Source: Gemmatimonadaceae bacterium (GTDB lineage: Bacteria > Gemmatimonadota > Gemmatimonadetes > Gemmatimonadales > Gemmatimonadaceae). Taken from it: a stretch of 64,000 bases of DNA. The translations under genes were made by a program, and so were the position numbers. Shown in pieces: positions 1 to 64,000 of this stretch (position 1 is the stretch's first letter; each line of letters opens with the position of its first letter). The stretch spans positions 46,723 to 110,722 of the forward strand of contig WYBP01000015.1 of NCBI GenBank assembly GCA_011525845.1, given 5' to 3'. The notes under the pieces were generated by a model that worked only from the letters and a program-made list of their open reading frames with translations, was not told the origin of the DNA and made no database searches.

Positions 1-2
1 TC

Positions 3-845
3 TGGTTCCCCGTGGTGGCGGACTTCAGCCATGACGTGCAGGGTCGCGTGAGGCTCGTGCTGCCCCCTGGGTACCGCGCGATCTCCAGCGGGTCGCAGAG
101 CATGCGCGGGGACACGCTCGAGATCGTGAACGCTCGGGCGCTCCCCGACTTCGCCTTCGCGGCCTCCCGTGCCCTGCGGACCACCGCGCAGGGGCGAGCG
201 CGCACGCATGATGCCGGCGCCTCGCCGGACCTGATCGCGCGGATGCTCGCGAGCGCGGCCCGGTGTTCGGACCACCTCAACGCGCGCTACGGTGCGCGCG
301 ACCCGATCCCGACGGCCGACCTCGTCGTGGCTCCGCGCAGCGGGCCCGGCTACGCACGACAGCGCTACGTGGTGATCTCGGTGGGAGACGGTGCGAAGTC
401 GAACCTGCCGGCGGATCCCGCAGGGCTCACCCATTTCGTCTGCCACGAGTTCTCGCACTACTGGAGCGTCGGGGCGAAGCCCTCAGGCCCGGACAACTGG
501 TTGAACGAGGGATTCGCAGAGTTCGTCGCCGGCCGTGCGGTACGTGCGATCCACGGCGAGGAGGCGTGGGCTGGGATCCTGGGCACCTGGCAGAAGGGTG
601 CCGTGGGACAGGGGCCGGTGTGGACGGCGTCGAGCACGGCTCGTCCGCCGGCGAACGTATCCTATCGAAAGGCGCCTGCGCTGCTGGCCGAGCTCGAGGC
701 GCGGGTCGGGAGTGAGAGGATGGATGCGCTGCTGGTGCGATTCATGACCGAGCCGCTGCGGACGACGCCCGTGGTGCTGGGGATGATCGACGAGGTCGTG
801 GAACCTGAGCACGGGGCGTGGTTTCGGGCAGAGCTCGCACGCTAG
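3..845 (+). CDS. M1/gluzincin-type zinc metallopeptidase, 5'-truncated by window edge
   Basis: HEFSH (HExxH) followed by WLNEGFAEF third-ligand motif; frame is open to the left edge. Confidence 0.85.
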   Translation, partial: WFPVVADFSHDVQGRVRLVLPPGYRAISSGSQSMRGDTLEIVNARALPDFAFAASRALRTTAQGRARTHDAGASPDLIARMLASAARCSDHLNARYGARDPIPTADLVVAPRSGPGYARQRYVVISVGDGAKSNLPADPAGLTHFVCHEFSHYWSVGAKPSGPDNWLNEGFAEFVAGRAVRAIHGEEAWAGILGTWQKGAVGQGPVWTASSTARPPANVSYRKAPALLAELEARVGSERMDALLVRFMTEPLRTTPVVLGMIDEVVEPEHGAWFRAELAR

Positions 846-916
846 CGCACGCTGCGCCACAGCTCCACCTTGAGGGGTCACGCGTTGAGCCACGCCACCC
901 CGCCGCACCGCCCCCC

Positions 917-1996
917 ATGCACCGCTCGTGCCTCCGCTGTGACCGGTCGCTCGGTGCCAACGATGAACTGCCGAATCTGGCGGTCGGCCGCCGCATCGCG
1001 TTCGACTCGAATCGCGGGCGTGTCTGGGTCGTCTGCCCCCACTGTCAGCAGTGGAACCTCGTGCCCCTCGACCGGCGCTGGGAGGTGCTTGAGGACTGCG
1101 AGCGGGTCGCCGCGACGGCCGAGAGCCGCGTCGATGGCCACGGGATCGGCATCGCGCGCACGGAACGTGGCCTGACGCTGCTGCTGGCGACCGGGGTCCC
1201 GGAGAGCGACATCGCGAACTCGCGGTACGGACACCGGCTCGAAGGCCGGCTGCGACTGGTGAAGTGGACGGCGGCAGCGCTCGTCCTCCTCACGATCGCT
1301 ATCGGCGTGCGCGTGGCCTTCGAGGGCGGCGCGCCGATCGCCGGCGTCTTCGCCGGCGGGTTCGTGGCGTTCTCATTCTGGCACCTCTGGAATCACCCAC
1401 CGCGTCCCTGGGTCCGTGTACCATCCGGGACGGCCGCACCACGGATCATCCCGGGCCACCGACTGAATGAGATCCGCTTCGACGGGAATCTCAAGACCGC
1501 ACCCGCGCTCGTGATTCCACGTTGGAAGTCGCAGGTACGGCTGGCCGGCGTCGACGCCGCGCGCTTCCTGGCGGCGCTCCTGCCCAAGGTGAACGGCGTG
1601 GAGTGCGCAGGCGCCTCCATCGAGGTCGCCCTCAAGAAGGTCGCCGCCGCCGAGCGTGGTACGCACCAACCGGCACACCAGCGCAAGCGATCGCGACGTG
1701 AGACGGCCGTGGAGGCGTCGCAGAAGTCGTCGGCGCGCCCGTGGGAGCGACTGGCCCGCCAGACCGCCGGGCGGCCGCTGCTCGAACTCGCGCCCGATGT
1801 CCGTCTGGCCCTCGAGATGGCGGTCACGGAGGAGATGGAGCAGCGCACGCTCGCGGGGGACGCCGTGGAGTCGGGGAAGCAGTGGGCCGACGAGGAGGAG
1901 ATCGGAGCGATCGCGGATGACCTCCTGGTACCCGACGAGGTGCGCGCGCGGCTCGGGGAGCTCACCGAGCGCAAGAAGAAGAGGCGCAAAGGGTGA
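917..1996 (+). CDS. Hypothetical Zn-ribbon (CxxC..CxxC) membrane protein, paralog of 56729-57739
   Basis: ATG at 917 (MHRSCLRC..CPHC) aligns with the start of the paralog; central hydrophobic hairpin; shared C-terminal LALEMA..EE..IADDLLVP. Confidence 0.8.
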   Translation: MHRSCLRCDRSLGANDELPNLAVGRRIAFDSNRGRVWVVCPHCQQWNLVPLDRRWEVLEDCERVAATAESRVDGHGIGIARTERGLTLLLATGVPESDIANSRYGHRLEGRLRLVKWTAAALVLLTIAIGVRVAFEGGAPIAGVFAGGFVAFSFWHLWNHPPRPWVRVPSGTAAPRIIPGHRLNEIRFDGNLKTAPALVIPRWKSQVRLAGVDAARFLAALLPKVNGVECAGASIEVALKKVAAAERGTHQPAHQRKRSRRETAVEASQKSSARPWERLARQTAGRPLLELAPDVRLALEMAVTEEMEQRTLAGDAVESGKQWADEEEIGAIADDLLVPDEVRARLGELTERKKKRRKG

Positions 1997-3138
1997 GCAG
2001 ACATGCGCGATGCGCCGCCCGCTTGTTCGCCCTGACGACCATGCTCGCTTGCGGCGGTGCGGAGGATGCGCGACCGGAGCCGCGTGCACCCGCGGCCGCG
2101 GCTGAATCCGAATCAGCGAGTGAGATCGCGAGCGCTGAGATGCGCACCCCAGAGGCAACCGAATCACCGGCAGATGCACCAGCGCCGACACGGGAACGCA
2201 TCCCGGCTCCGCGCCGTGCGTTCGCGGGTTCGCTCACCAGGCTCTGGGAGTCGGAGCCCTCCGACTATGACTCGCTGTTGATCCATCCCGTGGACGTCCT
2301 CTTCTCGCGGTACGGGCTGCTCGTGCTCGACATCGGCGACCGGCAGATCCGCGTGTTCGACGGCGCCACGGGGAGGTACCGGCGAACGGTCGGTCGCGAG
2401 GGTGGCGGGCCCGGTGAGTTCACGATCCCGCTCTCGCTCCTCGGTTCGTATGACCGACCCCTCGCGTTCGACACGCGGCAGCGCCGGTTGACCGTGCTGT
2501 TCGACAGCGGCGGGCAGCCGCACACCCTTCCCTTCCCGAAGGACCGGCGCTGGGTGAGCAGCTGTGCGCTGGACACGGTGCAGACGTTCGGATTCATCGC
2601 CTCGGACCCGGGTCCGGACTACTTCGTGGTCGAGGGGGAGCGCTTCGTGGACTCCACCTTCGCCCCCTGGGAGCGACTGCGCGGTGAGCACTTCATGGCG
2701 CGCCAGGGGTCGATCCGCCAGCTGGATGACAGCACGTGCGCGGTACTTCCCGTGTACCAGCCCGAGTTCGCCTTCTACGCACGGGGTCGGTACGTGCTCG
2801 GACGCACGATCGAGGAGCTTCCACCCGCGCGCGTCGAGGTCACCGAGAGCGCGGACGGGAGATCACGGCACGCGAGGTTCACCGCCGGCACGGTGGGGAG
2901 CTCGGATGCGCACGCCTGGCGGGACCAGGTGATCGTCCTCTTCGCCGGGAAGACGAAGCAGCGCAACCGGCTGCTCGACTTCTATCGCCGCACCGACCTC
3001 GCCTACACGGGCAGCATCGCCCTGCCCTTCGAGACGCACCGGTTCGCGGTCCGCGGGGACACGATCGCAGTCGCCGGGGTGCGGGACGACTATCCGGCGG
3101 TGGCGGTGTTCCTCATTCGAGCGACTAGCTTGCGGTGA
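1993..3138 (+). CDS. Lipoprotein, probable 6-bladed/NHL-like beta-propeller
   Basis: Lipobox TMLAC; VLDIGDRQIRVFD..GREGGGPGEF propeller-type motif; GTGA overlap with upstream gene. Confidence 0.7.
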   Translation: MSRHARCAARLFALTTMLACGGAEDARPEPRAPAAAAESESASEIASAEMRTPEATESPADAPAPTRERIPAPRRAFAGSLTRLWESEPSDYDSLLIHPVDVLFSRYGLLVLDIGDRQIRVFDGATGRYRRTVGREGGGPGEFTIPLSLLGSYDRPLAFDTRQRRLTVLFDSGGQPHTLPFPKDRRWVSSCALDTVQTFGFIASDPGPDYFVVEGERFVDSTFAPWERLRGEHFMARQGSIRQLDDSTCAVLPVYQPEFAFYARGRYVLGRTIEELPPARVEVTESADGRSRHARFTAGTVGSSDAHAWRDQVIVLFAGKTKQRNRLLDFYRRTDLAYTGSIALPFETHRFAVRGDTIAVAGVRDDYPAVAVFLIRATSLR

Positions 3139-3162
3139 ATCGCCACGCTGACCCGGATCCCA

Positions 3163-4371
3163 TTGCCTTCGTCCCTGCTCCACCGCCTGCGCGAGCACGT
3201 CTCGCTGATCCCGACTTACCTGAAGCGATTCGTCATCTCCATCATGGTCCTGTTCGCCGTCCTGGTGGCGTTCGGCCTGACCATCGGCGCCGACGCACAT
3301 CTCTTCGAGGACCGGCTCGCCTACCAGCTCGACGGCGAGGTGCACGTGTTCCTCGAGGATGGCCGCAACGTCGCCCACACCATCCGCGGCGACAACGAGC
3401 GTGGCTTCTCGGTGGACACCGCGCTCCTCGCGGACGACGATGACTCGCCGATCCGCGTCGTCTTCCCTGCGGACAGCAGCGCGTTCCAGGTGCAGGTCTC
3501 ACCGCACGCCGAGACACCGCCGAGCACGTACGATGATGGCGCGCCGATCATCGCCGTGTCCGACATCGAGAGCGGGTTCGGTGCGTTGCGGACCTTCCTC
3601 GTGGCGCACGAGGTCGCGGACAGCCTCATGAACTGGACGTTCGGGAACAGCCACCTGGTGCTCGTCGGCGACTTCGTCGACCGCGGGGCCTCCACCACGC
3701 AGGTGCTCTGGGCGATCCACAAGCTCGAACAGTCCGCGCGCTCGGCCGGCGGGCGCGTGCACTTCATCATCGGCAACCACGAGATCAAGAACCTGCAGGG
3801 CAACTTCCAGACGGCGGACGAGAAGTACTTCCACATCGCCGGGATCCTCGGGAAGCAGCAGCACGAGCTCTTCGCCGACGACGCGGTGCTGGGGCGCTGG
3901 CTCGCGTCGAAGAACGTGGTCGAGGTCATCAACGGCGTGGCCTTCGCCCACGGCGGGCTCCATCCGCGCCTGCGGGAGTTCGCGTCGTCGGCGGAGGAGA
4001 TCAACCAGGTGGTGCGGGCGGGATACCGGCTGCCCTGGTACACGCCGACGGCGGAGTCGAAGGAGTCGTTCCTCCGGTCGAGCAACACGGGGCCCGCCTG
4101 GTATCGCGGCTACTTCAAGGACGACCTGTCGCCCGCGCAAGTCGAGGACGGACTCCGCGTGGTCGGCGCGCGGGCGATCGTGGTGGGGCACACCCTCCAG
4201 GGGAAGGTGAATGCGCGCCATGATGGCCGCGTGTTCGCGATCGACGTCAGGCACCCGAAGGACTACTTGACGAGCTTCCCGATCCGTCGGAGCGAGGGGC
4301 TGCTCATCCGCGACGGCGAGTACTTCCGGTTGCTGCAGGACGGGGAGGTGCGACCCCTCCGCGCGCGGTAG
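3163..4371 (+). CDS. Calcineurin-like metallophosphoesterase (Shewanella-like phosphatase type) with N-terminal TM anchor
   Basis: SDIE, GDFVDRG, GNHE, HGG and VGHT motifs. Confidence 0.85.
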   Translation: MPSSLLHRLREHVSLIPTYLKRFVISIMVLFAVLVAFGLTIGADAHLFEDRLAYQLDGEVHVFLEDGRNVAHTIRGDNERGFSVDTALLADDDDSPIRVVFPADSSAFQVQVSPHAETPPSTYDDGAPIIAVSDIESGFGALRTFLVAHEVADSLMNWTFGNSHLVLVGDFVDRGASTTQVLWAIHKLEQSARSAGGRVHFIIGNHEIKNLQGNFQTADEKYFHIAGILGKQQHELFADDAVLGRWLASKNVVEVINGVAFAHGGLHPRLREFASSAEEINQVVRAGYRLPWYTPTAESKESFLRSSNTGPAWYRGYFKDDLSPAQVEDGLRVVGARAIVVGHTLQGKVNARHDGRVFAIDVRHPKDYLTSFPIRRSEGLLIRDGEYFRLLQDGEVRPLRAR

Positions 4372-4397
4372 CGCGCGGAGGGCAGTCGCCGCCCAGC

Positions 4398-5378
4398 CTA
4401 CTTCGGCGCGCCGAGCACCTCACGCTCGAGCCGCGCATAGCTCAGCTCCATGCCGCCGACCATGCCCGTGCCGAGCACCATGTCGCGCAGCTCACGGTTC
4501 GGGTAGGTCACCACCGCGGTGAGGAGCGTGCCGCCCGTCACCGGCGTGAGCGTCAGCACGTTCATCGTGCCCGGGCCTTCCATCCCGATCATCCGCTCCG
4601 TGGTCACGGCGCGGTGCGGCGCGTCGGACTCGAGCAGCTCCCCCTCGAACCCGAAGCGCTGCGAACCGTCCGCCTTCTCCCACTCGTAGCGGTAGGAGTC
4701 GCCGACCTTCCTGGCGACTTCGCACACGGGCATGGTCCACCCGTCGGGGCCGAGCATCCAGCGCTTCATCAGGGCGGCGTCATGATGCGCGCGCCAGACG
4801 TCGGCGACCGTGCCGCGGATGATGCGGCTGATGCGCACCTGCTTGTCGTTGAGGATCTTCGACTCCGTCGCGCGGCCCGCCGCGAAGGAGGCGAGGTCGG
4901 CGAGCACGGCGTCGATCTGACTCATCGCCGAGCGCAGGCCCTCCTCCATCCCCATCTTCAGCACCTGTTCCATCGACTCGAGGTTCGGGAAGTGGGTGAC
5001 GCTGGTGAAGCGCGAGCCCTTCCCGACCTTCTCGAAGTTGAAGACCATCCGCATGGTCGGCATCGCGTCGTTCGGGGTGCCGTCCTCGTTGGAGAAGCCG
5101 TCCTCCATCTCGAGCAGCCGGTGCGGCTCGACCTTGAGGAAGCGGAACCATCCGGAGGAACTCGCACCATCGGGGCCCGTCATCCGGTAGTGCGACTCCC
5201 CGCCGACGCACATGTCGTGACGGGTGAAGGTCGCCGGCCACTCGACCGGCCCCCAGAAGCGCTCGAGCTGGCGCGGGTCCGCGTACGCCTCCCAGAGGCG
5301 CTCCACCGGGACGGGATAGTCGGCGACGACGGTGATGGTGAGCGCGTGGGGATCGGAGGTGACGGAGGTGATCGGCAT
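4398..5378 (-). CDS. Tandem two-domain SRPBCC/AHSA1-like protein
   Basis: Two repeats of the VW.A..DP....W.GP pattern; start MPITSV at 5378 lies 2 nt after the ArsR stop. Confidence 0.85.
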   Translation of the reverse strand: MPITSVTSDPHALTITVVADYPVPVERLWEAYADPRQLERFWGPVEWPATFTRHDMCVGGESHYRMTGPDGASSSGWFRFLKVEPHRLLEMEDGFSNEDGTPNDAMPTMRMVFNFEKVGKGSRFTSVTHFPNLESMEQVLKMGMEEGLRSAMSQIDAVLADLASFAAGRATESKILNDKQVRISRIIRGTVADVWRAHHDAALMKRWMLGPDGWTMPVCEVARKVGDSYRYEWEKADGSQRFGFEGELLESDAPHRAVTTERMIGMEGPGTMNVLTLTPVTGGTLLTAVVTYPNRELRDMVLGTGMVGGMELSYARLEREVLGAPK

Positions 5379-5380
5379 GG

Positions 5381-5746
5381 CTAGGACTTCTCCTTGGGGG
5401 TTCGGGGCTCGGCGAGCACGGCGTCGAGCTGGCTGAAGCGGGCCCTCCAGAGGCCCTCGAGCCGGGCGAGCAGCGCGCGCGCCTGCGCCAGTCGCTCGGG
5501 GTTGCCGCGCACGATGCGCTCGCGGCCCTTCGGCTGCTTGGTCACGAGTCCCGCCTCCTCGAGCACGGCGACGTGCTTCTGCACCGCGGCGAAGGACATC
5601 TCGTACCGCGCGGCGATGGTCGAGACGGACGCGGGCTCGGCGCCCTTCGCGAGCAGCCGCGCGACGATATCGCGCCGCGTGGTGTCGGCGAGTGCGCGGA
5701 AGAGGCGGTCGAGGTCCGCGTCGGAGAGGTGGGCATGTGCAACCAT
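5381..5746 (-). CDS. ArsR/SmtB-family HTH regulator
   Basis: LFRALADTTRRDIV..MSFAAVQKHVAVLEEAGLV; directly upstream of an SRPBCC gene. Confidence 0.9.
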   Translation of the reverse strand: MVAHAHLSDADLDRLFRALADTTRRDIVARLLAKGAEPASVSTIAARYEMSFAAVQKHVAVLEEAGLVTKQPKGRERIVRGNPERLAQARALLARLEGLWRARFSQLDAVLAEPRTPKEKS

Positions 5747-5756
5747 TCGGTTGTAC
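5737..5756. promoter_or_regulatory. Palindromic candidate ArsR operator overlapping the regulator start codon
   Basis: GTG-CAACC-ATTC-GGTTG-TAC; 7 of 8 arm positions pair. Confidence 0.55.
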
Positions 5757-5883
5757 GTTATCAGTGAGGCTCGCTCCCCGCAAGGCCCTACCGATCCGAA
5801 GAGGGGGCGACTCGGGGCGCCGACGCCGGAGGGTTGGCGCGGTGGGGCTTGCGGCGACGGGGAGCTTGGGGAGAACATCGAGC

Positions 5884-7215
5884 ATGGTCGCCCGTCGCGC
5901 ACTCGTCATCCTGCTGCTCGGCGCCTCCATGGGCTGCGACCCATCAGCCCGGCGCGCGACCGCACCGACCGCCGTCGTCATCCGCGACGTCACGCTGGTG
6001 GACGTCGTCGCGGGGACCCTGCGCCCGCACATGACCGTGGTCGTCGTCGGCACGCGGATCACCGACGTGGGCCCGGCGACCGGGATCCGCGCGCCGCGTG
6101 GTGCGCGTGTCATCGAAGGGAGCGGCCGGTTCCTGATCCCGGGGCTCTGGGACATGCACAGCCACTCCCTCTGGAGCGCGGAGGCGATGCAGTCCTTCCT
6201 CCCGCTCTATGTGGCGCATGGCGTCACGGGGATCCGCGACATGGGTGGCCGGATGTCCTTCCTCGCGGCGTACCGCGATTCGCTCCGACGGGGCGATCCG
6301 CCCTGGCCGCGGGTGATCGCCGCGGGCGAGGTGATCGACGGACCCGAGCCGGTGCAGGCGGACATCTCGATCGCCGTCCCCGACGCGGCGAGCGCGACGG
6401 CCGCCGTCGACTCGCTCGCGCGCGGCGGCGCGGACTTCATCAAGGTCTACACGATGCTCTCGCGTGAGGCCTACGATGCGGTCCTCGCCGCCGCCTCGCG
6501 CGCGGGACTCGCCGTGGCTGGGCACGTGCCGGCCGACGTCACGCCCGAGGAGGCGGCGCGCGCGGGCCAGCGCAGCATCGAGCACCTCAGGGACGAGATC
6601 GAGCCCTTCTGCTCGCCGCGCGCCGCCGAGGCGTGCGCGCGTCTCGCCGAGACGTTCCGCGCGGAGCGCACCTGGCAGGTGCCGACGCTGCTCGTGCTGC
6701 GCAACAAGGCGTTCTTCGACGACTCCGCGCTTGCGAGGGACCCACGGCTCCGGCGGCTGCCGGCGGAGCTGCGGGAGGAATGGCTGGCCGAGCGCGAAGC
6801 CAAGCTCCGGAGAGGAAGCGCGTACGCGGCGTCCAAGCGCGCGCGCTACGCGGACGAACAGTGGTTGGTCGGGTTCCTCGCCCGTGCACAGGTGCCGTTG
6901 CTCGCCGGGACCGATGCGGGGGTCGCGTTCTCCTTCCCCGGTTCCAGTCTCCACGACGAGTTGGCGCTGCTGGTGGACGCGGGACTGACGCCGCTCGAGG
7001 CGCTGCGCGCGGCCACGCTCGCCCCCGCGGAGTACCTCGCGGCGCGCGATTCGATGGGAGCGGTCGCGCCCGGACAGGTCGCCGACCTGGTGCTATTGCG
7101 GAACGACCCGCTCACGAGGATCGGCGCCACGCGGGAGATCGAGGCCGTGCTGCTGCGCGGCCGCGTCCTCGAGCGGCGGGACCTGGACCTCCTCGACCCT
7201 CCAGGCGCTACCTGA
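5884..7215 (+). CDS. Amidohydrolase-family lipoprotein
   Basis: Signal/lipobox LLLGASMGC; PGLWDMHSH, GHV, SIEH and GTDAG metal-site motifs. Confidence 0.88.
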   Translation: MVARRALVILLLGASMGCDPSARRATAPTAVVIRDVTLVDVVAGTLRPHMTVVVVGTRITDVGPATGIRAPRGARVIEGSGRFLIPGLWDMHSHSLWSAEAMQSFLPLYVAHGVTGIRDMGGRMSFLAAYRDSLRRGDPPWPRVIAAGEVIDGPEPVQADISIAVPDAASATAAVDSLARGGADFIKVYTMLSREAYDAVLAAASRAGLAVAGHVPADVTPEEAARAGQRSIEHLRDEIEPFCSPRAAEACARLAETFRAERTWQVPTLLVLRNKAFFDDSALARDPRLRRLPAELREEWLAEREAKLRRGSAYAASKRARYADEQWLVGFLARAQVPLLAGTDAGVAFSFPGSSLHDELALLVDAGLTPLEALRAATLAPAEYLAARDSMGAVAPGQVADLVLLRNDPLTRIGATREIEAVLLRGRVLERRDLDLLDPPGAT

Positions 7216-7696
7216 GCGCGAGCACGCACGCCACGAGCTGGTCCACCGCGATCTCCGTGCCCTGGTAGAACCCCGACTCCATGTTCGTGCGGCAGTCCTC
7301 CTCGCTGCGATGCAGCGCCGTGAACAGGTAGCGGGTGCCCTTCCCCGCGGCATCCATCGTGACGATCGCCGTGATCGGGATGTCGTCGAAGGTCGCCGGC
7401 CGGTAGCCCGGGAAGAGCATCGAGGTCCAGGCGAGCCGCTGCAGCGGGACGACGTCGAGGAAGCAGCCGAGGTTGGGGATCTCCGGCCCATCGCCGACGG
7501 CGATGTCGATGCTGAAGATGCCCCCCGGCCGCACGTCGAGCTCGGCGCGCGCCACACGCCCCCAGGCCTTGGGCATGTACCACTCCTTCAGGTGCTCCGG
7601 CTTGGTGAGCGCCTCCCAGACGAGGCGCGGGGGCGCGTCGATGGTCCGCTCGATGCGGAAGTCCCGCTTGGGATCGAACGCGAAGTGCTGGCTCAT
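7208..7696 (-). CDS. SRPBCC/AHSA1-like protein
   Basis: IERTIDAPPRLVWEALTKPEHLKEW; start MSQHFAFDP at 7696. Confidence 0.88.
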   Translation of the reverse strand: MSQHFAFDPKRDFRIERTIDAPPRLVWEALTKPEHLKEWYMPKAWGRVARAELDVRPGGIFSIDIAVGDGPEIPNLGCFLDVVPLQRLAWTSMLFPGYRPATFDDIPITAIVTMDAAGKGTRYLFTALHRSEEDCRTNMESGFYQGTEIAVDQLVACVLALR

Positions 7697-7758
7697 CGGT
7701 GGGACTCCTGCTCCTTGAGGTGTTCGACGTACCGGTCGAAGCGGTCGAGCCGGGCCTC
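7693..7758 (-). pseudogene. 3' remnant of an ArsR-type regulator gene
   Basis: Minus frame reads EARLDRFDRYVEHLKEQESHR*, with its TGA overlapping the SRPBCC ATG (ATGA); no HTH-coding 5' part is present. Confidence 0.55.
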
Positions 7759-7778
7759 CGGGGCGCGGCGGCGGGAGG

Positions 7779-8825
7779 TCAGCGAGGAGCCCCGACGAGC
7801 ACCGGCTGCGTCCACGCCTTCGCGCCATTCGACTCCAGCACCGTGGCGCGCACGTACCCCTCGCCCCCCGCGATGCGGTACGTCGCGGGGTTGGTGGTCA
7901 CCTCGCCGAGCAGCTTGCCGTCCTTCCCGGTGAAGCGCACGCGGTACTTGCTGAACGCGGTGGTCCGGATGTCGAGCGTGATCTCCGAGGGGGTCACCCG
8001 GTAGTCGCGCAACTCGACCCCCGTGGACGCGTAGAACTCACCGCGCTCGATCGCCGCGAGGATCGCCGCCGGGGTGAGCGTGTCCGCGCGCACGACGATC
8101 CACCCCTGCCCCGGGCGTGCGGCGGTCGGGTCCTCCGGCCGCTTGAAGTGGTGCGCGTCGTCCGTGGCCAGGCCGTAGAGCAGCTTGCCGCTGGAGAGGA
8201 TCTGGTCCCACGCCTCCTCGAGCCCCGCGACCCCGCCGCCACCCAGGTTGTTCACCATCGGGTGCCCGTTGAAGACCTCGAAGAGCGAGAGCTCGGCGAC
8301 CTGCCGGAGCTCGTCGGCGCTCACGGCCCAGCCGAAGTTCGGGTGGTTGAGGTGGGGCACCGCCTCCGCCGCGCGGATGGCCCGCGCGTTGCGCCGCATC
8401 ACGTCGACGACGCTGGTACCTCCCTGCGGCTCCACGAGGCGCGACGGGCCGAGCGCATTCATGTGGATCGGCGCTTCGCCGAAGCGGTCGGTCACCTCCT
8501 CGCCGCGGATGACGAGGAAGCGCTGGTCGAGCCCGTGCAGCGCATTCAGCGCCTCGACGCTCGTGAGGACGTTGTGGTCCGTGAGCACGAGGAAGGCGTA
8601 GCCGCGCTCCTTGTACCACTTCACGACGTCGTCGGGGTGCGAGTCGCCGTCGCTGTTGATCGTGTGGGTGTGGGTGTTCCCCTTGTACCAGCGGGGGTCG
8701 GCCTGGGCGCGGTCCACGTGCGGGCCGGCGAAGGCGAGGGCGGCCGTCGCGAGGACGATGAGCAGGGCGAGCGCGGGGAGGCGACGCACGAGGGGGTGGG
8801 TCGGGGTGGTGGGAGGCGGGAACAT
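7779..8825 (-). CDS. Secreted PHP-domain (CehA/McbA-like) metallohydrolase
   Basis: Signal peptide; WYKGNTHTHTINSDG, TDHN, HMN, NHP and TDDAH motifs. Confidence 0.85.
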   Translation of the reverse strand: MFPPPTTPTHPLVRRLPALALLIVLATAALAFAGPHVDRAQADPRWYKGNTHTHTINSDGDSHPDDVVKWYKERGYAFLVLTDHNVLTSVEALNALHGLDQRFLVIRGEEVTDRFGEAPIHMNALGPSRLVEPQGGTSVVDVMRRNARAIRAAEAVPHLNHPNFGWAVSADELRQVAELSLFEVFNGHPMVNNLGGGGVAGLEEAWDQILSSGKLLYGLATDDAHHFKRPEDPTAARPGQGWIVVRADTLTPAAILAAIERGEFYASTGVELRDYRVTPSEITLDIRTTAFSKYRVRFTGKDGKLLGEVTTNPATYRIAGGEGYVRATVLESNGAKAWTQPVLVGAPR

Positions 8826-8956
8826 CGTGCGGACCCGAGCGGAGGGCAAGGCACACCGGTCCTCCAGGGAAGCGCGGGTCGACGCAATGGCGCGACCCGC
8901 GCCCGCTCGCCATTCTTGAGCGCCCACGCTCGACCGCCCCGTCCCGTCCTCGCCGC

Positions 8957-11935
8957 ATGACCCCTCCGCTGGTCGGCCGGTCTCGAGAGCTATCGCGCCT
9001 GACCGCGGCCCTGGATGAAGGCCGCATGGGGCGCGGCAGCGCGCACCTCGTGAGCGGCGAGGGTGGCATCGGCAAGACGCGGCTCACCCTCGCCGTCGCA
9101 GCACGAGCCCGGGAGCGCGGATACACCACGATCACGGGGCGCGCCTTCCCCGTGGAGACGGGGATCCCCTACGCGCTCTTCGCGGACGGCTTCGTGCCGC
9201 TGCTCCGCGAGATGTCACCCGCCGCGCTCCAGACGCTGACGCGCGGCGCGATGACCGAACTCGGCGTGCTCTTCCCGACCCTTCGCCCCGAGGGGGCCGA
9301 TCGCGCCCGTGCCTCGGACCCCGTGGACCTCAAGGCCCGGCTGCTCGACACATTCGCCGGGATCCTCGCGCGCCTGACGGAGCGGCAACCGCTGCTCCTC
9401 GTGCTCGAGAACCTGCAGTGGGCGGACCCCTCCTCGCTCGACCTATTCCACTTCGTCGCGCGGAGCGTGCGCGCCCAGCCGCTCGTGATGCTCGCGACGC
9501 ATAACGACGCGCAGCGTGAGGCGAACCGCGGTCTCCGCGCCGCCGAGCGCTCGCTGACGTCGCTCGGCGTCCTCGAACGGCACGCCCTATCGCCGCTCAC
9601 GGCCGCCGAGACCGAGGAGCTCGTCCTCGCCACCTTCGGCGAGCAGCGGGACGCGATCGGGGACTTCGGCGAGCGCGTCCACGCGCGCACACGGGGGAAC
9701 CCCTTCTTCGTCGAGGAGACGTTGAAGGCACTCGTGGCCAGCGGGCGCATCCGGCGGGAGGGCGAACGCTGGGTCGGGTGGAGCACGGAGCAGCTCGCGA
9801 TGCCCGACAGCATCCGCGACGCGCTCAGCCTCCGGTACGAGGCGCTGAGCGAGCGGGCGCAGCGCCTGGTGCAGGTGGCGGCCGCGGTGGGGACGCACGT
9901 GCCCCACGCGCTCCTGGCGCGGCTCGGCGGCGGGAGTGCCGCGGAGTTGCTCGCCACGATCGAGGAACTGCTGCGCGAGCACCTCTTCGAGGAGACGATG
10001 GGCGCCGCCGGGCCGGCGTACCTCTTCACGCACCCGCTCATGCAGGAGATGCTCTACGCCGAGATCAGCCGGGCGCGGGCGCAACGCCTGCACGGTGAGA
10101 TCGGGGACGCTCTCGAGGGCGCCTACGGTGCCGACGCCCTGGCGCATGCGGAGGAGCTCGCCGTGCACTTCCACCGCGCCGATGTGCACGACTACGGCGA
10201 GCGCGCGGTGCGCTACCTCGTCGAGGCGGGTCGGCTCGCCCTCGCCCGGGGCGCGGACCGTGAGGCGGTCGAGTCGCTGGAGGCGGCGCGCGCGCGCGTG
10301 GCGCCGACGGCGGACCAGGGCGTGCGCACGCGGGTCCATGATCTCCTCGCCCGTGCCCGGATGCGCACGGGTGACTACGTCGGCGCCGCGCGCCTGATCG
10401 ACGAGTCCCTGCAGCAGGCACGGTCCGGCGACGATGCGGCGCGCGTGGCCACGCTGGAGCGCCGCCTGGCCGTGGCGGTCGCGCGCCGCGGCGACATCCC
10501 CGCCGCGCTCGCGCACCTCGACGCCGGGCTCGCCGCCGCCGCGCGCGCCGCGGATCCGGTCGCGGCGACCGGGCTCCATCTCGCGCGCAGCAGCGCGCTG
10601 CTCGACGTGGGTCGCGGCGCCGAGGCGGAGGCGGATGCCAGGCGCGCCCTCGCGATCGCCACGCCGCTGGGCGACGCCCAGCTCCTCGCGCGCGTGCACC
10701 TCGCGCTCCAGTCGCTCGGCCTCTGGCAGGGTCCGAGCACCGCCGCGCTCGAGCACGGGGAGCGCGCGCTGGCCCTCGCCGCCGAGTGCGGCGACGTGCA
10801 CGCCGCGTGCAACGCGCGACTGACGCTCGCGATGCACGCGGGGCTCACGGGGGACGCGGTGGGTACCGCGCGGCACCTCGAGGCGGCGAGCGAGCTCGCG
10901 GAGCGGGCGCGCTCGCCGATCCTCCGGCTCTGGACCGCCGAGGTCTCGATCGAGTATCGCTCGGGCGTCGGCGAATGGGATGGCGCGCTCGCCCTCGCGG
11001 ACCGGACGATCGAGGAGGCGCGGTCGTTCAGCCAGGTGCTCCTCCTCCCGCGCCTGCTCGTCTGGTCGGCGCTGGTGCACCTCGGGCGGGGTGACTTCGA
11101 CGAGGCGAAGCGGAGGATCGACGAGGCCTGGGAGCTCTCGGGCGCGGATCGCGCGGAGGAGGACGAGACGGTGAACGTACACACCGCGGTCCCCGCGCAT
11201 GTCGGGCTCGGCTACTATCATCTGTACCGCAAGGAGTACCGGCAGGCGCTGAAGGTCGGGGAGCGCGGGCTCGCGATCGCCGATCGGACCGGGTACACCG
11301 TCTGGTCGGTCTACCGGCTGCTGCCGCTCGTGGCGGAGTCGAGTCTCTGGCTGAACGACTGGGAGGGCGCGCTGGCGTTCGCGAAGCGGCTGCGCGACGC
11401 GGCGGACCGGCTGGGGCACCCGCTCGCGCGCGCCTGGGCCGACGCGACGACCGCGCTCGAGATGCGGTTCACCGGCGACGTCGCGGGAGCGATCACCCGC
11501 CTGCGCGAGGCGGCCGGCGCGCTCGAGGCCATCCCGTTCCGGGAGCACGCGGCGCGGCTGCGCCGGAAGCTGGTGGAGCCCCTGGTGCAACTCGGGGACA
11601 CGCCGGGGGCGATCCGCGAGCTCCACGCGGTGCATGAGGTCTTCGCGCGGCTCGGGGCGCGCCCCGCGCTGGACGAGGTGCGCGAGAAGATGCGCGAGCT
11701 CGGCGCGCGCCCGCCGGCCCTCGTGCCGACGGTGAACGCCGGGGTGGGCGCGCTCACGCCGCGCGAGCACGACGTGGCGCGGCTCGCCGCGGCCGGCTCG
11801 GCCAACAAGGAGATCGGCGTGGCGCTCGGGATCTCCAAGCGCACGGTCGACACGCACCTCGCCAACATCTTCAAGAAGCTCAACGTCACCTCGCGTGTCG
11901 CGCTCTCCAACCATCTGCGCGACCAGGGGGCGTGA
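8957..11935 (+). CDS. STAND-type AAA ATPase / TPR / LuxR-HTH transcriptional regulator
   Basis: Walker A GEGGIGKT; FTHPLMQE; helical repeats; C-terminal LTPREHDVARLAAAGSANKEIG..TVDTHLANIFKKL. Confidence 0.9.
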   Translation: MTPPLVGRSRELSRLTAALDEGRMGRGSAHLVSGEGGIGKTRLTLAVAARARERGYTTITGRAFPVETGIPYALFADGFVPLLREMSPAALQTLTRGAMTELGVLFPTLRPEGADRARASDPVDLKARLLDTFAGILARLTERQPLLLVLENLQWADPSSLDLFHFVARSVRAQPLVMLATHNDAQREANRGLRAAERSLTSLGVLERHALSPLTAAETEELVLATFGEQRDAIGDFGERVHARTRGNPFFVEETLKALVASGRIRREGERWVGWSTEQLAMPDSIRDALSLRYEALSERAQRLVQVAAAVGTHVPHALLARLGGGSAAELLATIEELLREHLFEETMGAAGPAYLFTHPLMQEMLYAEISRARAQRLHGEIGDALEGAYGADALAHAEELAVHFHRADVHDYGERAVRYLVEAGRLALARGADREAVESLEAARARVAPTADQGVRTRVHDLLARARMRTGDYVGAARLIDESLQQARSGDDAARVATLERRLAVAVARRGDIPAALAHLDAGLAAAARAADPVAATGLHLARSSALLDVGRGAEAEADARRALAIATPLGDAQLLARVHLALQSLGLWQGPSTAALEHGERALALAAECGDVHAACNARLTLAMHAGLTGDAVGTARHLEAASELAERARSPILRLWTAEVSIEYRSGVGEWDGALALADRTIEEARSFSQVLLLPRLLVWSALVHLGRGDFDEAKRRIDEAWELSGADRAEEDETVNVHTAVPAHVGLGYYHLYRKEYRQALKVGERGLAIADRTGYTVWSVYRLLPLVAESSLWLNDWEGALAFAKRLRDAADRLGHPLARAWADATTALEMRFTGDVAGAITRLREAAGALEAIPFREHAARLRRKLVEPLVQLGDTPGAIRELHAVHEVFARLGARPALDEVREKMRELGARPPALVPTVNAGVGALTPREHDVARLAAAGSANKEIGVALGISKRTVDTHLANIFKKLNVTSRVALSNHLRDQGA

Positions 11936-11953
11936 CGCGCGCGGCGGCGCGGC

Positions 11954-14900
11954 TCAGAAGATGAGGCGGAAGCGGTGCGTCAACCAACGCTCGAGCGCGC
12001 TCTGCGGCGGGAGGAGGGCCGCGAGCTCGGCGGGATCCTCGGGCCACGCACTCTGCGCCACGATCGCGACCAGGTCGAGGTAGGGGATGACGCTGGGCCA
12101 CCCGGAGACCACGAGCGCCACCTCCCCGTCCGTCACCAGGCTTCGCGCATTCTGGTTGTGCGAGCCGATCAGTGCGTAGAAGACCACGCGCTCGCGCTCC
12201 GACGGGGGGAGCGCCGCATACCACTCGCGGATCGGGGCGTCCCCCACGGTGAGCGTCGCGTCCGCGATCGAGTCGAGGAGCCAGACGGCGTTGCGCCGCT
12301 GCTGGGCCTGTGCGATCCGCTGCTGGACGAACTCCGTCGTCATCGCCACCCACTCCGGGCGCGTCATGACGGTCCACGCCTCACGTGACGCCGCGAGGTT
12401 CGCCTTGAGATGCAGCTTGGGGTATCCCTCGGACTCGAAGTCCCCCGAGGTCTCGGGCACGAGGACGTCCCCCATCTGCGCGACCAGGGCCGCGAACTCC
12501 TCGTACACCGACGGCGGGAAGCCGAAGAGGGTGCGCAGCCAGGCGTGCTCGGCGAAGGTGCGCCGGGACGCCTTGAGCTTGCCGCCGATGTCCGTGACCG
12601 CAAGCGTCGACGAGAAGAGCCCGACCCGCAGGAGCCCGCCTCGCTCCTCGAGCTCCGGCGCGAGGTCGCGTGAGACTGCGATCAGTCGCCAGAGCAGTTC
12701 GTAGGCCTGCTGCAGCGATCCGAAGGCGGTCACCGGCGAGTTGGCGTACGAGGGGGCGATCACCAGCACGCGTCCGCCGCGGAGCGCGCACCCGGCGAGC
12801 GCCGCCGCCCAGAACGAGGCGTTCCAGAGCGAATCCGGCACCTTGATCACCGAGCCGGGCGGCATGAGGGTGTAGAGGATCGCCTTCGTGACGTTCACGT
12901 CCTTCCGCGCATATCCGGTGGCGTTGTGCACCCCGACGGCGCGCTGCATCCCCCGCGCGCCCTCTCCCGCCTCCCGCACGCGCGCGTCATACCCGGCCGC
13001 ACGTTCGCGTGGCCGCAGTGCCCAGGGGATCCGGTCGGGGGTGAGCCCCTGCTCGAGCAGCAGGTCGCGCGCCGCGCCCTTCAGGTGCAGCGCGGCGGGT
13101 CCCTGCAGGAGCAGCGAGCGGTCCTCCCAGGTGGTGTTGGAGTAGTTCTCCCCCACGCCCGCGCCCGTGAACATCGCCTCGCCGCGGTATGGGTCCTCCT
13201 CCGAGATGTCGTAGAACGAGATCTTGCGGTGGTCGCGCAGGAAGTTGTCCGGCGTCGCGAGCGGCGGGGCGAGCCGGCGACTCCAGAAGGACCACTCCGC
13301 CGTGTTCGTGACGCTGACGTGGACCTTGACCAGGTCGTGGAGCCAGCGCTCTCCGTACTGGATGCGCTGCTTCTGGAGGAGGGGGGACGCGGCCACGGCG
13401 GCGCGCAGGGTGTCCTGCGCCGCCCGGAGTTCCGTCTCCCATTGCGAGAAGTCGGACGGCAGCCGCACCGTGTGGCGCATCGGGTCCTCGAGCAGGGTCA
13501 GCCAGAGCCGCGCCTTCCGCCAACTGTAGAACCACTCGTCGATGAAGATGAGGTACGACGGGAAGGTGCCGGTGGCGTCGTAGGCGCGGACGCGCTCGGT
13601 CATCGCGCGCAGGTACGAGGCGACCACGTGCCGATACGACTGCTCATCCGGGTCACCGCCGTCGTCGATGCCGCGGAAGTCGTGGACCCAGAGCACGTGG
13701 TACTCGCGGGCCGCACGGATCATCCGCGAGAACTGGTACTGCGCCTGCTCGTTGATGACGTAGGAGAGCCGGTTCCCCTCCGAGAACGCGGTGTTCGTCG
13801 CCCGCTCGATGAGCGCGTCGATCTCGGCCTGCGTGTCGTGCTCCTCCGGGAGGAGCGCGTACTGCAGCGGAAGCCAGACGACGCGCGAATCGCGCCACTC
13901 GGCATGGATGCGTGCCCGGTTCTCCTCCACGAGGTCGAGGAGCGCGATGAAGACGCCGAGCACGCGGTCCATGGCCTCCGCGGGAACGCCGGACTCGACG
14001 TGCAGCCACCGCAGGAAGAGGCCACGGGCGTGCCGCGCGAACTCGTTCGTCGTGTCCTCATCCTTGGCCTGGCCGAGCAGGCGGTCGTAGGGGAGCAGCA
14101 CCTCGTCGAGGAGTATGGTGCGCGCCTGCGCGGCGACGGACTGGGCGAGCGCGTCCTCCTGGCGCGTGAGCGGGGCTCCCGACACGGGCGCGAGCGCACC
14201 GGCGAACGCCCGCACGAGCGCCGCGTGGTACCGCCGCACCTCGTCCTCGATCAGCCGCGGGGTCCGGCGGCCGGAGGCATCGACGGTCGAGAGGTCTCCG
14301 CGCAGGGCCGCGATCTGCGCGAGCACCTCCGATTCCGACCGCGCCGTGTTCGACGACCGGTGGTCGAGCCAGGGGACCGTGAACCTGCCGATCCACGCGG
14401 CATGCAGGTTCGCCTCCGCGAGCGCGGTCCGGACCGTCGGCCGCGGAGGCTCGGAACCGGCTGCCACCCGTGATGGCGAAAGGCGGACATGGTCGCGCGG
14501 CGGCCTCGCGCGACCGGGGGGAATCCTGCGCTGGAAGGGCTTCTCCAACCCGAGGCTCACGAACCGGTCGCCCGTGAACCCGACGTCGAGCCTGAGAGCG
14601 CTCCCGTCCGAGAAGAGGCCACCACGTCGCACCGGGCGCACGAAGGATGCGAACCACCGCGTACGCGGGGAGACGAAGGTGTGGTCCACCCCCACGCCCA
14701 GGCGGGCGAAGGGGATCATCAAGCGCGCGCGAACGCCTCCGTCCGGTTCGCCCGTCCCGGTCCCGCCGAACGCCTCCAACTGGATGGCACTCAAGCCGGT
14801 GAGCGCGTTCCCGAGGGGCCGCCAGACCGAGCCGCGCACTTCACCGGTGGCCCAGTCCTGCCCCTCCGCATGCTGGGCGGCCAGGGCAACGCCGGCGGAC

Positions 14901-15028
14901 CAGCGCCAGAGGTCGGGCTGGCCGATCGAGGGCGTCCGCACACCGCCGGCGGGGTCGCGCGACTGGGCGGCGGAAGGGGTCGTCCCCCCGACGGTCGCCC
15001 CGATGGTCGCACCGAGGAGGAGCGCCAT
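11954..15028 (-). CDS. Large exported protein with a divergent phospholipase D / cardiolipin-synthase-like module
   Basis: Signal peptide; HRKISFYD (HxKxxxxD) followed by FTG..WEDRSLLLQGP; second half has HLK and IGSHNQNARS. Confidence 0.65.
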   Translation of the reverse strand: MALLLGATIGATVGGTTPSAAQSRDPAGGVRTPSIGQPDLWRWSAGVALAAQHAEGQDWATGEVRGSVWRPLGNALTGLSAIQLEAFGGTGTGEPDGGVRARLMIPFARLGVGVDHTFVSPRTRWFASFVRPVRRGGLFSDGSALRLDVGFTGDRFVSLGLEKPFQRRIPPGRARPPRDHVRLSPSRVAAGSEPPRPTVRTALAEANLHAAWIGRFTVPWLDHRSSNTARSESEVLAQIAALRGDLSTVDASGRRTPRLIEDEVRRYHAALVRAFAGALAPVSGAPLTRQEDALAQSVAAQARTILLDEVLLPYDRLLGQAKDEDTTNEFARHARGLFLRWLHVESGVPAEAMDRVLGVFIALLDLVEENRARIHAEWRDSRVVWLPLQYALLPEEHDTQAEIDALIERATNTAFSEGNRLSYVINEQAQYQFSRMIRAAREYHVLWVHDFRGIDDGGDPDEQSYRHVVASYLRAMTERVRAYDATGTFPSYLIFIDEWFYSWRKARLWLTLLEDPMRHTVRLPSDFSQWETELRAAQDTLRAAVAASPLLQKQRIQYGERWLHDLVKVHVSVTNTAEWSFWSRRLAPPLATPDNFLRDHRKISFYDISEEDPYRGEAMFTGAGVGENYSNTTWEDRSLLLQGPAALHLKGAARDLLLEQGLTPDRIPWALRPRERAAGYDARVREAGEGARGMQRAVGVHNATGYARKDVNVTKAILYTLMPPGSVIKVPDSLWNASFWAAALAGCALRGGRVLVIAPSYANSPVTAFGSLQQAYELLWRLIAVSRDLAPELEERGGLLRVGLFSSTLAVTDIGGKLKASRRTFAEHAWLRTLFGFPPSVYEEFAALVAQMGDVLVPETSGDFESEGYPKLHLKANLAASREAWTVMTRPEWVAMTTEFVQQRIAQAQQRRNAVWLLDSIADATLTVGDAPIREWYAALPPSERERVVFYALIGSHNQNARSLVTDGEVALVVSGWPSVIPYLDLVAIVAQSAWPEDPAELAALLPPQSALERWLTHRFRLIF

Positions 15029-15222
15029 GGACCGGAACTGGCGGCTGGGTCGCAGGATTCGAGTCCGGGCGCGAGGGGAGGGCGACCCATCTAGGTATCC
15101 CGCCGTCGGCTCCTACGTCAAGCCCGCCGGGAGGGTGCGTCACCCTACCGATGGGACGGGAAACGCGTGGAGGGCATCGTGTCGCCTGAGTGCAGCGATC
15201 ATCCACCCACCAGGAGCCTCCG

Positions 15223-16038
15223 GTGACCCTCCCCTGCCCCTCACTCCGCAGCGCCGCGCGCTGGCTCGTGGCGCTCGCGCTGATCCCGGGCGCGAAGGCC
15301 TCGGCGACCGAGACGCAGGATCGACTGCTCGTGACAGTGGAGGCAGCCGACCCCTCGCCGCAGCACATCGCGCTCGCCGAGCGGATCGACCGCGACCTCA
15401 TGGCCTACCGATTCCGCGTGGAGGCCGTGGACGCCGAGGGACGCGAGGTGGCACTCCCGACGGCGACGACATTGGCGATGAGGATCGGGACGGGCGACCG
15501 CGGCAGTGACCTGCTGTTCAATGAGGCTCTCCGGGAACTCACGATCCCGCGGCCGTGGGCGCTCCGCCTGCGCACCGAGGACTCGCTCCACTTCGTCGTG
15601 GAGTCCCACGGGACGTCGGTCCGGGTGATCAGGCTGCGAGTCAGCATCGAGTTCGAGCCGGCCGAGCGCGAGCGGAGCCGGCTGGCCATCACGTCGGCGC
15701 GGGCCGACAACCGCGTCGCATACGATCAGCCGGCCGGCACCTGGGAGTGGACGCAGCCGATGGACGGTCGGCTGATCGCGATCTCCGGCCTCGCGCTCGC
15801 GCACGTCCGGAAGGTCGCCCTCGTGGATGTCGGAAGCGGGCGAGTGGTCTGGAGCGCCGACCTGGGAGGCGAGATGTCGCTCGCGTCGAGCGGGAGCGGA
15901 TCGCCGGCGCTCCGCCTCGGGGTGCCCGTCGCCGCAGGCCGTGTCTACCGTCTCGTGACCGACTGTCCCTGCCGCCTCCCGGCAGAGAGCGAGGAGGAGC
16001 CGGTGGTGGCGCTGGTGCTGCCCAAGGCGGCGCCCTGA
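15223..16038 (+). CDS. Secreted hypothetical protein
   Basis: GTG start after AGGAG; signal-like WLVALALIPGAKASA; fills the gap between opposite-strand genes. Confidence 0.6.
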   Translation: MTLPCPSLRSAARWLVALALIPGAKASATETQDRLLVTVEAADPSPQHIALAERIDRDLMAYRFRVEAVDAEGREVALPTATTLAMRIGTGDRGSDLLFNEALRELTIPRPWALRLRTEDSLHFVVESHGTSVRVIRLRVSIEFEPAERERSRLAITSARADNRVAYDQPAGTWEWTQPMDGRLIAISGLALAHVRKVALVDVGSGRVVWSADLGGEMSLASSGSGSPALRLGVPVAAGRVYRLVTDCPCRLPAESEEEPVVALVLPKAAP

Positions 16039-16059
16039 GCGACGGGCCGCCGTGGCAGC

Positions 16060-17091
16060 CTAGTAGTTGACGAGATGATTCCCGGTGTTCAGCGCGACGC
16101 CCACGCGCACGGAGTTCAGGCGTGACTTGTAGAGGATGTTGTAGTAGTCCTGGCCGTAGTAGTACTGCACGTAGAGCCCCGTCTCCCGCAGGATCTCCGG
16201 CAGCACGAGATAAGACACGGAGAAGTTGACGCGCTCCATCGCGATGAACTTCGTGATCCCGAACTGCCGGTCGAGGATGTATTGCCAGGCGAACGCGATG
16301 TTCGAGTTCATCGGCCACCGCCCGAGGGTGAACGGGACGCGTCCCTGCGAGGAGCCGAAGAGGCGGTACCGGCCGTACTGGTCCCGGCTGTCCCCCGTCC
16401 TCCGGAGCGCGCCGGTCTCGTTGAGCGTCAGGTACACGCGGATCCCGACGCTCGAACTCGTCGCACGGCGGCCGCGTGAGAACTCCGTGAAGGCGATGTC
16501 GACGAAATTCGTCGTGAAGCTTCCGGTCTCGGTGTTGATGGTGCGGGTCGAGTCGGGCAGGTAGAACGGTCCACCCTGGCCGTTCGAGTGGTGGCTGAAG
16601 GTGAGCGAGAACACCTCGGCGAGCGTGTCGGGCAGCACCTCACCGCCAATAAGCTGCCGCTTCCGCCGCAGGTGGATGGTCGCGCGGGGCATATAGCTCG
16701 GCCCACGGACGGTGAACGAGCTGTCCGCGCGCATGCGCACGAGGATCTTCGGCGTGAGCTCGATCCCCAGCCGCTCCCCGAACGCGTAGAGGTGCGGTGC
16801 GATGTTGGCCTCGAAGAGCACCTTGCCGGAGAGTCCCTGCCGGCCACCCATGGTGACGTAACTCAGCTCTGCAGCGCGCTCCATGGAGCTGCGGAACTGT
16901 GCGGGGTCGCGATACCCGCTGTCCGTCGCCGCCGGTGGGGTGAGCGGGGCGACTTGGGCGTGGGCGATGCCGCTCCGGCCAAGGCTCAGGGAGCCCGCGA
17001 GGCAGAGGAGAGCGCCCCAGCGCCGCGCGAACCGCCCGACACCATGTCGTCCGACTGTGGCGCCGGACCGTCTGGCGCGCCGTGGGATCAT
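16060..17091 (-). CDS. Outer-membrane phospholipase A (OMPLA)-like beta-barrel; start uncertain
   Basis: Signal ending AHA-Q; SHHSNG resembles the OMPLA HxSNG catalytic motif; aromatic-rich C-terminal strands GLYVQYYYGQDYYNI..VRVGV. Confidence 0.65.
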   Translation of the reverse strand: MIPRRARRSGATVGRHGVGRFARRWGALLCLAGSLSLGRSGIAHAQVAPLTPPAATDSGYRDPAQFRSSMERAAELSYVTMGGRQGLSGKVLFEANIAPHLYAFGERLGIELTPKILVRMRADSSFTVRGPSYMPRATIHLRRKRQLIGGEVLPDTLAEVFSLTFSHHSNGQGGPFYLPDSTRTINTETGSFTTNFVDIAFTEFSRGRRATSSSVGIRVYLTLNETGALRRTGDSRDQYGRYRLFGSSQGRVPFTLGRWPMNSNIAFAWQYILDRQFGITKFIAMERVNFSVSYLVLPEILRETGLYVQYYYGQDYYNILYKSRLNSVRVGVALNTGNHLVNY

Positions 17092-17172
17092 GGGGGCAGA
17101 ATCTTGTGTGCGTCGTGGCATCCCGCCAGACGTCTTCGAGTCCTCCGACCCGCCCTCCCAGCATCCCGCATC

Positions 17173-17718
17173 ATGCACGCTGAGCTCGCCACTCGCTTCA
17201 TCGCCCGCTCCTGCTACTACCTCGGCGTCGAGTACCCCGGGAAGATCCGCCTCGCCCTCGAGGCGATGCCGGCCGACCGCCTCTGGCACCGCGCGCAGCC
17301 GACCTCGAACAGCGCCGGCAACCTCCTCCTCCACCTCGCCGGGAACGTGCGCCAGTGGATCGTGACCGGCGTCGGCGGCGCGCCCGACGTGCGCGACCGC
17401 GACGCCGAGTTCGCGGCGCGGGACGGCGCGGGGCTCGCCGAGCTGCTCGCGAACCTCGACGCCGCGTGTGCGGAGGCGGTCGCCGTGATCAAGCGGCTCG
17501 ACGCGACCGCCCTCGGCGAGTCGCGGACGATCCAGGGCCGCCAGACCGACGTGCTCTCCGCCATCTATCATGTGGTGGAGCACTTCTCCGGCCATACCGG
17601 GCAGCTGATCATGATGGCGAAGGACGCCGCGCCGCCGGGCGCGGTGCGCTTCTACGACGACACGGGCGGGCTCGCGCGGCCGCTCTTCCTCTCCCAGGGG
17701 ATGACGGACGCGCCCTGA
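17173..17718 (+). CDS. DinB/DUF1572-family protein
   Basis: NSAGNLLLHLAGNVRQWI..RDRDAEF..HVVEHFSGHTGQ. Confidence 0.85.
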   Translation: MHAELATRFIARSCYYLGVEYPGKIRLALEAMPADRLWHRAQPTSNSAGNLLLHLAGNVRQWIVTGVGGAPDVRDRDAEFAARDGAGLAELLANLDAACAEAVAVIKRLDATALGESRTIQGRQTDVLSAIYHVVEHFSGHTGQLIMMAKDAAPPGAVRFYDDTGGLARPLFLSQGMTDAP

Positions 17719-17760
17719 GCGCCGACGTCGCACCCCGCGACCCCCACGGACCCGACCCCG

Positions 17761-18912
17761 ATGATCGCGGACCTCATGAAGAAGGAGTCGGCGGGCGGCG
17801 TGCTGCTCATGCTCGCCGCGCTGCTGGCGATCATCTGCTCCAACACGCCGGTCGCCCCGCTCTACGACCTGCTCCTCTCCACGCCGGTCGCGCTCCGCGT
17901 CGGCCCGATCGAGGTGGCGAAGCCGCTGCTCCTCTGGATCAACGACGGCCTGATGGCGGTCTTCTTCTTCCTGGTGGGGCTGGAGCTCAAGCGCGAGGCG
18001 ATGGTGGGACAGCTGGCGGACCGGAAGAGCCTCGTGCTCCCGGCCGCGGGCGCGCTCGGGGGGATGCTCGTGCCCGCGGCGATCTACGTCCTGCTCAACC
18101 TCGACAACCCGGTGGCGCTGCAGGGCTGGGCGATCCCGGCGGCCACGGACATCGCCTTCGCGCTCGGCATCCTGGCGCTGCTCGGGAGCGGCGTGCCCGT
18201 GAGCCTCAAGATCTTCCTGACCACGGTGGCGATCTTCGACGACCTGGGCGCGATCCTCATCATCGCGTTCTTCTACACGGCCAACATCTCGCTCACGGCG
18301 CTCCTGGTGGCCGCCGCCTGCGTGCTGGCGCTCGCCCTCATGAACATCCGCGGCGTCACCACCAAGGGCCCGTACTTCCTGCTCGGCGCGATCATGTGGG
18401 TGGCCACCCTCAAGTCCGGGGTGCACGCCACCCTCGCCGGCGTGATCCTCGCGCTCTTCATCCCGCTCCGCGGGGAGACCGAGGGTACCTCCCCGCTCCG
18501 CGAGCTCGAGCACGACCTGCACGGCCTGGTGGCCTTCTTCGTGCTCCCCGTCTTCGCGTTCGCCAACGCGGGGATCAGCTTCGCGGGGATGACCGCGGCC
18601 CAGGCGTTCCACGGCGTGCCCGTGGGGATCGCCGCCGGGCTCTTCATCGGGAAGCAGGTCGGCGTCTTCGGGCTCGGGTGGCTCGCCCTCAAGCTCAAGA
18701 TCGCCGCGATGCCCGAGGGGATGAGCCTCAAGGGCCTGTACGGGGTGGCCGCCCTCTGCGGCGTGGGGTTCACGATGAGCCTCTTCATCGGCTCGCTGGC
18801 GTTCGAGGAGACGGGCGTGGACCTTCTCTTCGACGAGCGACTGGGGATCATCGCGGGGTCGGTGGCCTCCGGACTGCTCGGATACTTCCTCCTGCGCTCG
18901 GAGCTGCGATGA
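17761..18912 (+). CDS. nhaA: Na+/H+ antiporter NhaA
   Basis: WINDGLMAVFFFLVGLELKRE, GWAIPAATDIAFALG, AIFDDLGAI, CGVGFTMSLFI. Confidence 0.95.
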   Translation: MIADLMKKESAGGVLLMLAALLAIICSNTPVAPLYDLLLSTPVALRVGPIEVAKPLLLWINDGLMAVFFFLVGLELKREAMVGQLADRKSLVLPAAGALGGMLVPAAIYVLLNLDNPVALQGWAIPAATDIAFALGILALLGSGVPVSLKIFLTTVAIFDDLGAILIIAFFYTANISLTALLVAAACVLALALMNIRGVTTKGPYFLLGAIMWVATLKSGVHATLAGVILALFIPLRGETEGTSPLRELEHDLHGLVAFFVLPVFAFANAGISFAGMTAAQAFHGVPVGIAAGLFIGKQVGVFGLGWLALKLKIAAMPEGMSLKGLYGVAALCGVGFTMSLFIGSLAFEETGVDLLFDERLGIIAGSVASGLLGYFLLRSELR

Positions 18913-19295
18913 CACGCGTGACCGGAATCGGCGGGGTCTTCTTCAAGGCGAAGGACCCCAAGGCGCTCGGCGCCTGGTACAAGAAGCACCTCGGCTTCGA
19001 CGTGCAGGAGTGGGGAGGCGCCGCCTTCGCGTGGAAGGGGCCGCACAACCCCGAGGGCGTGGGAACGACCATCTGGAGCCCCTTCAAGGCGGACTCGGAC
19101 TACTTCGCGCCGAGTACCGCGCCGTTCATGATCAACCTGCGCGTGGCGGACCTGCACGCGCTGCTGAAGGTGCTGCGGAGCGAGGGCGTCAACGTGGTGG
19201 ACAAGGTGGACGAGTCGGAGTACGGGAAGTTCGGGTGGGTGATCGACCCCGAGGGGAACAAGCTCGAGCTCTGGCAGCCGCCGGAGGGGCAGTAG
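18909..19295 (+). CDS. VOC/glyoxalase-family protein
   Basis: VTGIGGVFFKAKDP..YGKFGWVIDPEGNKLELW; ATGA overlap with nhaA. Confidence 0.9.
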   Translation: MTRVTGIGGVFFKAKDPKALGAWYKKHLGFDVQEWGGAAFAWKGPHNPEGVGTTIWSPFKADSDYFAPSTAPFMINLRVADLHALLKVLRSEGVNVVDKVDESEYGKFGWVIDPEGNKLELWQPPEGQ

Positions 19296-19324
19296 GGCGT
19301 GCGCCGGAGCGCGGGAACGGCGCG

Positions 19325-20272
19325 ATGAGCGGATCGACGATCACGGCATCGATCGGCCGGACGCCGGTCGTGGAGCTGCGCCGCGTGGTGCGGGCGGGGA
19401 GCGCGCGCGTGCTCGTGAAGCTCGAGAGCCACAACCCCACGGGGAGCATGAAGGACCGGATGGCGCTCGCGGTGATCGACGGCGCCGTCGCCGCCGGCCG
19501 CCTCGACGCGACGGGCATGGTCGTCGAGTACACGGGCGGGAGCACCGGCACCTCCCTGGCCTTCGTCTGCGCCGCACGCGGCTTCGCCATCACGGTCGTC
19601 TCCTCCGACGCGTTCAGCCGCGAGAAGCGGGACCACATGCGGGCACTCGGCGCGCGGGTGATCGAGGTGCCGAGCGAGGGCGGGCGCACCACCAAGGCAC
19701 TCATCGAGCGGATGATCGCCGAGGCGCGCGCGCTGAGCGAGGGGCCGGGCCGGTTCTTCGCCGACCAGTTCAACAACCCGGATGCCGCCGCGGGATACGC
19801 GCCCCTCGCCGACGAGCTCTGGGAGCAGTCGGGCCATCGGCTCGACGCCTTCGTGCAGTCCGTGGGGACCGCGCAGTGCATCACCGGGGTGGCGCGGTCG
19901 CTCCGGGGCCGGAACGCGGCCACGCGGATCGTGGCCGTGGAGCCAGCGGAGTCGCCGGTGCTCGCGGGGGGCGCGGCCGGGGCACACAAGATCGAGGGCG
20001 TGGGGCCGGGGTTCGTGCCGCCGGTGTGGCGGCGCGACGTGGCGGAGGAGATCCTCGCGGTCTCCACAGAGGACGCCGTGCGGATGGCGCGGCGGCTGGC
20101 GCGGGAGGAGGCGATCTTCGGGGGCACATCGTCGGGCGCGAACGTGGTGGCCGCACTGCGCGTGGCGGAGCGGCTCGGTCCCACGAAGACCGTGGCGACG
20201 CTCATCTGCGACTCGGGGCTCAAGTACCTCTCGACGGAGCTCTGGGCGTCCGGCGAAGACGCCGCGCGATGA
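19325..20272 (+). CDS. PLP-dependent cysteine synthase-family protein
   Basis: IGRTPVV, KLESHNPTGSMKDR, GTSSGAN, DSGLKYLST. Confidence 0.9.
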   Translation: MSGSTITASIGRTPVVELRRVVRAGSARVLVKLESHNPTGSMKDRMALAVIDGAVAAGRLDATGMVVEYTGGSTGTSLAFVCAARGFAITVVSSDAFSREKRDHMRALGARVIEVPSEGGRTTKALIERMIAEARALSEGPGRFFADQFNNPDAAAGYAPLADELWEQSGHRLDAFVQSVGTAQCITGVARSLRGRNAATRIVAVEPAESPVLAGGAAGAHKIEGVGPGFVPPVWRRDVAEEILAVSTEDAVRMARRLAREEAIFGGTSSGANVVAALRVAERLGPTKTVATLICDSGLKYLSTELWASGEDAAR

Positions 20273-21018
20273 AGGTCGTCGTGGTCGGGGGCACCGGACT
20301 CATCGGCGCCCGGCTGGTGGAGCGCCTCCGTGCACGCGGTCACGACGCCCTGGCGGCCGCCCCCTCCCGGGGGGTGGACACGGTCACGGGCGCGGGCCTC
20401 GCAGAGGCGATGCGCGGCGCCGAGGTCGCCGTCGACGTATCGAACGCGCCGGCCTTCGAGGAGGAGGCGGTGCGCGCGTTCTTCGAGACGTCCGGGCGGA
20501 ACATCGTGCGAGCCGCCGGCGAGGCGGGCGTGCGGCACCTCGCCGCGCTCTCCGTGGTGGGCACCGACCGCCTGCAGGGGAGCGGATACTTCCGGGCGAA
20601 GGCCGCGCAGGAGCGGCTCTACGAAGCCGCGGGCCTCCCCTGCACCATCGTCCGCTCGACGCAGTTCTTCGAGTTCGCGCGCGCGATCGCCGACGCGTCC
20701 ACCGAGGGCGCCACGGTGCGGCTCCCGGCCGCGCGCGTGCAGCCGATCGCGGCGGACGACGTGGCGGAGCTGCTCGCGGAGGTCGTGGTCGGCACTCCGG
20801 TCGGCGGCACCGTGGAGATCGCCGGCCCGGAGGGGATGGGGCTCGACGAGTTCGCGCGCCGTTACCTTCAGTCCGTGGGGGATGCGCGCGCCGTGGTGCG
20901 CGATGACGAGGCGACCTACTTCGGGGCGCACCTCGACGCGGACAGCCTGGTGCCCGGATCGCGGGCTCGACTCGGACGCGTGCGATTCGCCGATTGGTTC
21001 ACCGCATCCAGACACTGA
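20269..21018 (+). CDS. NAD(P)-binding SDR/NmrA-like oxidoreductase
   Basis: VVVGGTGLIG Rossmann motif; GYFRAK; TQFFEF. Confidence 0.88.
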   Translation: MKVVVVGGTGLIGARLVERLRARGHDALAAAPSRGVDTVTGAGLAEAMRGAEVAVDVSNAPAFEEEAVRAFFETSGRNIVRAAGEAGVRHLAALSVVGTDRLQGSGYFRAKAAQERLYEAAGLPCTIVRSTQFFEFARAIADASTEGATVRLPAARVQPIAADDVAELLAEVVVGTPVGGTVEIAGPEGMGLDEFARRYLQSVGDARAVVRDDEATYFGAHLDADSLVPGSRARLGRVRFADWFTASRH

Positions 21019-21035
21019 CACCTCCCGGAGGCCCG

Positions 21036-21800
21036 ATGAAGTGGACGATGATCGCGCTCGGCGCGCTCGGCATCGCCGCCGCGCCCGCCGCGGCGATGCA
21101 GGCCGACACGCGCAGCACGCCCACCCTCCAGCTCGAGGTCGAGGGGGGCGCGCTCTGGCAGGGCCGGAACGACGTGCAGGTCCCCAACGACGCGGCCGGC
21201 ACGCGCTTCTCGCTCGTGGACGTGGCCGGCAGCGGCCCCTGGCCCGTGGCCCGGCTCTACGCCACCTGGAACATCAACGAGCGGCACGGCGTGAGGGTGC
21301 TGCTCGCACCGCTCCGGATCAGCGAGACGGGCGCACTCGACGCGCCCGTGGACTTCGCGGGCGGCACCTTCGCGACCGGCGTCCCCACCGAGGGCACCTA
21401 CCAGTTCAACTCCTGGCGCCTGACCTATCGCTACCGGTTCCACGACGGCGAGGACTGGCGGTGGTGGGTGGGCTTCACGGCCAAGGTCCGCGACGCGAAG
21501 ATCCGGCTCGAGCAGGGTCCCACGGCGGCCGAGAAGACGGACGTCGGCTTCGTGCCGCTGCTGCACGTGGCCGGTGTCCGGCGCATCAATGACCGCTGGT
21601 CGGCGGAACTCGACGTGGATGCGCTCGCCGGCGGGCCCGGGCGGGCGGAGGACGCGGCGCTCAAGCTGCGCTACGAGGTGAACCGACGCTGGAGCATCGC
21701 CGGCGGGTACCGCACGGTGGAGGGGGGCGCCGACGTGGACGAGGTATACGCCTTCGCCTGGCTCCACTACGCCGTGCTCTCGGCACGCGTGGCCTTCTGA
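21036..21800 (+). CDS. Exported protein, probable outer-membrane beta-barrel
   Basis: Signal peptide, alternating amphipathic strands, C-terminal Phe (VLSARVAF). Confidence 0.7.
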   Translation: MKWTMIALGALGIAAAPAAAMQADTRSTPTLQLEVEGGALWQGRNDVQVPNDAAGTRFSLVDVAGSGPWPVARLYATWNINERHGVRVLLAPLRISETGALDAPVDFAGGTFATGVPTEGTYQFNSWRLTYRYRFHDGEDWRWWVGFTAKVRDAKIRLEQGPTAAEKTDVGFVPLLHVAGVRRINDRWSAELDVDALAGGPGRAEDAALKLRYEVNRRWSIAGGYRTVEGGADVDEVYAFAWLHYAVLSARVAF

Positions 21801-21806
21801 CGCGAA

Positions 21807-21843
21807 GCGGCCGGCGGCGCGCATCCCGCGCACCGCCGGCCGC
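21807..21843. terminator. GC hairpin between convergent genes
   Basis: GCGGCCGGCGG (21807-21817) pairs with CCGCCGGCCGC (21833-21843) plus 4 inner base pairs; no U-tract. Confidence 0.5.
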
Positions 21844-21866
21844 CCCACGCACGAGGCGTCAGCGCC

Positions 21867-23219
21867 TCACATCGCGATCTTCTTCTTCTGCTGCTGGATC
21901 TTCACCATGTACTTCTCGAAGAAGAACTTCTGGATGTCCAGCATGTTGATCTCGCGGCCCTGGATGTAGGACTGCTCGATGTTCGACGTCATGTCGAGCG
22001 GCGTGCCGGTGGTGATGAGCAGCGTCGCCTCCTTCCCCACCTCGAGCGAGCCGACCTTGTCGCTCACTCCCATCATCTCGGCGGCGTTGATCGTCACCGC
22101 CTTGAGCGCCTCCTCCTCCGAGAGCCCGAAGGCCACGGCCACGCCGGCCTCCCAGGGGAGGCGGTTGCTGTAGAGCGCGCCCGAACCACCCGAGATCGCG
22201 ATCTTCACGCCGGCCGCGTGCAGCCGCGCCGGCATCGTGTACGCCCCGTCGTACCCCTCGTAGTTCCGGTCCGGCGCGGCCATGGTGGAGGTGAGGATCA
22301 CCGGCACGTTCTCCGCCTTGAGGCGGTCGGCCACGTGGATCGCATCGCGCCCACCGCGGATCACGAGGCGGAGCTTCTCCTCCTTGGCCCAGGTGATCGC
22401 GTCGTTGATCTGCGCCACCCCGTCCGCGGCGACGACCACCGGGATCGAACCGTCGAGCGCGGGCGCCATCGAGGCGTAGCGGGTGTCGGTGCGGACGACC
22501 TGCCCGGCCTTCACGGCGTCACGGTACGCGCGCGCCTCGGCGAAGAAGTCCTTGAGCTCCTGCACCTGCTCCGCATAGGTCTTCGGCGCGCGCTGCGGGC
22601 CACCCTGTCCGCCCGGAGGACCGCCACCGAATCGACGCGGACGCGCGTTGGGATCGGGCCAGTTCACGTTGAGCGCCGCAGCGCCCTTCATCGACATCTC
22701 CTCCCAGGTCCACCCCTCGAGCGACATCGCCGACGAGAGGCCCGAGATGACGCCGCCCCCCGGCGTGCTGAAGGCGACGAGGACGCCGGCCGAGCGCGTG
22801 GTGCCGATGTGCCGGCTCTCCGCGTTCACCGCGACGTCCGCGCGCACGTTCGGGTTGAAGTCCCCGATCTCGTTGACGTCGTTGGAGACGTCCACCGCGC
22901 CGATCTCCGAGATGCCGACCGTGCTGTAGGCGTCGATCAGCCCGGGATAGATGTGCTTGCCGGTGAGGTCCACCACCTTCGCGCCGGCGGGGATGGCGAG
23001 ATCCTTCCCGATGGCGCGGATGCGGCCGCCGTCGAGGACGATCGTCCCGTTCTCGATCACGCCGTTCGTCACGGTGTGGATGGTGGCCCCGCGCAGCACC
23101 ACCGCCTGCTCCTGCGGCGGCACGGTCATGCGCACCTGTGCGGTGGCGCTCCCGGCGAGCAGGGCGACGGCCGCGAGTGCGAGCGCCGGCTGCGTGATCC
23201 CCTTCAAGGTCGCGTTCAT
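21867..23219 (-). CDS. Secreted amidohydrolase-fold protein lacking the metal-binding HxH
   Basis: PGLIDAYSTVG in place of DxHxH; GSLEVGKEA C-terminal motif; signal peptide. Confidence 0.85.
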   Translation of the reverse strand: MNATLKGITQPALALAAVALLAGSATAQVRMTVPPQEQAVVLRGATIHTVTNGVIENGTIVLDGGRIRAIGKDLAIPAGAKVVDLTGKHIYPGLIDAYSTVGISEIGAVDVSNDVNEIGDFNPNVRADVAVNAESRHIGTTRSAGVLVAFSTPGGGVISGLSSAMSLEGWTWEEMSMKGAAALNVNWPDPNARPRRFGGGPPGGQGGPQRAPKTYAEQVQELKDFFAEARAYRDAVKAGQVVRTDTRYASMAPALDGSIPVVVAADGVAQINDAITWAKEEKLRLVIRGGRDAIHVADRLKAENVPVILTSTMAAPDRNYEGYDGAYTMPARLHAAGVKIAISGGSGALYSNRLPWEAGVAVAFGLSEEEALKAVTINAAEMMGVSDKVGSLEVGKEATLLITTGTPLDMTSNIEQSYIQGREINMLDIQKFFFEKYMVKIQQQKKKIAM

Positions 23220-23220
23220 G

Positions 23221-26200
23221 TCAGCGGCTCCCCTGCCCGGGCGCACGCGCCGGACGGTTGGTGGTCGGTGTCTCGGTGGCGCCGGCGGCGTGCACCGCCT
23301 GGATCAACTGCGTCCGCTGCTTCGCGATCTCCGCGCGCAGCACCGCGTCCTCCTCGAGCGAGAAGTAGCGGCGTCCATCGACCCACGTCTGCTCCGCCTT
23401 GGTGAACTGCGAGAGCGGGTTCCCGCTCCAGATCACGAAGTCGGCATCCTTCCCGGCCTCGAGCGAGCCCACCTTGTCCTCGATCTTGATGGCCTTCGCG
23501 GAGCCGTTCGTGACGGTCGAGAGTGCCTGCTCCTCCGTGAGTCCGGTGCGCAGGAGCTTCCCGGCCTCCCAGTTCATGCGGGTGGAGATCTCGGAGTCGT
23601 CCGAGTGGAGCGAGGTGACGACCCCCGCCTCGATCAGCAGGCGTGCGTTGTAGCCGGTGGCGTCGTACGCCTCGAGCTTGAACGCGCCCCAGTCGCTCCA
23701 GACGATCGCCGCCACGCCGGAGTTGGCCAGCTCGGTCGCGATCTTGTACGCCTCCACGCCATGCTGCAGCGTCTGGATGCGGAAGCCGAACTCCTCGGCC
23801 AAGCGCACCAGCGCCAGGAACTCGTCGGCGCGGTAGCCGTGCGAGGAGACGAGGAGCTTCTGGTTCAGGATGTCGAGCAGCGCCTCCATCCGCAGGTCCT
23901 TCCGCGGCGGGATGCCGGTCTTGTCCGACGCGTTCCAGCGCTTCCACTCCGCCTCGTAGTCGCGCGCGGCGCGGAAGTGGTCACGGATGATCTCCTGCGT
24001 GCCCATCCGCGTGTTCGGGTAGCGGTTCGGGCTGCGCTTGGGGTTCTCGCCGAGCGCGAACTTCACGGTGCGCGGGGCGCCCTGGATCTTCATGTCGTCC
24101 GGGAGCGAGCCCCAGCGGATCTTCACGTACACGTTCTCGCCGCCGATCGGGTTGGCGGAGCCGTGCTTGATCATCGTGCTGGTGAGCCCGCCGGCGAGCT
24201 GGCGGTAGAACCAGATGTTGTTGTGCGTGAGCACGTCCCCCATCTGCACCTCGGGGACGATCGCGAAGCCGCTCTCATTCACCGAGCTCACGCCCGAGTG
24301 CGTGTGCGGGTCGATCAGCCCCGGCGTGACATGCTTGCCGGTGCCGTCGATGACCGTCGCGCCGCTGGGCGCCGTGAGCCCCTTCCCGACCTGCACGATC
24401 TTGCCGGCGCGGACGAGGAGGTCGGCGTTCTCGAGCTTCCCCTGCGGCCCCTGCGTCCAGACGGTCGCGTTGCGCACGAGCACCACCGCGGGCTGCGGCG
24501 GCGGCGCGCTCCGGCCGTACTCCATGGAGGGACGCACGAACGGCAGGTCGATCGCGGGCACCTTCGCCGCCACCGCGCCGCGCGCCGGGCCCTCGTACTG
24601 CTCCGTGCGCGTGCCGCGGTAGGACGGGTCGGTGCCGTTCGGCAGGGACATCCACCCGAAGAACTCCTCGCCGCGCACCGAGCCGGAGAGGAGCACGGTG
24701 CCCTGGTACCCGAGCTGCTCACCATTGAAGGTGGCCTCGAGCCGCCCGGTCTCCGCGATGATGCGCGTGGAGGCGAGCGTGATCGGGCGTTGGTTCGGCG
24801 CCTCGATGGTGCCGCGGATGCGGTTCAGGGGTCCCTCGAGGCGGAGCGTCGCCGGGAAGGCCTCCTGGTCGTCGGTGGCGATGGTCCAGGTGCCGCGCGG
24901 GTCGATCTGCGGCGGACGCGTGACGCCGTACACGGTGCCCTGCACCCACACATCGCGGATGCTCGCCTCGGTGGTGAAGAGGTCACCGTCGGCGACCACG
25001 AGGTTCGCGACCTTGCCGACCGCGATCGTGCCGTGCGTGCGGTCGATCCCCAGCCATCCCGCGGGCACGGTGGTGAGCGAGGCCAGCGCCTTGTCCGGCG
25101 CGAGCCCGCGCGCGACCGCGATGCGGAGGTTCGGGAGGAACTGCGTGATCGAGGAGAGTCCGTCCGTGGTGATCGCGAACGGGATGCCCGCGGCCGAGAG
25201 CTGCGACGGGTTCGTGGGCGCGAGGTACCAGTGGCGGAGCTGTCCGAGCGTGGCGCCGAGCGCCGCCTCGGGGTTCGACACGTCGGGCGCGTCGGGGAAG
25301 TTGAGCGGGACGATCAGGGGCTGCGTGCGTCCCTTGAGCACGTCCACGAGGCGGTACTCCTGGCCGTTGCCGCGGTACCAGGACACGAGCTTGTACTCGG
25401 CGGCGAGCTTCTGGGCGCGGAGGTAGTCCTCCTCGCTCTCGGTCTGGAAGAGCACCGGCTGCTGCCCCTGCACCACTGGGCCGAGCGCGGCGAGCGCCTC
25501 GCTGGTCTCCGGCGGGAGGACGGAGCGACCGCCCTTCTCGTACGCGGCGCGGGCGCGGATGTACCACTCGGCGTCCATGAAGGTCTGCTTCATGAGGGCG
25601 ATGGTGCCCATCGACGAGTTGGGGTACATGCCTCCCAGGGCGAACGAGCGGTTGAATCCGATCGCCTGCACGAGGTCCGCGCGGAGCACGCGGTCACGGG
25701 CGCCGGCGTCGCCGAGGTTCACGACGGAGGCCTTGCCGCGGAAGATCCCCTGCTTCGGCACGACGAGCGCGGTGCCGAAGCCGAGCGAACGGAGCGCGGA
25801 GCGGCGGGTGCTGTCGTCCTTGAAGTTGGCAGTGGTGCTGTACCAGGCGCGGACCTGCGGGTTCCAGTGCGTGGGCCCGACGTCCCCGCCCTGCGGCACC
25901 GCATCCATGCCGAGGTCGGCGTGGGCGTCGATGAAGCCCGGGTAGACCGTCTGGCCGGCGAGCTGCCAGACGCGCGCCCCCGCGGGGGGCCGCACGTCAC
26001 GCCCGACGGCGGTGATGAGCCCGTTGCGGACGACGATGGTGGCGTTCTCGAGCACCTGGCCGGGCGCGGTGACGACCCGGGCGCCCACGAGTGCGTGGAA
26101 GCCGGTGCCGTTGTCGCGGAGGCCGGTGATGGGTTCGGTCCGGGAGGACTGCTGGGCGCCGACGCTGCCGGCGAGCAGCAGGGCGAGGCCCACGAGGGGA

Positions 26201-26274
26201 CGGATGACTCTCAAGTCGGACTCCCTTGCTGACGGCCGCGCGCGGCGCGGCCGGGTGGAGAAGAGGTGTGACAT
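23221..26274 (-). CDS. Secreted double amidohydrolase-domain protein
   Basis: Domain 1 PGFIDAHADLG; domain 2 PGLIDPHTHSG, HG, SLHSDD and GSLEAGKDAD. Confidence 0.88.
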   Translation of the reverse strand: MSHLFSTRPRRARPSARESDLRVIRPLVGLALLLAGSVGAQQSSRTEPITGLRDNGTGFHALVGARVVTAPGQVLENATIVVRNGLITAVGRDVRPPAGARVWQLAGQTVYPGFIDAHADLGMDAVPQGGDVGPTHWNPQVRAWYSTTANFKDDSTRRSALRSLGFGTALVVPKQGIFRGKASVVNLGDAGARDRVLRADLVQAIGFNRSFALGGMYPNSSMGTIALMKQTFMDAEWYIRARAAYEKGGRSVLPPETSEALAALGPVVQGQQPVLFQTESEEDYLRAQKLAAEYKLVSWYRGNGQEYRLVDVLKGRTQPLIVPLNFPDAPDVSNPEAALGATLGQLRHWYLAPTNPSQLSAAGIPFAITTDGLSSITQFLPNLRIAVARGLAPDKALASLTTVPAGWLGIDRTHGTIAVGKVANLVVADGDLFTTEASIRDVWVQGTVYGVTRPPQIDPRGTWTIATDDQEAFPATLRLEGPLNRIRGTIEAPNQRPITLASTRIIAETGRLEATFNGEQLGYQGTVLLSGSVRGEEFFGWMSLPNGTDPSYRGTRTEQYEGPARGAVAAKVPAIDLPFVRPSMEYGRSAPPPQPAVVLVRNATVWTQGPQGKLENADLLVRAGKIVQVGKGLTAPSGATVIDGTGKHVTPGLIDPHTHSGVSSVNESGFAIVPEVQMGDVLTHNNIWFYRQLAGGLTSTMIKHGSANPIGGENVYVKIRWGSLPDDMKIQGAPRTVKFALGENPKRSPNRYPNTRMGTQEIIRDHFRAARDYEAEWKRWNASDKTGIPPRKDLRMEALLDILNQKLLVSSHGYRADEFLALVRLAEEFGFRIQTLQHGVEAYKIATELANSGVAAIVWSDWGAFKLEAYDATGYNARLLIEAGVVTSLHSDDSEISTRMNWEAGKLLRTGLTEEQALSTVTNGSAKAIKIEDKVGSLEAGKDADFVIWSGNPLSQFTKAEQTWVDGRRYFSLEEDAVLRAEIAKQRTQLIQAVHAAGATETPTTNRPARAPGQGSR

Positions 26275-26406
26275 CGTAAGATGGTCCGGCGGTCCACTCG
26301 CGGCCACCCGCGGCAGGTGCGGATGCCGAACCTAAGTGCTACGCTTCCCGCCTCGCGGGCGTTGTGGCGCCCCGGATCGCCGTCCATCCCCCAGGGGAAT
26401 CGCCTG

Positions 26407-26952
26407 ATGAAGTCGACCGAGAAGGGCGCGCTGCTCAAGACGCTCGAGGCGCGGTTCGCTGCGCACCCGACGCGCCACAAGGGCGTTGCATGGACCGCCG
26501 TGCTCGCCCGCCTGGAGAAGGACCCCCGCGGCCTCGAGACGCTCCACGCCATGGAGAAGTCCGGCGGCGAACCGGACGTGGTGGCGGTGGACAAAAAGTC
26601 GGGCCGCGTCACCTTCTCTGATTGCGCCCCGGAGAGTCCCACCGGCCGCCGCAGCCTCTGCTTCGACAGGAAGGCGCTCGATGCCCGCAAGGCGAACAAG
26701 CCGAAGGGGAGCGCCATGGAACTGGCCGCGAAGATCGGGATCGAGCTGCTCACCGAGGAGCAGTACCGGCAGCTCCAGACCCTCGGCGAGTTCGACCTCA
26801 AGACGTCGAGCTGGGTGCGGACCCCGCCCGAGGTGCGGGCGCTCGGCGGCGCGCTCTTCTGCGACCGGCGCTTCGGGAAGGTCTTCGTCTACCACAACGG
26901 CGCGGAATCGTACTACGCCGCCCGCGGGTTCCGCGGGTCGGTGGTCATCTGA
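26407..26952 (+). CDS. DUF4256-family protein
   Basis: MEKSGGEPDVV..ESPTGRRSLCFD..FDLKTSSW..YHNGAESYYAARGFRG. Confidence 0.85.
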   Translation: MKSTEKGALLKTLEARFAAHPTRHKGVAWTAVLARLEKDPRGLETLHAMEKSGGEPDVVAVDKKSGRVTFSDCAPESPTGRRSLCFDRKALDARKANKPKGSAMELAAKIGIELLTEEQYRQLQTLGEFDLKTSSWVRTPPEVRALGGALFCDRRFGKVFVYHNGAESYYAARGFRGSVVI

Positions 26953-26971
26953 CCCAGGGGAGGAACAACCG

Positions 26972-27406
26972 ATGAAGGATGCACTCAGGACCACCGGCGC
27001 CGTCATCCTCGGCCTCGTCTGCGGCGGCGTGGTGAACATGGCGATCGTCCTCATCGGGCCGTCGATCGTGCCGCCCCCGCCGGGCGCGGACATGACGACG
27101 GTCGAGGGGCTCACCGCCGCGATGCCGATGCTCGAAGCGAAGCACTTCCTGATGCCCTTCCTCGCCCACGCGATGGGGACCTTCGTGGGGGCGCTCGTGG
27201 CCGTCCTGCTCACCCGCACGCATCGCGTGATCGCGGCGTCGGTGATCGGCGTGTTCTTCCTCGCGGGCGGGATCGCGGCCAGCCGGATGATCCCCGCTCC
27301 CACCTGGTTCATCGTGATGGACCTCGTGGGCGCGTACCTGCCGATGGCGTGGCTCGGACTCCTGCTCGCGGGAAGGCTCAAGCCGGCGGACGTGGCCCAA
27401 CGCTGA
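26972..27406 (+). CDS. Small 4-TM hypothetical membrane protein
   Basis: ATG after GGAGG; four hydrophobic segments; FLAHAMGT. Confidence 0.75.
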   Translation: MKDALRTTGAVILGLVCGGVVNMAIVLIGPSIVPPPPGADMTTVEGLTAAMPMLEAKHFLMPFLAHAMGTFVGALVAVLLTRTHRVIAASVIGVFFLAGGIAASRMIPAPTWFIVMDLVGAYLPMAWLGLLLAGRLKPADVAQR

Positions 27407-27461
27407 GCACCTTCAGCGCGTTGGACTGCCGAACGCGTCCCGCGACCCCAACCGCCCCGGC

Positions 27462-28730
27462 ATGTCAGGCCTGCTCCAGAAGCTCTTCAACATCCGGCAG
27501 GACGAGGTCGCGCCGACGATCGCCTCCGCGGCGTTCTTCTTCTGCGTCCTCACCGCGCTGATGGTCCTGCGGCCGGCGCGCGAGGCGCTCGGGATGCAGC
27601 GCGGGCTCGACGCCGTGCGCTGGCTCTTCATCGGCACCGCGGTGGTGACGCTCGCGGTGAACCCGGTGTTCGGGCTCCTGGTGAGCCGGATGCGGCGACT
27701 CCCGTTCATCGCCGCGACCTACGGGTTCTTCGCCGCCAGCCTGATGGTCTTCTATGGACTGCTGACGCTCGCCCCGCAGTCCGTGGGGGACGTGAGCGGG
27801 ATGGTGTTCTACGTCTTCTTCAGCGTCTTCAACTTCTTCTCCACGATGGTGTTCTGGGCGCTGATGGCGGACCGGTTCACGCTGGAACAGAGCAAGCGCT
27901 TCTTCGGCGTGGTGGCGGTCGGTGGCACGCTCGGCGCGATGTTCGGGCCCTGGCTCGCCCAGGTGCTGGCCCAACCCTTCGGCACGCCGGTCCTCCTGCT
28001 CGTCGCGGTGACCTTCCTGCTCCTCGCCATCGGGGCGGCCTGGCTCGTCACGCGCCTGCAGCCCGCCGCGACCGGTCGGCCGGTGGCCGCCGTGGACGAG
28101 GCGGTGATCGGCGGCAGCGCCTGGTCGGGGTTCCGCGCCTCGCTCACCTCGCCCTACCTGCTCGGCATCTCGGGGTACGTGCTCATCCTCGCGGTGGTCA
28201 CGACCTTCATCTACTTCACGCGGCTCGCGATGGTGGCCGCCGTCGGCACGGACCTCGACACCCGCACGACCGTCTTCGCGCAGATCGACCTGGCCACGCA
28301 AGCCTCGACGCTGGTCCTGCAGCTGATCGTCACGGGGCACCTGATGCGCCGCCTCGGGGTACCCCTCACGTTGGCGCTCCTGCCGATCGTCGTGGCGATC
28401 GGCTTCGCCGGGCTCTCGGCCGTGGGCACACTCGCGGCACTCGTGATCTTCGACGCCGTCTTCCGCGCGGTGCAGCGGGCGATCATGCGGCCGTCGCGCG
28501 AGACCCTCTTCACCGTGGTCAGCCGCGAGGACAAGTACAAGGCGAAGGCGTTCATCGACACCTTCGTCTACCGCACCGGCGACGTGGCCGGCGCCTGGAC
28601 CGAGGGGCTGCTCGGCCGCCTCGGCATGGGGCTCATGGCGCTCACCTCGCTGGCGATCCCGCTGGCCGTGGTCTGGGGCGCGCTGGGCATCTGGCTGGGA
28701 CGGGAACAGGCGCGCCGCGCCACGCAGTGA
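27462..28730 (+). CDS. MFS transporter, NTP/NDP exchange (TLC/Npt)-like
   Basis: FFFCVLTALMVLRPAREALG, FWALMADRF, RPSRETLFTVV..KYKAKAFIDTFVYRTGD. Confidence 0.8.
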   Translation: MSGLLQKLFNIRQDEVAPTIASAAFFFCVLTALMVLRPAREALGMQRGLDAVRWLFIGTAVVTLAVNPVFGLLVSRMRRLPFIAATYGFFAASLMVFYGLLTLAPQSVGDVSGMVFYVFFSVFNFFSTMVFWALMADRFTLEQSKRFFGVVAVGGTLGAMFGPWLAQVLAQPFGTPVLLLVAVTFLLLAIGAAWLVTRLQPAATGRPVAAVDEAVIGGSAWSGFRASLTSPYLLGISGYVLILAVVTTFIYFTRLAMVAAVGTDLDTRTTVFAQIDLATQASTLVLQLIVTGHLMRRLGVPLTLALLPIVVAIGFAGLSAVGTLAALVIFDAVFRAVQRAIMRPSRETLFTVVSREDKYKAKAFIDTFVYRTGDVAGAWTEGLLGRLGMGLMALTSLAIPLAVVWGALGIWLGREQARRATQ

Positions 28731-28773
28731 TCGACCGCTCCACACGACTGACGCACTCAACTCCGGAGGAACC

Positions 28774-29727
28774 GTGACCACTCGCAGAGAATGGATGGGG
28801 ATGACACTCGGGGCGGGCGCCGCGCTCGCGCTCAACTCGCGCCTGCTCGAGGCGCTCACCCGGCAGGGGGCGAGCTCGATCATCACGCGCGCGATCCCCT
28901 CCACCGGCGAGCGCATCCCGGCCATCGGCCTCGGCAGCTCCGCCACCTTCTCGCAGGTCGCGCGCTCCGAGGACGTCACCGCGCTCAAGGGCGTGCTCTC
29001 CAAGATGGTCGAGCTCGGCGGCAAGGTGTTCGACACCGCGCCGAGCTATGGCGCCTCGGAGGAGGTGGCGGGGGGGATCGTGCAGGAGCTCAAGCTCACG
29101 GAGAAGGTCTTCTGGGCCACCAAGGTCAACGTCGCCCGCGGGGGCGCCGCCGACCCGGCCGCCGCACGCGCGCAGGTGGAGACCTCGTTCAAGCGCGTCG
29201 GGAAGCCGGTGATCGACCTGATCCAGGTGCACAACATGGGGGACCCGCCGACCCAGCTAGGGATCCTGCGCGAGTACAAGCAGGCGAAGAAGATCCGCTA
29301 CCTCGGGATCACGACCACGTCCGAGCGCGAATACCCGAACCTGCTCAGCGTGATGAACTCCGAGCAGCTCGACTTCATCGGCGTCGACTATGCCGTGGAC
29401 AACCGCGAGGTCGAGCAGACGATCCTCCCGGCGGCGCGCGACCGCGGCATCGCCGTGCTCGTCTACGCGCCCTTCGGCCGCACCCGGCTCTGGCGCCGCG
29501 TGGCCGACCGCCCGGTGCCCGACTACGCCAAGGAGTTCGGCGCCGCGACCTGGGCGCAGTTCTTCCTCAAGTTCGTGGTGAGCCATCCGGTGGTGACCGC
29601 CGCGACGCCCGCCACGAGCCGGCCGGAGAACATGGCCGACAACATCGGCGGGATGATGGGCGCGCTCCCCGACGAGGCGATGCGGAAGCGGATGGTGGCC
29701 ACGGTGGACGCACTGCCGCAGGCGTAG
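28774..29727 (+). CDS. Aldo/keto reductase with Tat-like signal
   Basis: TRREW N-terminus; IGLG, FDTAPSYG, TKV and DLIQVHN motifs. Confidence 0.9.
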   Translation: MTTRREWMGMTLGAGAALALNSRLLEALTRQGASSIITRAIPSTGERIPAIGLGSSATFSQVARSEDVTALKGVLSKMVELGGKVFDTAPSYGASEEVAGGIVQELKLTEKVFWATKVNVARGGAADPAAARAQVETSFKRVGKPVIDLIQVHNMGDPPTQLGILREYKQAKKIRYLGITTTSEREYPNLLSVMNSEQLDFIGVDYAVDNREVEQTILPAARDRGIAVLVYAPFGRTRLWRRVADRPVPDYAKEFGAATWAQFFLKFVVSHPVVTAATPATSRPENMADNIGGMMGALPDEAMRKRMVATVDALPQA

Positions 29728-29728
29728 C

Positions 29729-30433
29729 ATGGGACGGGCGCCGGCATCCGGACCCTCGGTCGTGATGCTCGGCGCCACCGGCGCCGTGGGGAACCACACG
29801 GCGCTCACACTCGCGGCCTCGCCCGAGGTGCGGCGGCTCACGCTGCTCGGGCGACGGCCGGCCGCGAACGTCACGGGATACTCCGTGGCACAGCAGGTCG
29901 TCGATGTCTTCGACCCCGCATCGTATGCGCCATTCCTCGCCGGGCACGACACGGCGATCTGCACCTTCGGCGTCGGGCAGCCCTCGGCCATGGGTCGAGA
30001 GGAGTTCAAGCGGATCGACCACGATGCGGTGCTGGCGTTCGGACGCGCCTGCAGGGAGGCCGGGATCCGGCATTTCGAGCTCCTCAGTTCGGTGGGCTCC
30101 AGCGCGCGTTCCCTCTCGTTCTACCTGCGCACCAAGGGCGAGCTCGAGAAGGCGCTCGGCGCACTCGGCTTCGAGCGGCTGAGCCTCTTCCGCCCGTCGA
30201 TGATCCTCACGCCGACGAACCGCTACGGGCTCTCGCAGGCGATCGTCCTCGCGACCTGGCCGCTGATGACCCCGTTCCTTCCCGGTCCGCTGCGCAAGTG
30301 GCGCGGGATCAAGGTGGAGGCGTTGGGCCGCGCGATCGCGCTCAACGTCTTCACCGCGGGAAGCGGCATCGAGGTCCTCGAGTGGCCCGATTTCCAGCGA
30401 TTGGTGCGCGCGAGGTTGCCAGCCGGTCGTTGA
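29729..30433 (+). CDS. NAD(P)H-binding TIP30/CC3-like oxidoreductase
   Basis: GATGAVG; IDHDAV; FYLRTKGELE; FRPSMI. Confidence 0.8.
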   Translation: MGRAPASGPSVVMLGATGAVGNHTALTLAASPEVRRLTLLGRRPAANVTGYSVAQQVVDVFDPASYAPFLAGHDTAICTFGVGQPSAMGREEFKRIDHDAVLAFGRACREAGIRHFELLSSVGSSARSLSFYLRTKGELEKALGALGFERLSLFRPSMILTPTNRYGLSQAIVLATWPLMTPFLPGPLRKWRGIKVEALGRAIALNVFTAGSGIEVLEWPDFQRLVRARLPAGR

Positions 30434-30448
30434 GGGCCATGTTGAGGC

Positions 30449-30973
30449 ATGCACCGGACGGTGATGCCCCTCCTGCTCCTCCTCGTGCTCGTGCCCGCCG
30501 CGCGCGCACAGGCGCCGCCTGTGGACGGCGCGGGCGAGTATGTCGCCGGGCTCGCGGCGGGACTGGTCTGGGAGCAGGACCGGGATGGTCGGCCATCGCT
30601 CGACGGACAGCGGATCGCCTTCACCGCCTTCGCCTCATCCCGCGACTCGCCCTACGGATTCGTCGGGAGCTGGTTCCTGGAGCGGAAGCGGAGCGACGTG
30701 CAGCGGATCATCGAGTTCGGCGCGGCGATCGCGTATCCCTACGTCCGTATCTCGCGGGTGGGGCTCGGCCCACGCGCGCGCCTCGCACTGCAGCACCGGG
30801 CCGAAGCGCCGAGCCAAGGCATCGACGGCGTGTTCGGGGCGGGCGTCGAGGCGGGGTTCTGGATCACGGAGCGCCTGCAGCTGTCGGCGAACGCCGATCG
30901 CGTCGTGGGCGTGCGCGTCGCACCGCGCACCACCCTCTCCGTGAACCTGCGGGCGGTCCTCTGGCACGACTGA
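30449..30973 (+). CDS. Exported hypothetical protein, beta-strand rich
   Basis: Signal LLLLVLVPAARA; amphipathic strands. Confidence 0.6.
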   Translation: MHRTVMPLLLLLVLVPAARAQAPPVDGAGEYVAGLAAGLVWEQDRDGRPSLDGQRIAFTAFASSRDSPYGFVGSWFLERKRSDVQRIIEFGAAIAYPYVRISRVGLGPRARLALQHRAEAPSQGIDGVFGAGVEAGFWITERLQLSANADRVVGVRVAPRTTLSVNLRAVLWHD

Positions 30974-31028
30974 CCGGAGGGCGGCCCGCGAGCGCAGGCG
31001 CCGAGTCACCTCCGGCTGCGCGGACTCC

Positions 31029-32108
31029 GTGAGCGACGATCCACGCTTCTTCTCGTCCGCGCGGGAGCGCGCCCTCTGGGCCTGGGCGTTCGCCGCCGTC
31101 GTGGCGATCTGGGCGAGCCTGGGTCCGGCGGCCGCGCTGGCCGGGGCGCTGCGAGAGCGGAACCTGCTCCGCCTGGCGCTCGGCGTGGTGGTGTTCTTCC
31201 TCGTGGGCGCGGTCGCCCGGCGATGGGTCACGCGGCGTCCGCGGCTCGCGGATGTCGGCGTGGCCGTGGCCGTCGCGCTCGCTTACCTGCTCGTCGGCGC
31301 CCGGATGGCGAACTGGGAGGAGCGGACGCACCTCGTCGAGTACGGCGTCGTGGCGGCCATCATCCACATGGCGCTCCTCGAGCGCGCGCGCAATGGCCGC
31401 ACCGTGCGCGGCCCCGCCGCGCTCGCGATCGGCGCGACCGCAGTGCTCGGTCTCGTCGATGAAGGCATCCAATGGATGCTTCCCGGCCGGGTGTTCGACC
31501 CGCGCGACGTGTTCTTCAACGCCTTCGCCGGGTTCATGGTGGTGGCCGCACGGCTGGCCCTCGCACCCCAGCGCCGCCCCTCGTGGCGCGTCTGGTTCCT
31601 CTGGCTGATGGCGAGCGCGCTCGGATGGAGCGAGGGCATGTACCTCGGCTGGACCGGCGGAGGCGACCCGATGATGCTGCGGTCAGTCCCGGCGGACCTC
31701 GCGGGCGGGGTGACGGGACTCGCGCTCGGCGGACTGCTCCTCTGCGTCCTGCAGTGGCTCGTGCTGCGCTCGCACCTCAGGGACGCCGGACGTTGGGTGC
31801 TGGCCGGCGTGGTCGCCATGGCCGTCTCGAGCGCGGGGATCCTCGGAGCGGGTTCCGGCATGCCGGAGGTCGCATGGTTCGCGAGCGTCTGGACGCTTGG
31901 CCTGCTGATGGGGCTGCTCCAGTGGCTCGTGCTTCGCCGGGAGATCGACGGCGCCGGATGGTGGGTCGTGGCCAGCCCGATCGCGTGGGCCGTGGGCCTG
32001 CCCCTGGGGGAGATGGTCGGCCCGCTCGGACACGGCGCCGCGTACGGCGCGATCACCGGAGCCGCACTGGTGGTGCTGCTCCGCAGAAGGCGCGAGATTC
32101 TCCCGTGA
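31029..32108 (+). CDS. VanZ-like domain fused to a multi-TM repeat domain
   Basis: HLVEYG..DEGIQ..PGRVFDPRDV..N; C-terminal half has two LQWLVLR repeats. Confidence 0.7.
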   Translation: MSDDPRFFSSARERALWAWAFAAVVAIWASLGPAAALAGALRERNLLRLALGVVVFFLVGAVARRWVTRRPRLADVGVAVAVALAYLLVGARMANWEERTHLVEYGVVAAIIHMALLERARNGRTVRGPAALAIGATAVLGLVDEGIQWMLPGRVFDPRDVFFNAFAGFMVVAARLALAPQRRPSWRVWFLWLMASALGWSEGMYLGWTGGGDPMMLRSVPADLAGGVTGLALGGLLLCVLQWLVLRSHLRDAGRWVLAGVVAMAVSSAGILGAGSGMPEVAWFASVWTLGLLMGLLQWLVLRREIDGAGWWVVASPIAWAVGLPLGEMVGPLGHGAAYGAITGAALVVLLRRRREILP

Positions 32109-32152
32109 GTGTCCGTCGTGCGCCCGCTTCCCGCGTTCCCGGAGGACGACCC

Positions 32153-33040
32153 ATGCCCAAGAAGACCGCCCACGATTTCGACCAGGAGCTCCTGATCCTG
32201 TTCGACGCCTACGTCCACGGCGGCATCGACCGCCGCACCTTCCTCGACCGCGCGGCGAAGTTCGCGGTGGGGGGCGTGACCGCCGCGATGCTGCTCGAAC
32301 AGCTGAGCCCCAACTTCCTCGAGGCCCAGGTCGTGAAGCCCGAGGACGCGCGCATCGTCCAGGAGTACATCGAGTATCCGTCGCCCAACGGCTCGGGCAC
32401 GATGCGCGGGTACTTCACGCGCCCCGCCACCACGGCGCGCGCACCCGGCGTCCTCGTGATCCACGAGAACCGTGGGCTCAACCCGCACATCGAGGACATC
32501 GCGCGCCGGATGGCGGTGGACGGGTTCGTGGCCTTCGCTCCGGACGCGCTCTTCCCGCTGGGCGGCTACCCCGGCGAGGAGGACAAGGCGCGCGAGATGT
32601 TCGGCCGGCTCGACCAGGCGAAGACGCGCGAGGACTTCATCGCGGCGGCGGGGTTCCTCAAGGCGCGCCCCGAGTGCACCGGGAAGATCGGGGCCGTCGG
32701 GTTCTGCTACGGCGGCGGGATGGTGAACTTCCTCGCCACGCGCCTCGGCACCGACCTCTCGGCCGGCGTCGCCTTCTACGGCTCGTCACCGAACCTCGAG
32801 GACGTGCCGAGGATCAAGGCGCCGCTGATGATCCAGTCGGCCGAGGTGGACGCGCGCATCAACGCGAGCTGGCCGGACTTCGAGGCGGCGCTCAAGGCCG
32901 CGAAGGTGACGTACGAGCGGCATCTCTACCCGGGGACCCAGCACGGCTTCAACAACGACACCACGCCGCGCTACGACGCGGCGGCGGCGAAGCTCGCGTG
33001 GGATCGGACGCTGGCGTTCTTTCGGACGCACGTGCGGTAG
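32153..33040 (+). CDS. yghX: YghX-like dienelactone hydrolase
   Basis: FDQELLILFDAYVHGGIDRRTFL, IHENRGLNPHIED, GFCYGG, HGFNNDTTPRYD. Confidence 0.88.
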   Translation: MPKKTAHDFDQELLILFDAYVHGGIDRRTFLDRAAKFAVGGVTAAMLLEQLSPNFLEAQVVKPEDARIVQEYIEYPSPNGSGTMRGYFTRPATTARAPGVLVIHENRGLNPHIEDIARRMAVDGFVAFAPDALFPLGGYPGEEDKAREMFGRLDQAKTREDFIAAAGFLKARPECTGKIGAVGFCYGGGMVNFLATRLGTDLSAGVAFYGSSPNLEDVPRIKAPLMIQSAEVDARINASWPDFEAALKAAKVTYERHLYPGTQHGFNNDTTPRYDAAAAKLAWDRTLAFFRTHVR

Positions 33041-33155
33041 GCAGCGCGGTTCGCGTTGCGAGCCAGATGCCGTCTGGTGACGCGCAGGCGCCACATCGCC
33101 TCGACCCACGGGCATCTGGTGCGTCGCCAAGTCATTCACTGACAATACCATAAGC

Positions 33156-33188
33156 GTAGCGGACCGTCACATTCTGACGGTCCGCTAC
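33156..33188. repeat. Perfect 14-bp inverted repeat with 5-nt loop
   Basis: GTAGCGGACCGTCA-CATTC-TGACGGTCCGCTAC. Confidence 0.9.
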
Positions 33189-33262
33189 TTGCCGTGTGTT
33201 CCGGCGAATGGCTGTAGCCGGAAGAGCCCGTGTTCGGCCCACACTCCCCGCTGAGGATACAG

Positions 33263-34105
33263 ATGATGAATGAGAGACACCGCGTACAGTCCGCCGTCCG
33301 GGCCGGTGCGTTGGCGGCCGTTGCACTGGTGATGGTGGCCTGCGCCGAGGCGCCCTCGGCACCCGAGCAGTCGCTCGTCTTCGCCAGCAGGGCTGCGACG
33401 GGCACGCTGCCGGACCCCTCGAGCCTCAATGAGCAGATCTGGGTCTGCAAGTTCGGCTCTTCGGCGACCTTCAGCGTCGCGCGTGACGGTGGTGCTGCCG
33501 CGACGCACACGCTCGCCGACGGCGAATGCAAGTCGGTGTTCGCCTGGCCGGGCGGCACGGATCCCTTCGGCGTGACGGTCACGGAGTTGGTCGAGCCGGG
33601 GCTCCGGCTGGACTCGATCGTGATCGCGAAGACGCGCGATGGCTACGAGGACGGACCGTTCACGAGCTATGGCACCCAGTCGTACCGCGCGGACATCGCG
33701 CCGGGCAAGGGCGCGGTCGTGCGGTTCTACAACACCCGCACGCCGCCCCCGCCGCCGCCCCCGACGGGCGGTCAGGGCTGCACGCCGGGGTACTGGAAGC
33801 AGTCCCAGCACTTCGACTCCTGGACCGGGTACTCGCCGAACACGCAGTTCTCGGCCGTGTTCGAGAACGCCTTCCCGGGCAAGACGCTGGTGCAGGTCCT
33901 CGGTCTTGGCGGCGGCGGACTGAACGCGCTCGGACGCCACACCGTGGCGGCACTGCTCAGCGCGTCGAGCCCCGGCGTGGACTACGGGGTCGCAACGCCG
34001 GCCGAGGTGATCGCGGCGTTCAATGCGGTCTTCCCGGGCGGCGACTACGAGACCCTGAAGAACCGGTTCGCGGCGTTCAACGAAGCGGGTTGCCCGCTGA
34101 ACTGA
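33263..34105 (+). CDS. Hypothetical lipoprotein with Pro linker and GCTPGYWK domain
   Basis: Lipobox-like VMVAC; PPPPPP linker; GCTPGYWKQ followed by a helical C-terminal domain. Confidence 0.75.
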   Translation: MMNERHRVQSAVRAGALAAVALVMVACAEAPSAPEQSLVFASRAATGTLPDPSSLNEQIWVCKFGSSATFSVARDGGAAATHTLADGECKSVFAWPGGTDPFGVTVTELVEPGLRLDSIVIAKTRDGYEDGPFTSYGTQSYRADIAPGKGAVVRFYNTRTPPPPPPPTGGQGCTPGYWKQSQHFDSWTGYSPNTQFSAVFENAFPGKTLVQVLGLGGGGLNALGRHTVAALLSASSPGVDYGVATPAEVIAAFNAVFPGGDYETLKNRFAAFNEAGCPLN

Positions 34106-34174
34106 CCGCACGTTCCTGCAGGTCCGTCGGGGCTCGGCGCGGTCGCGTCGGGCCCCGACGTCGTTGGGTCCTCG

Positions 34175-34352
34175 CGGCTATCCCGGCGAGGAGAACAAGG
34201 CGCCGCTGGTGATCCGGTCGGCCGAGGTGGACGCGCGCATCAACGCGAGCTGGCCGGACTTCGTGGCGGCGCTCAAGGCGGCGAGGGTGACGTACGAGCG
34301 GCATCTCTACCCGGGGACCCAGCACGGCTTCAACAACGGCACCACACCGCGC
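34175..34352 (+). pseudogene. Decayed, internally deleted partial duplicate of yghX
   Basis: Equals 32563-32590 joined to 32822-32971, with 9 substitutions in 178 nt. Confidence 0.85.
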
Positions 34353-34367
34353 ACTACCCCGCCCCCG

Positions 34368-35780
34368 CTACCGGCGCTCCTGTGCGCGGGCCGGGGGCGT
34401 GGCGAGGGGGCGGAGCGCCAGCTGGCCCTTCCGCGAGTAGTCCACGGACTGCTGCAGCAGCCGCGCCGCCTCCTGCGGCGCGTGGAACCCGAGCGAGTTC
34501 TCCGCCTCGACGAAGTCGACGAGGAACTGCGCCTGCCGCTGGTAGTCCTGCGCGGCGGCGAGCGCGGCGCCCGCGGGCGAGCCGGCCCGCGCCTTCTCGA
34601 GGTCCGCGATCAGCGCCATCAGGGCATCCATCGCGATGTTGCGCATGGCGTAGGTCTTCCCCTGGATGGTCTCCACGCGCTGCCGGAGCTCCCCCTCGCT
34701 CAGGCGGTGGCAGGTCTGGCAGGCGCGGTCGATCATCAGCACGGGGCTCTGCACGTGGTGGTCGCTGATCTTCTGCGCGCCCACGCGCTCGAAGGGCATG
34801 TGGCAGTCGGCGCAGGTCACCCCGCTCCGCGCGTGGATGCCCTGCGAGTACATCTCGAACTCCGGGTGCTGCGCCTTGAGGACGCTGGCGCCCGTGCGCG
34901 CGTGCTGCCAATCCTGGTGCCGGTTCTGCTGGTAGTACGCCAGGATCGCATCACCGGTGATGCCGTTCGCCCAGGGGTAGGTGAGGCGCTTCTCCGGCCC
35001 CTGGAAGTAGTACTCCACGTGGCACTGCGCGCAGACGAAGGTGCGCATCTCGCCGCGCGTGGCCTGCGTGTTCACGTCGTAGTCCCGCACGCCCTGCGAC
35101 GCCTTGTACGCGGCGATCCCCTCCATGAACGCCGGACGCGTGATGCGCAGCGCCATCGACCCCGGGTCGTGGCAGTCCACGCAGGAGACGGGGTGCGTGC
35201 CGACCTCCGCCAGCGCCTCCCGGTACGGGCGCGCGTTGAGCGCCGCGAAGCCGGCCTTCACGTCGCCGTTCCCGAGCCGGATCATCGCCGCGTAGGTCGA
35301 GGCGTGGCAGTTGATGCAGGTCCCCGGCTGCTGCGCGACCAGCTGCCGCTCGGTGTTCACCTGGTCGGTGAGCATGTAGGCGTGCCCGCGGTCCTCCCGG
35401 AAGTCCTTCGCGAAGGCGTAGCCGTCCCACATGGTCACCAGCCGCGGGTCCTCCGCGAGCCGCGACTGAGCGACGACCGCCCGGGAATCGAGGGCGGTGA
35501 CCTGACGCGGCATCGCCTCGCTGCCACCGAAGCGCGTGCGACTCATGTCGGCGGTGCGCAGGTACCGGTCGTAGTGGAGCGGGAAGTTCTTCCCCCACTC
35601 GGCCGCGTCCGTCGTCGTGTCGGTGAGCGCGACCACGCGGTAGTAGGGATCGCGCGCGTCGTCCTGCTTGCGCGTGATGTCGCGGAGGAGCGCCCCGAGC
35701 GCGAGCGCGCCGAGGGCGGACGCCACCCCGATCAGGAGGAGGGTCATCCGGGTGACGCCACGTCTCGAGGAATGCTGCAT
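34368..35780 (-). CDS. nrfA: Ammonia-forming cytochrome c nitrite reductase NrfA
   Basis: Five CxxCH motifs (CINCH, CVDCH, CAQCH, CADCH, CQTCH), CAQCHVEYYF, KAQHPEFE, ENSLGFHAP. Confidence 0.93.
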   Translation of the reverse strand: MQHSSRRGVTRMTLLLIGVASALGALALGALLRDITRKQDDARDPYYRVVALTDTTTDAAEWGKNFPLHYDRYLRTADMSRTRFGGSEAMPRQVTALDSRAVVAQSRLAEDPRLVTMWDGYAFAKDFREDRGHAYMLTDQVNTERQLVAQQPGTCINCHASTYAAMIRLGNGDVKAGFAALNARPYREALAEVGTHPVSCVDCHDPGSMALRITRPAFMEGIAAYKASQGVRDYDVNTQATRGEMRTFVCAQCHVEYYFQGPEKRLTYPWANGITGDAILAYYQQNRHQDWQHARTGASVLKAQHPEFEMYSQGIHARSGVTCADCHMPFERVGAQKISDHHVQSPVLMIDRACQTCHRLSEGELRQRVETIQGKTYAMRNIAMDALMALIADLEKARAGSPAGAALAAAQDYQRQAQFLVDFVEAENSLGFHAPQEAARLLQQSVDYSRKGQLALRPLATPPARAQERR

Positions 35781-35799
35781 CAGTCAGCCTCCGGGGAAG

Positions 35800-36291
35800 T
35801 CATCGAACCCAATGGCCCACGCTCGCATGGCAGGAGATGCAGTCGAGCGGGGGTGAGGTGGGGGTCGCGTGCGGTGCGGCGGTCGCGGGGCGCGGGAGCG
35901 TGCGTGACGGCGTGATCGCCGCGGCGAGCTCCGCATGGCAGTACAGGCACGCCTGTTGCGTGACGCGCCGGTTCCCCTCCCGGATCCGCAGCGGGTCCGG
36001 GTGTCGACCCGTGGTGAAGTTCAGGGAGTGCACGAACCCGTTCTCCGCCTTCACCAGGTACTTGTGGATGAAGTTGTCGTGCGGCGCGTGGCAATCGTTG
36101 CAGGTGGCGACCGCGCGGTGACTGGACTTCTGCCACGCCGCTGCGTGGTCGGCCATGATGTGGCAATTCGCGCAGGCCGCCGGGTCATCGGTGAGGTAGG
36201 AGTACCCGCGCGCCGCGACGAACGTGTACCCCCCGAGGCCGACCGCGAGCCCGGTGCTCACGGCAGCGGCGATCGCGAGCCATCGGAGCAT
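35800..36291 (-). CDS. nrfH: Tetraheme cytochrome c NrfH (NapC/NirT family)
   Basis: N-terminal TM; CANCH, CNDCH, CLYCH and CISCH; immediately upstream of nrfA. Confidence 0.92.
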   Translation of the reverse strand: MLRWLAIAAAVSTGLAVGLGGYTFVAARGYSYLTDDPAACANCHIMADHAAAWQKSSHRAVATCNDCHAPHDNFIHKYLVKAENGFVHSLNFTTGRHPDPLRIREGNRRVTQQACLYCHAELAAAITPSRTLPRPATAAPHATPTSPPLDCISCHASVGHWVR

Positions 36292-36419
36292 CAGGCCACG
36301 CGGGCGAAGGTCGGCGGCATCACCCTCCTGAGATACCGCGAGGTTCCGAGGTCGGCAAGTCGGCACGGGCACGACGCGCGCCTCGATGACCGGGAGGCGG
36401 TGTCGCTATCTTTAGAGGC

Positions 36420-37739
36420 ATGACCAAGAGCGCAGACCTCATCGCCCGCCGCAAGGCGGCCATCCCCGTCGGCGTCGGGATGTTCAACGACGCCACGGCC
36501 CAGGAGGCGAGTGGCGCGACCATCACGGACGTGGACGGCCGCACGCTGATCGACTTCGCCGGCGGGATCGGCGTGGTGAACGCGGGCCACTGCCCGCCCC
36601 CGGTGGTGAAGGCCATCCAGGAGCAGGCGGCGAAGTTCATCCACGTGAGCTTCAACGTGGCGAGCTACGAGCCCTACGTGGCGCTCGCCGAGAAGCTGAA
36701 CGCGCTGCTCCCGCACGGCGGGCCCACCAAGACGATGCTCGTGAGCACGGGCGCGGAGGCGGTGGAGAATGCGGTGAAGATCGCGCGCCAGGCCACCGGT
36801 CGCCCCGGCGTGCTCTGCTTCACCGACGCCTTCCACGGGCGCACCCTGATGGCGATGACGCTCACCAGCAAGGTGCAGTACAAGACCGGGTGCGGGCCCT
36901 TCGCCCCCGAGGTCTACCGCACGCAGTTCCCGAACTTCTACCGCTACGGCGCCGGTCGTTCCGAGGCGGAATTCGTGAAGGCGGAACTCCGCCGGCTCGA
37001 GGAGCTCTCGCACACGCTCGTGGCGCCGGAGAACCTCGCGGCCGTCATCATCGAGGTGGTCCAGGGCGAGGGGGGCTTCAACGTGGTGCCGGCCGCCTAC
37101 CTCAAGGGGCTGCGCGCCTTCTGCGACGCGCACGGCATCCTCCTCATCCTCGACGAGATCCAGACGGGGTTCGGGCGCACCGGCGCGTGGAGCGCATACT
37201 CGCACTTCGGCGTCACCCCCGACCTCAGCACCTGGGCCAAGAGCCTCGGCAGCGGGATGCCGATCGCGGCGGTGGTCGGCAAGGCGAAGGTGATGGACGC
37301 CGCGGGCCCGAGCAGCATCGGCGGCACCTACATCGGCAACCCGGTGAGCTGTGCCGCGGCGCTCGCGACGCTCGAGTACATGGAGGAGATCGACATCAAC
37401 GCGAAGGGGCGCCACGTGGGCGAGGTCGTGCGCAAGCGCTTCGACGCGTGGAAGCGCCAGCACCGGCAGATCGGCGACGTGCGCGGGCTGGGCGCGATGC
37501 TCGCGATCGAGTTCGTCGAGGAGGGCGACCCGCTCCGCCCCGACGCCACGACGGCCACCGCGCTGATGCAGGCCTGCTCCAGGCGCGGCCTCGTCGTGAT
37601 CACCGCGGGCACCGAGAAGAACATCATCCGCGTCCTCGGACCCCTCGTGATCGACGACGCGACGCTCGCCAAGGGCCTCGACATCATGGAGAAGGAGCTG
37701 GCGCGCATCTGCGGGACCCCCGTGAAGAAGAGCGCATGA
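36420..37739 (+). CDS. gabT: Class III aminotransferase, 4-aminobutyrate aminotransferase-like
   Basis: IDFAGGIGV, STGAEAVENAVKIAR, DEIQTGFGRTG, AKSLGSGMP. Confidence 0.88.
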   Translation: MTKSADLIARRKAAIPVGVGMFNDATAQEASGATITDVDGRTLIDFAGGIGVVNAGHCPPPVVKAIQEQAAKFIHVSFNVASYEPYVALAEKLNALLPHGGPTKTMLVSTGAEAVENAVKIARQATGRPGVLCFTDAFHGRTLMAMTLTSKVQYKTGCGPFAPEVYRTQFPNFYRYGAGRSEAEFVKAELRRLEELSHTLVAPENLAAVIIEVVQGEGGFNVVPAAYLKGLRAFCDAHGILLILDEIQTGFGRTGAWSAYSHFGVTPDLSTWAKSLGSGMPIAAVVGKAKVMDAAGPSSIGGTYIGNPVSCAAALATLEYMEEIDINAKGRHVGEVVRKRFDAWKRQHRQIGDVRGLGAMLAIEFVEEGDPLRPDATTATALMQACSRRGLVVITAGTEKNIIRVLGPLVIDDATLAKGLDIMEKELARICGTPVKKSA

Positions 37740-38695
37740 AGGCGTTCTCGATCGCCGGCGTCCAGATGCGGGTGAACGCCTCCTACAGCAACGTGGAGGC
37801 GATGAAGCTCAAGCTCGACATCCTCATGCACCTCTATCCCTGGGTGGACATGGTGGTGTTCAGCGAGCTCTGCGCGCACGGGCCGCTCACGATGCACGCG
37901 CAGGAGGTGCCCGGCGCGTTCGAGCAGGAGATGTGCGCCGCGGCCGCGAAGCACGGCGTCTGGCTCCTCCCGGGGAGCGTCTTCGAGCGCCGCGACGGGC
38001 TGATCTTCAACACCGCCTCCGTGATCGACCCGCAGGGGAGCGTGGTGACGCGCTACCGGAAGATGTACCCCTTCTACCCGTACGAGGTGGGGGTCACCCC
38101 GGGCACGGAGTTCTGCGTGTTCGACGTGCCCGAGGTCGGGCGCTTCGGCGTGAGCATCTGCTACGACATGTGGTTCCCCGAGACGACGCGCACGCTCGCC
38201 GTGATGGGAGCGGAGGTGATCCTCCACCCGACGCTCACGGGCACGATCGACCGCGACATCGAGCTCTCGATCGTGCGGGCGTCCGCGGCGATCAACCAGT
38301 GCTACTTCTTCGACGTGAACGGGCTCGACACCGGGGGGAGCGGGCGCAGCATCGTCTGCGGTCCCGACGGCCGCGTGATCTACGAGGCGCAGAACCACGA
38401 GGAGTTCTTCCCGATCGAGCTGGACATGGAGCGGGTGCGCCGGAGCCGCGAGCTGGGCGTGCTGCGGCTCGGGCAGCCGCTCAAGAGCTTCCGCGATAAC
38501 CCGGTCACGTTCGACATCTACCGGCCGGGCGCGCACCTTCCCTACCTGGAGGGCCTCGGCGCGCTGATCAAGCCGTCGCGCGTGAAGGAGCTCGGCGAAC
38601 TGCACCTGCGGGACGAGGCCCGGGGCGCCCTCGAGGCCGGGCTCGGCCCGATCGAGACCGCGTACCGGCCGCCGCACGAGGAGCCGGGCACCTGA
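37736..38695 (+). CDS. Carbon-nitrogen hydrolase (nitrilase superfamily)
   Basis: Glu-Lys-Cys triad in FSEL, YRKMYP and ICYD; ATGA overlap with gabT. Confidence 0.9.
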   Translation: MKAFSIAGVQMRVNASYSNVEAMKLKLDILMHLYPWVDMVVFSELCAHGPLTMHAQEVPGAFEQEMCAAAAKHGVWLLPGSVFERRDGLIFNTASVIDPQGSVVTRYRKMYPFYPYEVGVTPGTEFCVFDVPEVGRFGVSICYDMWFPETTRTLAVMGAEVILHPTLTGTIDRDIELSIVRASAAINQCYFFDVNGLDTGGSGRSIVCGPDGRVIYEAQNHEEFFPIELDMERVRRSRELGVLRLGQPLKSFRDNPVTFDIYRPGAHLPYLEGLGALIKPSRVKELGELHLRDEARGALEAGLGPIETAYRPPHEEPGT

Positions 38696-38754
38696 GCGCG
38701 ACGCATCCCTGACCCTGGACCGGCGGACCGCGCCGGAAGGAGAATGATCGCACC

Positions 38755-39321
38755 ATGGGCAACATCGCACCGACGAAGGGGCGCCCGCGCCTGAAGGACT
38801 TCGTGAGCTGGTTCGAGATCCCGGCGTACGACATCAACCGCGCGGCGGCCTTCTACAACACGATCTACCAGATGGAGATGGAGGTGAACGTGAATGGCGA
38901 CTTCGCCATGGCGTTCTTCCCCGCGGACCGCGGGATCGGCGGCGCCGTGGTCGTGGGACCGGGCTGCACGCCGAGCGCGACCGGGCCGCTCATCTATCTC
39001 AACGCCGGCCAGGACCTGGACAGCGTGCTCGCGCGCGTGGAAGCCGGGGGCGGGCGCGTGATCATGGCGCGCAGCATGATCAGCGAGAGCGCGGGCGCCT
39101 TCGCCCTGATCATCGACAGCGAGGGGAACCGGATCGCGCTGCACGAGGGGCCGCGCGCCGCGGCGACGCAGGCCGATGCGAGGCCGTCGGCGAAGCCGGC
39201 CAAGGCGGCGGGCAAGTCGGCGAAGCCGGCCAGGACGGCCAGGACGGCCAAGACGGCCAAGACGGCCAAGACGGCCAGGACGGCGTCCGCGAGGAAGAAG
39301 CCGGGTAGCAAGTCCCGGTGA
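38755..39321 (+). CDS. VOC-family protein with basic low-complexity C-terminal tail
   Basis: VSWFEIPA..GAFALIIDSEGNRIALH; Lys/Arg/Ala/Thr-rich tail. Confidence 0.88.
   Translation: MGNIAPTKGRPRLKDFVSWFEIPAYDINRAAAFYNTIYQMEMEVNVNGDFAMAFFPADRGIGGAVVVGPGCTPSATGPLIYLNAGQDLDSVLARVEAGGGRVIMARSMISESAGAFALIIDSEGNRIALHEGPRAAATQADARPSAKPAKAAGKSAKPARTARTAKTAKTAKTARTASARKKPGSKSR
39228..39281 (+). repeat. Six tandem copies of 9-bp GGCCA(A/G)GAC
   Basis: Encodes ART-ART-AKT-AKT-AKT-ART in the VOC tail. Confidence 0.9.
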
Positions 39322-42056
39322 GCACCCCCGCCCCCGTCACGCGCCAGCACTTCAACGCGGCACGGCTGCGCGCCTACACCTGGAACCAGCTCAAGCTCGA
39401 GGTGACCTCGCTCGACGAGGGGCGCGGCAAGGCGGCCGCCGCCGGGGCGGTCACCGCCCTGCTCGAGGAGCTCGTCGTGCTCGAGCAGTACTGGGCGTAC
39501 CCGGGGATCGTGCGGGTGCGGCAGCTGCGCGCGCTCGCGGCCGCCGGGCAGTGGCACGCGCTCCACGTCGCCGTGGACCAGATCGTGCGCGCACTGGTGA
39601 GCGGGGCGTTCCGGAACGACCCGCTGCGCACCATCGCGGATCCGGTGGGTCCGGAGGAGGAGGAGGGGGACACCACCGAGCGGCACCGCCAGAACTACTT
39701 CGAGGTGCTCGTCGTCGATGAGATCGACGACGCCGAGGAGGAGGCGCTCAAGGGCCGGGTGCGCAAGTGTCGCGACGCGGCGGACCCGTTCACGTACGAC
39801 GTGATCGTCGCCCGCACCGCCCAGGACGCGCTCATCGCACTCCTCTTCAACCACAACATCCAGTCGGTCGTGGTGAAGTACGGCGTCTCCTTCCCGAGTC
39901 CCAACGCCAGGGGGTTCCTGCGCCCCTTCCTGCGCGCCTTCGACGCGCTCGACCTGAGCACGGTGAGCAAGAGCGACATGGGGCCGGCCCTCGGCGACAT
40001 CGTCCGGGAGTTCCGCCCGGAGGTGGACCGGTACTACGTGACCGACACGCCCGTGCCCGACCTGCACGACAGCACCATCCGCAACTTCCGCCGCATCTTC
40101 TACCGCGCCGAGGACGTGCAGGAGCTGCACCTGACGATCCTGCGCGGGATCCAGGAGCGGTTCGAGGCGCCCTTCTTCACGGCGCTCACGGAGTACAGCA
40201 AGAAGCCGATGGGCGTCTTCCACGCCATGCCGATCTCGCGCGGCAACAGCGTGTTCAAGAGCCGCTGGATCCAGGACTTCGGCGAGTTCTACGGCCGCAA
40301 CCTCTTCCTGGCCGAGACGAGCGCGACCACGGGCGGGCTCGACTCCCTCCTGCAGCCCACGGGGCCGCTCAAGAAGGCACAGGAGCTCGCCGCCCGCGCC
40401 TTCGGCGCGCAGCACACCTTCTTCGCCACCAACGGCACGAGCAGCTCGAACAAGATCGTGGTGCAGGCCCTGGTGGAGCCGGGGGACGTGGTGCTGATCG
40501 ACCGCGACTGCCACAAGAGCCACCACTACGGGATGGTGCTGAGCGGCGCGTACCCGGTCTACCTGCACAGCTATCCGCTCCCCAAGTACAGCATGTACGG
40601 GGCAGTCCCGCTGGAGCACATCCGCGAGAAGCTCCTCAGCCTCCGCGCCGGCGGCCGGCTCGACCGCGTGAAGATGCTCCTCCTCACCAACTGCACCTTC
40701 GACGGCGTGGTCTACAACGTCGAGCGGGTGATGGAGCAGGTGCTCGCGCTCAAGCCGGACATGGTCTTCCTCTGGGACGAGGCCTGGTTCGCCTTCGCGA
40801 ACTTCAGCCACCTGATGCGGCAGCGGACCGCGATGCACGTGGCCGCCAAGCTCCGCCGGAAGTACGACAGCGAGGCATACAAGAAGGAGTACGCGGCGCA
40901 CATCGCGGGGCTCAAGCGCGGCGAGGAGCCCCGCCTCCCCGACCCGGCCAAGGTGCGCATCCGCGTCTACGCCACGCAGAGCACGCACAAGACGCTCAGC
41001 TCGATGCGCCAGGGGAGCATGATCCAGGTCTGGGACGAGGACTTCCGGCGCAAGAGCGAGGCCTCCTTCCACGAGGCCTACATGACGCACACGAGCACGA
41101 GCGCCAACTACCAGATCCTCGGGAGCCTCGACGTGGGGCGGCGCCAGGCCGTGTTCGAGGGGCACGAGCTCGTCGAGAAGGCGATCGAGCTCGGGATGAT
41201 GCTCCGCCGCACGATCCGCGAGCACGAGAAGCTCAAGAAGTGGTTCGACATCATCACGATCGGCGAACTCATCCCCAAGGCGCACCGCGAGAGCGGGATC
41301 GAGGGGTACTACTCGCGCGAGAAGGGGTGGCTCGACATCGAGCGGGCGTGGGCCGAGGACGAGTTCGCGCTCGACCCCACGAAGATCAACCTCTACACCG
41401 GCAAGACGGGGATCGACGGCGACACGTTCAAGAACAAGTACCTGATGGACAAGTACGCGATCCAGGTGAACAAGACCTCGCGCAACAGCGTGCTGTTCAT
41501 GACGAACATCGGCACCACGCGCGGGTCGCTCGCCTACCTGACCAAGGTGCTGCTCGAGATCGCGGCGGACCTCGAGCAGCGGAACGCCGGGATGTCGCCC
41601 CCCGAGAAGCGGCTCCACCTCGGGGCGATCCGCTCCCTGGTGGAGGAGGTCCCGCCCCTCCCTGACTTCGGCCGCTTCCACGACTCCTTCGTGGCGGTGC
41701 CCGGCGTGCCCGGGGGCGACCTGCGCGCCGCGTACTTCCTCGCGTACGACGAGCGGCGCTGCGCGCACCTCAAGCTGCAGGACTGCCTCGAGGCGATGCG
41801 GCAGGGACGCGAGCTCGTCTCGGCGTCCTTCGTCATCCCCTACCCGCCCGGCTTCCCCGTGCTCGTGCCGGGCCAGGTGATCGAGCGCGAGATCATCGAC
41901 TTCCTGATCGCCATCGACGTGAAGGAGATCCACGGCTTCCGGCCGGAGCTCGGCCTGCGCGTCTTCACCGACGAGGCGCTCGGCCGGCAGCGCACCGGGA
42001 CCGCCATCGGTGGGATGCGATCCGCGACCCCAACTCCCAGGAAGAAGGCCAAATGA
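39318..42056 (+). CDS. Long-form Orn/Lys/Arg decarboxylase (PLP fold I)
   Basis: FATNGTSSSNK, DRDCHKSHH, LTNCTFDG, DEAWF, QSTHKTLS (PLP lysine), PYPPGFP. Confidence 0.92.
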   Translation: MSTPAPVTRQHFNAARLRAYTWNQLKLEVTSLDEGRGKAAAAGAVTALLEELVVLEQYWAYPGIVRVRQLRALAAAGQWHALHVAVDQIVRALVSGAFRNDPLRTIADPVGPEEEEGDTTERHRQNYFEVLVVDEIDDAEEEALKGRVRKCRDAADPFTYDVIVARTAQDALIALLFNHNIQSVVVKYGVSFPSPNARGFLRPFLRAFDALDLSTVSKSDMGPALGDIVREFRPEVDRYYVTDTPVPDLHDSTIRNFRRIFYRAEDVQELHLTILRGIQERFEAPFFTALTEYSKKPMGVFHAMPISRGNSVFKSRWIQDFGEFYGRNLFLAETSATTGGLDSLLQPTGPLKKAQELAARAFGAQHTFFATNGTSSSNKIVVQALVEPGDVVLIDRDCHKSHHYGMVLSGAYPVYLHSYPLPKYSMYGAVPLEHIREKLLSLRAGGRLDRVKMLLLTNCTFDGVVYNVERVMEQVLALKPDMVFLWDEAWFAFANFSHLMRQRTAMHVAAKLRRKYDSEAYKKEYAAHIAGLKRGEEPRLPDPAKVRIRVYATQSTHKTLSSMRQGSMIQVWDEDFRRKSEASFHEAYMTHTSTSANYQILGSLDVGRRQAVFEGHELVEKAIELGMMLRRTIREHEKLKKWFDIITIGELIPKAHRESGIEGYYSREKGWLDIERAWAEDEFALDPTKINLYTGKTGIDGDTFKNKYLMDKYAIQVNKTSRNSVLFMTNIGTTRGSLAYLTKVLLEIAADLEQRNAGMSPPEKRLHLGAIRSLVEEVPPLPDFGRFHDSFVAVPGVPGGDLRAAYFLAYDERRCAHLKLQDCLEAMRQGRELVSASFVIPYPPGFPVLVPGQVIEREIIDFLIAIDVKEIHGFRPELGLRVFTDEALGRQRTGTAIGGMRSATPTPRKKAK

Positions 42057-43591
42057 CCAAGCGTACCAGGCGTCCCGCCAAGCCCACGGCGGCGAAGAAG
42101 AAGGCCGCGCGCAAGCGCACGGCCAGCGCGCCGCCCGTCAAGGGCGTGAGCGACATCCGGCGCTTCTTCTACCGGAACGAGACCCCGCTCTACTTCATCA
42201 GCGCCACGAACTTCAACCTCCTCGGTGCCGACGAGTGGGTGAAGGGGTTCAAGTTCATCTCCTACATCGACTGCTTCGACGGGCTGCACCCGAACCTGAT
42301 GACGCCGATGCACGAGGAGCCGCACGCCGAGTTCCAGAGCATCGAGGACATCAACAACTACCTGCTCACGCACAGCGAGGTGCGGGACTACATCGAGAGC
42401 CGGAAGGTGGACGGGGATGCCGGCAAGGCGATGTTCCTGATGTTCGACGAGACGACGGAGGCGCTCGCGAAGAAGGCCGGGCTCGAGGTGATGTTCCCGA
42501 GCGCGAAGATGCGGACCTTCATGGACAACAAGGTCAACACCAACCGCATCGCCGAGAAGGCGGGCGTGCCCTGCGTGCCGTACGTGCTGAGCCGGGTGAA
42601 GGACTACCAGCACCTGCTCACCGTGGCGAGGAAGCTCGGCACCGACCTCGTGGTGCAGACCCCCTTCGGGGACAGCGGCCACACGACCTTCTTCATCAAG
42701 GACGAGGCGGACTACCGGAAGTACGCCAGGGAGATCGAGGCCGAGAAGGAGTGCAAGGTGATGAAGCGGATCAACTGCCGCGGGGCCGCGATGGAGGCCT
42801 GCGTCACGCGCCACGGCACGATCGTCGCGCCCCTCATGACCGAGCTCGTGGGCTTCAAGGAGCTCACCCCCTACAAGGGCGGGTGGTGCGGGAACGAGAT
42901 CTTCGCGGAGACGTTCACGCCGGCGATCCGCCGCAAGGCGCGCCGGTACGCGCGGCTCTTCGGCGACCAGCTCCGCAAGGAGGGGTACAAGGGGTACTTC
43001 GAGCTCGACTTCCTGATCGACCAGGACACGGGCGCGATCTACCTCGGCGAGCTCAACCCCCGCGTCACCGGCGCGAGCAGCATCACCAACCACGCCGTCT
43101 TCGCCATGAGCGATGCCCCGCTCCACCTCTTCCACATGCTGGAGTGGATGGACCAGCCCTACGAGCTGAACGTGACCGCGCTCAACCGGCGCTGGGCGCG
43201 GGACGAGAACATCGACACGTGGGGCCAGATGATCATCAAGCACACCGAGGACGACGTGCGCCGCGTGACCGAGGCGCCGCGCAGCGGCATCTGGCGCATG
43301 CGCGCCGACGGGAGCATCTACTTCTGGCGGATGGACACCCACCGCCGCTACGTGGAGAAGGACAACGAGGCCTTCTTCATGCGCATCACCCGCGTGGGGG
43401 ACTGGCTCTACGAGGGCGCCGACATCGGGATCCTCGTGATGCGCGGCCGGATGATGACCGAGGACTTCCAGCTGACGCCCCGCGCCAAGAAGTGGCTCGC
43501 GGCCATCCGCCGGGAGTACAAGAGCGTCGTGCCGGGCGAGCGTTCGGGCGAGGCGCACCCGATGGAGATCGGCCACTTCAAGATGGTCTGA
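42053..43591 (+). CDS. ATP-grasp-fold ligase of unknown specificity
   Basis: VVQTPFGDSGHTTF, GYFELDF, ELNPR; ATGA overlap; no biotin carrier or carboxyltransferase gene nearby. Confidence 0.8.
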   Translation: MTKRTRRPAKPTAAKKKAARKRTASAPPVKGVSDIRRFFYRNETPLYFISATNFNLLGADEWVKGFKFISYIDCFDGLHPNLMTPMHEEPHAEFQSIEDINNYLLTHSEVRDYIESRKVDGDAGKAMFLMFDETTEALAKKAGLEVMFPSAKMRTFMDNKVNTNRIAEKAGVPCVPYVLSRVKDYQHLLTVARKLGTDLVVQTPFGDSGHTTFFIKDEADYRKYAREIEAEKECKVMKRINCRGAAMEACVTRHGTIVAPLMTELVGFKELTPYKGGWCGNEIFAETFTPAIRRKARRYARLFGDQLRKEGYKGYFELDFLIDQDTGAIYLGELNPRVTGASSITNHAVFAMSDAPLHLFHMLEWMDQPYELNVTALNRRWARDENIDTWGQMIIKHTEDDVRRVTEAPRSGIWRMRADGSIYFWRMDTHRRYVEKDNEAFFMRITRVGDWLYEGADIGILVMRGRMMTEDFQLTPRAKKWLAAIRREYKSVVPGERSGEAHPMEIGHFKMV

Positions 43592-43628
43592 CCCTGCCCC
43601 TCCTCCGCGAACCCGCCGCCATCTCCGG

Positions 43629-44660
43629 ATGCGACTGCACCTGAAGCTCGAGCACGAGCCCTGGCCCGGGGAGCGCTGGCAGCAGCACTTCACGGCCACC
43701 TGGCCCGCGTACCGCCGCTGGTACCTCGGCGAGGGGGAGTCGGCACGCCCGGACCTCGTCACCTGCCAGTCGGTGCTCGAGCTGTACATGCCGGAGCTGC
43801 TCCCGGTGTACCGCAGCCTCTGCCGGCTGGCCGGCGACGATGACGTCGCGTCGCGCTTCCTGACGATGTGGTGCCCGCCCCCCTACCTCGCGGGGTGCTC
43901 GCAGCTCGCGTGGACCGGGCGCGAGCCCACGCTCGTGCGCAACTATGATTTCGACCCGCGCTACTTCGACCAGCGGCTGAAGTACACCGAGTACCGCCGG
44001 CCGGTGATCGGGATGCAGGACAGCGGGTGGGGACTGCTCGACGGGATGAACGCGGACGGGCTCGCCGCGGCGCTCGCCTTCGGGGGGCGGAAGCTCCACG
44101 GCAGGGGGTTCGGCATCCCGCTCGTGGTGCGCTACGTCCTGGAGACCTGCGGCACCGTCGCGGAGGCGTGCGCCGCGCTCTCGCGCGTCCCCGTGCACAT
44201 GAGCTACAACGTCACGCTGGTGGACCGGGGCGCGCACGCCGCCACGGTCTTCCTCAACCCCGACCGCGCGCCCGAGGTGATCGACCGCGCCTGGTGCACC
44301 AACCAGCAGCACCGCGTGGAGTGGGACGAGTACTCCGCCTTCACGCACACGCCGGCGCGCCAGGAGGCGCTCGTCGCCGCCGCGGCGGACCCGGCGCAGT
44401 CGCCGCGCGCGCTCATCGAGCGCTTCCTCAAGCCGCCCCTCTACACGCAGCAGTACTTCCGCGGCTTCGGCACGCTCTACACCGCCGCCTACGACGTCGC
44501 GCGCGGGAAGGTCGCGATCGTCTGGCCCGAGAAGCGGCTCGAGGCGAGCTTCGACCGGTTCGAGCCGCAGGAGGCGGACGTCGTCCTCCTGCGTCCCGTG
44601 GGCCGTCACATGATCAAGGGGAGTGCGCCGCGGCCCGCGGCGAGCGGCGATCCCGGCTAG
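43629..44660 (+). CDS. C45-family autoproteolytic Ntn-hydrolase/acyltransferase
   Basis: AG|CS nucleophile Cys followed by RNYD; DGMNADGL; TNQ. Confidence 0.85.
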   Translation: MRLHLKLEHEPWPGERWQQHFTATWPAYRRWYLGEGESARPDLVTCQSVLELYMPELLPVYRSLCRLAGDDDVASRFLTMWCPPPYLAGCSQLAWTGREPTLVRNYDFDPRYFDQRLKYTEYRRPVIGMQDSGWGLLDGMNADGLAAALAFGGRKLHGRGFGIPLVVRYVLETCGTVAEACAALSRVPVHMSYNVTLVDRGAHAATVFLNPDRAPEVIDRAWCTNQQHRVEWDEYSAFTHTPARQEALVAAAADPAQSPRALIERFLKPPLYTQQYFRGFGTLYTAAYDVARGKVAIVWPEKRLEASFDRFEPQEADVVLLRPVGRHMIKGSAPRPAASGDPG

Positions 44661-45079
44661 CCCTTCCCGCTGCCGATCGCCGGACGGTCCCCCGCCCGAC
44701 GGGCCAGCGCGAGCGTCCCCGACGCGGAACCAGCACCCATCAGCATCGTGACCCCCGCGACGGCGATCGGGAACCCCACGAGGCTCGCGAGCCCCCCGAC
44801 CATGACGCCACCCACGGCGCCCCAGGCCGCGAAGCGGCCGAGCGAGAGCTCATCGAACCGCCGCTTCCCCTCGGCCAGGCCCAGCACCAGCGAGAAGCCC
44901 GCACCACAGAGGAACCCGGGGAGTGCGAGCGTCACGGGCCAGATGTCGATGAAGCCGAGCGGGAGCGCAGGGAAGAGCTCGGACACGAGCTCCACCCCCA
45001 TGCCGACGATCCCCCAGGCGATCGCCCAGGTGAGCCCCATCCCCGCCGCGCCCCGCAACCGCAACAACGCTCTTCGCAT
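44657..45079 (-). CDS. Small hypothetical membrane protein
   Basis: 3-4 hydrophobic segments; starts 18 nt after the katG stop. Confidence 0.7.
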   Translation of the reverse strand: MRRALLRLRGAAGMGLTWAIAWGIVGMGVELVSELFPALPLGFIDIWPVTLALPGFLCGAGFSLVLGLAEGKRRFDELSLGRFAAWGAVGGVMVGGLASLVGFPIAVAGVTMLMGAGSASGTLALARRAGDRPAIGSGKG

Positions 45080-45097
45080 CGCCAGGACTCCCGTCGT

Positions 45098-47362
<2,265 letters not shown>

Positions 47363-47422
47363 CTATCGCGGGCGACGCGCGCGGTGCAGGATTCTGTCGG
47401 ACATCCCCCTACCCCACTGCCG

Positions 47423-47926
47423 ATGCTGACGCGCCTCGCCCACCTCGCCGCCACGATCGCCGTCGCCTGCGCATTCGCGCTCGCGCTCGCACTCGCGCCT
47501 CGCGACACGCACGCCCAGCTCGCCGACGCCAAGGCGCTCACCGCCGAGGCCGTCAAGACGATGCTCGCGACGGCGGAGGCCACGGCGCGTGCCAACCGCT
47601 GGAACGTCTCGATCGCCATCACCGACGCGAACGGCGACCTCCTCGGCTTCCTCCGACTCGACGGGGCGAGCCTGGGGTCGGTGGACATCTCGCTCGGCAA
47701 GGCGCGCACCGCCGCGCGCTACGCGCGCCCCACGAAGGTCTATGCCGACCGCGTGCTCGCCGACACGCTCACGATCCTCTCGGTGCCCGGCGTGGTCGCG
47801 CTGCAGGGCGGGCTGCCGATCGTCGTGGACGGCCGCGTGATCGGCGCCGTGGGCGTGAGCGGCGTGACGAGCGCGCAGGACGAGCAGGTCGCCGCAGCGG
47901 CGATCGCGGCGGTCGTGAAACCGTAG
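47423..47926 (+). CDS. Exported GlcG/HbpS-family heme-binding protein
   Basis: Signal peptide; SIAITDANG, GKARTAA, GGLPI..GAVGVSG..DEQVA. Confidence 0.88.
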   Translation: MLTRLAHLAATIAVACAFALALALAPRDTHAQLADAKALTAEAVKTMLATAEATARANRWNVSIAITDANGDLLGFLRLDGASLGSVDISLGKARTAARYARPTKVYADRVLADTLTILSVPGVVALQGGLPIVVDGRVIGAVGVSGVTSAQDEQVAAAAIAAVVKP

Positions 47927-48190
47927 ATGCCCTCGCTCAAGACCGTCCTGATCGTCGCATTCCTGCTCTACGGCATCCCGCTCTTCAAGCTGCGGTACAC
48001 CTGGCGCTCGACGGTGTACCGTCGCTCCGACTGGAAGATCAACATCCTCCCCTGGTTCGGGCACGACACCGCCGCGCTCTTCACGAACCGGTACTTCCGC
48101 ACCGACGCCGAGCGCGCGATGGCCCGGCGCTTCCGGTGGTACCTTGCAGGGTACCTCGCGCTCTTCGCCCTGATCCTCTGGCTCCCCTGA
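47927..48190 (+). CDS. Small hypothetical membrane protein
   Basis: Two TM segments; ATG directly after the upstream stop codon. Confidence 0.65.
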   Translation: MPSLKTVLIVAFLLYGIPLFKLRYTWRSTVYRRSDWKINILPWFGHDTAALFTNRYFRTDAERAMARRFRWYLAGYLALFALILWLP

Positions 48191-48224
48191 CCGGGCCGCC
48201 ATCCCAGCACACGCCGGAGCCGCC

Positions 48225-48983
48225 GTGGCAGCCAACCTGATCTTCACGCTCGCGGTGAGCATCGCGGTGCAGGCGCTCTTCTTCGCCTTCGCATCGACGC
48301 TCAAGACGGACAAGGTCACCGACCTGTCGTATGGGCTCACCTTCGTGCTCATCGCGCTCGCGCTCCTCGCGCGCAGCGCCGCGCCGGACTTGGCCGCTTA
48401 CGTGCTCGTCGCGATGGTCGTGGCCTGGGGCGTGCGACTCGCGGGGTACCTGCTCTACCGGATCTGGCGCATCGGCCGCGACAAGCGCTTCGACGGCATC
48501 CGCGAGGATTTCTGGCGCTTCTTCAAGTTCTGGTTCTTCCAGGGACTCGCCGTCTGGGTGATCATGCTCCCGGTCACGCTCTGGTTCTCGGACCCCGGCC
48601 CCTGGTCGCCCTGGATGGCGGTCGGCGCGACCGTCTGGCTCGTGGGCCTCGTGATCGAGACCATCGCCGACCAGCAGAAGTTCGCATTCAAGCAGACGCC
48701 GGAGGGCCGCGACCGCTGGACGGACACCGGGCTCTGGCGCTACAGCCGGCACCCGAACTACTTCGGGGAGCTGCTCTGCTGGTGGGGGATCTTCGCCTAC
48801 ACCGCCCCGGGACTCGGCGCGTGGGCGCTGCTCGCGCTCGCGGGTCCGCTGGCCATCACGGGCATCCTGCTCTTCGCCACGGGCATTCCCACGCTGGACG
48901 CGAGCGCCCGCCAGCGCTGGGGTGCGGATCCCGCGTATCAGGAATATCGGAAGCGGACGCGCATGCTCGTGCCCCTGCCTTAG
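48225..48983 (+). CDS. DUF1295 / steroid 5-alpha-reductase-like membrane protein
   Basis: WGVRLAGYL, DKRF, ADQQK, GLWRYSRHPNYFGE. Confidence 0.9.
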   Translation: MAANLIFTLAVSIAVQALFFAFASTLKTDKVTDLSYGLTFVLIALALLARSAAPDLAAYVLVAMVVAWGVRLAGYLLYRIWRIGRDKRFDGIREDFWRFFKFWFFQGLAVWVIMLPVTLWFSDPGPWSPWMAVGATVWLVGLVIETIADQQKFAFKQTPEGRDRWTDTGLWRYSRHPNYFGELLCWWGIFAYTAPGLGAWALLALAGPLAITGILLFATGIPTLDASARQRWGADPAYQEYRKRTRMLVPLP

Positions 48984-49018
48984 CTTTAGTCCATCATCAC
49001 CCCAACCAAAGGAATCCG

Positions 49019-49417
49019 ATGCGGCACGCGTTCGTCTACCACGGCGCCCTCGAGAAGAACCACGCCACCCTGGCCCCCGGTGCCACGACCTTCGTCGGCA
49101 CGGACGGCACCCAGGCCGAGATCGCCCCATGGCCGGAGAGCGCGTACCTGCGGTTCGGGTACATGGAGAAGGCCGGGAAGAAGTTCTGCGTCGTGCGCGC
49201 CGCCGACGCGCAGGGCGACGTGGTGGTCGCCAACGAGCTGGTGCTCGAACCCGGCCGCCACATGGGCTACGGCGTGCGCCTCGGGCCCGAGCCCACGCTC
49301 GTCGAGGATGACTCGGTGATCCTGACGCTGCTCGAGGACCTCATCAAGAAGAACGCCGACAAGGCCGACGCGCTGATGCAGATGCGCGACCGCCTGAAGC
49401 GCGCGATCAAGCGCTGA
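49019..49417 (+). CDS. Hypothetical cytoplasmic protein
   Basis: ATG after AAAGGA; strongly GC3-biased coding-like codons. Confidence 0.7.
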   Translation: MRHAFVYHGALEKNHATLAPGATTFVGTDGTQAEIAPWPESAYLRFGYMEKAGKKFCVVRAADAQGDVVVANELVLEPGRHMGYGVRLGPEPTLVEDDSVILTLLEDLIKKNADKADALMQMRDRLKRAIKR

Positions 49418-49477
49418 CCGCTGCGGTCCGCGGCTGACCGCCGTCCCTTCACGAACCCCGATCCGCAGGAGCAGGCC

Positions 49478-50413
49478 ATGTCCCCCACCCGTCGTGACTT
49501 CGTCGTCGCCGGCGCCGCCGCAGCCCTCGGCACGGTGGCCCTGCGCAGGCTCGCCATCGCCGGCCCCGTCCCGCAGGGTCAGCCGGCGCAGCCGGTCTTC
49601 ACGCCCATCCGCCGCAACGTCGGCTACTTCACGATGCGCGGCGGCACGATCGGCTACCTGATCAACGCCGGGGGCGTGGCGGTCGTGGACAGCCAGTTCC
49701 CCGCCGAGGCGACCGCCTGCCTCGCGGGGCTCAACGAGCGCTCGGGTGCCCGGGGCGTCGACCTCCTGATCAACACGCATCACCACGGCGACCACTCCGG
49801 GGGCAACATCTCCTTCCGGGGCGTGGCGAAGAAGGTCGTCGCGCACGCGAAGGCCGCGGAGCACATGCGCATGCCGCCGGGTGCGCAGCCGCCCGCCGAC
49901 CAGCTCTTCCCGGACACGACCTTCACCGACACCTGGAGCGCCGATGTCGGGGACGAACGGATCGTCGCCCGGCACCATGGGCGCGCCCACACGAGCGGCG
50001 ACGCGACGATCACCTTCGAGCGCGCGAACGTGGTGCACATGGGCGACCTCATGTTCAACCAGCGCCACCCGGTGGTGGACCGGCCGGCCGGCGCGATCAT
50101 GCGCGGCTGGATGACGGTGCTCGACCGCACCATCGCGGCCCACGCGAACGACACGATCTACATCTTCGGGCACGCGAACACCGGGCTCGCGGTCACCGGC
50201 GACCACACCGACCTCGCGAAGTTCCGCGACTACCTCGGCGCGGTGCTCGCCTTCGCCGACGCGCAGGTCAAGGCCGGGCGCTCGCGCGAGGAAGTGCTCG
50301 CGATGCGCGATCCCCTCAAGGGGTTCGAGAGCTTCGGCCGGTTCGGGCAGCCGGGCGCGCGCGATGCGCTCACGGTGGCGTACGAGGAAGTCACCATGGG
50401 GCCGGGCGCCTAG
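49478..50413 (+). CDS. Tat-exported MBL-fold metallo-hydrolase
   Basis: TRRDF Tat motif; NTHHHGDHSGGN; HTSGD; GDL. Confidence 0.9.
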   Translation: MSPTRRDFVVAGAAAALGTVALRRLAIAGPVPQGQPAQPVFTPIRRNVGYFTMRGGTIGYLINAGGVAVVDSQFPAEATACLAGLNERSGARGVDLLINTHHHGDHSGGNISFRGVAKKVVAHAKAAEHMRMPPGAQPPADQLFPDTTFTDTWSADVGDERIVARHHGRAHTSGDATITFERANVVHMGDLMFNQRHPVVDRPAGAIMRGWMTVLDRTIAAHANDTIYIFGHANTGLAVTGDHTDLAKFRDYLGAVLAFADAQVKAGRSREEVLAMRDPLKGFESFGRFGQPGARDALTVAYEEVTMGPGA

Positions 50414-50422
50414 CGCCGGGAC

Positions 50423-51379
50423 TCAGGGCGTCGCGAGCAGCACCGAGACGCCCGAGAGCCCACCGGTCGGGAGGCGGCCCGGCATGAAGCGCGCATCGCC
50501 GAAGCGCACCCAGGTGCCGGTGGGCGCGCTGTCGAGCACCACGTACGGGAAGCGCGCCCAGATGAGGTAGTCGCGCACGTCCCGCTCGGCGCGCGCCGCC
50601 ACCACCCGCGGGTCGGTCCAGTCCCCGCGCGCGACCACCGGGCCGTCGAAGCGCGCCCGTTCGGCCCGCAGCCACCGCAGCGACCCGAAGTGATAGGCGT
50701 CGCCGGTGACGGCGATCAGCTGCGCCGCCGACGGGTCCACCGGCGCCGGCTGGTAGAGGATCTCGCGCACGCCCTCGATGCCCGCGGCCTCCGCCGCGCG
50801 GTGCGCCACGCGGTCGCCCAGCCCGCTCACCACGATCATCGCCAGCGGATAGGCGAGAGCAGCGGCGGCGAGCGTCCGCACCGTGCGCGTCGTGGCGCGC
50901 AGTCGGGCGGCCACCAACGTGGCCGCGAGCAGCGCCCACCACCACGGGTCGACGATGAACACCGCATCACCGTAGAACCAGCGGTCGGTGAGCGGCATGA
51001 GGAAGCGGATGCCGTACGTGTTGAGCCAGTCGAGCGCGGGATGGCTCAGGCAGCCGATCGCCGCGAGGGCGAGCGTCCACCCCGCGTGCGCGGGCGCGAC
51101 GGCCACCCCCCGCGCCGCGGCGCGCGGCTGCCGCACCCAGCGGTCCCACGCGAGCACGAGCCCCGCCACCGCGAAGGGGAGCAGCGCGAGGGCGAGCGGT
51201 CCGTGGGTCCACCCCCGACGGAACGCCAGGCTCGCGTAGGTGCCCACCCAGACGGAGAAGATGTCGATGTCCGGCGCGTTCGCGGCGAGCATCAGGGTGG
51301 TGGCGGCGAGCGGCGTGCGCCGGTCGGCGCCGGCGCGCGCGATCACGGCGCCGGCCATCGTGTGCGTGATGGGATCCAC
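50423..51379 (-). CDS. YdjM-like membrane metal-dependent hydrolase
   Basis: MDPITH, APDID, RGWTHG, SHPALDWLNTYG. Confidence 0.87.
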   Translation of the reverse strand: MDPITHTMAGAVIARAGADRRTPLAATTLMLAANAPDIDIFSVWVGTYASLAFRRGWTHGPLALALLPFAVAGLVLAWDRWVRQPRAAARGVAVAPAHAGWTLALAAIGCLSHPALDWLNTYGIRFLMPLTDRWFYGDAVFIVDPWWWALLAATLVAARLRATTRTVRTLAAAALAYPLAMIVVSGLGDRVAHRAAEAAGIEGVREILYQPAPVDPSAAQLIAVTGDAYHFGSLRWLRAERARFDGPVVARGDWTDPRVVAARAERDVRDYLIWARFPYVVLDSAPTGTWVRFGDARFMPGRLPTGGLSGVSVLLATP

Positions 51380-52857
51380 TAGCGGACGCGGATGAAGATG
51401 GGATTCGAGTAGAACCAGAGGTCGGCCCAGGGGTCCTCGCCCCGCGGGTCGGGCTCCGGCTCGAGCTCGTGGCCGTTGGTGCCGCGCACGCGGACGTAGG
51501 CGTCCCCGGCCACGCGGTCGATGCGCCAGGTGACGACGCGCCAGTCGCCCTCGCGCCGCGCCTCCGCGGCGCGGAAGCGCGCCACCACGCGCGTGCTCGG
51601 GTTCCGCGCGCTCTCACGGTCCGTCGCTCTTCCCGTCACCTCTCCCGTGATGAGGTCCACGCGCTCGACGGAGGGATCGTCCCCGTGCGCGTTCCGCGCG
51701 GAGGGATCATGCCAGCGGACCTCGACCTCCACGGCGCTGCCGCGCGGCACCTCGAGCGTGCCGCCGATCGAGGCGGTCGCCGTGTCCGCGCCCCCTCCGG
51801 GCGCGACCCGTACGGTCACGTGGAGTCCGGTGATGAGGTCGCCGAGGGTGACGAAGACGCGGCCGTTCCGGATCCCGTCGAGCACCGACTCGTGGTCGGG
51901 ACGCGCCCAGACCCAGGTCTTGGAGTACTCGCCCGGCCAGAAGTCCCCCCCGCCGTCGCGCCAGTTCACGTGCGAGTCGGAGTTCGCGGTGACCCACCAG
52001 CGCCTCCCCTCGCCGAGCATCGAGTCCCAGAACCCGCCGACGATCGCGGTCATCTGGTCGAACCCGCCGAGCGTGGGGGATCGGCTGTACCCGCCCCGCG
52101 CACCGCGTGCGCGGATCGCGCCCGTGCGGTCGAGCGCGAACCCCTGGTGTCCCGGCGAGCCCTCCATGCCGACGGCCACCTCGGGGGCGGCGTCGTTCCA
52201 GTCGCGCAGCTCCGACGGGGTGTCGAGGCCGAACGCGCCCACCGCGGTCGCCGAGCGCGAGGGGTGGTGCGCGATCAGCACCGGACGCCGCGGGAGGTCG
52301 CGGAGGAAGCGGAGCGCGTCGAGCATCCGCGCGGGACGATTGCGCGTCGAGTCCGCGGGCCAGGCATCGAGGGCCGCGAAGCGCGATTCCACCGCGTGGA
52401 GGTGCTCCACCTCGTCGTGCGTGTGCGGCATGATGATGCTCGAGTGGTCCGCGCCGGGAGAGTCGAACTCCATGCCGTAGAACTGGATCACCTCGGGCAC
52501 GGCGCGGCGCGACATCTCGAGCTCCGGCCAGGCGCGCTCCATGTTCACCTTGCTGTGGTTCGGGCCGCCATGGTCGGTCGCCACCATCCACCGCAGGCCG
52601 AAGGTGCGTCCCATGAGCGCATTCATGGGGATCGGGTAGATCCCGTCGCCGCCGATGACCGGAGCCGGCGGGCTCGAATCCCGGTTCCAGCCGACGCTGT
52701 AGCGGCTGTGGATGTGGTGGTCGCCGGCGAGCCAGGCGTATCCGGCCGACTCCGGAGTCGCACCGGGTGTGGTCGCGCGCGCCGAGCTCCCGGACGAGGA
52801 TGTGCACGCGCCGAGCGAGATGCCGAGGATGATGAAGGCCCAGCGACGGATCCGCAT
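51379..52857 (-). CDS. PHP-domain phosphoesterase lipoprotein
   Basis: Lipobox LGAC; WLAGDHHIHS, TDHG, AHHP, NSDSH, YSNPI. Confidence 0.85.
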   Translation of the reverse strand: MRIRRWAFIILGISLGACTSSSGSSARATTPGATPESAGYAWLAGDHHIHSRYSVGWNRDSSPPAPVIGGDGIYPIPMNALMGRTFGLRWMVATDHGGPNHSKVNMERAWPELEMSRRAVPEVIQFYGMEFDSPGADHSSIIMPHTHDEVEHLHAVESRFAALDAWPADSTRNRPARMLDALRFLRDLPRRPVLIAHHPSRSATAVGAFGLDTPSELRDWNDAAPEVAVGMEGSPGHQGFALDRTGAIRARGARGGYSRSPTLGGFDQMTAIVGGFWDSMLGEGRRWWVTANSDSHVNWRDGGGDFWPGEYSKTWVWARPDHESVLDGIRNGRVFVTLGDLITGLHVTVRVAPGGGADTATASIGGTLEVPRGSAVEVEVRWHDPSARNAHGDDPSVERVDLITGEVTGRATDRESARNPSTRVVARFRAAEARREGDWRVVTWRIDRVAGDAYVRVRGTNGHELEPEPDPRGEDPWADLWFYSNPIFIRVR

Positions 52858-52993
52858 CCCGGAAGTTACGGCGGTCGGTACGCGCACGTTCGTAACGTTT
52901 CGTTAGAGGTCTGGACCGTAGCGATACACTGGTTGACTGGTGAAGAAACGCTCAACACATTACAAGGCAATGGCTTAGCTCAAGGCCACCAGC

Positions 52994-53009
52994 GGGCGCC
53001 GGACTTGCA
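52994..53009 (+). promoter_or_regulatory. Candidate sigma54 -24/-12 promoter
   Basis: GGGCGCCGGACTTGCA with GG(52995-52996)-N10-GC(53007-53008), 58 nt before the 53068 ATG; a sigma54 activator gene lies in the downstream cluster. Confidence 0.55.
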
Positions 53010-53067
53010 CGCCTGAGGGGACGCGGTCACTCAGGCCGCACGAACCGACACCCGAACCCCCTCTGCG

Positions 53068-53547
53068 ATGACCTCCCCACGCGCGCTCCCCATCGCCGCA
53101 CTGCTGTTCGCGGCCGCCCTCTCCGCCTGCTCCGATTCCGCGACGGGTCCCCTCGACGGATTCTCGAACGCCGCCGCCCTACGCGGATCCTCCTCGTCGC
53201 CGAACTCTCCCACCACTGACCGCATCCGGCTCATCGCGCGGCTCACGCCTCCGGCGTCCGGCACGTTCCGGAGCGCGAAGGGCAAGGCCAAGTGGGACTC
53301 GCGGGAGGCGAACACGAAGCGAGAGATCGAGTACGACGTCGAACACCTGCAGCCCGGGATGGCCATCGAGTTCTTCCTTGATGGCGTCCGCGTGGGCTCG
53401 GCCACCACGAACATGTACGGCCAGGCGGAGATCGAGTTCGAGACCGAGGATGGGCAGCCGGTCCCGGAGTCAGTGCTCGGCCTTACTGTCGACGTCCGCA
53501 CGACGGACGGCACCGTCATCGTGGCCGGTGCGTTCCCTGCGACCTGA
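53068..53547 (+). CDS. Hypothetical lipoprotein
   Basis: Lipobox LSAC; Ser-rich linker; beta-rich domain. Confidence 0.75.
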   Translation: MTSPRALPIAALLFAAALSACSDSATGPLDGFSNAAALRGSSSSPNSPTTDRIRLIARLTPPASGTFRSAKGKAKWDSREANTKREIEYDVEHLQPGMAIEFFLDGVRVGSATTNMYGQAEIEFETEDGQPVPESVLGLTVDVRTTDGTVIVAGAFPAT

Positions 53548-53678
53548 TCCGCGCTGTCCGGTGTCGCCGGCGTGCCAGCCACAAGGCTGGCGCGCCGGTC
53601 GTGCTCCCACCTTCGTTCTAACAGCTCCGAGCGCTGCCGCGCCCGGGGCCGCCATCCACTCCAGACCCTGAGGTCGAT

Positions 53679-54314
53679 GTGCCCTCGCGACCGCGAATCC
53701 ACGCCGCCGCGTTCCTCCTGACCCTCCTGGCCGCGTGTGCCGACTCCGGCGTCGAGCCGCCGGCCGGGCCCACGCCCACGGTCGGGGACAGCAGCGCCGT
53801 CGTGAACTTCCTGCGCCCGGCCGTCGGTGCGCCGGCCATCGCCAACCCGGTCGTCTCCTTCTACGCCAAGGTGGGCGAGGACCGCGAGGCGTTCATGTAC
53901 TACCAGCGGCGTGCGAGCGGCAGCGACTCCACCGTCTTCGTGCGCTTTCGGGTGCGTCCCAACTCGCTGCTCTCGCGCCCCGGTGGCGCCCCCTTCGTGG
54001 CGGGCGACTCGATCCTGATCACGATCACGCTGGTCGATCCCTCGCGGCTGCAAGTCTCGTTCTCCCCGAGCGGACTCCGCTTCTCCCCGTCCGACCCCGC
54101 CGACCTGAAGTTGAGCTTCCTCGAGGCGGACGAGGACTTGAACGGCGACGGCGTCGTGGACAGCCGGGACACCGCGATCCAGGCGATGCTCGCGGTCTGG
54201 AGACGGGAGCGCGTGGGAGATCCCTGGGTCCGCCAGCCGACCATCCTCGCCCCGGGGACGCACGAGGTCGAGACCGACATCCTCGGGTTCACTGACTACG
54301 TCATCGCGTGGTAG
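53679..54314 (+). CDS. Hypothetical lipoprotein with Ca-binding-like loop
   Basis: Lipobox LAAC; DEDLNGDGVVD (DxDxDG-like loop). Confidence 0.75.
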   Translation: MPSRPRIHAAAFLLTLLAACADSGVEPPAGPTPTVGDSSAVVNFLRPAVGAPAIANPVVSFYAKVGEDREAFMYYQRRASGSDSTVFVRFRVRPNSLLSRPGGAPFVAGDSILITITLVDPSRLQVSFSPSGLRFSPSDPADLKLSFLEADEDLNGDGVVDSRDTAIQAMLAVWRRERVGDPWVRQPTILAPGTHEVETDILGFTDYVIAW

Positions 54315-54327
54315 CGGCGCCTCACCA

Positions 54328-55683
54328 ATGACGCGTCCCGCGCTGGTCGTGCACGTCCTGAGCGACTCGTTCAGCGAGGCGTGGCCAGGCATGGCCGCGG
54401 ACGCCGACCTCGCGCTCCGCACGACGGCGACGCCCCCGGTGGACGTCGACCCGACGCATGGGGTCGTGCTGCTCGCCGCCGGCGGGGCCGAGTCCGAACT
54501 CCTGAAGGCGGCGGAGGCACTGCGCGCGTCGTCCGAGGTGGCGTTCGCCGCGGTCGCGGCGGCTGCGGACCACCGACTTGCCGCCGCGCTCGTTCGCGCC
54601 GGCGCCGAGGAGGTCTTCGTGGTCCCCGCCGACCTGGAGCGCCTGCGGTCCTGGCTCCAGGGTTGCGCCGAGCGGCTCAGGTCCCGCGCGGACCGCACCC
54701 GCTTCGCCACGGGAGAGGCAGGGAAGTACGCCTTCGACGGGATCCTCGGCGCCAGCGGATCGCTCGCCGCGGTGCTCGAGCGCGTGGCGCGCATCATCCC
54801 GCACGGCAACGTGACCGTGCTCATCACCGGCGAGACGGGCACGGGGAAGGAGTTGATCGCACGGGCCATCCACTATCACGGGCCGCGTCGCGAAGGGCCG
54901 TTCGTCGACATCAACTGCGCGGCACTGCCCGAGCACCTGCTTGAGAGCGACCTGTTCGGGCACGAGAAGGGCGCGTTCACGGACGCCTCCGCCACGAAGC
55001 CCGGGCTCTTCGAGATGGCGGAGGGTGGGTCGATCTTCCTCGACGAGATCGGCCACCTGGCACTTCCACTGCAGGGCAAGCTGCTGCGGGCGCTGCAGGA
55101 GCGGCGGATCCGTCGCGTCGGCGGAGTCCGCTCGATCGCGGTCGATGTCCGGGTGATCGCCGCGACGCACGTGAACCTCCTCGAGGCGGTGCGCGCCGGG
55201 CAGTTCCGCGAGGACCTGTTCTACCGTCTCAACGTCGTCCCGATCCAGCTCCCTCCGCTGCGGCAACGGCGTGACGACATCCTGCCGCTCGCGCGGCACT
55301 TCCTGGGTCGCTTCGCCGCGGAATACGGCGTCCCCCTGCCTCGGCTGACGGCCGCAGCCGAGCGCGCGCTTCTGGATCGCGCCTGGCCGGGGAACGTGCG
55401 GGAGCTGCGCAACGTGGTCGAGCGGACCGTCCTGCTCGCGAGTGGCACGGAGATCGAGCCGGTGGACTTCGAGTTCACGACGGCGGCGGACGGGAGCGCA
55501 CCGGATGCGGGAGCCCCACGCCTGCTGTCGGAGATCATCGCGCGCGCGGTCCGCGACGCCCTCGCGGAGGCCGAGGGGAACAAGAGCGAGGCGGCGCGCC
55601 GCCTCGGCATCTCCCGCCCGCGGCTGATGCGACTCCTGGATCCCGAGCCCACGCCCGGCACAGAGGAGGACGGCGATGCGTGA
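54328..55683 (+). CDS. Sigma54-dependent enhancer-binding protein with degenerate receiver domain
   Basis: GETGTGKE, GAFTDA, FLDEIG, FREDLFYRLNV, WPGNVREL, Fis-type HTH GNKSEAARRLGISR. Confidence 0.93.
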   Translation: MTRPALVVHVLSDSFSEAWPGMAADADLALRTTATPPVDVDPTHGVVLLAAGGAESELLKAAEALRASSEVAFAAVAAAADHRLAAALVRAGAEEVFVVPADLERLRSWLQGCAERLRSRADRTRFATGEAGKYAFDGILGASGSLAAVLERVARIIPHGNVTVLITGETGTGKELIARAIHYHGPRREGPFVDINCAALPEHLLESDLFGHEKGAFTDASATKPGLFEMAEGGSIFLDEIGHLALPLQGKLLRALQERRIRRVGGVRSIAVDVRVIAATHVNLLEAVRAGQFREDLFYRLNVVPIQLPPLRQRRDDILPLARHFLGRFAAEYGVPLPRLTAAAERALLDRAWPGNVRELRNVVERTVLLASGTEIEPVDFEFTTAADGSAPDAGAPRLLSEIIARAVRDALAEAEGNKSEAARRLGISRPRLMRLLDPEPTPGTEEDGDA

Positions 55684-56689
55684 CGCGGCGCCCGCACCCG
55701 CGGACGACCTGGGCACGCTCGGGGCCGAGGCGCGCCGGCTCGCGGGCGCGTCCGCGTGGCGCGACGTCGCCGACCTGCTCCTTCCTCACGCGGAGCGACT
55801 GGCCGAGCGTCCCGAGATCGGCGTCGTGCTCGTCGAGGCGCTCGTGCGCACGGGACGCGCCCGCGAGGCTCGCCAGCGCGTCGACGCATTGCTTCCGGTC
55901 CTGCAAGCGCGTCACGACCGCGCCAGCCTGCGTCGAGGCACGGTGCTCCGCGGCGCTGCCGCATTCTCGCTCGGGGATCTCGACGAGGCGCGCGCCGCGT
56001 TCACGCAGGCGCTCGAGATGGCCCGCCGCGATGGCGACGACGCGCTCGTCGCGCGGACGATGAACAACCTCGGGGCGGTGGCGAACATCGAAGGTGACCA
56101 GCGGGGTGCCCTGGCGCTCTACAAGCTCGCCATCTCCGCGCACCAGCGCGTGGGCGATCTCCGCGGGCTCGCCGAGTGCTACCATAACATGGCGATCTCG
56201 GTGCGCGACCTCGGCCAGGTCGAGGACGCGGACGAACTCGAGCGCCGGAGCGCCGAGTTCGCGCGGGACGCCGGTCTCTCCGTCCTCGTCTCCATCGCGC
56301 GGATGGGGCGCGCCGAACTCGCGTTGCGGCGCGGGGACCCCTCGTTCGCCGAAGCGACCGCCCGTCGCGTGGCCGCGGAGTTCGCCGCCGCTGGAGAGCC
56401 GGTGCGCGAGGCCGCGGCGCACCGGCTCACGGGGATCGCCTGCTTCCAGGCCGGCCGGTTCGAGGAGGCACGCCGCTTCCTCGACTCCGCCCTGGCACGT
56501 GCGCGGACCCACGGCGCCGTCCTGCACGAGGCGGAGGCGCTGCGGTCGCGGGCCGAGCTGTTCGCGGGCACCGGTGATCACGCTGCGGCGCTGGCGGACG
56601 CCAGGAGCGCACTCGGACTGTTCGGCCAGTTGCGCGCGAAGGACGACGTCGCCGCGCTCCTGCGCTGGATCGACAGCCTCCCCGGCTGA
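55676..56689 (+). CDS. TPR-repeat protein
   Basis: NNLG.V and YHNMA-type helical repeats; 8-nt overlap with the activator gene. Confidence 0.85.
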   Translation: MRDAAPAPADDLGTLGAEARRLAGASAWRDVADLLLPHAERLAERPEIGVVLVEALVRTGRAREARQRVDALLPVLQARHDRASLRRGTVLRGAAAFSLGDLDEARAAFTQALEMARRDGDDALVARTMNNLGAVANIEGDQRGALALYKLAISAHQRVGDLRGLAECYHNMAISVRDLGQVEDADELERRSAEFARDAGLSVLVSIARMGRAELALRRGDPSFAEATARRVAAEFAAAGEPVREAAAHRLTGIACFQAGRFEEARRFLDSALARARTHGAVLHEAEALRSRAELFAGTGDHAAALADARSALGLFGQLRAKDDVAALLRWIDSLPG

Positions 56690-56728
56690 CGCGCGCCGGG
56701 CTCCGGCGACCGCGCGATCGACCCACCT

Positions 56729-57739
56729 TCACCTCGCGTCGGGATCCCCGCGCTTCAGCGCCGCGATCTGCTCGTCCACGCTCGCCGGGACCAGCAGGTC
56801 GTCGGCGATCTGCGCGATCTCCTCCGCCTCCTGCCATGCGGCCTCGAGGATGCTCAGTTCCCCCTCGATCGCCCGGCGCTCGGCCTCCTCATGGAGTGCC
56901 ATCTCCAGAGCGAGCCGGTCCGCCACTGGGAGGGCCGAGAGGGGCTTGGGCCGCCCCTTCCGGTCCACGGGCCCGCGCACGCGCAGGAAGCGCGCGAGGT
57001 ACGCGTCGGAGCCGCGCTCCTGGTCGAGCGCCCGCACCGCATCCTGCACCGCGCGCTTCCCCCCGCCCGAGACGTTGATCGCGGGGAGCAGGCGCCCGGC
57101 GTGCCGGAACGCCTCCTCGCCGCGGAAGGTGAGGATCTCCTTGCGGCGCATCTTGATCGTGAGCTCGGCCTCGTCGACGGCGGTCGCACCCTGGAAGCGC
57201 GCCTGCATGAACTGCGTCCCGCGCACGGTGATCACCCGCCCGTCCTCGCCGCGCAGCTTCACCTTGCGGGCCGCGTTGATCATGTTCGGGATGTTCCCCC
57301 AGAGGCCGCCGAAGCTGCCGATGCCGATCCCCGCCGCGGCGCCCGCGACCAGCACGGTGCCGATGCCGGCGGCGATCCCGCCCCCGATCAGGATGGCCCG
57401 GCGCCGCCGCCGCCCGAACTGGTCCCCGTAGCGCCACGCCGCGAACTCCGGCCGCTGCGGCGCGCCCACGCGCACGAGCTCGAGTCCCTCGCCGAGGCGC
57501 GCGAGCCCGATGTTGTCGGTCGAGACCCGCATGCGCGTGGCGCTGAACGCGCGCTCGCACGCCTCGATCGCCTCCCAGCGCGTGTCGAGCGGGCTCAGGT
57601 TCCAGCGTTCGCAGCTGCGGCAGACCACCCAGAGCCGGCCCTTGGCGCCGTCGAACGCGAGGCGCCGGCCGACCGGGAACTCCTCGATCGACTCGTTCGC
57701 CCCGAGCGGCTTGTGGCAGTAGATGCAGGTCTGGAACAT
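56729..57739 (-). CDS. Hypothetical Zn-ribbon membrane protein, paralog of 917-1996
   Basis: CIYC..CRSC; Gly-rich hydrophobic hairpin; LALEMALHEE..IADDLLVP. Confidence 0.85.
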   Translation of the reverse strand: MFQTCIYCHKPLGANESIEEFPVGRRLAFDGAKGRLWVVCRSCERWNLSPLDTRWEAIEACERAFSATRMRVSTDNIGLARLGEGLELVRVGAPQRPEFAAWRYGDQFGRRRRRAILIGGGIAAGIGTVLVAGAAAGIGIGSFGGLWGNIPNMINAARKVKLRGEDGRVITVRGTQFMQARFQGATAVDEAELTIKMRRKEILTFRGEEAFRHAGRLLPAINVSGGGKRAVQDAVRALDQERGSDAYLARFLRVRGPVDRKGRPKPLSALPVADRLALEMALHEEAERRAIEGELSILEAAWQEAEEIAQIADDLLVPASVDEQIAALKRGDPDAR

Positions 57740-57752
57740 CGCGCCGTGCGCC

Positions 57753-58526
57753 TCACCCCTCGCGCTTCGCCGTCATCTTCTCCATGAAGGCGGTGAGCAT
57801 GTCGATCGGGATCGGGAACACCGTCACCGAGTTGTTCTCGGTCGCGATCTCCGCCAGTGTCTGCAGGTAGCGCAGCTGGATCGCCGCCGGCTGGCGCTGG
57901 ATGATCTCCGCCGCCTCGGCCAGCCGGGCCGACGCCTGGAACTCGCCCTCGGCGTTGATCACCTTCGCCCGCCGCTCGCGCTCGGCCTCCGCCTGCCGCG
58001 CGATCGCCCGCTGCATCTCCTGCGGCAGGTCCACGTTCTTCACCTCGACCACGCTGACCTTGATGCCCCAGGGCTCCGTCTGCTGGTCGATCACCCGCTG
58101 CAGCTCGCGGTTCATCTCCTCGCGCTCGGCGAGGATCTGGTCGAGCTCCGCCTGCCCAGCGGTCGCGCGCAGCGTGGTCTGCGCGATCTGCGACGTGGCG
58201 TAGAGGAAGTCCTCCACCTCGAGGATCGCCTTCGCCGCGTCGACCACGCGGAAGTAGATCACGGCGTTGATCTTCACCGAGACGTTGTCCCGCGTGATCA
58301 CGTCCTGCGCCGGCACGTCCATGGTGATCGTGCGCAGGCTGACCGTGACCATCCGGTCCACGAACGGGATCAGCAGGATCAGGCCCGGCCCCTTCACGCC
58401 GATGAACCGGCCGAGACGGAAGACCACGCCCCGCTCATACTCCCGAAGGATCCGGATGGCGCTCGCGAGTACCACCCCGAGGACGAGGAGGACCGGGATG
58501 AGGAACTGCAGAGTGGGGTTGATCAT
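57753..58526 (-). CDS. SPFH/stomatin (slipin) protein
   Basis: [49 protein letters not shown]. Confidence 0.93.
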
Positions 58527-59836
58527 GGGAGGTGTTCCTGGGCTGCGAGGGGGGACGCCGCGCCGGCGACGTCGAGCGTGAGGCCACGCATGCGGAGCAC
58601 GACGATCGGGGATTCCGCGGGGATCGGCACCGGGCTCTCGGCCTGCCAGATCTCACCGTGCACCCGCACCTGCCCGTGCGGCGCGATCGCCGTGAGGGCG
58701 ACACCGGACGCACCGGCGAGTCCCTCGGACCCCGTCACGACCTGGCGCCGCTGCGCGGCCAGCGCCTTCGCGATCACGAAGAAGAAGAAACCTGCGGTGG
58801 CGGCCGTGGTGCCGATGATCACCGGCCACGAGAGCCGGAAGGCGTCGCCGGGCCCCGGGTCGAAGAGGATCAGCGACCCCACGAGGAACGAGAGCACTCC
58901 GCCGACCCCGAGCACACCTCCGGATGGCACGTATACCTCCAGCGCGAAGAACCCGAGCGCGAGGACGATCAGCGCGAGCCCGGCGATGTTGACCGGGAGG
59001 ATCTGCATCGCGACGAAGCCGAGCACGAGGAAGATCACCCCTACCACCCCGGGGAGGATCACCCCGGGACTCTGCAGCTCGAAGAGCAGCCCGTAGAAGC
59101 CAAGCGTGAGCAGGAGGTAGGCGACGCTCGGATGCGAGAGCCAGGAGAGCACCCGGTGCCGGAGCGACGGTGCGATACGGGTCACCGTGGCGCCCTCGAG
59201 CTGCAACGTCACCTCCGCGCCTGCGACCTCCACCGTCCGGCCCGAGGCGAGCCGGAGGACCTCGTCGAGGTCCGCGGCGACGAAGTCCACGACGCGCAGC
59301 TCGACGGCCTCCGATGCGCTCGCCGAGACGGCCTCGCGCACGGCCGCCACGTTCCACTCGACGTTCCGCCCCCGGCGCTCGGCGACGCCCTCGATCAGCG
59401 CGGCGGCGTCCGACGACGCCTTCTTGGCGAGCGTCGTGTCCATCGTCCCGCCGGTCGAGACCGGGGAGGCCGCGCCGAGGTTCGTGCTGGGCGCCATCGC
59501 CGCGACATGGCTGGCGGTGACGATGAAGAGCCCCGCCGAGGCCGCGCGCGCCCCGGCCGGGGAGACATAGGTGATGACGGGCACCGGGCTCGCGAGGATC
59601 GCCTGGACGATCGCCCGCATCGAGGTCTCGAGCCCCCCGGGCGTGTCGATGAGGAGGACGAGCGCCGCCGCGTCTCGCGACCGCTCGATCTGCCCCTCGA
59701 CCTGCTCCACCGTGATGGGGGTGATGGGCCCGCGCACCTCGATCACGTCCACGCGGGTCGCCGCCGGCTGCTGGCTGCCGAGCATCGCGCCAGCGGCCAG
59801 AAGGGCCAGCGCCGGCAACCACCGCCTCGTGCGCAT
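58523..59836 (-). CDS. nfeD: Long-form NfeD membrane-bound ClpP-like serine protease
   Basis: IDTPGG, AASAG, GAASP, TM block and C-terminal OB fold ([12 protein letters not shown]); coupled to the stomatin gene. Confidence 0.92.
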
Positions 59837-59939
59837 GCTTCCCTCCGGAGCGAGCAGACTCGTGTCCTACCTTAACCTAGGCGGTTGCACGGGACCGGAC
59901 CAGCGCGCCGGGAAGGTCGGTGCGGGTGGCGGCTGCGGC

Positions 59940-61106
59940 CTAGCCCGCGCGGAGCGCGTCCGCGACCTCCTGCCGCGCCGCATGCAGCGCCGGGAAGAAG
60001 CCGCCCACCGCCCCCATCACCACCGCGAAGATCATCCCGTTCACGAGCAGCGGCGGCGTGATCCGGAAGGCGAACGCCACCTCGCTGAACGAGGCCCAGT
60101 TGGTGGTGCTCGTCACGAGCCCGTTGATGGGGAGCGCGATCAGGCAGCCGATCGCCCCGCCGATCGCGGCGATGAGGACCGACTCGATGAGGAAGGACGC
60201 GAGCACGCTGCGCGGCGGGAAGCCGAGCGTGAGCAGCACGCCGATCTCCGGTCCGCGGGACGCGACCGCCGCGTACATCGTGTTCACCGCCCCGAACACC
60301 GCCCCGATCGCCATGATCCCCGCGATGAAGACCGCGATGAAGTTCAGGATGGTGGCGAGCATCGTGGACTGGTTCGCGTAGAAGTCGCGCTCGCGGAAGG
60401 CGTCCAGCGTGAGGCGCGGGTCGCTCTCCAGCGTCTGCTTGATCCCGTCGAAGGCGGCGGGGTCCTTCATCCGGAAGGTGACGCTCTGGAAGATCTGGCC
60501 GCGGAAGACGGGCATGAACTGCTCGTTCTCCCCCCAGACCTCGGACTCGAAGGCGGAGCCCCCCGCGGAGAACTGGCCGACCACGGTCCAGTCGGTCTCG
60601 GCGAAGCGGAGCACATCGCCGACATTCGAGTTGGGGAAGCGCGCCGCGAACGCGGAGCCCACCACCACCTCGCGCGCGCCGGCGTTGAAGACCCGGCCCG
60701 CCGTGATCGTGATCCCCTTCCGCACCTCGAAGGCGCGCTGGTTCACGCCGCGCACCACGACATTGGCCATCCCCCCCTGGTCGCGCCGGTCGAGCGGCAC
60801 CACCACGAAGGTCTCCGGACTCAGCATCGGGAGCCCGTCCGCACCCGAGGCGACGAAGGGGAAGCCGCCGATGATGCTGGCGTTCTGGCGGCCGATGCCG
60901 CTGTTCATCTCCTGCTGCGCGCCCTTGCGGAGCACGAGCACGTTCTCGGGGGAGCCGGTGCTGACGAGCGCGGCGCGGAACCCGCTGGCGAGCGCCGTCA
61001 TCGCGATGAAGACCGCCACCACGAGCGCCATGCCGAGCGCGGTGGTGAGCGTCGAGACGGGGCGCTGCCGCAGGCTGCGCAGGTTGTAGATGATCGGGAT
61101 CTTCAT
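59940..61106 (-). CDS. MacB/FtsX-like ABC exporter permease
   Basis: MYAAVASRGPEIGVLLTLGF; 1+3 TM topology. Confidence 0.9.
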   Translation of the reverse strand: MKIPIIYNLRSLRQRPVSTLTTALGMALVVAVFIAMTALASGFRAALVSTGSPENVLVLRKGAQQEMNSGIGRQNASIIGGFPFVASGADGLPMLSPETFVVVPLDRRDQGGMANVVVRGVNQRAFEVRKGITITAGRVFNAGAREVVVGSAFAARFPNSNVGDVLRFAETDWTVVGQFSAGGSAFESEVWGENEQFMPVFRGQIFQSVTFRMKDPAAFDGIKQTLESDPRLTLDAFRERDFYANQSTMLATILNFIAVFIAGIMAIGAVFGAVNTMYAAVASRGPEIGVLLTLGFPPRSVLASFLIESVLIAAIGGAIGCLIALPINGLVTSTTNWASFSEVAFAFRITPPLLVNGMIFAVVMGAVGGFFPALHAARQEVADALRAG

Positions 61107-61113
61107 GGTCGCC

Positions 61114-62253
61114 TCACCCCACCTGGCGGAGCGCGCTCGCCACCGAGAGCCGCGCGGACTGGAAGGCCGGCACGGCACCGCTCACGACACCGAGCGCGAG
61201 GGCCATGGCGAGCCCGAGGGCGATCGTCCCGCCGGTGACGCCGAACCCGGGGAAGAAGGCGTTGAGCGCGTTGCGCCCCGCGAACGCCCCGCGCGCGAGG
61301 AAGAGCCCCAGCGCGCCGCCGAGCACGGAGATCAGCATCGACTCCGCGAGCACGAGCCCGAAGATCAAGCGGTCGCCGAAGCCGACCGTCTTGAGCACCG
61401 CGATCTCGCCGATCCGCTCGCGCACGGCCATCATCATCGTGTTGGCCGAGACGAAGAGGATCGCGAAGAAGACCGCCGTGCCGATCGCGCTCACGAGGAA
61501 CCCGATGTTCCCCCACATCGTGACGAAGCCGGCGTTGAACGCCTTCTCGGTCTGCGTCTTGGTGGGCGCCACCGAACTCTTGAACATCGCGTCGATCGTG
61601 CTCGCCACCTCCGCGGCTCGGTCGGGTTCCTCCAGCGTCATGACGAACCACCCCGGCGTGACCTGCCGGTTGGTGCCCTCCCAGAAGTACTCGTAGTGGA
61701 AGAACATCAGCTCGTCGCCGAACGCCGGATCGGGCGGGTCATACGCGGCGCGGATGTTGAAGTCCCAATCGCCCGCGGCGAAGGTGCCCGTGAGCGTGAC
61801 CTTCTGCCCCACCTGCCAGCCGAACTTCCGGAGCAGCCCCACGCCGACGATCGCCGCGTTCCGCTCGCGCATGAAGTCGTCCATGCTCCCGGCGGTGATC
61901 ACGATCTCGGGATACATCGGGATGTAGGTGTCCGCCTTGATCGCGAACTGCGCGAAGAAGTCGTTCGGATCCCGGTAGTAGGCGCCGAACCAGTTCGCCC
62001 AGCTCACGCTGCTCACGCCATCCACCGCGGCCAGCCGGTTGGCGTGCGCCTCGGGGAGGAGGAAGGTGATCCCGCTCGCACTCGAGGAGATGAGCCGCCC
62101 CTCGCTCCCCACCTCCGTGGCGGCGTCGAGGGTGGTGATCACGGAGCGCAGCACGCCGAAGAGGAAGAAGGCGACCATCACGCTCAGCATCGTGAGGATG
62201 GTGCGCTTCTTGTTGCGGCGGAGGTTGGCCCAGACGAGCCCGGTGGTGGTCAT
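61114..62253 (-). CDS. MacB/FtsX-like ABC exporter permease
   Basis: LRRNKKRTILT; MMMAVRERIGEIAVLKTVGF. Confidence 0.9.
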   Translation of the reverse strand: MTTTGLVWANLRRNKKRTILTMLSVMVAFFLFGVLRSVITTLDAATEVGSEGRLISSSASGITFLLPEAHANRLAAVDGVSSVSWANWFGAYYRDPNDFFAQFAIKADTYIPMYPEIVITAGSMDDFMRERNAAIVGVGLLRKFGWQVGQKVTLTGTFAAGDWDFNIRAAYDPPDPAFGDELMFFHYEYFWEGTNRQVTPGWFVMTLEEPDRAAEVASTIDAMFKSSVAPTKTQTEKAFNAGFVTMWGNIGFLVSAIGTAVFFAILFVSANTMMMAVRERIGEIAVLKTVGFGDRLIFGLVLAESMLISVLGGALGLFLARGAFAGRNALNAFFPGFGVTGGTIALGLAMALALGVVSGAVPAFQSARLSVASALRQVG

Positions 62254-62975
62254 CGCGACAGCACCCCCTTGTCCATCCGCATGATCGCCTGCGCGCGCTC
62301 GGCCGCGTGCGCGTCGTGCGTCACGAGCAGGATGGTCTTCTTGAACTCGCGGTTGAGGCGCTCGAGCAGCGTGAGGATCTCGTCCCCCGAGACGGAGTCG
62401 AGGTCCCCGGTGGGCTCGTCCCCCAGGATGATCGTCGGGTCGCTCACGATCGCGCGCGCGATGCCTACACGCTGCTGCTGTCCGCCCGAGAGCTGCTTGG
62501 GGAAGTGCTCCGTCCGGTCCGAGAGCCCCACCACGTCCAGCGCGTGCATCACGTGCTCCCGGCGCTGCTTCTTCCCCAGGTTTGTGAGCAGGAGCGGGAG
62601 CTCCACGTTCTGCGCCGCCGTGAGCACGGGGAGCAGGTTGTAGAACTGGAAGATGAAGCCGATGTGCGTGGACCTCCACGCGGCCAGCTGCCGGCTGTTC
62701 ATCGCGGTGACGTCCTTCCCGTCGACGACCACCTTCCCGCGGTCGGGCTTGTCGAGCCCCGCCAGGATGTTGAGCAGCGTGGACTTCCCGCTCCCCGAGG
62801 GCCCCATGAGCGCGAGATACTCGCCCTCGTGGATGTCGAGGTTCACCCCCTCGAAGACGTGGACCGTCTCCGCACCGCGCCGGTAGTTCTTCGCGAGGTC
62901 CCGGATCTGGACGAGGACACGCCCCTTGGCGGCCGGGGCGGAGGCGGACATCGTGGCGCTCTCAGTTGACGACAT
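62250..62975 (-). CDS. ABC transporter ATP-binding protein (LolD/MacB type); start may be 62951
   Basis: GPSGSGKS, LSGGQQQRV, GDEPTGDLD, VTHD. Confidence 0.95.
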   Translation of the reverse strand: MSSTESATMSASAPAAKGRVLVQIRDLAKNYRRGAETVHVFEGVNLDIHEGEYLALMGPSGSGKSTLLNILAGLDKPDRGKVVVDGKDVTAMNSRQLAAWRSTHIGFIFQFYNLLPVLTAAQNVELPLLLTNLGKKQRREHVMHALDVVGLSDRTEHFPKQLSGGQQQRVGIARAIVSDPTIILGDEPTGDLDSVSGDEILTLLERLNREFKKTILLVTHDAHAAERAQAIMRMDKGVLSR

Positions 62976-64000
62976 TGACGCGTGCTCCCGCTGTGAGGTC
63001 CCTGGGTGGATTCACGATCACCTGCTCCCCGCCGGAGAGGCCCGAGCGCACCTCCCGGCGGCCGGCCGAGACGGGCCCGGCCTCGATCTCCTGCCGGCTC
63101 GCCACGCCGTCGCGCACCACGTAGACCACCGTGCTCGCTCCCTCGGTGCGCACCGCCTCGGCGGTCACGAACACGCGCATCGGCTCGGCGGTGTCCGCCG
63201 GGCGCTCCACCGCGAGGAACTCCACGCGCGCCCCCATCTCGGGGAGGATCCGCCGATCGCGGTCGGTGATGCTCACCTTCACCTGCACCGTCGCGCGCTG
63301 GCGGTCGGCAGTCGGCACGATCTGGCGCACGCGCCCGTTGAACGACGCCGACGGGTACGCGTCGAGGATGATGCGCGTGGGCTGGCGGTCCTGCACCTGC
63401 GCGATGTACGCCTCGTTCACATCCACCTCCACCTCGAGCGTCTGCAGGTCGGCCATGGTGACCACGGCACCGCGCGTGAGCCCGCCTCCCGCCGCGACCG
63501 GAGCGACCACCTCACCCACCTCGGCGTCCTTGCGCAGCACGGTGCCGTCGAAGGGTGCGCGGATGAAGGTGTTGTCGAGGTTCGCGCGCGCGTACGCGAC
63601 CGCCGCCGTGGCGGAGCGGATCTGCGCCCCCTGCACCCCGACCCGCGCCTCGGCCCCCTTGAGCTGCGACTCGAGCTCCTCCGACCGCGCGACCGGCTCC
63701 ATGTCGCGCGCGAGCAGGTCCTTCGCGCGCGCGAGGTCGCGCGCGAGTTGGTCGCGCGCCGCGGCGGCCTCGCGGTACGCGGCCTCCGCGCGCGCGCTGT
63801 CCGCCACGGCCTGCGCGAGTGCCGCGACGTACTCGTCGTTCTCCAGGCGTGCCATCACGTCGCCGCGGCGCACGCGGCTCCCCTCCTCCACCGCGAGCAT
63901 CGCCAGACGTCCACTCAACCGGGACGAGACGGAAGCGCGCGTGCGCGCCACCACGTAGCCGTTGGCCGTGATCCCGGTGCCGGTGCCTGCCGCGCCCCCG
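62962..64000 (-). CDS. MacA-like periplasmic adaptor (membrane fusion protein), 5'-truncated by window edge
   Basis: ITANGYVVAR, IRAPFDG, VEVDVNE; frame is open to the right edge. Confidence 0.92.
   Translation of the reverse strand, partial: GGAAGTGTGITANGYVVARTRASVSSRLSGRLAMLAVEEGSRVRRGDVMARLENDEYVAALAQAVADSARAEAAYREAAAARDQLARDLARAKDLLARDMEPVARSEELESQLKGAEARVGVQGAQIRSATAAVAYARANLDNTFIRAPFDGTVLRKDAEVGEVVAPVAAGGGLTRGAVVTMADLQTLEVEVDVNEAYIAQVQDRQPTRIILDAYPSASFNGRVRQIVPTADRQRATVQVKVSITDRDRRILPEMGARVEFLAVERPADTAEPMRVFVTAEAVRTEGASTVVYVVRDGVASRQEIEAGPVSAGRREVRSGLSGGEQVIVNPPRDLTAGARVNVVN

Follow-up and report, generated by a model that had tools for sequence, protein, structure and literature searches.

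Which compound do the six co-oriented genes at positions 36420-44660 of the window, the whole 64 kb stretch of DNA that was analyzed, make, conjugate and release? They encode a GabT-like aminotransferase, a C-N hydrolase, a small VOC protein, a long-form PLP decarboxylase, an ATP-grasp enzyme and a C45 Ntn hydrolase, and the first-pass annotation read them as a pathway in which a diamine is produced, acylated and set free again. Our results point to GABA in place of the diamine: we give a probability of roughly 60% to the reading that the operon combines a GABA shunt with an ATP-driven side branch that conjugates GABA.

Organization and conservation of the operon

All six open reading frames lie on the forward (+) strand. 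Three junctions are 4-nt overlaps that read ATGA, GTGA and ATGA, and the remaining intergenic gaps are 59 and 37 nt, exactly as first described. No terminator-like site was found on the + strand inside the operon, and the GC3 of the six frames is 0.96-0.99, as expected for real genes in this genome of 70% GC. The families first assigned to the six products hold in HMM searches, with the VOC call weak from the single sequence and supported by an orthologue profile. The presumed promoter occupies the intergenic region between a divergent nrfH-like gene, the call of which ends at 36291, and the operon (36292..36419, + strand). Within it, TATCTTTA at 36407-36414 resembles TAnnTTTG, the -7 motif of Bacteroidota promoters, and no sigma-70 type site was found in this region. 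The sole 'RNA' run containing the locus looks like DNA.

The six-gene operon is real and widely conserved, in an arrangement far beyond chance. We counted gene positions in Bacteroidota loci with enough flanking sequence, and the denominators vary by gene. The order aminotransferase, C-N hydrolase, decarboxylase, ATP-grasp is kept on one strand in 49 of 58 related loci, and the proposal of a single operon is borne out. Upstream of the ATP-grasp gene lie the decarboxylase gene (57/61 loci), the C-N hydrolase gene (52/59), the aminotransferase gene (49/58) and the VOC gene (43/60), and the C45 gene lies downstream of it in 59/67, such that the genes do co-occur in many other genomes. In 42 of 60 loci a gene for an aldehyde dehydrogenase resembling succinate-semialdehyde dehydrogenase (SSADH) follows downstream, and 14 loci among the relatives contain an APC permease gene; in Chondrinema the order is gabD, gabT, C-N hydrolase, decarboxylase, APC permease, ATP-grasp, C45. 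The operon in the window has neither an aldehyde dehydrogenase nor a transporter gene, as had been noted, although most relatives do carry them, and no SSADH-like gene was found anywhere in the 64 kb window.

The decarboxylase and a probable GABA shunt

The decarboxylase (912 aa, 39318..42056) is a long-form, four-domain PLP enzyme of the Rv2531c subfamily (OKR_DC_1, 5e-78), a class of about 900-950 aa marked by an extra N-terminal domain. It matches PDB entries 9n0o/9n0n with 779.6 bits (E 3e-233), residues 44-905 aligning with 42-905 of 9n0o over the full length of the four domains, and it is 43% identical over 873 columns to M. tuberculosis Rv2531c, a 947-residue 'cloaked' glutamate decarboxylase from the Lys/Orn/Arg superfamily with the same four domains (PMC13506015; 9n0n/9n0o/9n0p, PMC12329521). 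Rv2531c is an L-glutamate decarboxylase, Mg2+-dependent in its activity on L-glutamate and inactive on Lys, Orn and Arg in vitro; its deletion leaves Lys, Orn, Arg and cadaverine unchanged in vivo, and in M. tuberculosis the labeling of free GABA from 13C-glutamate depends on it (PMC13506015). Its R576 has been modeled to pair with the γ-carboxylate and is absent from lysine decarboxylase, and Flavobacteriia share a sequence-similarity-network (SSN) cluster with Rv2531c (PMC13506015). This arginine, along with H405, K406, K570 (the PLP lysine), T606 and N731, is identical in Rv2531c and invariant in the window protein and 66 operon-linked orthologues, whereas R718 of Rv2531c is replaced by lysine in all 66 of these orthologues. 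As the characterized member of the subfamily uses L-glutamate and not Lys, Orn or Arg, the product is most likely GABA rather than agmatine, putrescine or cadaverine. By analogy, then, we hold with some confidence that the window enzyme is a glutamate decarboxylase, the identity of 43% counting against this reading.

These observations bear directly on the first-pass proposal, in which the decarboxylase makes agmatine, putrescine or cadaverine, the ATP-grasp enzyme acylates it, the aminotransferase acts on the free end and the C45 and/or C-N hydrolase removes the acyl group. The Pfam/NCBIfam names (Orn/Lys/Arg decarboxylase, with scores low relative to the cut-offs) speak for it, as does the fact that some C45 enzymes hydrolyze β-alanyl-amines. 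However, the window protein scores 155-200 bits against the LdcC, CadA, SpeF and AdiA models, far below cut-offs of about 970-1310, the characterized relative is inactive on all three basic amino acids, and the arginine assigned to pairing with an acidic side chain never varies. The dehydrogenase linked to the operon resembles SSADH, the operon relatives conserve neither an oxidase nor an aminoaldehyde step, and the probable relative of the ATP-grasp enzyme discussed below uses GABA as an acyl donor. A diamine product is, on this evidence, very improbable.

The class-III aminotransferase (439 aa, 36420..37739; PF00202, Aminotran_3, 4e-119) reaches 497.5 bits against TIGR00700 (GABAtrnsam), just under the cut-off of 506.65, and its orthologues in Chondrinema and Roseobacter carry the gabT annotation; it is likely a GABA transaminase, again by analogy. 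It had been assigned to the free end of a conjugate, but because succinate-semialdehyde dehydrogenase is encoded in the operon of most relatives, the ordinary reaction on free GABA would be its simplest role. The decarboxylase, the gabT product and the succinate-semialdehyde dehydrogenase of most relatives most likely form a GABA shunt, which would follow the classical one (GadB, GabT, GabD) from glutamate through GABA and succinate semialdehyde to succinate. The classical shunt differs in that it uses a GadB-type fold-I decarboxylase, from a different family to that in the window operon, and in that it is without counterparts of the C-N hydrolase, VOC, ATP-grasp and C45 proteins. The E. coli Gad/YbaS acid-resistance module offers a further likeness, with an APC-family permease in some relatives of the operon and an amidase in all that could supply glutamate.

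The ATP-grasp protein and its hydrolase partner

The ATP-grasp protein (512 aa, 42053..43591) carries the database name 'biotin carboxylase' from NCBIfam NF005096, which it matches with 758 bits (cut-off 684); CPSase_L_D2 gives a weak match. Its AF2 model (pLDDT 86.5) matches ATP-grasp enzymes with a Foldseek probability of 1.0, and the closest folds are biotin carboxylase and PurK. The name and these structural neighbors would suit a genuine biotin carboxylase subunit, yet the identity to them is merely 12-15% and neither Biotin_carb_N nor Biotin_carb_C has a Pfam match in the protein. The Mg/ATP-binding E-x-N motif is conserved (E333-L-N335-P-R337), whereas the QVEH of the biotin carboxylase motif NxRxQVEH aligns with TGAS of ELNPRVTGAS, placing Ala341, at least 90% conserved across the family, at the position of the catalytic Glu. 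A biotin carrier or carboxyltransferase gene occurs neither in the window operon nor in any of about 90 neighborhoods, and Rv1722, a probable relative, is a ligase. The chance that this is a true biotin carboxylase is accordingly negligible, and the ligase-type assignment made at first stands.

With WP_211296008.1 of M. aquaticum the protein shares 45% identity (E 2e-145). An M. aquaticum protein, ORA22265.1, presumably the same one, is listed as an Rv1722 homologue with E 1.6e-174 (bioRxiv 10.64898/2026.04.15.718621). After the actinobacterial genes of the ATP-grasp family comes one for a hydrolase of the beta-lactamase fold, about 400 aa long, and Rv1723, next after Rv1722 by gene numbering, is a beta-lactamase-family serine enzyme. 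The window protein thus very probably belongs to the Rv1722 family, linked to it through the NF005096 match, the M. aquaticum member and synteny rather than through Rv1722 itself. The two share the same mis-annotation, a similar size (512 aa against 514 aa for Rv1722), a long-form decarboxylase as phylogenetic partner and a hydrolase neighbor; they differ in that the neighbor is the beta-lactamase-fold Rv1723 in M. tuberculosis and the C45 Ntn enzyme in the window operon.

Rv1722 (GabtS), which carries the annotation of a possible (biotin) carboxylase, uses ATP to join GABA to trehalose in an ester bond; the purified enzyme uses free GABA, as an acyl donor via its carboxylate, and GABA-trehalose reaches millimolar concentration in M. 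tuberculosis (bioRxiv 10.64898/2026.04.15.718621). Both Rv1722 and Rv2531 have been scored as genes that the ancestor of slow-growing mycobacteria acquired horizontally, and this co-acquisition, with the adjacency of their homologues in the 57 of 61 loci counted above, supports the reading of the ATP-grasp protein as a GABA ligase, which by analogy we find rather likely. The acylation of an amine, as originally proposed for it, does not agree with this relative, which activates the GABA carboxylate and esterifies a sugar hydroxyl.

The ATP-grasp gene adjoins a hydrolase gene almost everywhere. Its partner here, in Proteobacteria and in one actinobacterial group is a C45 enzyme, and some Actinobacteria have an Rv1723-like enzyme of the beta-lactamase fold; this exchange for a non-homologous hydrolase counts for a releasing role of the C45 protein. 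The ATP-grasp gene also adjoins other routes that likely yield GABA: in Shinella and Roseateles the ATP-grasp/hydrolase pair lies within an arginine to 4-guanidinobutyrate to GABA cluster, and in Arthrobacter it adjoins a flavin amine oxidase gene.

The C45 protein (343 aa, 43629..44660) is a proenzyme of the Ntn hydrolase/acyltransferase type (PF03417, AAT/C45, 3e-30; NF040521, 146.9 bits, cut-off 85). Its nucleophile motif, G88-C89-S-Q, does not vary among 72 orthologues, and self-cleavage is predicted at Gly88|Cys89, giving an N-terminal Cys nucleophile. From its gene context it is a candidate GABA-conjugate hydrolase or transferase, an assignment to which we give slightly less than even odds. 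The protein is not obligatory, because in about eight Bacteroidota loci the ATP-grasp gene is followed directly by the aldehyde dehydrogenase gene without C45, and no C45 enzyme is known from M. tuberculosis. Carnosine synthase, an ATP-grasp enzyme, activates the carboxylate of an omega-amino acid, and Drosophila Tan, a C45 enzyme, hydrolyzes omega-aminoacyl conjugates. Their pairing resembles that in the operon, with an ATP-grasp enzyme acting on an omega-amino acid (β-alanine or GABA) and a C45 enzyme on the conjugate; unlike the operon genes, the animal enzymes are not genetically linked, and no specific sequence relation to them is detectable.

A proposed GABA-conjugating side branch and its alternatives

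From the characterized homologues, the long-form decarboxylase would convert L-glutamate to GABA and CO2, and the GabT-like enzyme would convert GABA and 2-oxoglutarate to succinate semialdehyde and glutamate, succinate then being made by the SSADH of the operon in most relatives and by one encoded elsewhere in this genome. The ATP-grasp enzyme would activate the GABA carboxylate as an acyl phosphate and join it to a putative acceptor, such that GABA is buffered when it is produced faster than it is consumed. M. tuberculosis uses trehalose as the acceptor, and this may differ here; there are no trehalose genes near the operon. Gene context suggests that the C45 enzyme could split the conjugate and return GABA to the shunt, or move the GABA acyl group elsewhere. 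The logic of making, conjugating and releasing a molecule, with C45 as the releasing enzyme, remains the best reading of the operon, and what changes from the original proposal is the chemistry, with GABA most likely taking the place of the diamine.

In E. coli, PuuA is a glutamine-synthetase-like ligase and PuuD is the γ-Glu-GABA hydrolase. Like the proposed pathway, Puu joins an ATP-dependent conjugation to a release by hydrolysis, and it leads to GABA, a GabT-type transamination and a dehydrogenase. The window operon, however, is without diamine, oxidase and γ-glutamylation, the folds are unrelated, and GABA itself is probably what is conjugated, via its carboxylate. We considered and rejected a γ-glutamyl polyamine pathway of the Puu type: the decarboxylase has a predicted specificity for glutamate, the aldehyde dehydrogenase is SSADH-like, and no oxidase is conserved. 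The idea of a fold-swapped Puu analogue finds no support, and neither does that of aminoacyl-polyamine biosynthesis or recycling.

Rv2531c has an exceptionally high K0.5 of 509 mM for glutamate and shows hysteresis and a Hill n of 4 (PMC13506015), so free glutamate may be neither the sole nor the best substrate. Conjugation might then come first: the ATP-grasp enzyme would ligate glutamate or a glutamyl compound to an acceptor, the decarboxylase and possibly the aminotransferase would act on the conjugate, for which free glutamate is a poor surrogate, and the two conserved amidases, otherwise without a role, would release the product. This order seems quite unlikely, as the 13C-glutamate label reaches free GABA through Rv2531c in M. 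tuberculosis, purified Rv1722 takes free GABA, and the ATP-grasp/C45 pair is also found where the decarboxylase is missing, beside routes that end in GABA itself.

The ATP-grasp and C45 enzymes might also build a GABA-containing end product, such as a signal, a compatible solute or a nutrient of the rhizopine type in rhizobia, with C45 serving as an acyltransferase like isopenicillin-N acyltransferase and the shunt merely sharing the GABA pool. The decarboxylase, ATP-grasp and C45 genes of R. leguminosarum adjoin nifHDKE, and after them come genes for an ABC transporter, an amidase and a regulator of the MurR/RpiR family; in Roseobacter a peptide-type ABC transporter lies downstream of the cluster; both fit a biosynthetic purpose, as does the millimolar GABA-trehalose of M. 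tuberculosis. Against this, no exporter or importer is conserved across the Bacteroidota loci, the genes are interleaved with the catabolic gabT and gabD, and the presence of an unrelated hydrolase fold in place of C45 in Actinobacteria suits hydrolysis better than specific transfer. We consider such a product unlikely, and retain a GABA shunt with a conjugating side branch as the preferred reading.

We tentatively extend this reading to evolution, while thinking it somewhat less probable than not: the operon may be the ancestral linked form of an ATP-driven GABA-buffering cycle that occurs in over 500 species across Bacteroidota, Proteobacteria and Actinobacteria, and from which slow-growing mycobacteria would have acquired Rv2531c and Rv1722 horizontally, with C45 as the missing GABA-conjugate hydrolase. 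If so, the Rv1723-type beta-lactamase-fold enzyme would be the conjugate hydrolase in some Actinobacteria, and further steps of GABA metabolism would fall to the C-N hydrolase and the VOC protein. Rv2531c itself stands alone, whereas the operon gene sits with gabT, ATP-grasp and amidase genes; the operon joins two enzyme families whose functions emerged only in 2026, in M. tuberculosis.

Any specific role for the C-N hydrolase or the VOC protein is doubtful at best. The VOC protein (38755..39321), which from gene context may be an accessory, has a glyoxalase-fold core of about 130 aa and a lineage-specific basic tail rich in Lys, Ala and Thr; a single-sequence search is weak (Ble-like_N, 0.004), and a profile of 14 orthologues matches the VOC structures 3oxh (Rv0577, E 7e-6), 2r6u and 4pav. 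Its gene is absent from the proteobacterial loci examined. The C-N hydrolase (319 aa, 37736..38695; PF00795, CN_hydrolase, 1e-28) belongs to the nitrilase superfamily, reaches no equivalog model and has only remote PDB relatives (Nit2 and PH0642, about 1e-18). Its Glu-Lys-Cys triad motifs FSELC, YRKM and CYDMWFPE are intact and conserved in 58 orthologues, and it has a conserved C-terminal extension. Gene context suggests that it might remove an amide in the same metabolism, possibly yielding glutamate from an amide precursor, and an orthologue with 51% identity lies in the Shinella arginine/GABA cluster.

Layout and surroundings of the operon

Six open reading frames (ORFs) occupy positions 36420-44660 on the + strand of the window, which has a GC content of ~70%, and each has a GC3 of 0.96-0.99. 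The first encodes a class-III aminotransferase (36420-37739) that scored 497.5 bits against the TIGR00700 GabT equivalog, just under the cut-off of 506.65. HMM scans of the translations identified a nitrilase-superfamily C-N hydrolase (37736-38695), a 912-residue protein of the Orn/Lys/Arg decarboxylase superfamily (39318-42056) and a C45 proenzyme (43629-44660), while the orthologue profile of the small protein encoded between the first two of these (38755-39321) matches solved structures of the VOC/glyoxalase fold. The remaining ORF encodes a 512-residue ATP-grasp protein (42053-43591) that exceeded the cut-off of NCBIfam NF005096, 'biotin carboxylase'. Three junctions are overlaps (ATGA, GTGA and ATGA) and the other two are gaps of 59 and 37 nt; no terminator-like site was found on the + strand inside the operon, and an Rfam scan of the window gave zero matches. 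When ORFs, families, overlaps and gaps were rechecked, the description of the operon in the first-pass annotation, made from sequence alone, proved correct in every detail.

The flanking genes are unrelated to the operon. Upstream lies a divergent cytochrome c nitrite reductase pair, nrfA/nrfH (34368-36372, - strand; NrfA with a NapC/NirT-type NrfH), and downstream a convergent catalase-peroxidase gene, katG (45098-47350, - strand), neither of which is kept beside the operon in other genomes. A 140-residue membrane ORF convergent with the C45 gene (44657-45079) was set aside, as its conservation outside its own species is absent. Elsewhere in the window, three amidohydrolase-family genes (5692-7215, 21867-23246 and 23221-26307, one encoding 1028 residues) and a gene for a 992-residue AAA_16/LuxR regulator (8957-11935) have no visible connection to the operon. 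A public run labelled transcriptomic RNA-Seq (X2) was rejected as expression evidence: its coverage of positions 34000-46000 is flat and genome-like on both strands (depth ~17-29, with 44 in the last bin) and its contigs reach 185 kb, so it is probably DNA and holds no expression information.

A decarboxylase of the Rv2531c type in a putative GABA shunt

The first-pass annotation had proposed that the decarboxylase makes a diamine that is subsequently acylated and freed again, either in a Puu-like pathway or in the formation or recycling of an aminoacyl-polyamine. When the decarboxylase is compared with PDB sequences, it aligns over almost its entire length (779.6 bits, E 3e-233) with 9n0o/9n0n/9n0p, titled 'probable amino acid decarboxylase', which are structures of Mycobacterium tuberculosis Rv2531c (PMC12329521); the two proteins are 43% identical over ~870 columns. 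Rv2531c, with which the long, four-domain form of the superfamily was first defined, has no decarboxylase activity on Lys, Orn or Arg; it decarboxylates L-glutamate in vitro in a Mg2+-dependent manner with a K0.5 of 509 mM and a Hill coefficient of 4, and its deletion abolishes 84% of cellular GABA along with all 13C-glutamate labelling of GABA (PMC13506015, PNAS 2026). The same work modelled R576 on the gamma-carboxylate and placed Flavobacteriia in the sequence-similarity-network (SSN) cluster of Rv2531c (PMC13506015).

Among 66 aligned operon-linked orthologues, H405, K406, K570 (the PLP lysine), R576, T606 and N731 (Rv2531c numbering) are invariant. Close to the active site, these proteins differ consistently from the mycobacterial enzyme at one position: R718 is replaced by Lys in 66/66 operon-linked decarboxylases (residue 705 of the window protein). 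H596, named in PMC12329521, mapped to a position in the alignment numbering that is not histidine and was left out of the comparison. The homology and the invariant residues together indicate that the product is most likely GABA rather than a diamine, which contradicts the chemistry proposed initially; a literature search combining ATP-grasp, C45, decarboxylase and polyamine found nothing relevant. An alternative order of events, with conjugation first and decarboxylation later, is kept alive by a single observation, the very high K0.5 of Rv2531c for free glutamate.

Homology searches return ATP-grasp relatives in the thousands, and in a set with one genome for each GTDB species at least 541 species have the protein. 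The best 80 of these are all Bacteroidota-type MAGs or isolates (Flavobacteriales, Cytophagales, Saprospirales and Balneolaceae), and their neighbourhoods were characterized by tblastn with the six window proteins and by clustering of all neighbouring ORFs, with counts restricted to loci having enough flank. The decarboxylase gene lies directly upstream of the ATP-grasp gene on the same strand in 57/61 loci; the C-N hydrolase, aminotransferase and VOC genes are upstream in 52/59, 49/58 and 43/60 loci, respectively, and the C45 gene is downstream in 59/67. The order aminotransferase, C-N hydrolase, decarboxylase, ATP-grasp is retained in 49/58 loci. Candidate cultured strains with the operon are Polaribacter glomeratus ATCC 43844, Psychroflexus gondwanensis ACAM 44, Brumimicrobium mesophilum JCM 14063, Salinimicrobium flavum KCTC 42585 and Robertkochia aurantiaca. 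An aldehyde dehydrogenase gene that is missing from the operon described here follows C45 in 42 of 60 loci, its best models being succinate-semialdehyde dehydrogenases (SSADH), and no gene for this step was found in the 64-kb window. An APC-family permease gene, also missing from the window, is located between the decarboxylase and ATP-grasp genes at 14 loci.

The GABA shunt is a classical pathway, and the decarboxylase, gabT and the SSADH-like gene (the last in relatives, not in the window) would together form a complete one. Judging from homology and context, glutamate would be converted to GABA by the decarboxylase, and GABA would then be transaminated to succinate semialdehyde and oxidized to succinate. 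The plainest example is on a Chondrinema litorale plasmid, where the order is gabD, gabT, C-N hydrolase, decarboxylase, APC permease, ATP-grasp and C45.

The ATP-grasp protein of the window is 68-84% identical to those of the Bacteroidota loci (L005-L084), which range from 32% to 70% GC; its operon neighbours are less conserved, with median identities of 59% (decarboxylase) and 47% (C45). Conservation so far above that of the neighbours points to an unusually strong constraint on this enzyme. At about eight Bacteroidota loci (L047, L052, L063, L076, L077, L079, L081 and L082) the ATP-grasp gene is followed directly by the SSADH-like gene and C45 is not nearby, suggesting that C45, though common, is not required, or that its gene lies elsewhere in the genome.

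The ATP-grasp enzyme as a putative GABA ligase

Although its NCBIfam match names it a biotin carboxylase, the sole Pfam match of the ATP-grasp protein is a weak one to an ATP-binding domain. An AlphaFold model built on a 15-sequence alignment (pLDDT 53) was discarded; a 52-sequence alignment gave a model with a pLDDT of 86.5, whose closest folds are biotin carboxylases and PurK at just 12-15% identity. Where the NxRxQVEH motif has its catalytic glutamate, the window protein has Ala341 (in the sequence ELNPRVTGAS), a position conserved family-wide, and no biotin carrier or carboxyltransferase gene was found in any ATP-grasp neighbourhood examined. Taken together, these four lines of evidence exclude a true biotin carboxylase.

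A more informative relative is M. tuberculosis Rv1722, a GABA-trehalose synthetase. This ATP-grasp enzyme, formerly annotated as a possible (biotin) carboxylase, forms an ester from GABA, trehalose and ATP, and GABA-trehalose reaches millimolar levels under hypoxia and NO; its degrading enzyme is not known, and homologues of Rv1722 were sought within Mycobacterium only (preprint 2026, 10.64898/2026.04.15.718621). A profile-based homology search found family members in Mycolicibacterium and M. aquaticum and did not reach the M. tuberculosis clade. WP_211296008.1 of M. aquaticum shares 45% identity with the window protein (E 2e-145), and an M. aquaticum protein, presumably the same one (ORA22265.1), is listed as an Rv1722 homologue with an E-value of 1.6e-174 (Table S1 of 10.64898/2026.04.15.718621). 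Rv1722 and Rv2531 are among the few genes that the ancestor of slow-growing mycobacteria acquired horizontally (Veyrier et al. 2009), and their homologues are neighbours in the operon, which supports membership of Rv1722 in the ATP-grasp family. The distributions match as well, since the long-form decarboxylase and Rv1722 both occur in slow growers and neither is present in M. smegmatis or M. abscessus (PMC13506015; 10.64898/2026.04.15.718621). Based on these observations and the synteny with a beta-lactamase-fold hydrolase described below, Rv1722 very probably belongs to the same family; by analogy with it, we estimate a probability of roughly two in three that the window enzyme likewise ligates GABA. 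No mention of PRK06524 was found in the literature.

By the Rv1722 precedent, surplus GABA would be activated as an acyl phosphate and joined by the ATP-grasp enzyme to an abundant acceptor as an ester or amide. Gene context suggests that the self-cleaved C45 enzyme might then hydrolyze the conjugate or transfer its GABA acyl group. The make-conjugate-release logic of the first-pass annotation would thus survive in part, with GABA in place of its diamine chemistry.

Rv2531c and Rv1722 were characterized in 2026 in two separate papers, each on M. tuberculosis alone and with no analysis of gene context beyond the mycobacteria (PMC13506015; 10.64898/2026.04.15.718621). What appears undescribed is that both enzyme families are physically linked, in one operon, to gabT and gabD, that the ligase is almost always partnered by a hydrolase, and that C-N hydrolase and VOC genes, which may be unexplored parts of GABA metabolism, are conserved alongside. 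Homologues of the two mycobacterial proteins are adjacent, translationally coupled and beside gabT/gabD in hundreds of environmental bacteria; this provides independent support for both functional assignments, argues for GABA conjugation as a strategy of bacteria in general rather than a mycobacterial oddity, and would correct thousands of database entries that read 'ornithine decarboxylase' or 'biotin carboxylase'.

Partner hydrolases and accessory genes

The G-C-S-Q motif of C45 is invariant in 72 sequences, with self-cleavage predicted at Gly88|Cys89. From its gene context, C45 is the candidate conjugate-degrading enzyme of this operon. Outside Bacteroidota, tblastn located the ATP-grasp family on plasmids of Rhizobium, Sinorhizobium, Cupriavidus, Roseobacter, Shinella and others. 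Roseobacter ponti carries C-N hydrolase, decarboxylase, ATP-grasp and C45 genes in that order, with gabT nearby, followed by a peptide-type ABC transporter. At loci from Shinella zoogloeoides (L086) and a 'Roseateles sp. XES5' plasmid (L088) the long-form decarboxylase is absent, and the ATP-grasp-C45 pair is found inside a catabolic cluster encoding an agmatinase-family ureohydrolase, 5-guanidino-2-oxopentanoate decarboxylase, aldehyde dehydrogenase, D-amino-acid dehydrogenase, racemase and RidA, which we take to be the route from arginine through 2-ketoarginine and 4-guanidinobutyrate to GABA. An orthologue of the C-N hydrolase, 51% identical to that of the window, is beside this cluster. 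The two regions have identical gene content, so the Roseateles record (flagged UNVERIFIED_ORG) may be misassigned.

One actinobacterial group has the order M20 deacylase, ATP-grasp, GATase, C45. In Arthrobacter sp. KNU40 (L094, 10001-12837) and a Dermatophilaceae member (L095, 10001-13016) the ATP-grasp gene is followed not by C45 but by a gene for a beta-lactamase-fold serine hydrolase of ~400 residues. The Arthrobacter pair is preceded by genes for an amino-acid permease, an M20/M28 peptidase, a C-N hydrolase and a flavin amine oxidase; this C-N hydrolase, at just 30% identity, was not counted as an orthologue, and the oxidase could not be assigned as a putrescine oxidase. By gene numbering, Rv1723 presumably adjoins Rv1722 in M. 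tuberculosis. It is an uncharacterized serine enzyme of the beta-lactamase family that is itself a poor beta-lactamase, and because the actinobacterial pairs mirror Rv1722-Rv1723, we propose it by analogy as a candidate GABA-trehalose esterase.

The constant unit in these contexts is therefore an ATP-grasp enzyme with a hydrolase; the fold of the hydrolase is swappable, and the unit attaches to differing routes that end in GABA. A ligase acting on GABA and a hydrolase reversing the ligation would be expected to give such a pattern. A less likely, biosynthetic alternative, in which C45 is a transferase and the product a stable GABA-containing compound, is suggested by a symbiosis plasmid of Rhizobium leguminosarum Vaf10 (L089; NZ_CP016290.1, 1-19383). 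Here the decarboxylase, a small ORF, ATP-grasp and C45 abut nifHDKE, and after these four genes come those for an ABC transporter, an amidase, a MurR/RpiR regulator and a serine hydrolase. By analogy with rhizopines, this context suggests that a GABA conjugate could be produced or used in nodules.

The C-N hydrolase of the window has an intact Glu-Lys-Cys triad, and its structural relatives are remote (the omega-amidase Nit2 and N-carbamoylputrescine amidase, ~1e-18). One idea is that it supplies glutamate from an amide; another is that it cleaves a GABA amide. Basic low-complexity tails rich in Lys, Ala, Pro and Thr, such as AKPAKAAGKSAKPARTARTAKTAKTAKTART, are found on three of the six operon proteins, at the C-termini of the VOC protein (39151-39318) and the decarboxylase (42000-42053) and at the N-terminus of the ATP-grasp protein (42053-42136). 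In Actinobacteria, the ATP-grasp homologues carry tails of ~110 residues at the N-terminus that are likewise histone-H1-like, some of which match Pfam PF07382. The character of the tails is kept but their sequence is not, and they might serve in co-localization or polyanion binding.
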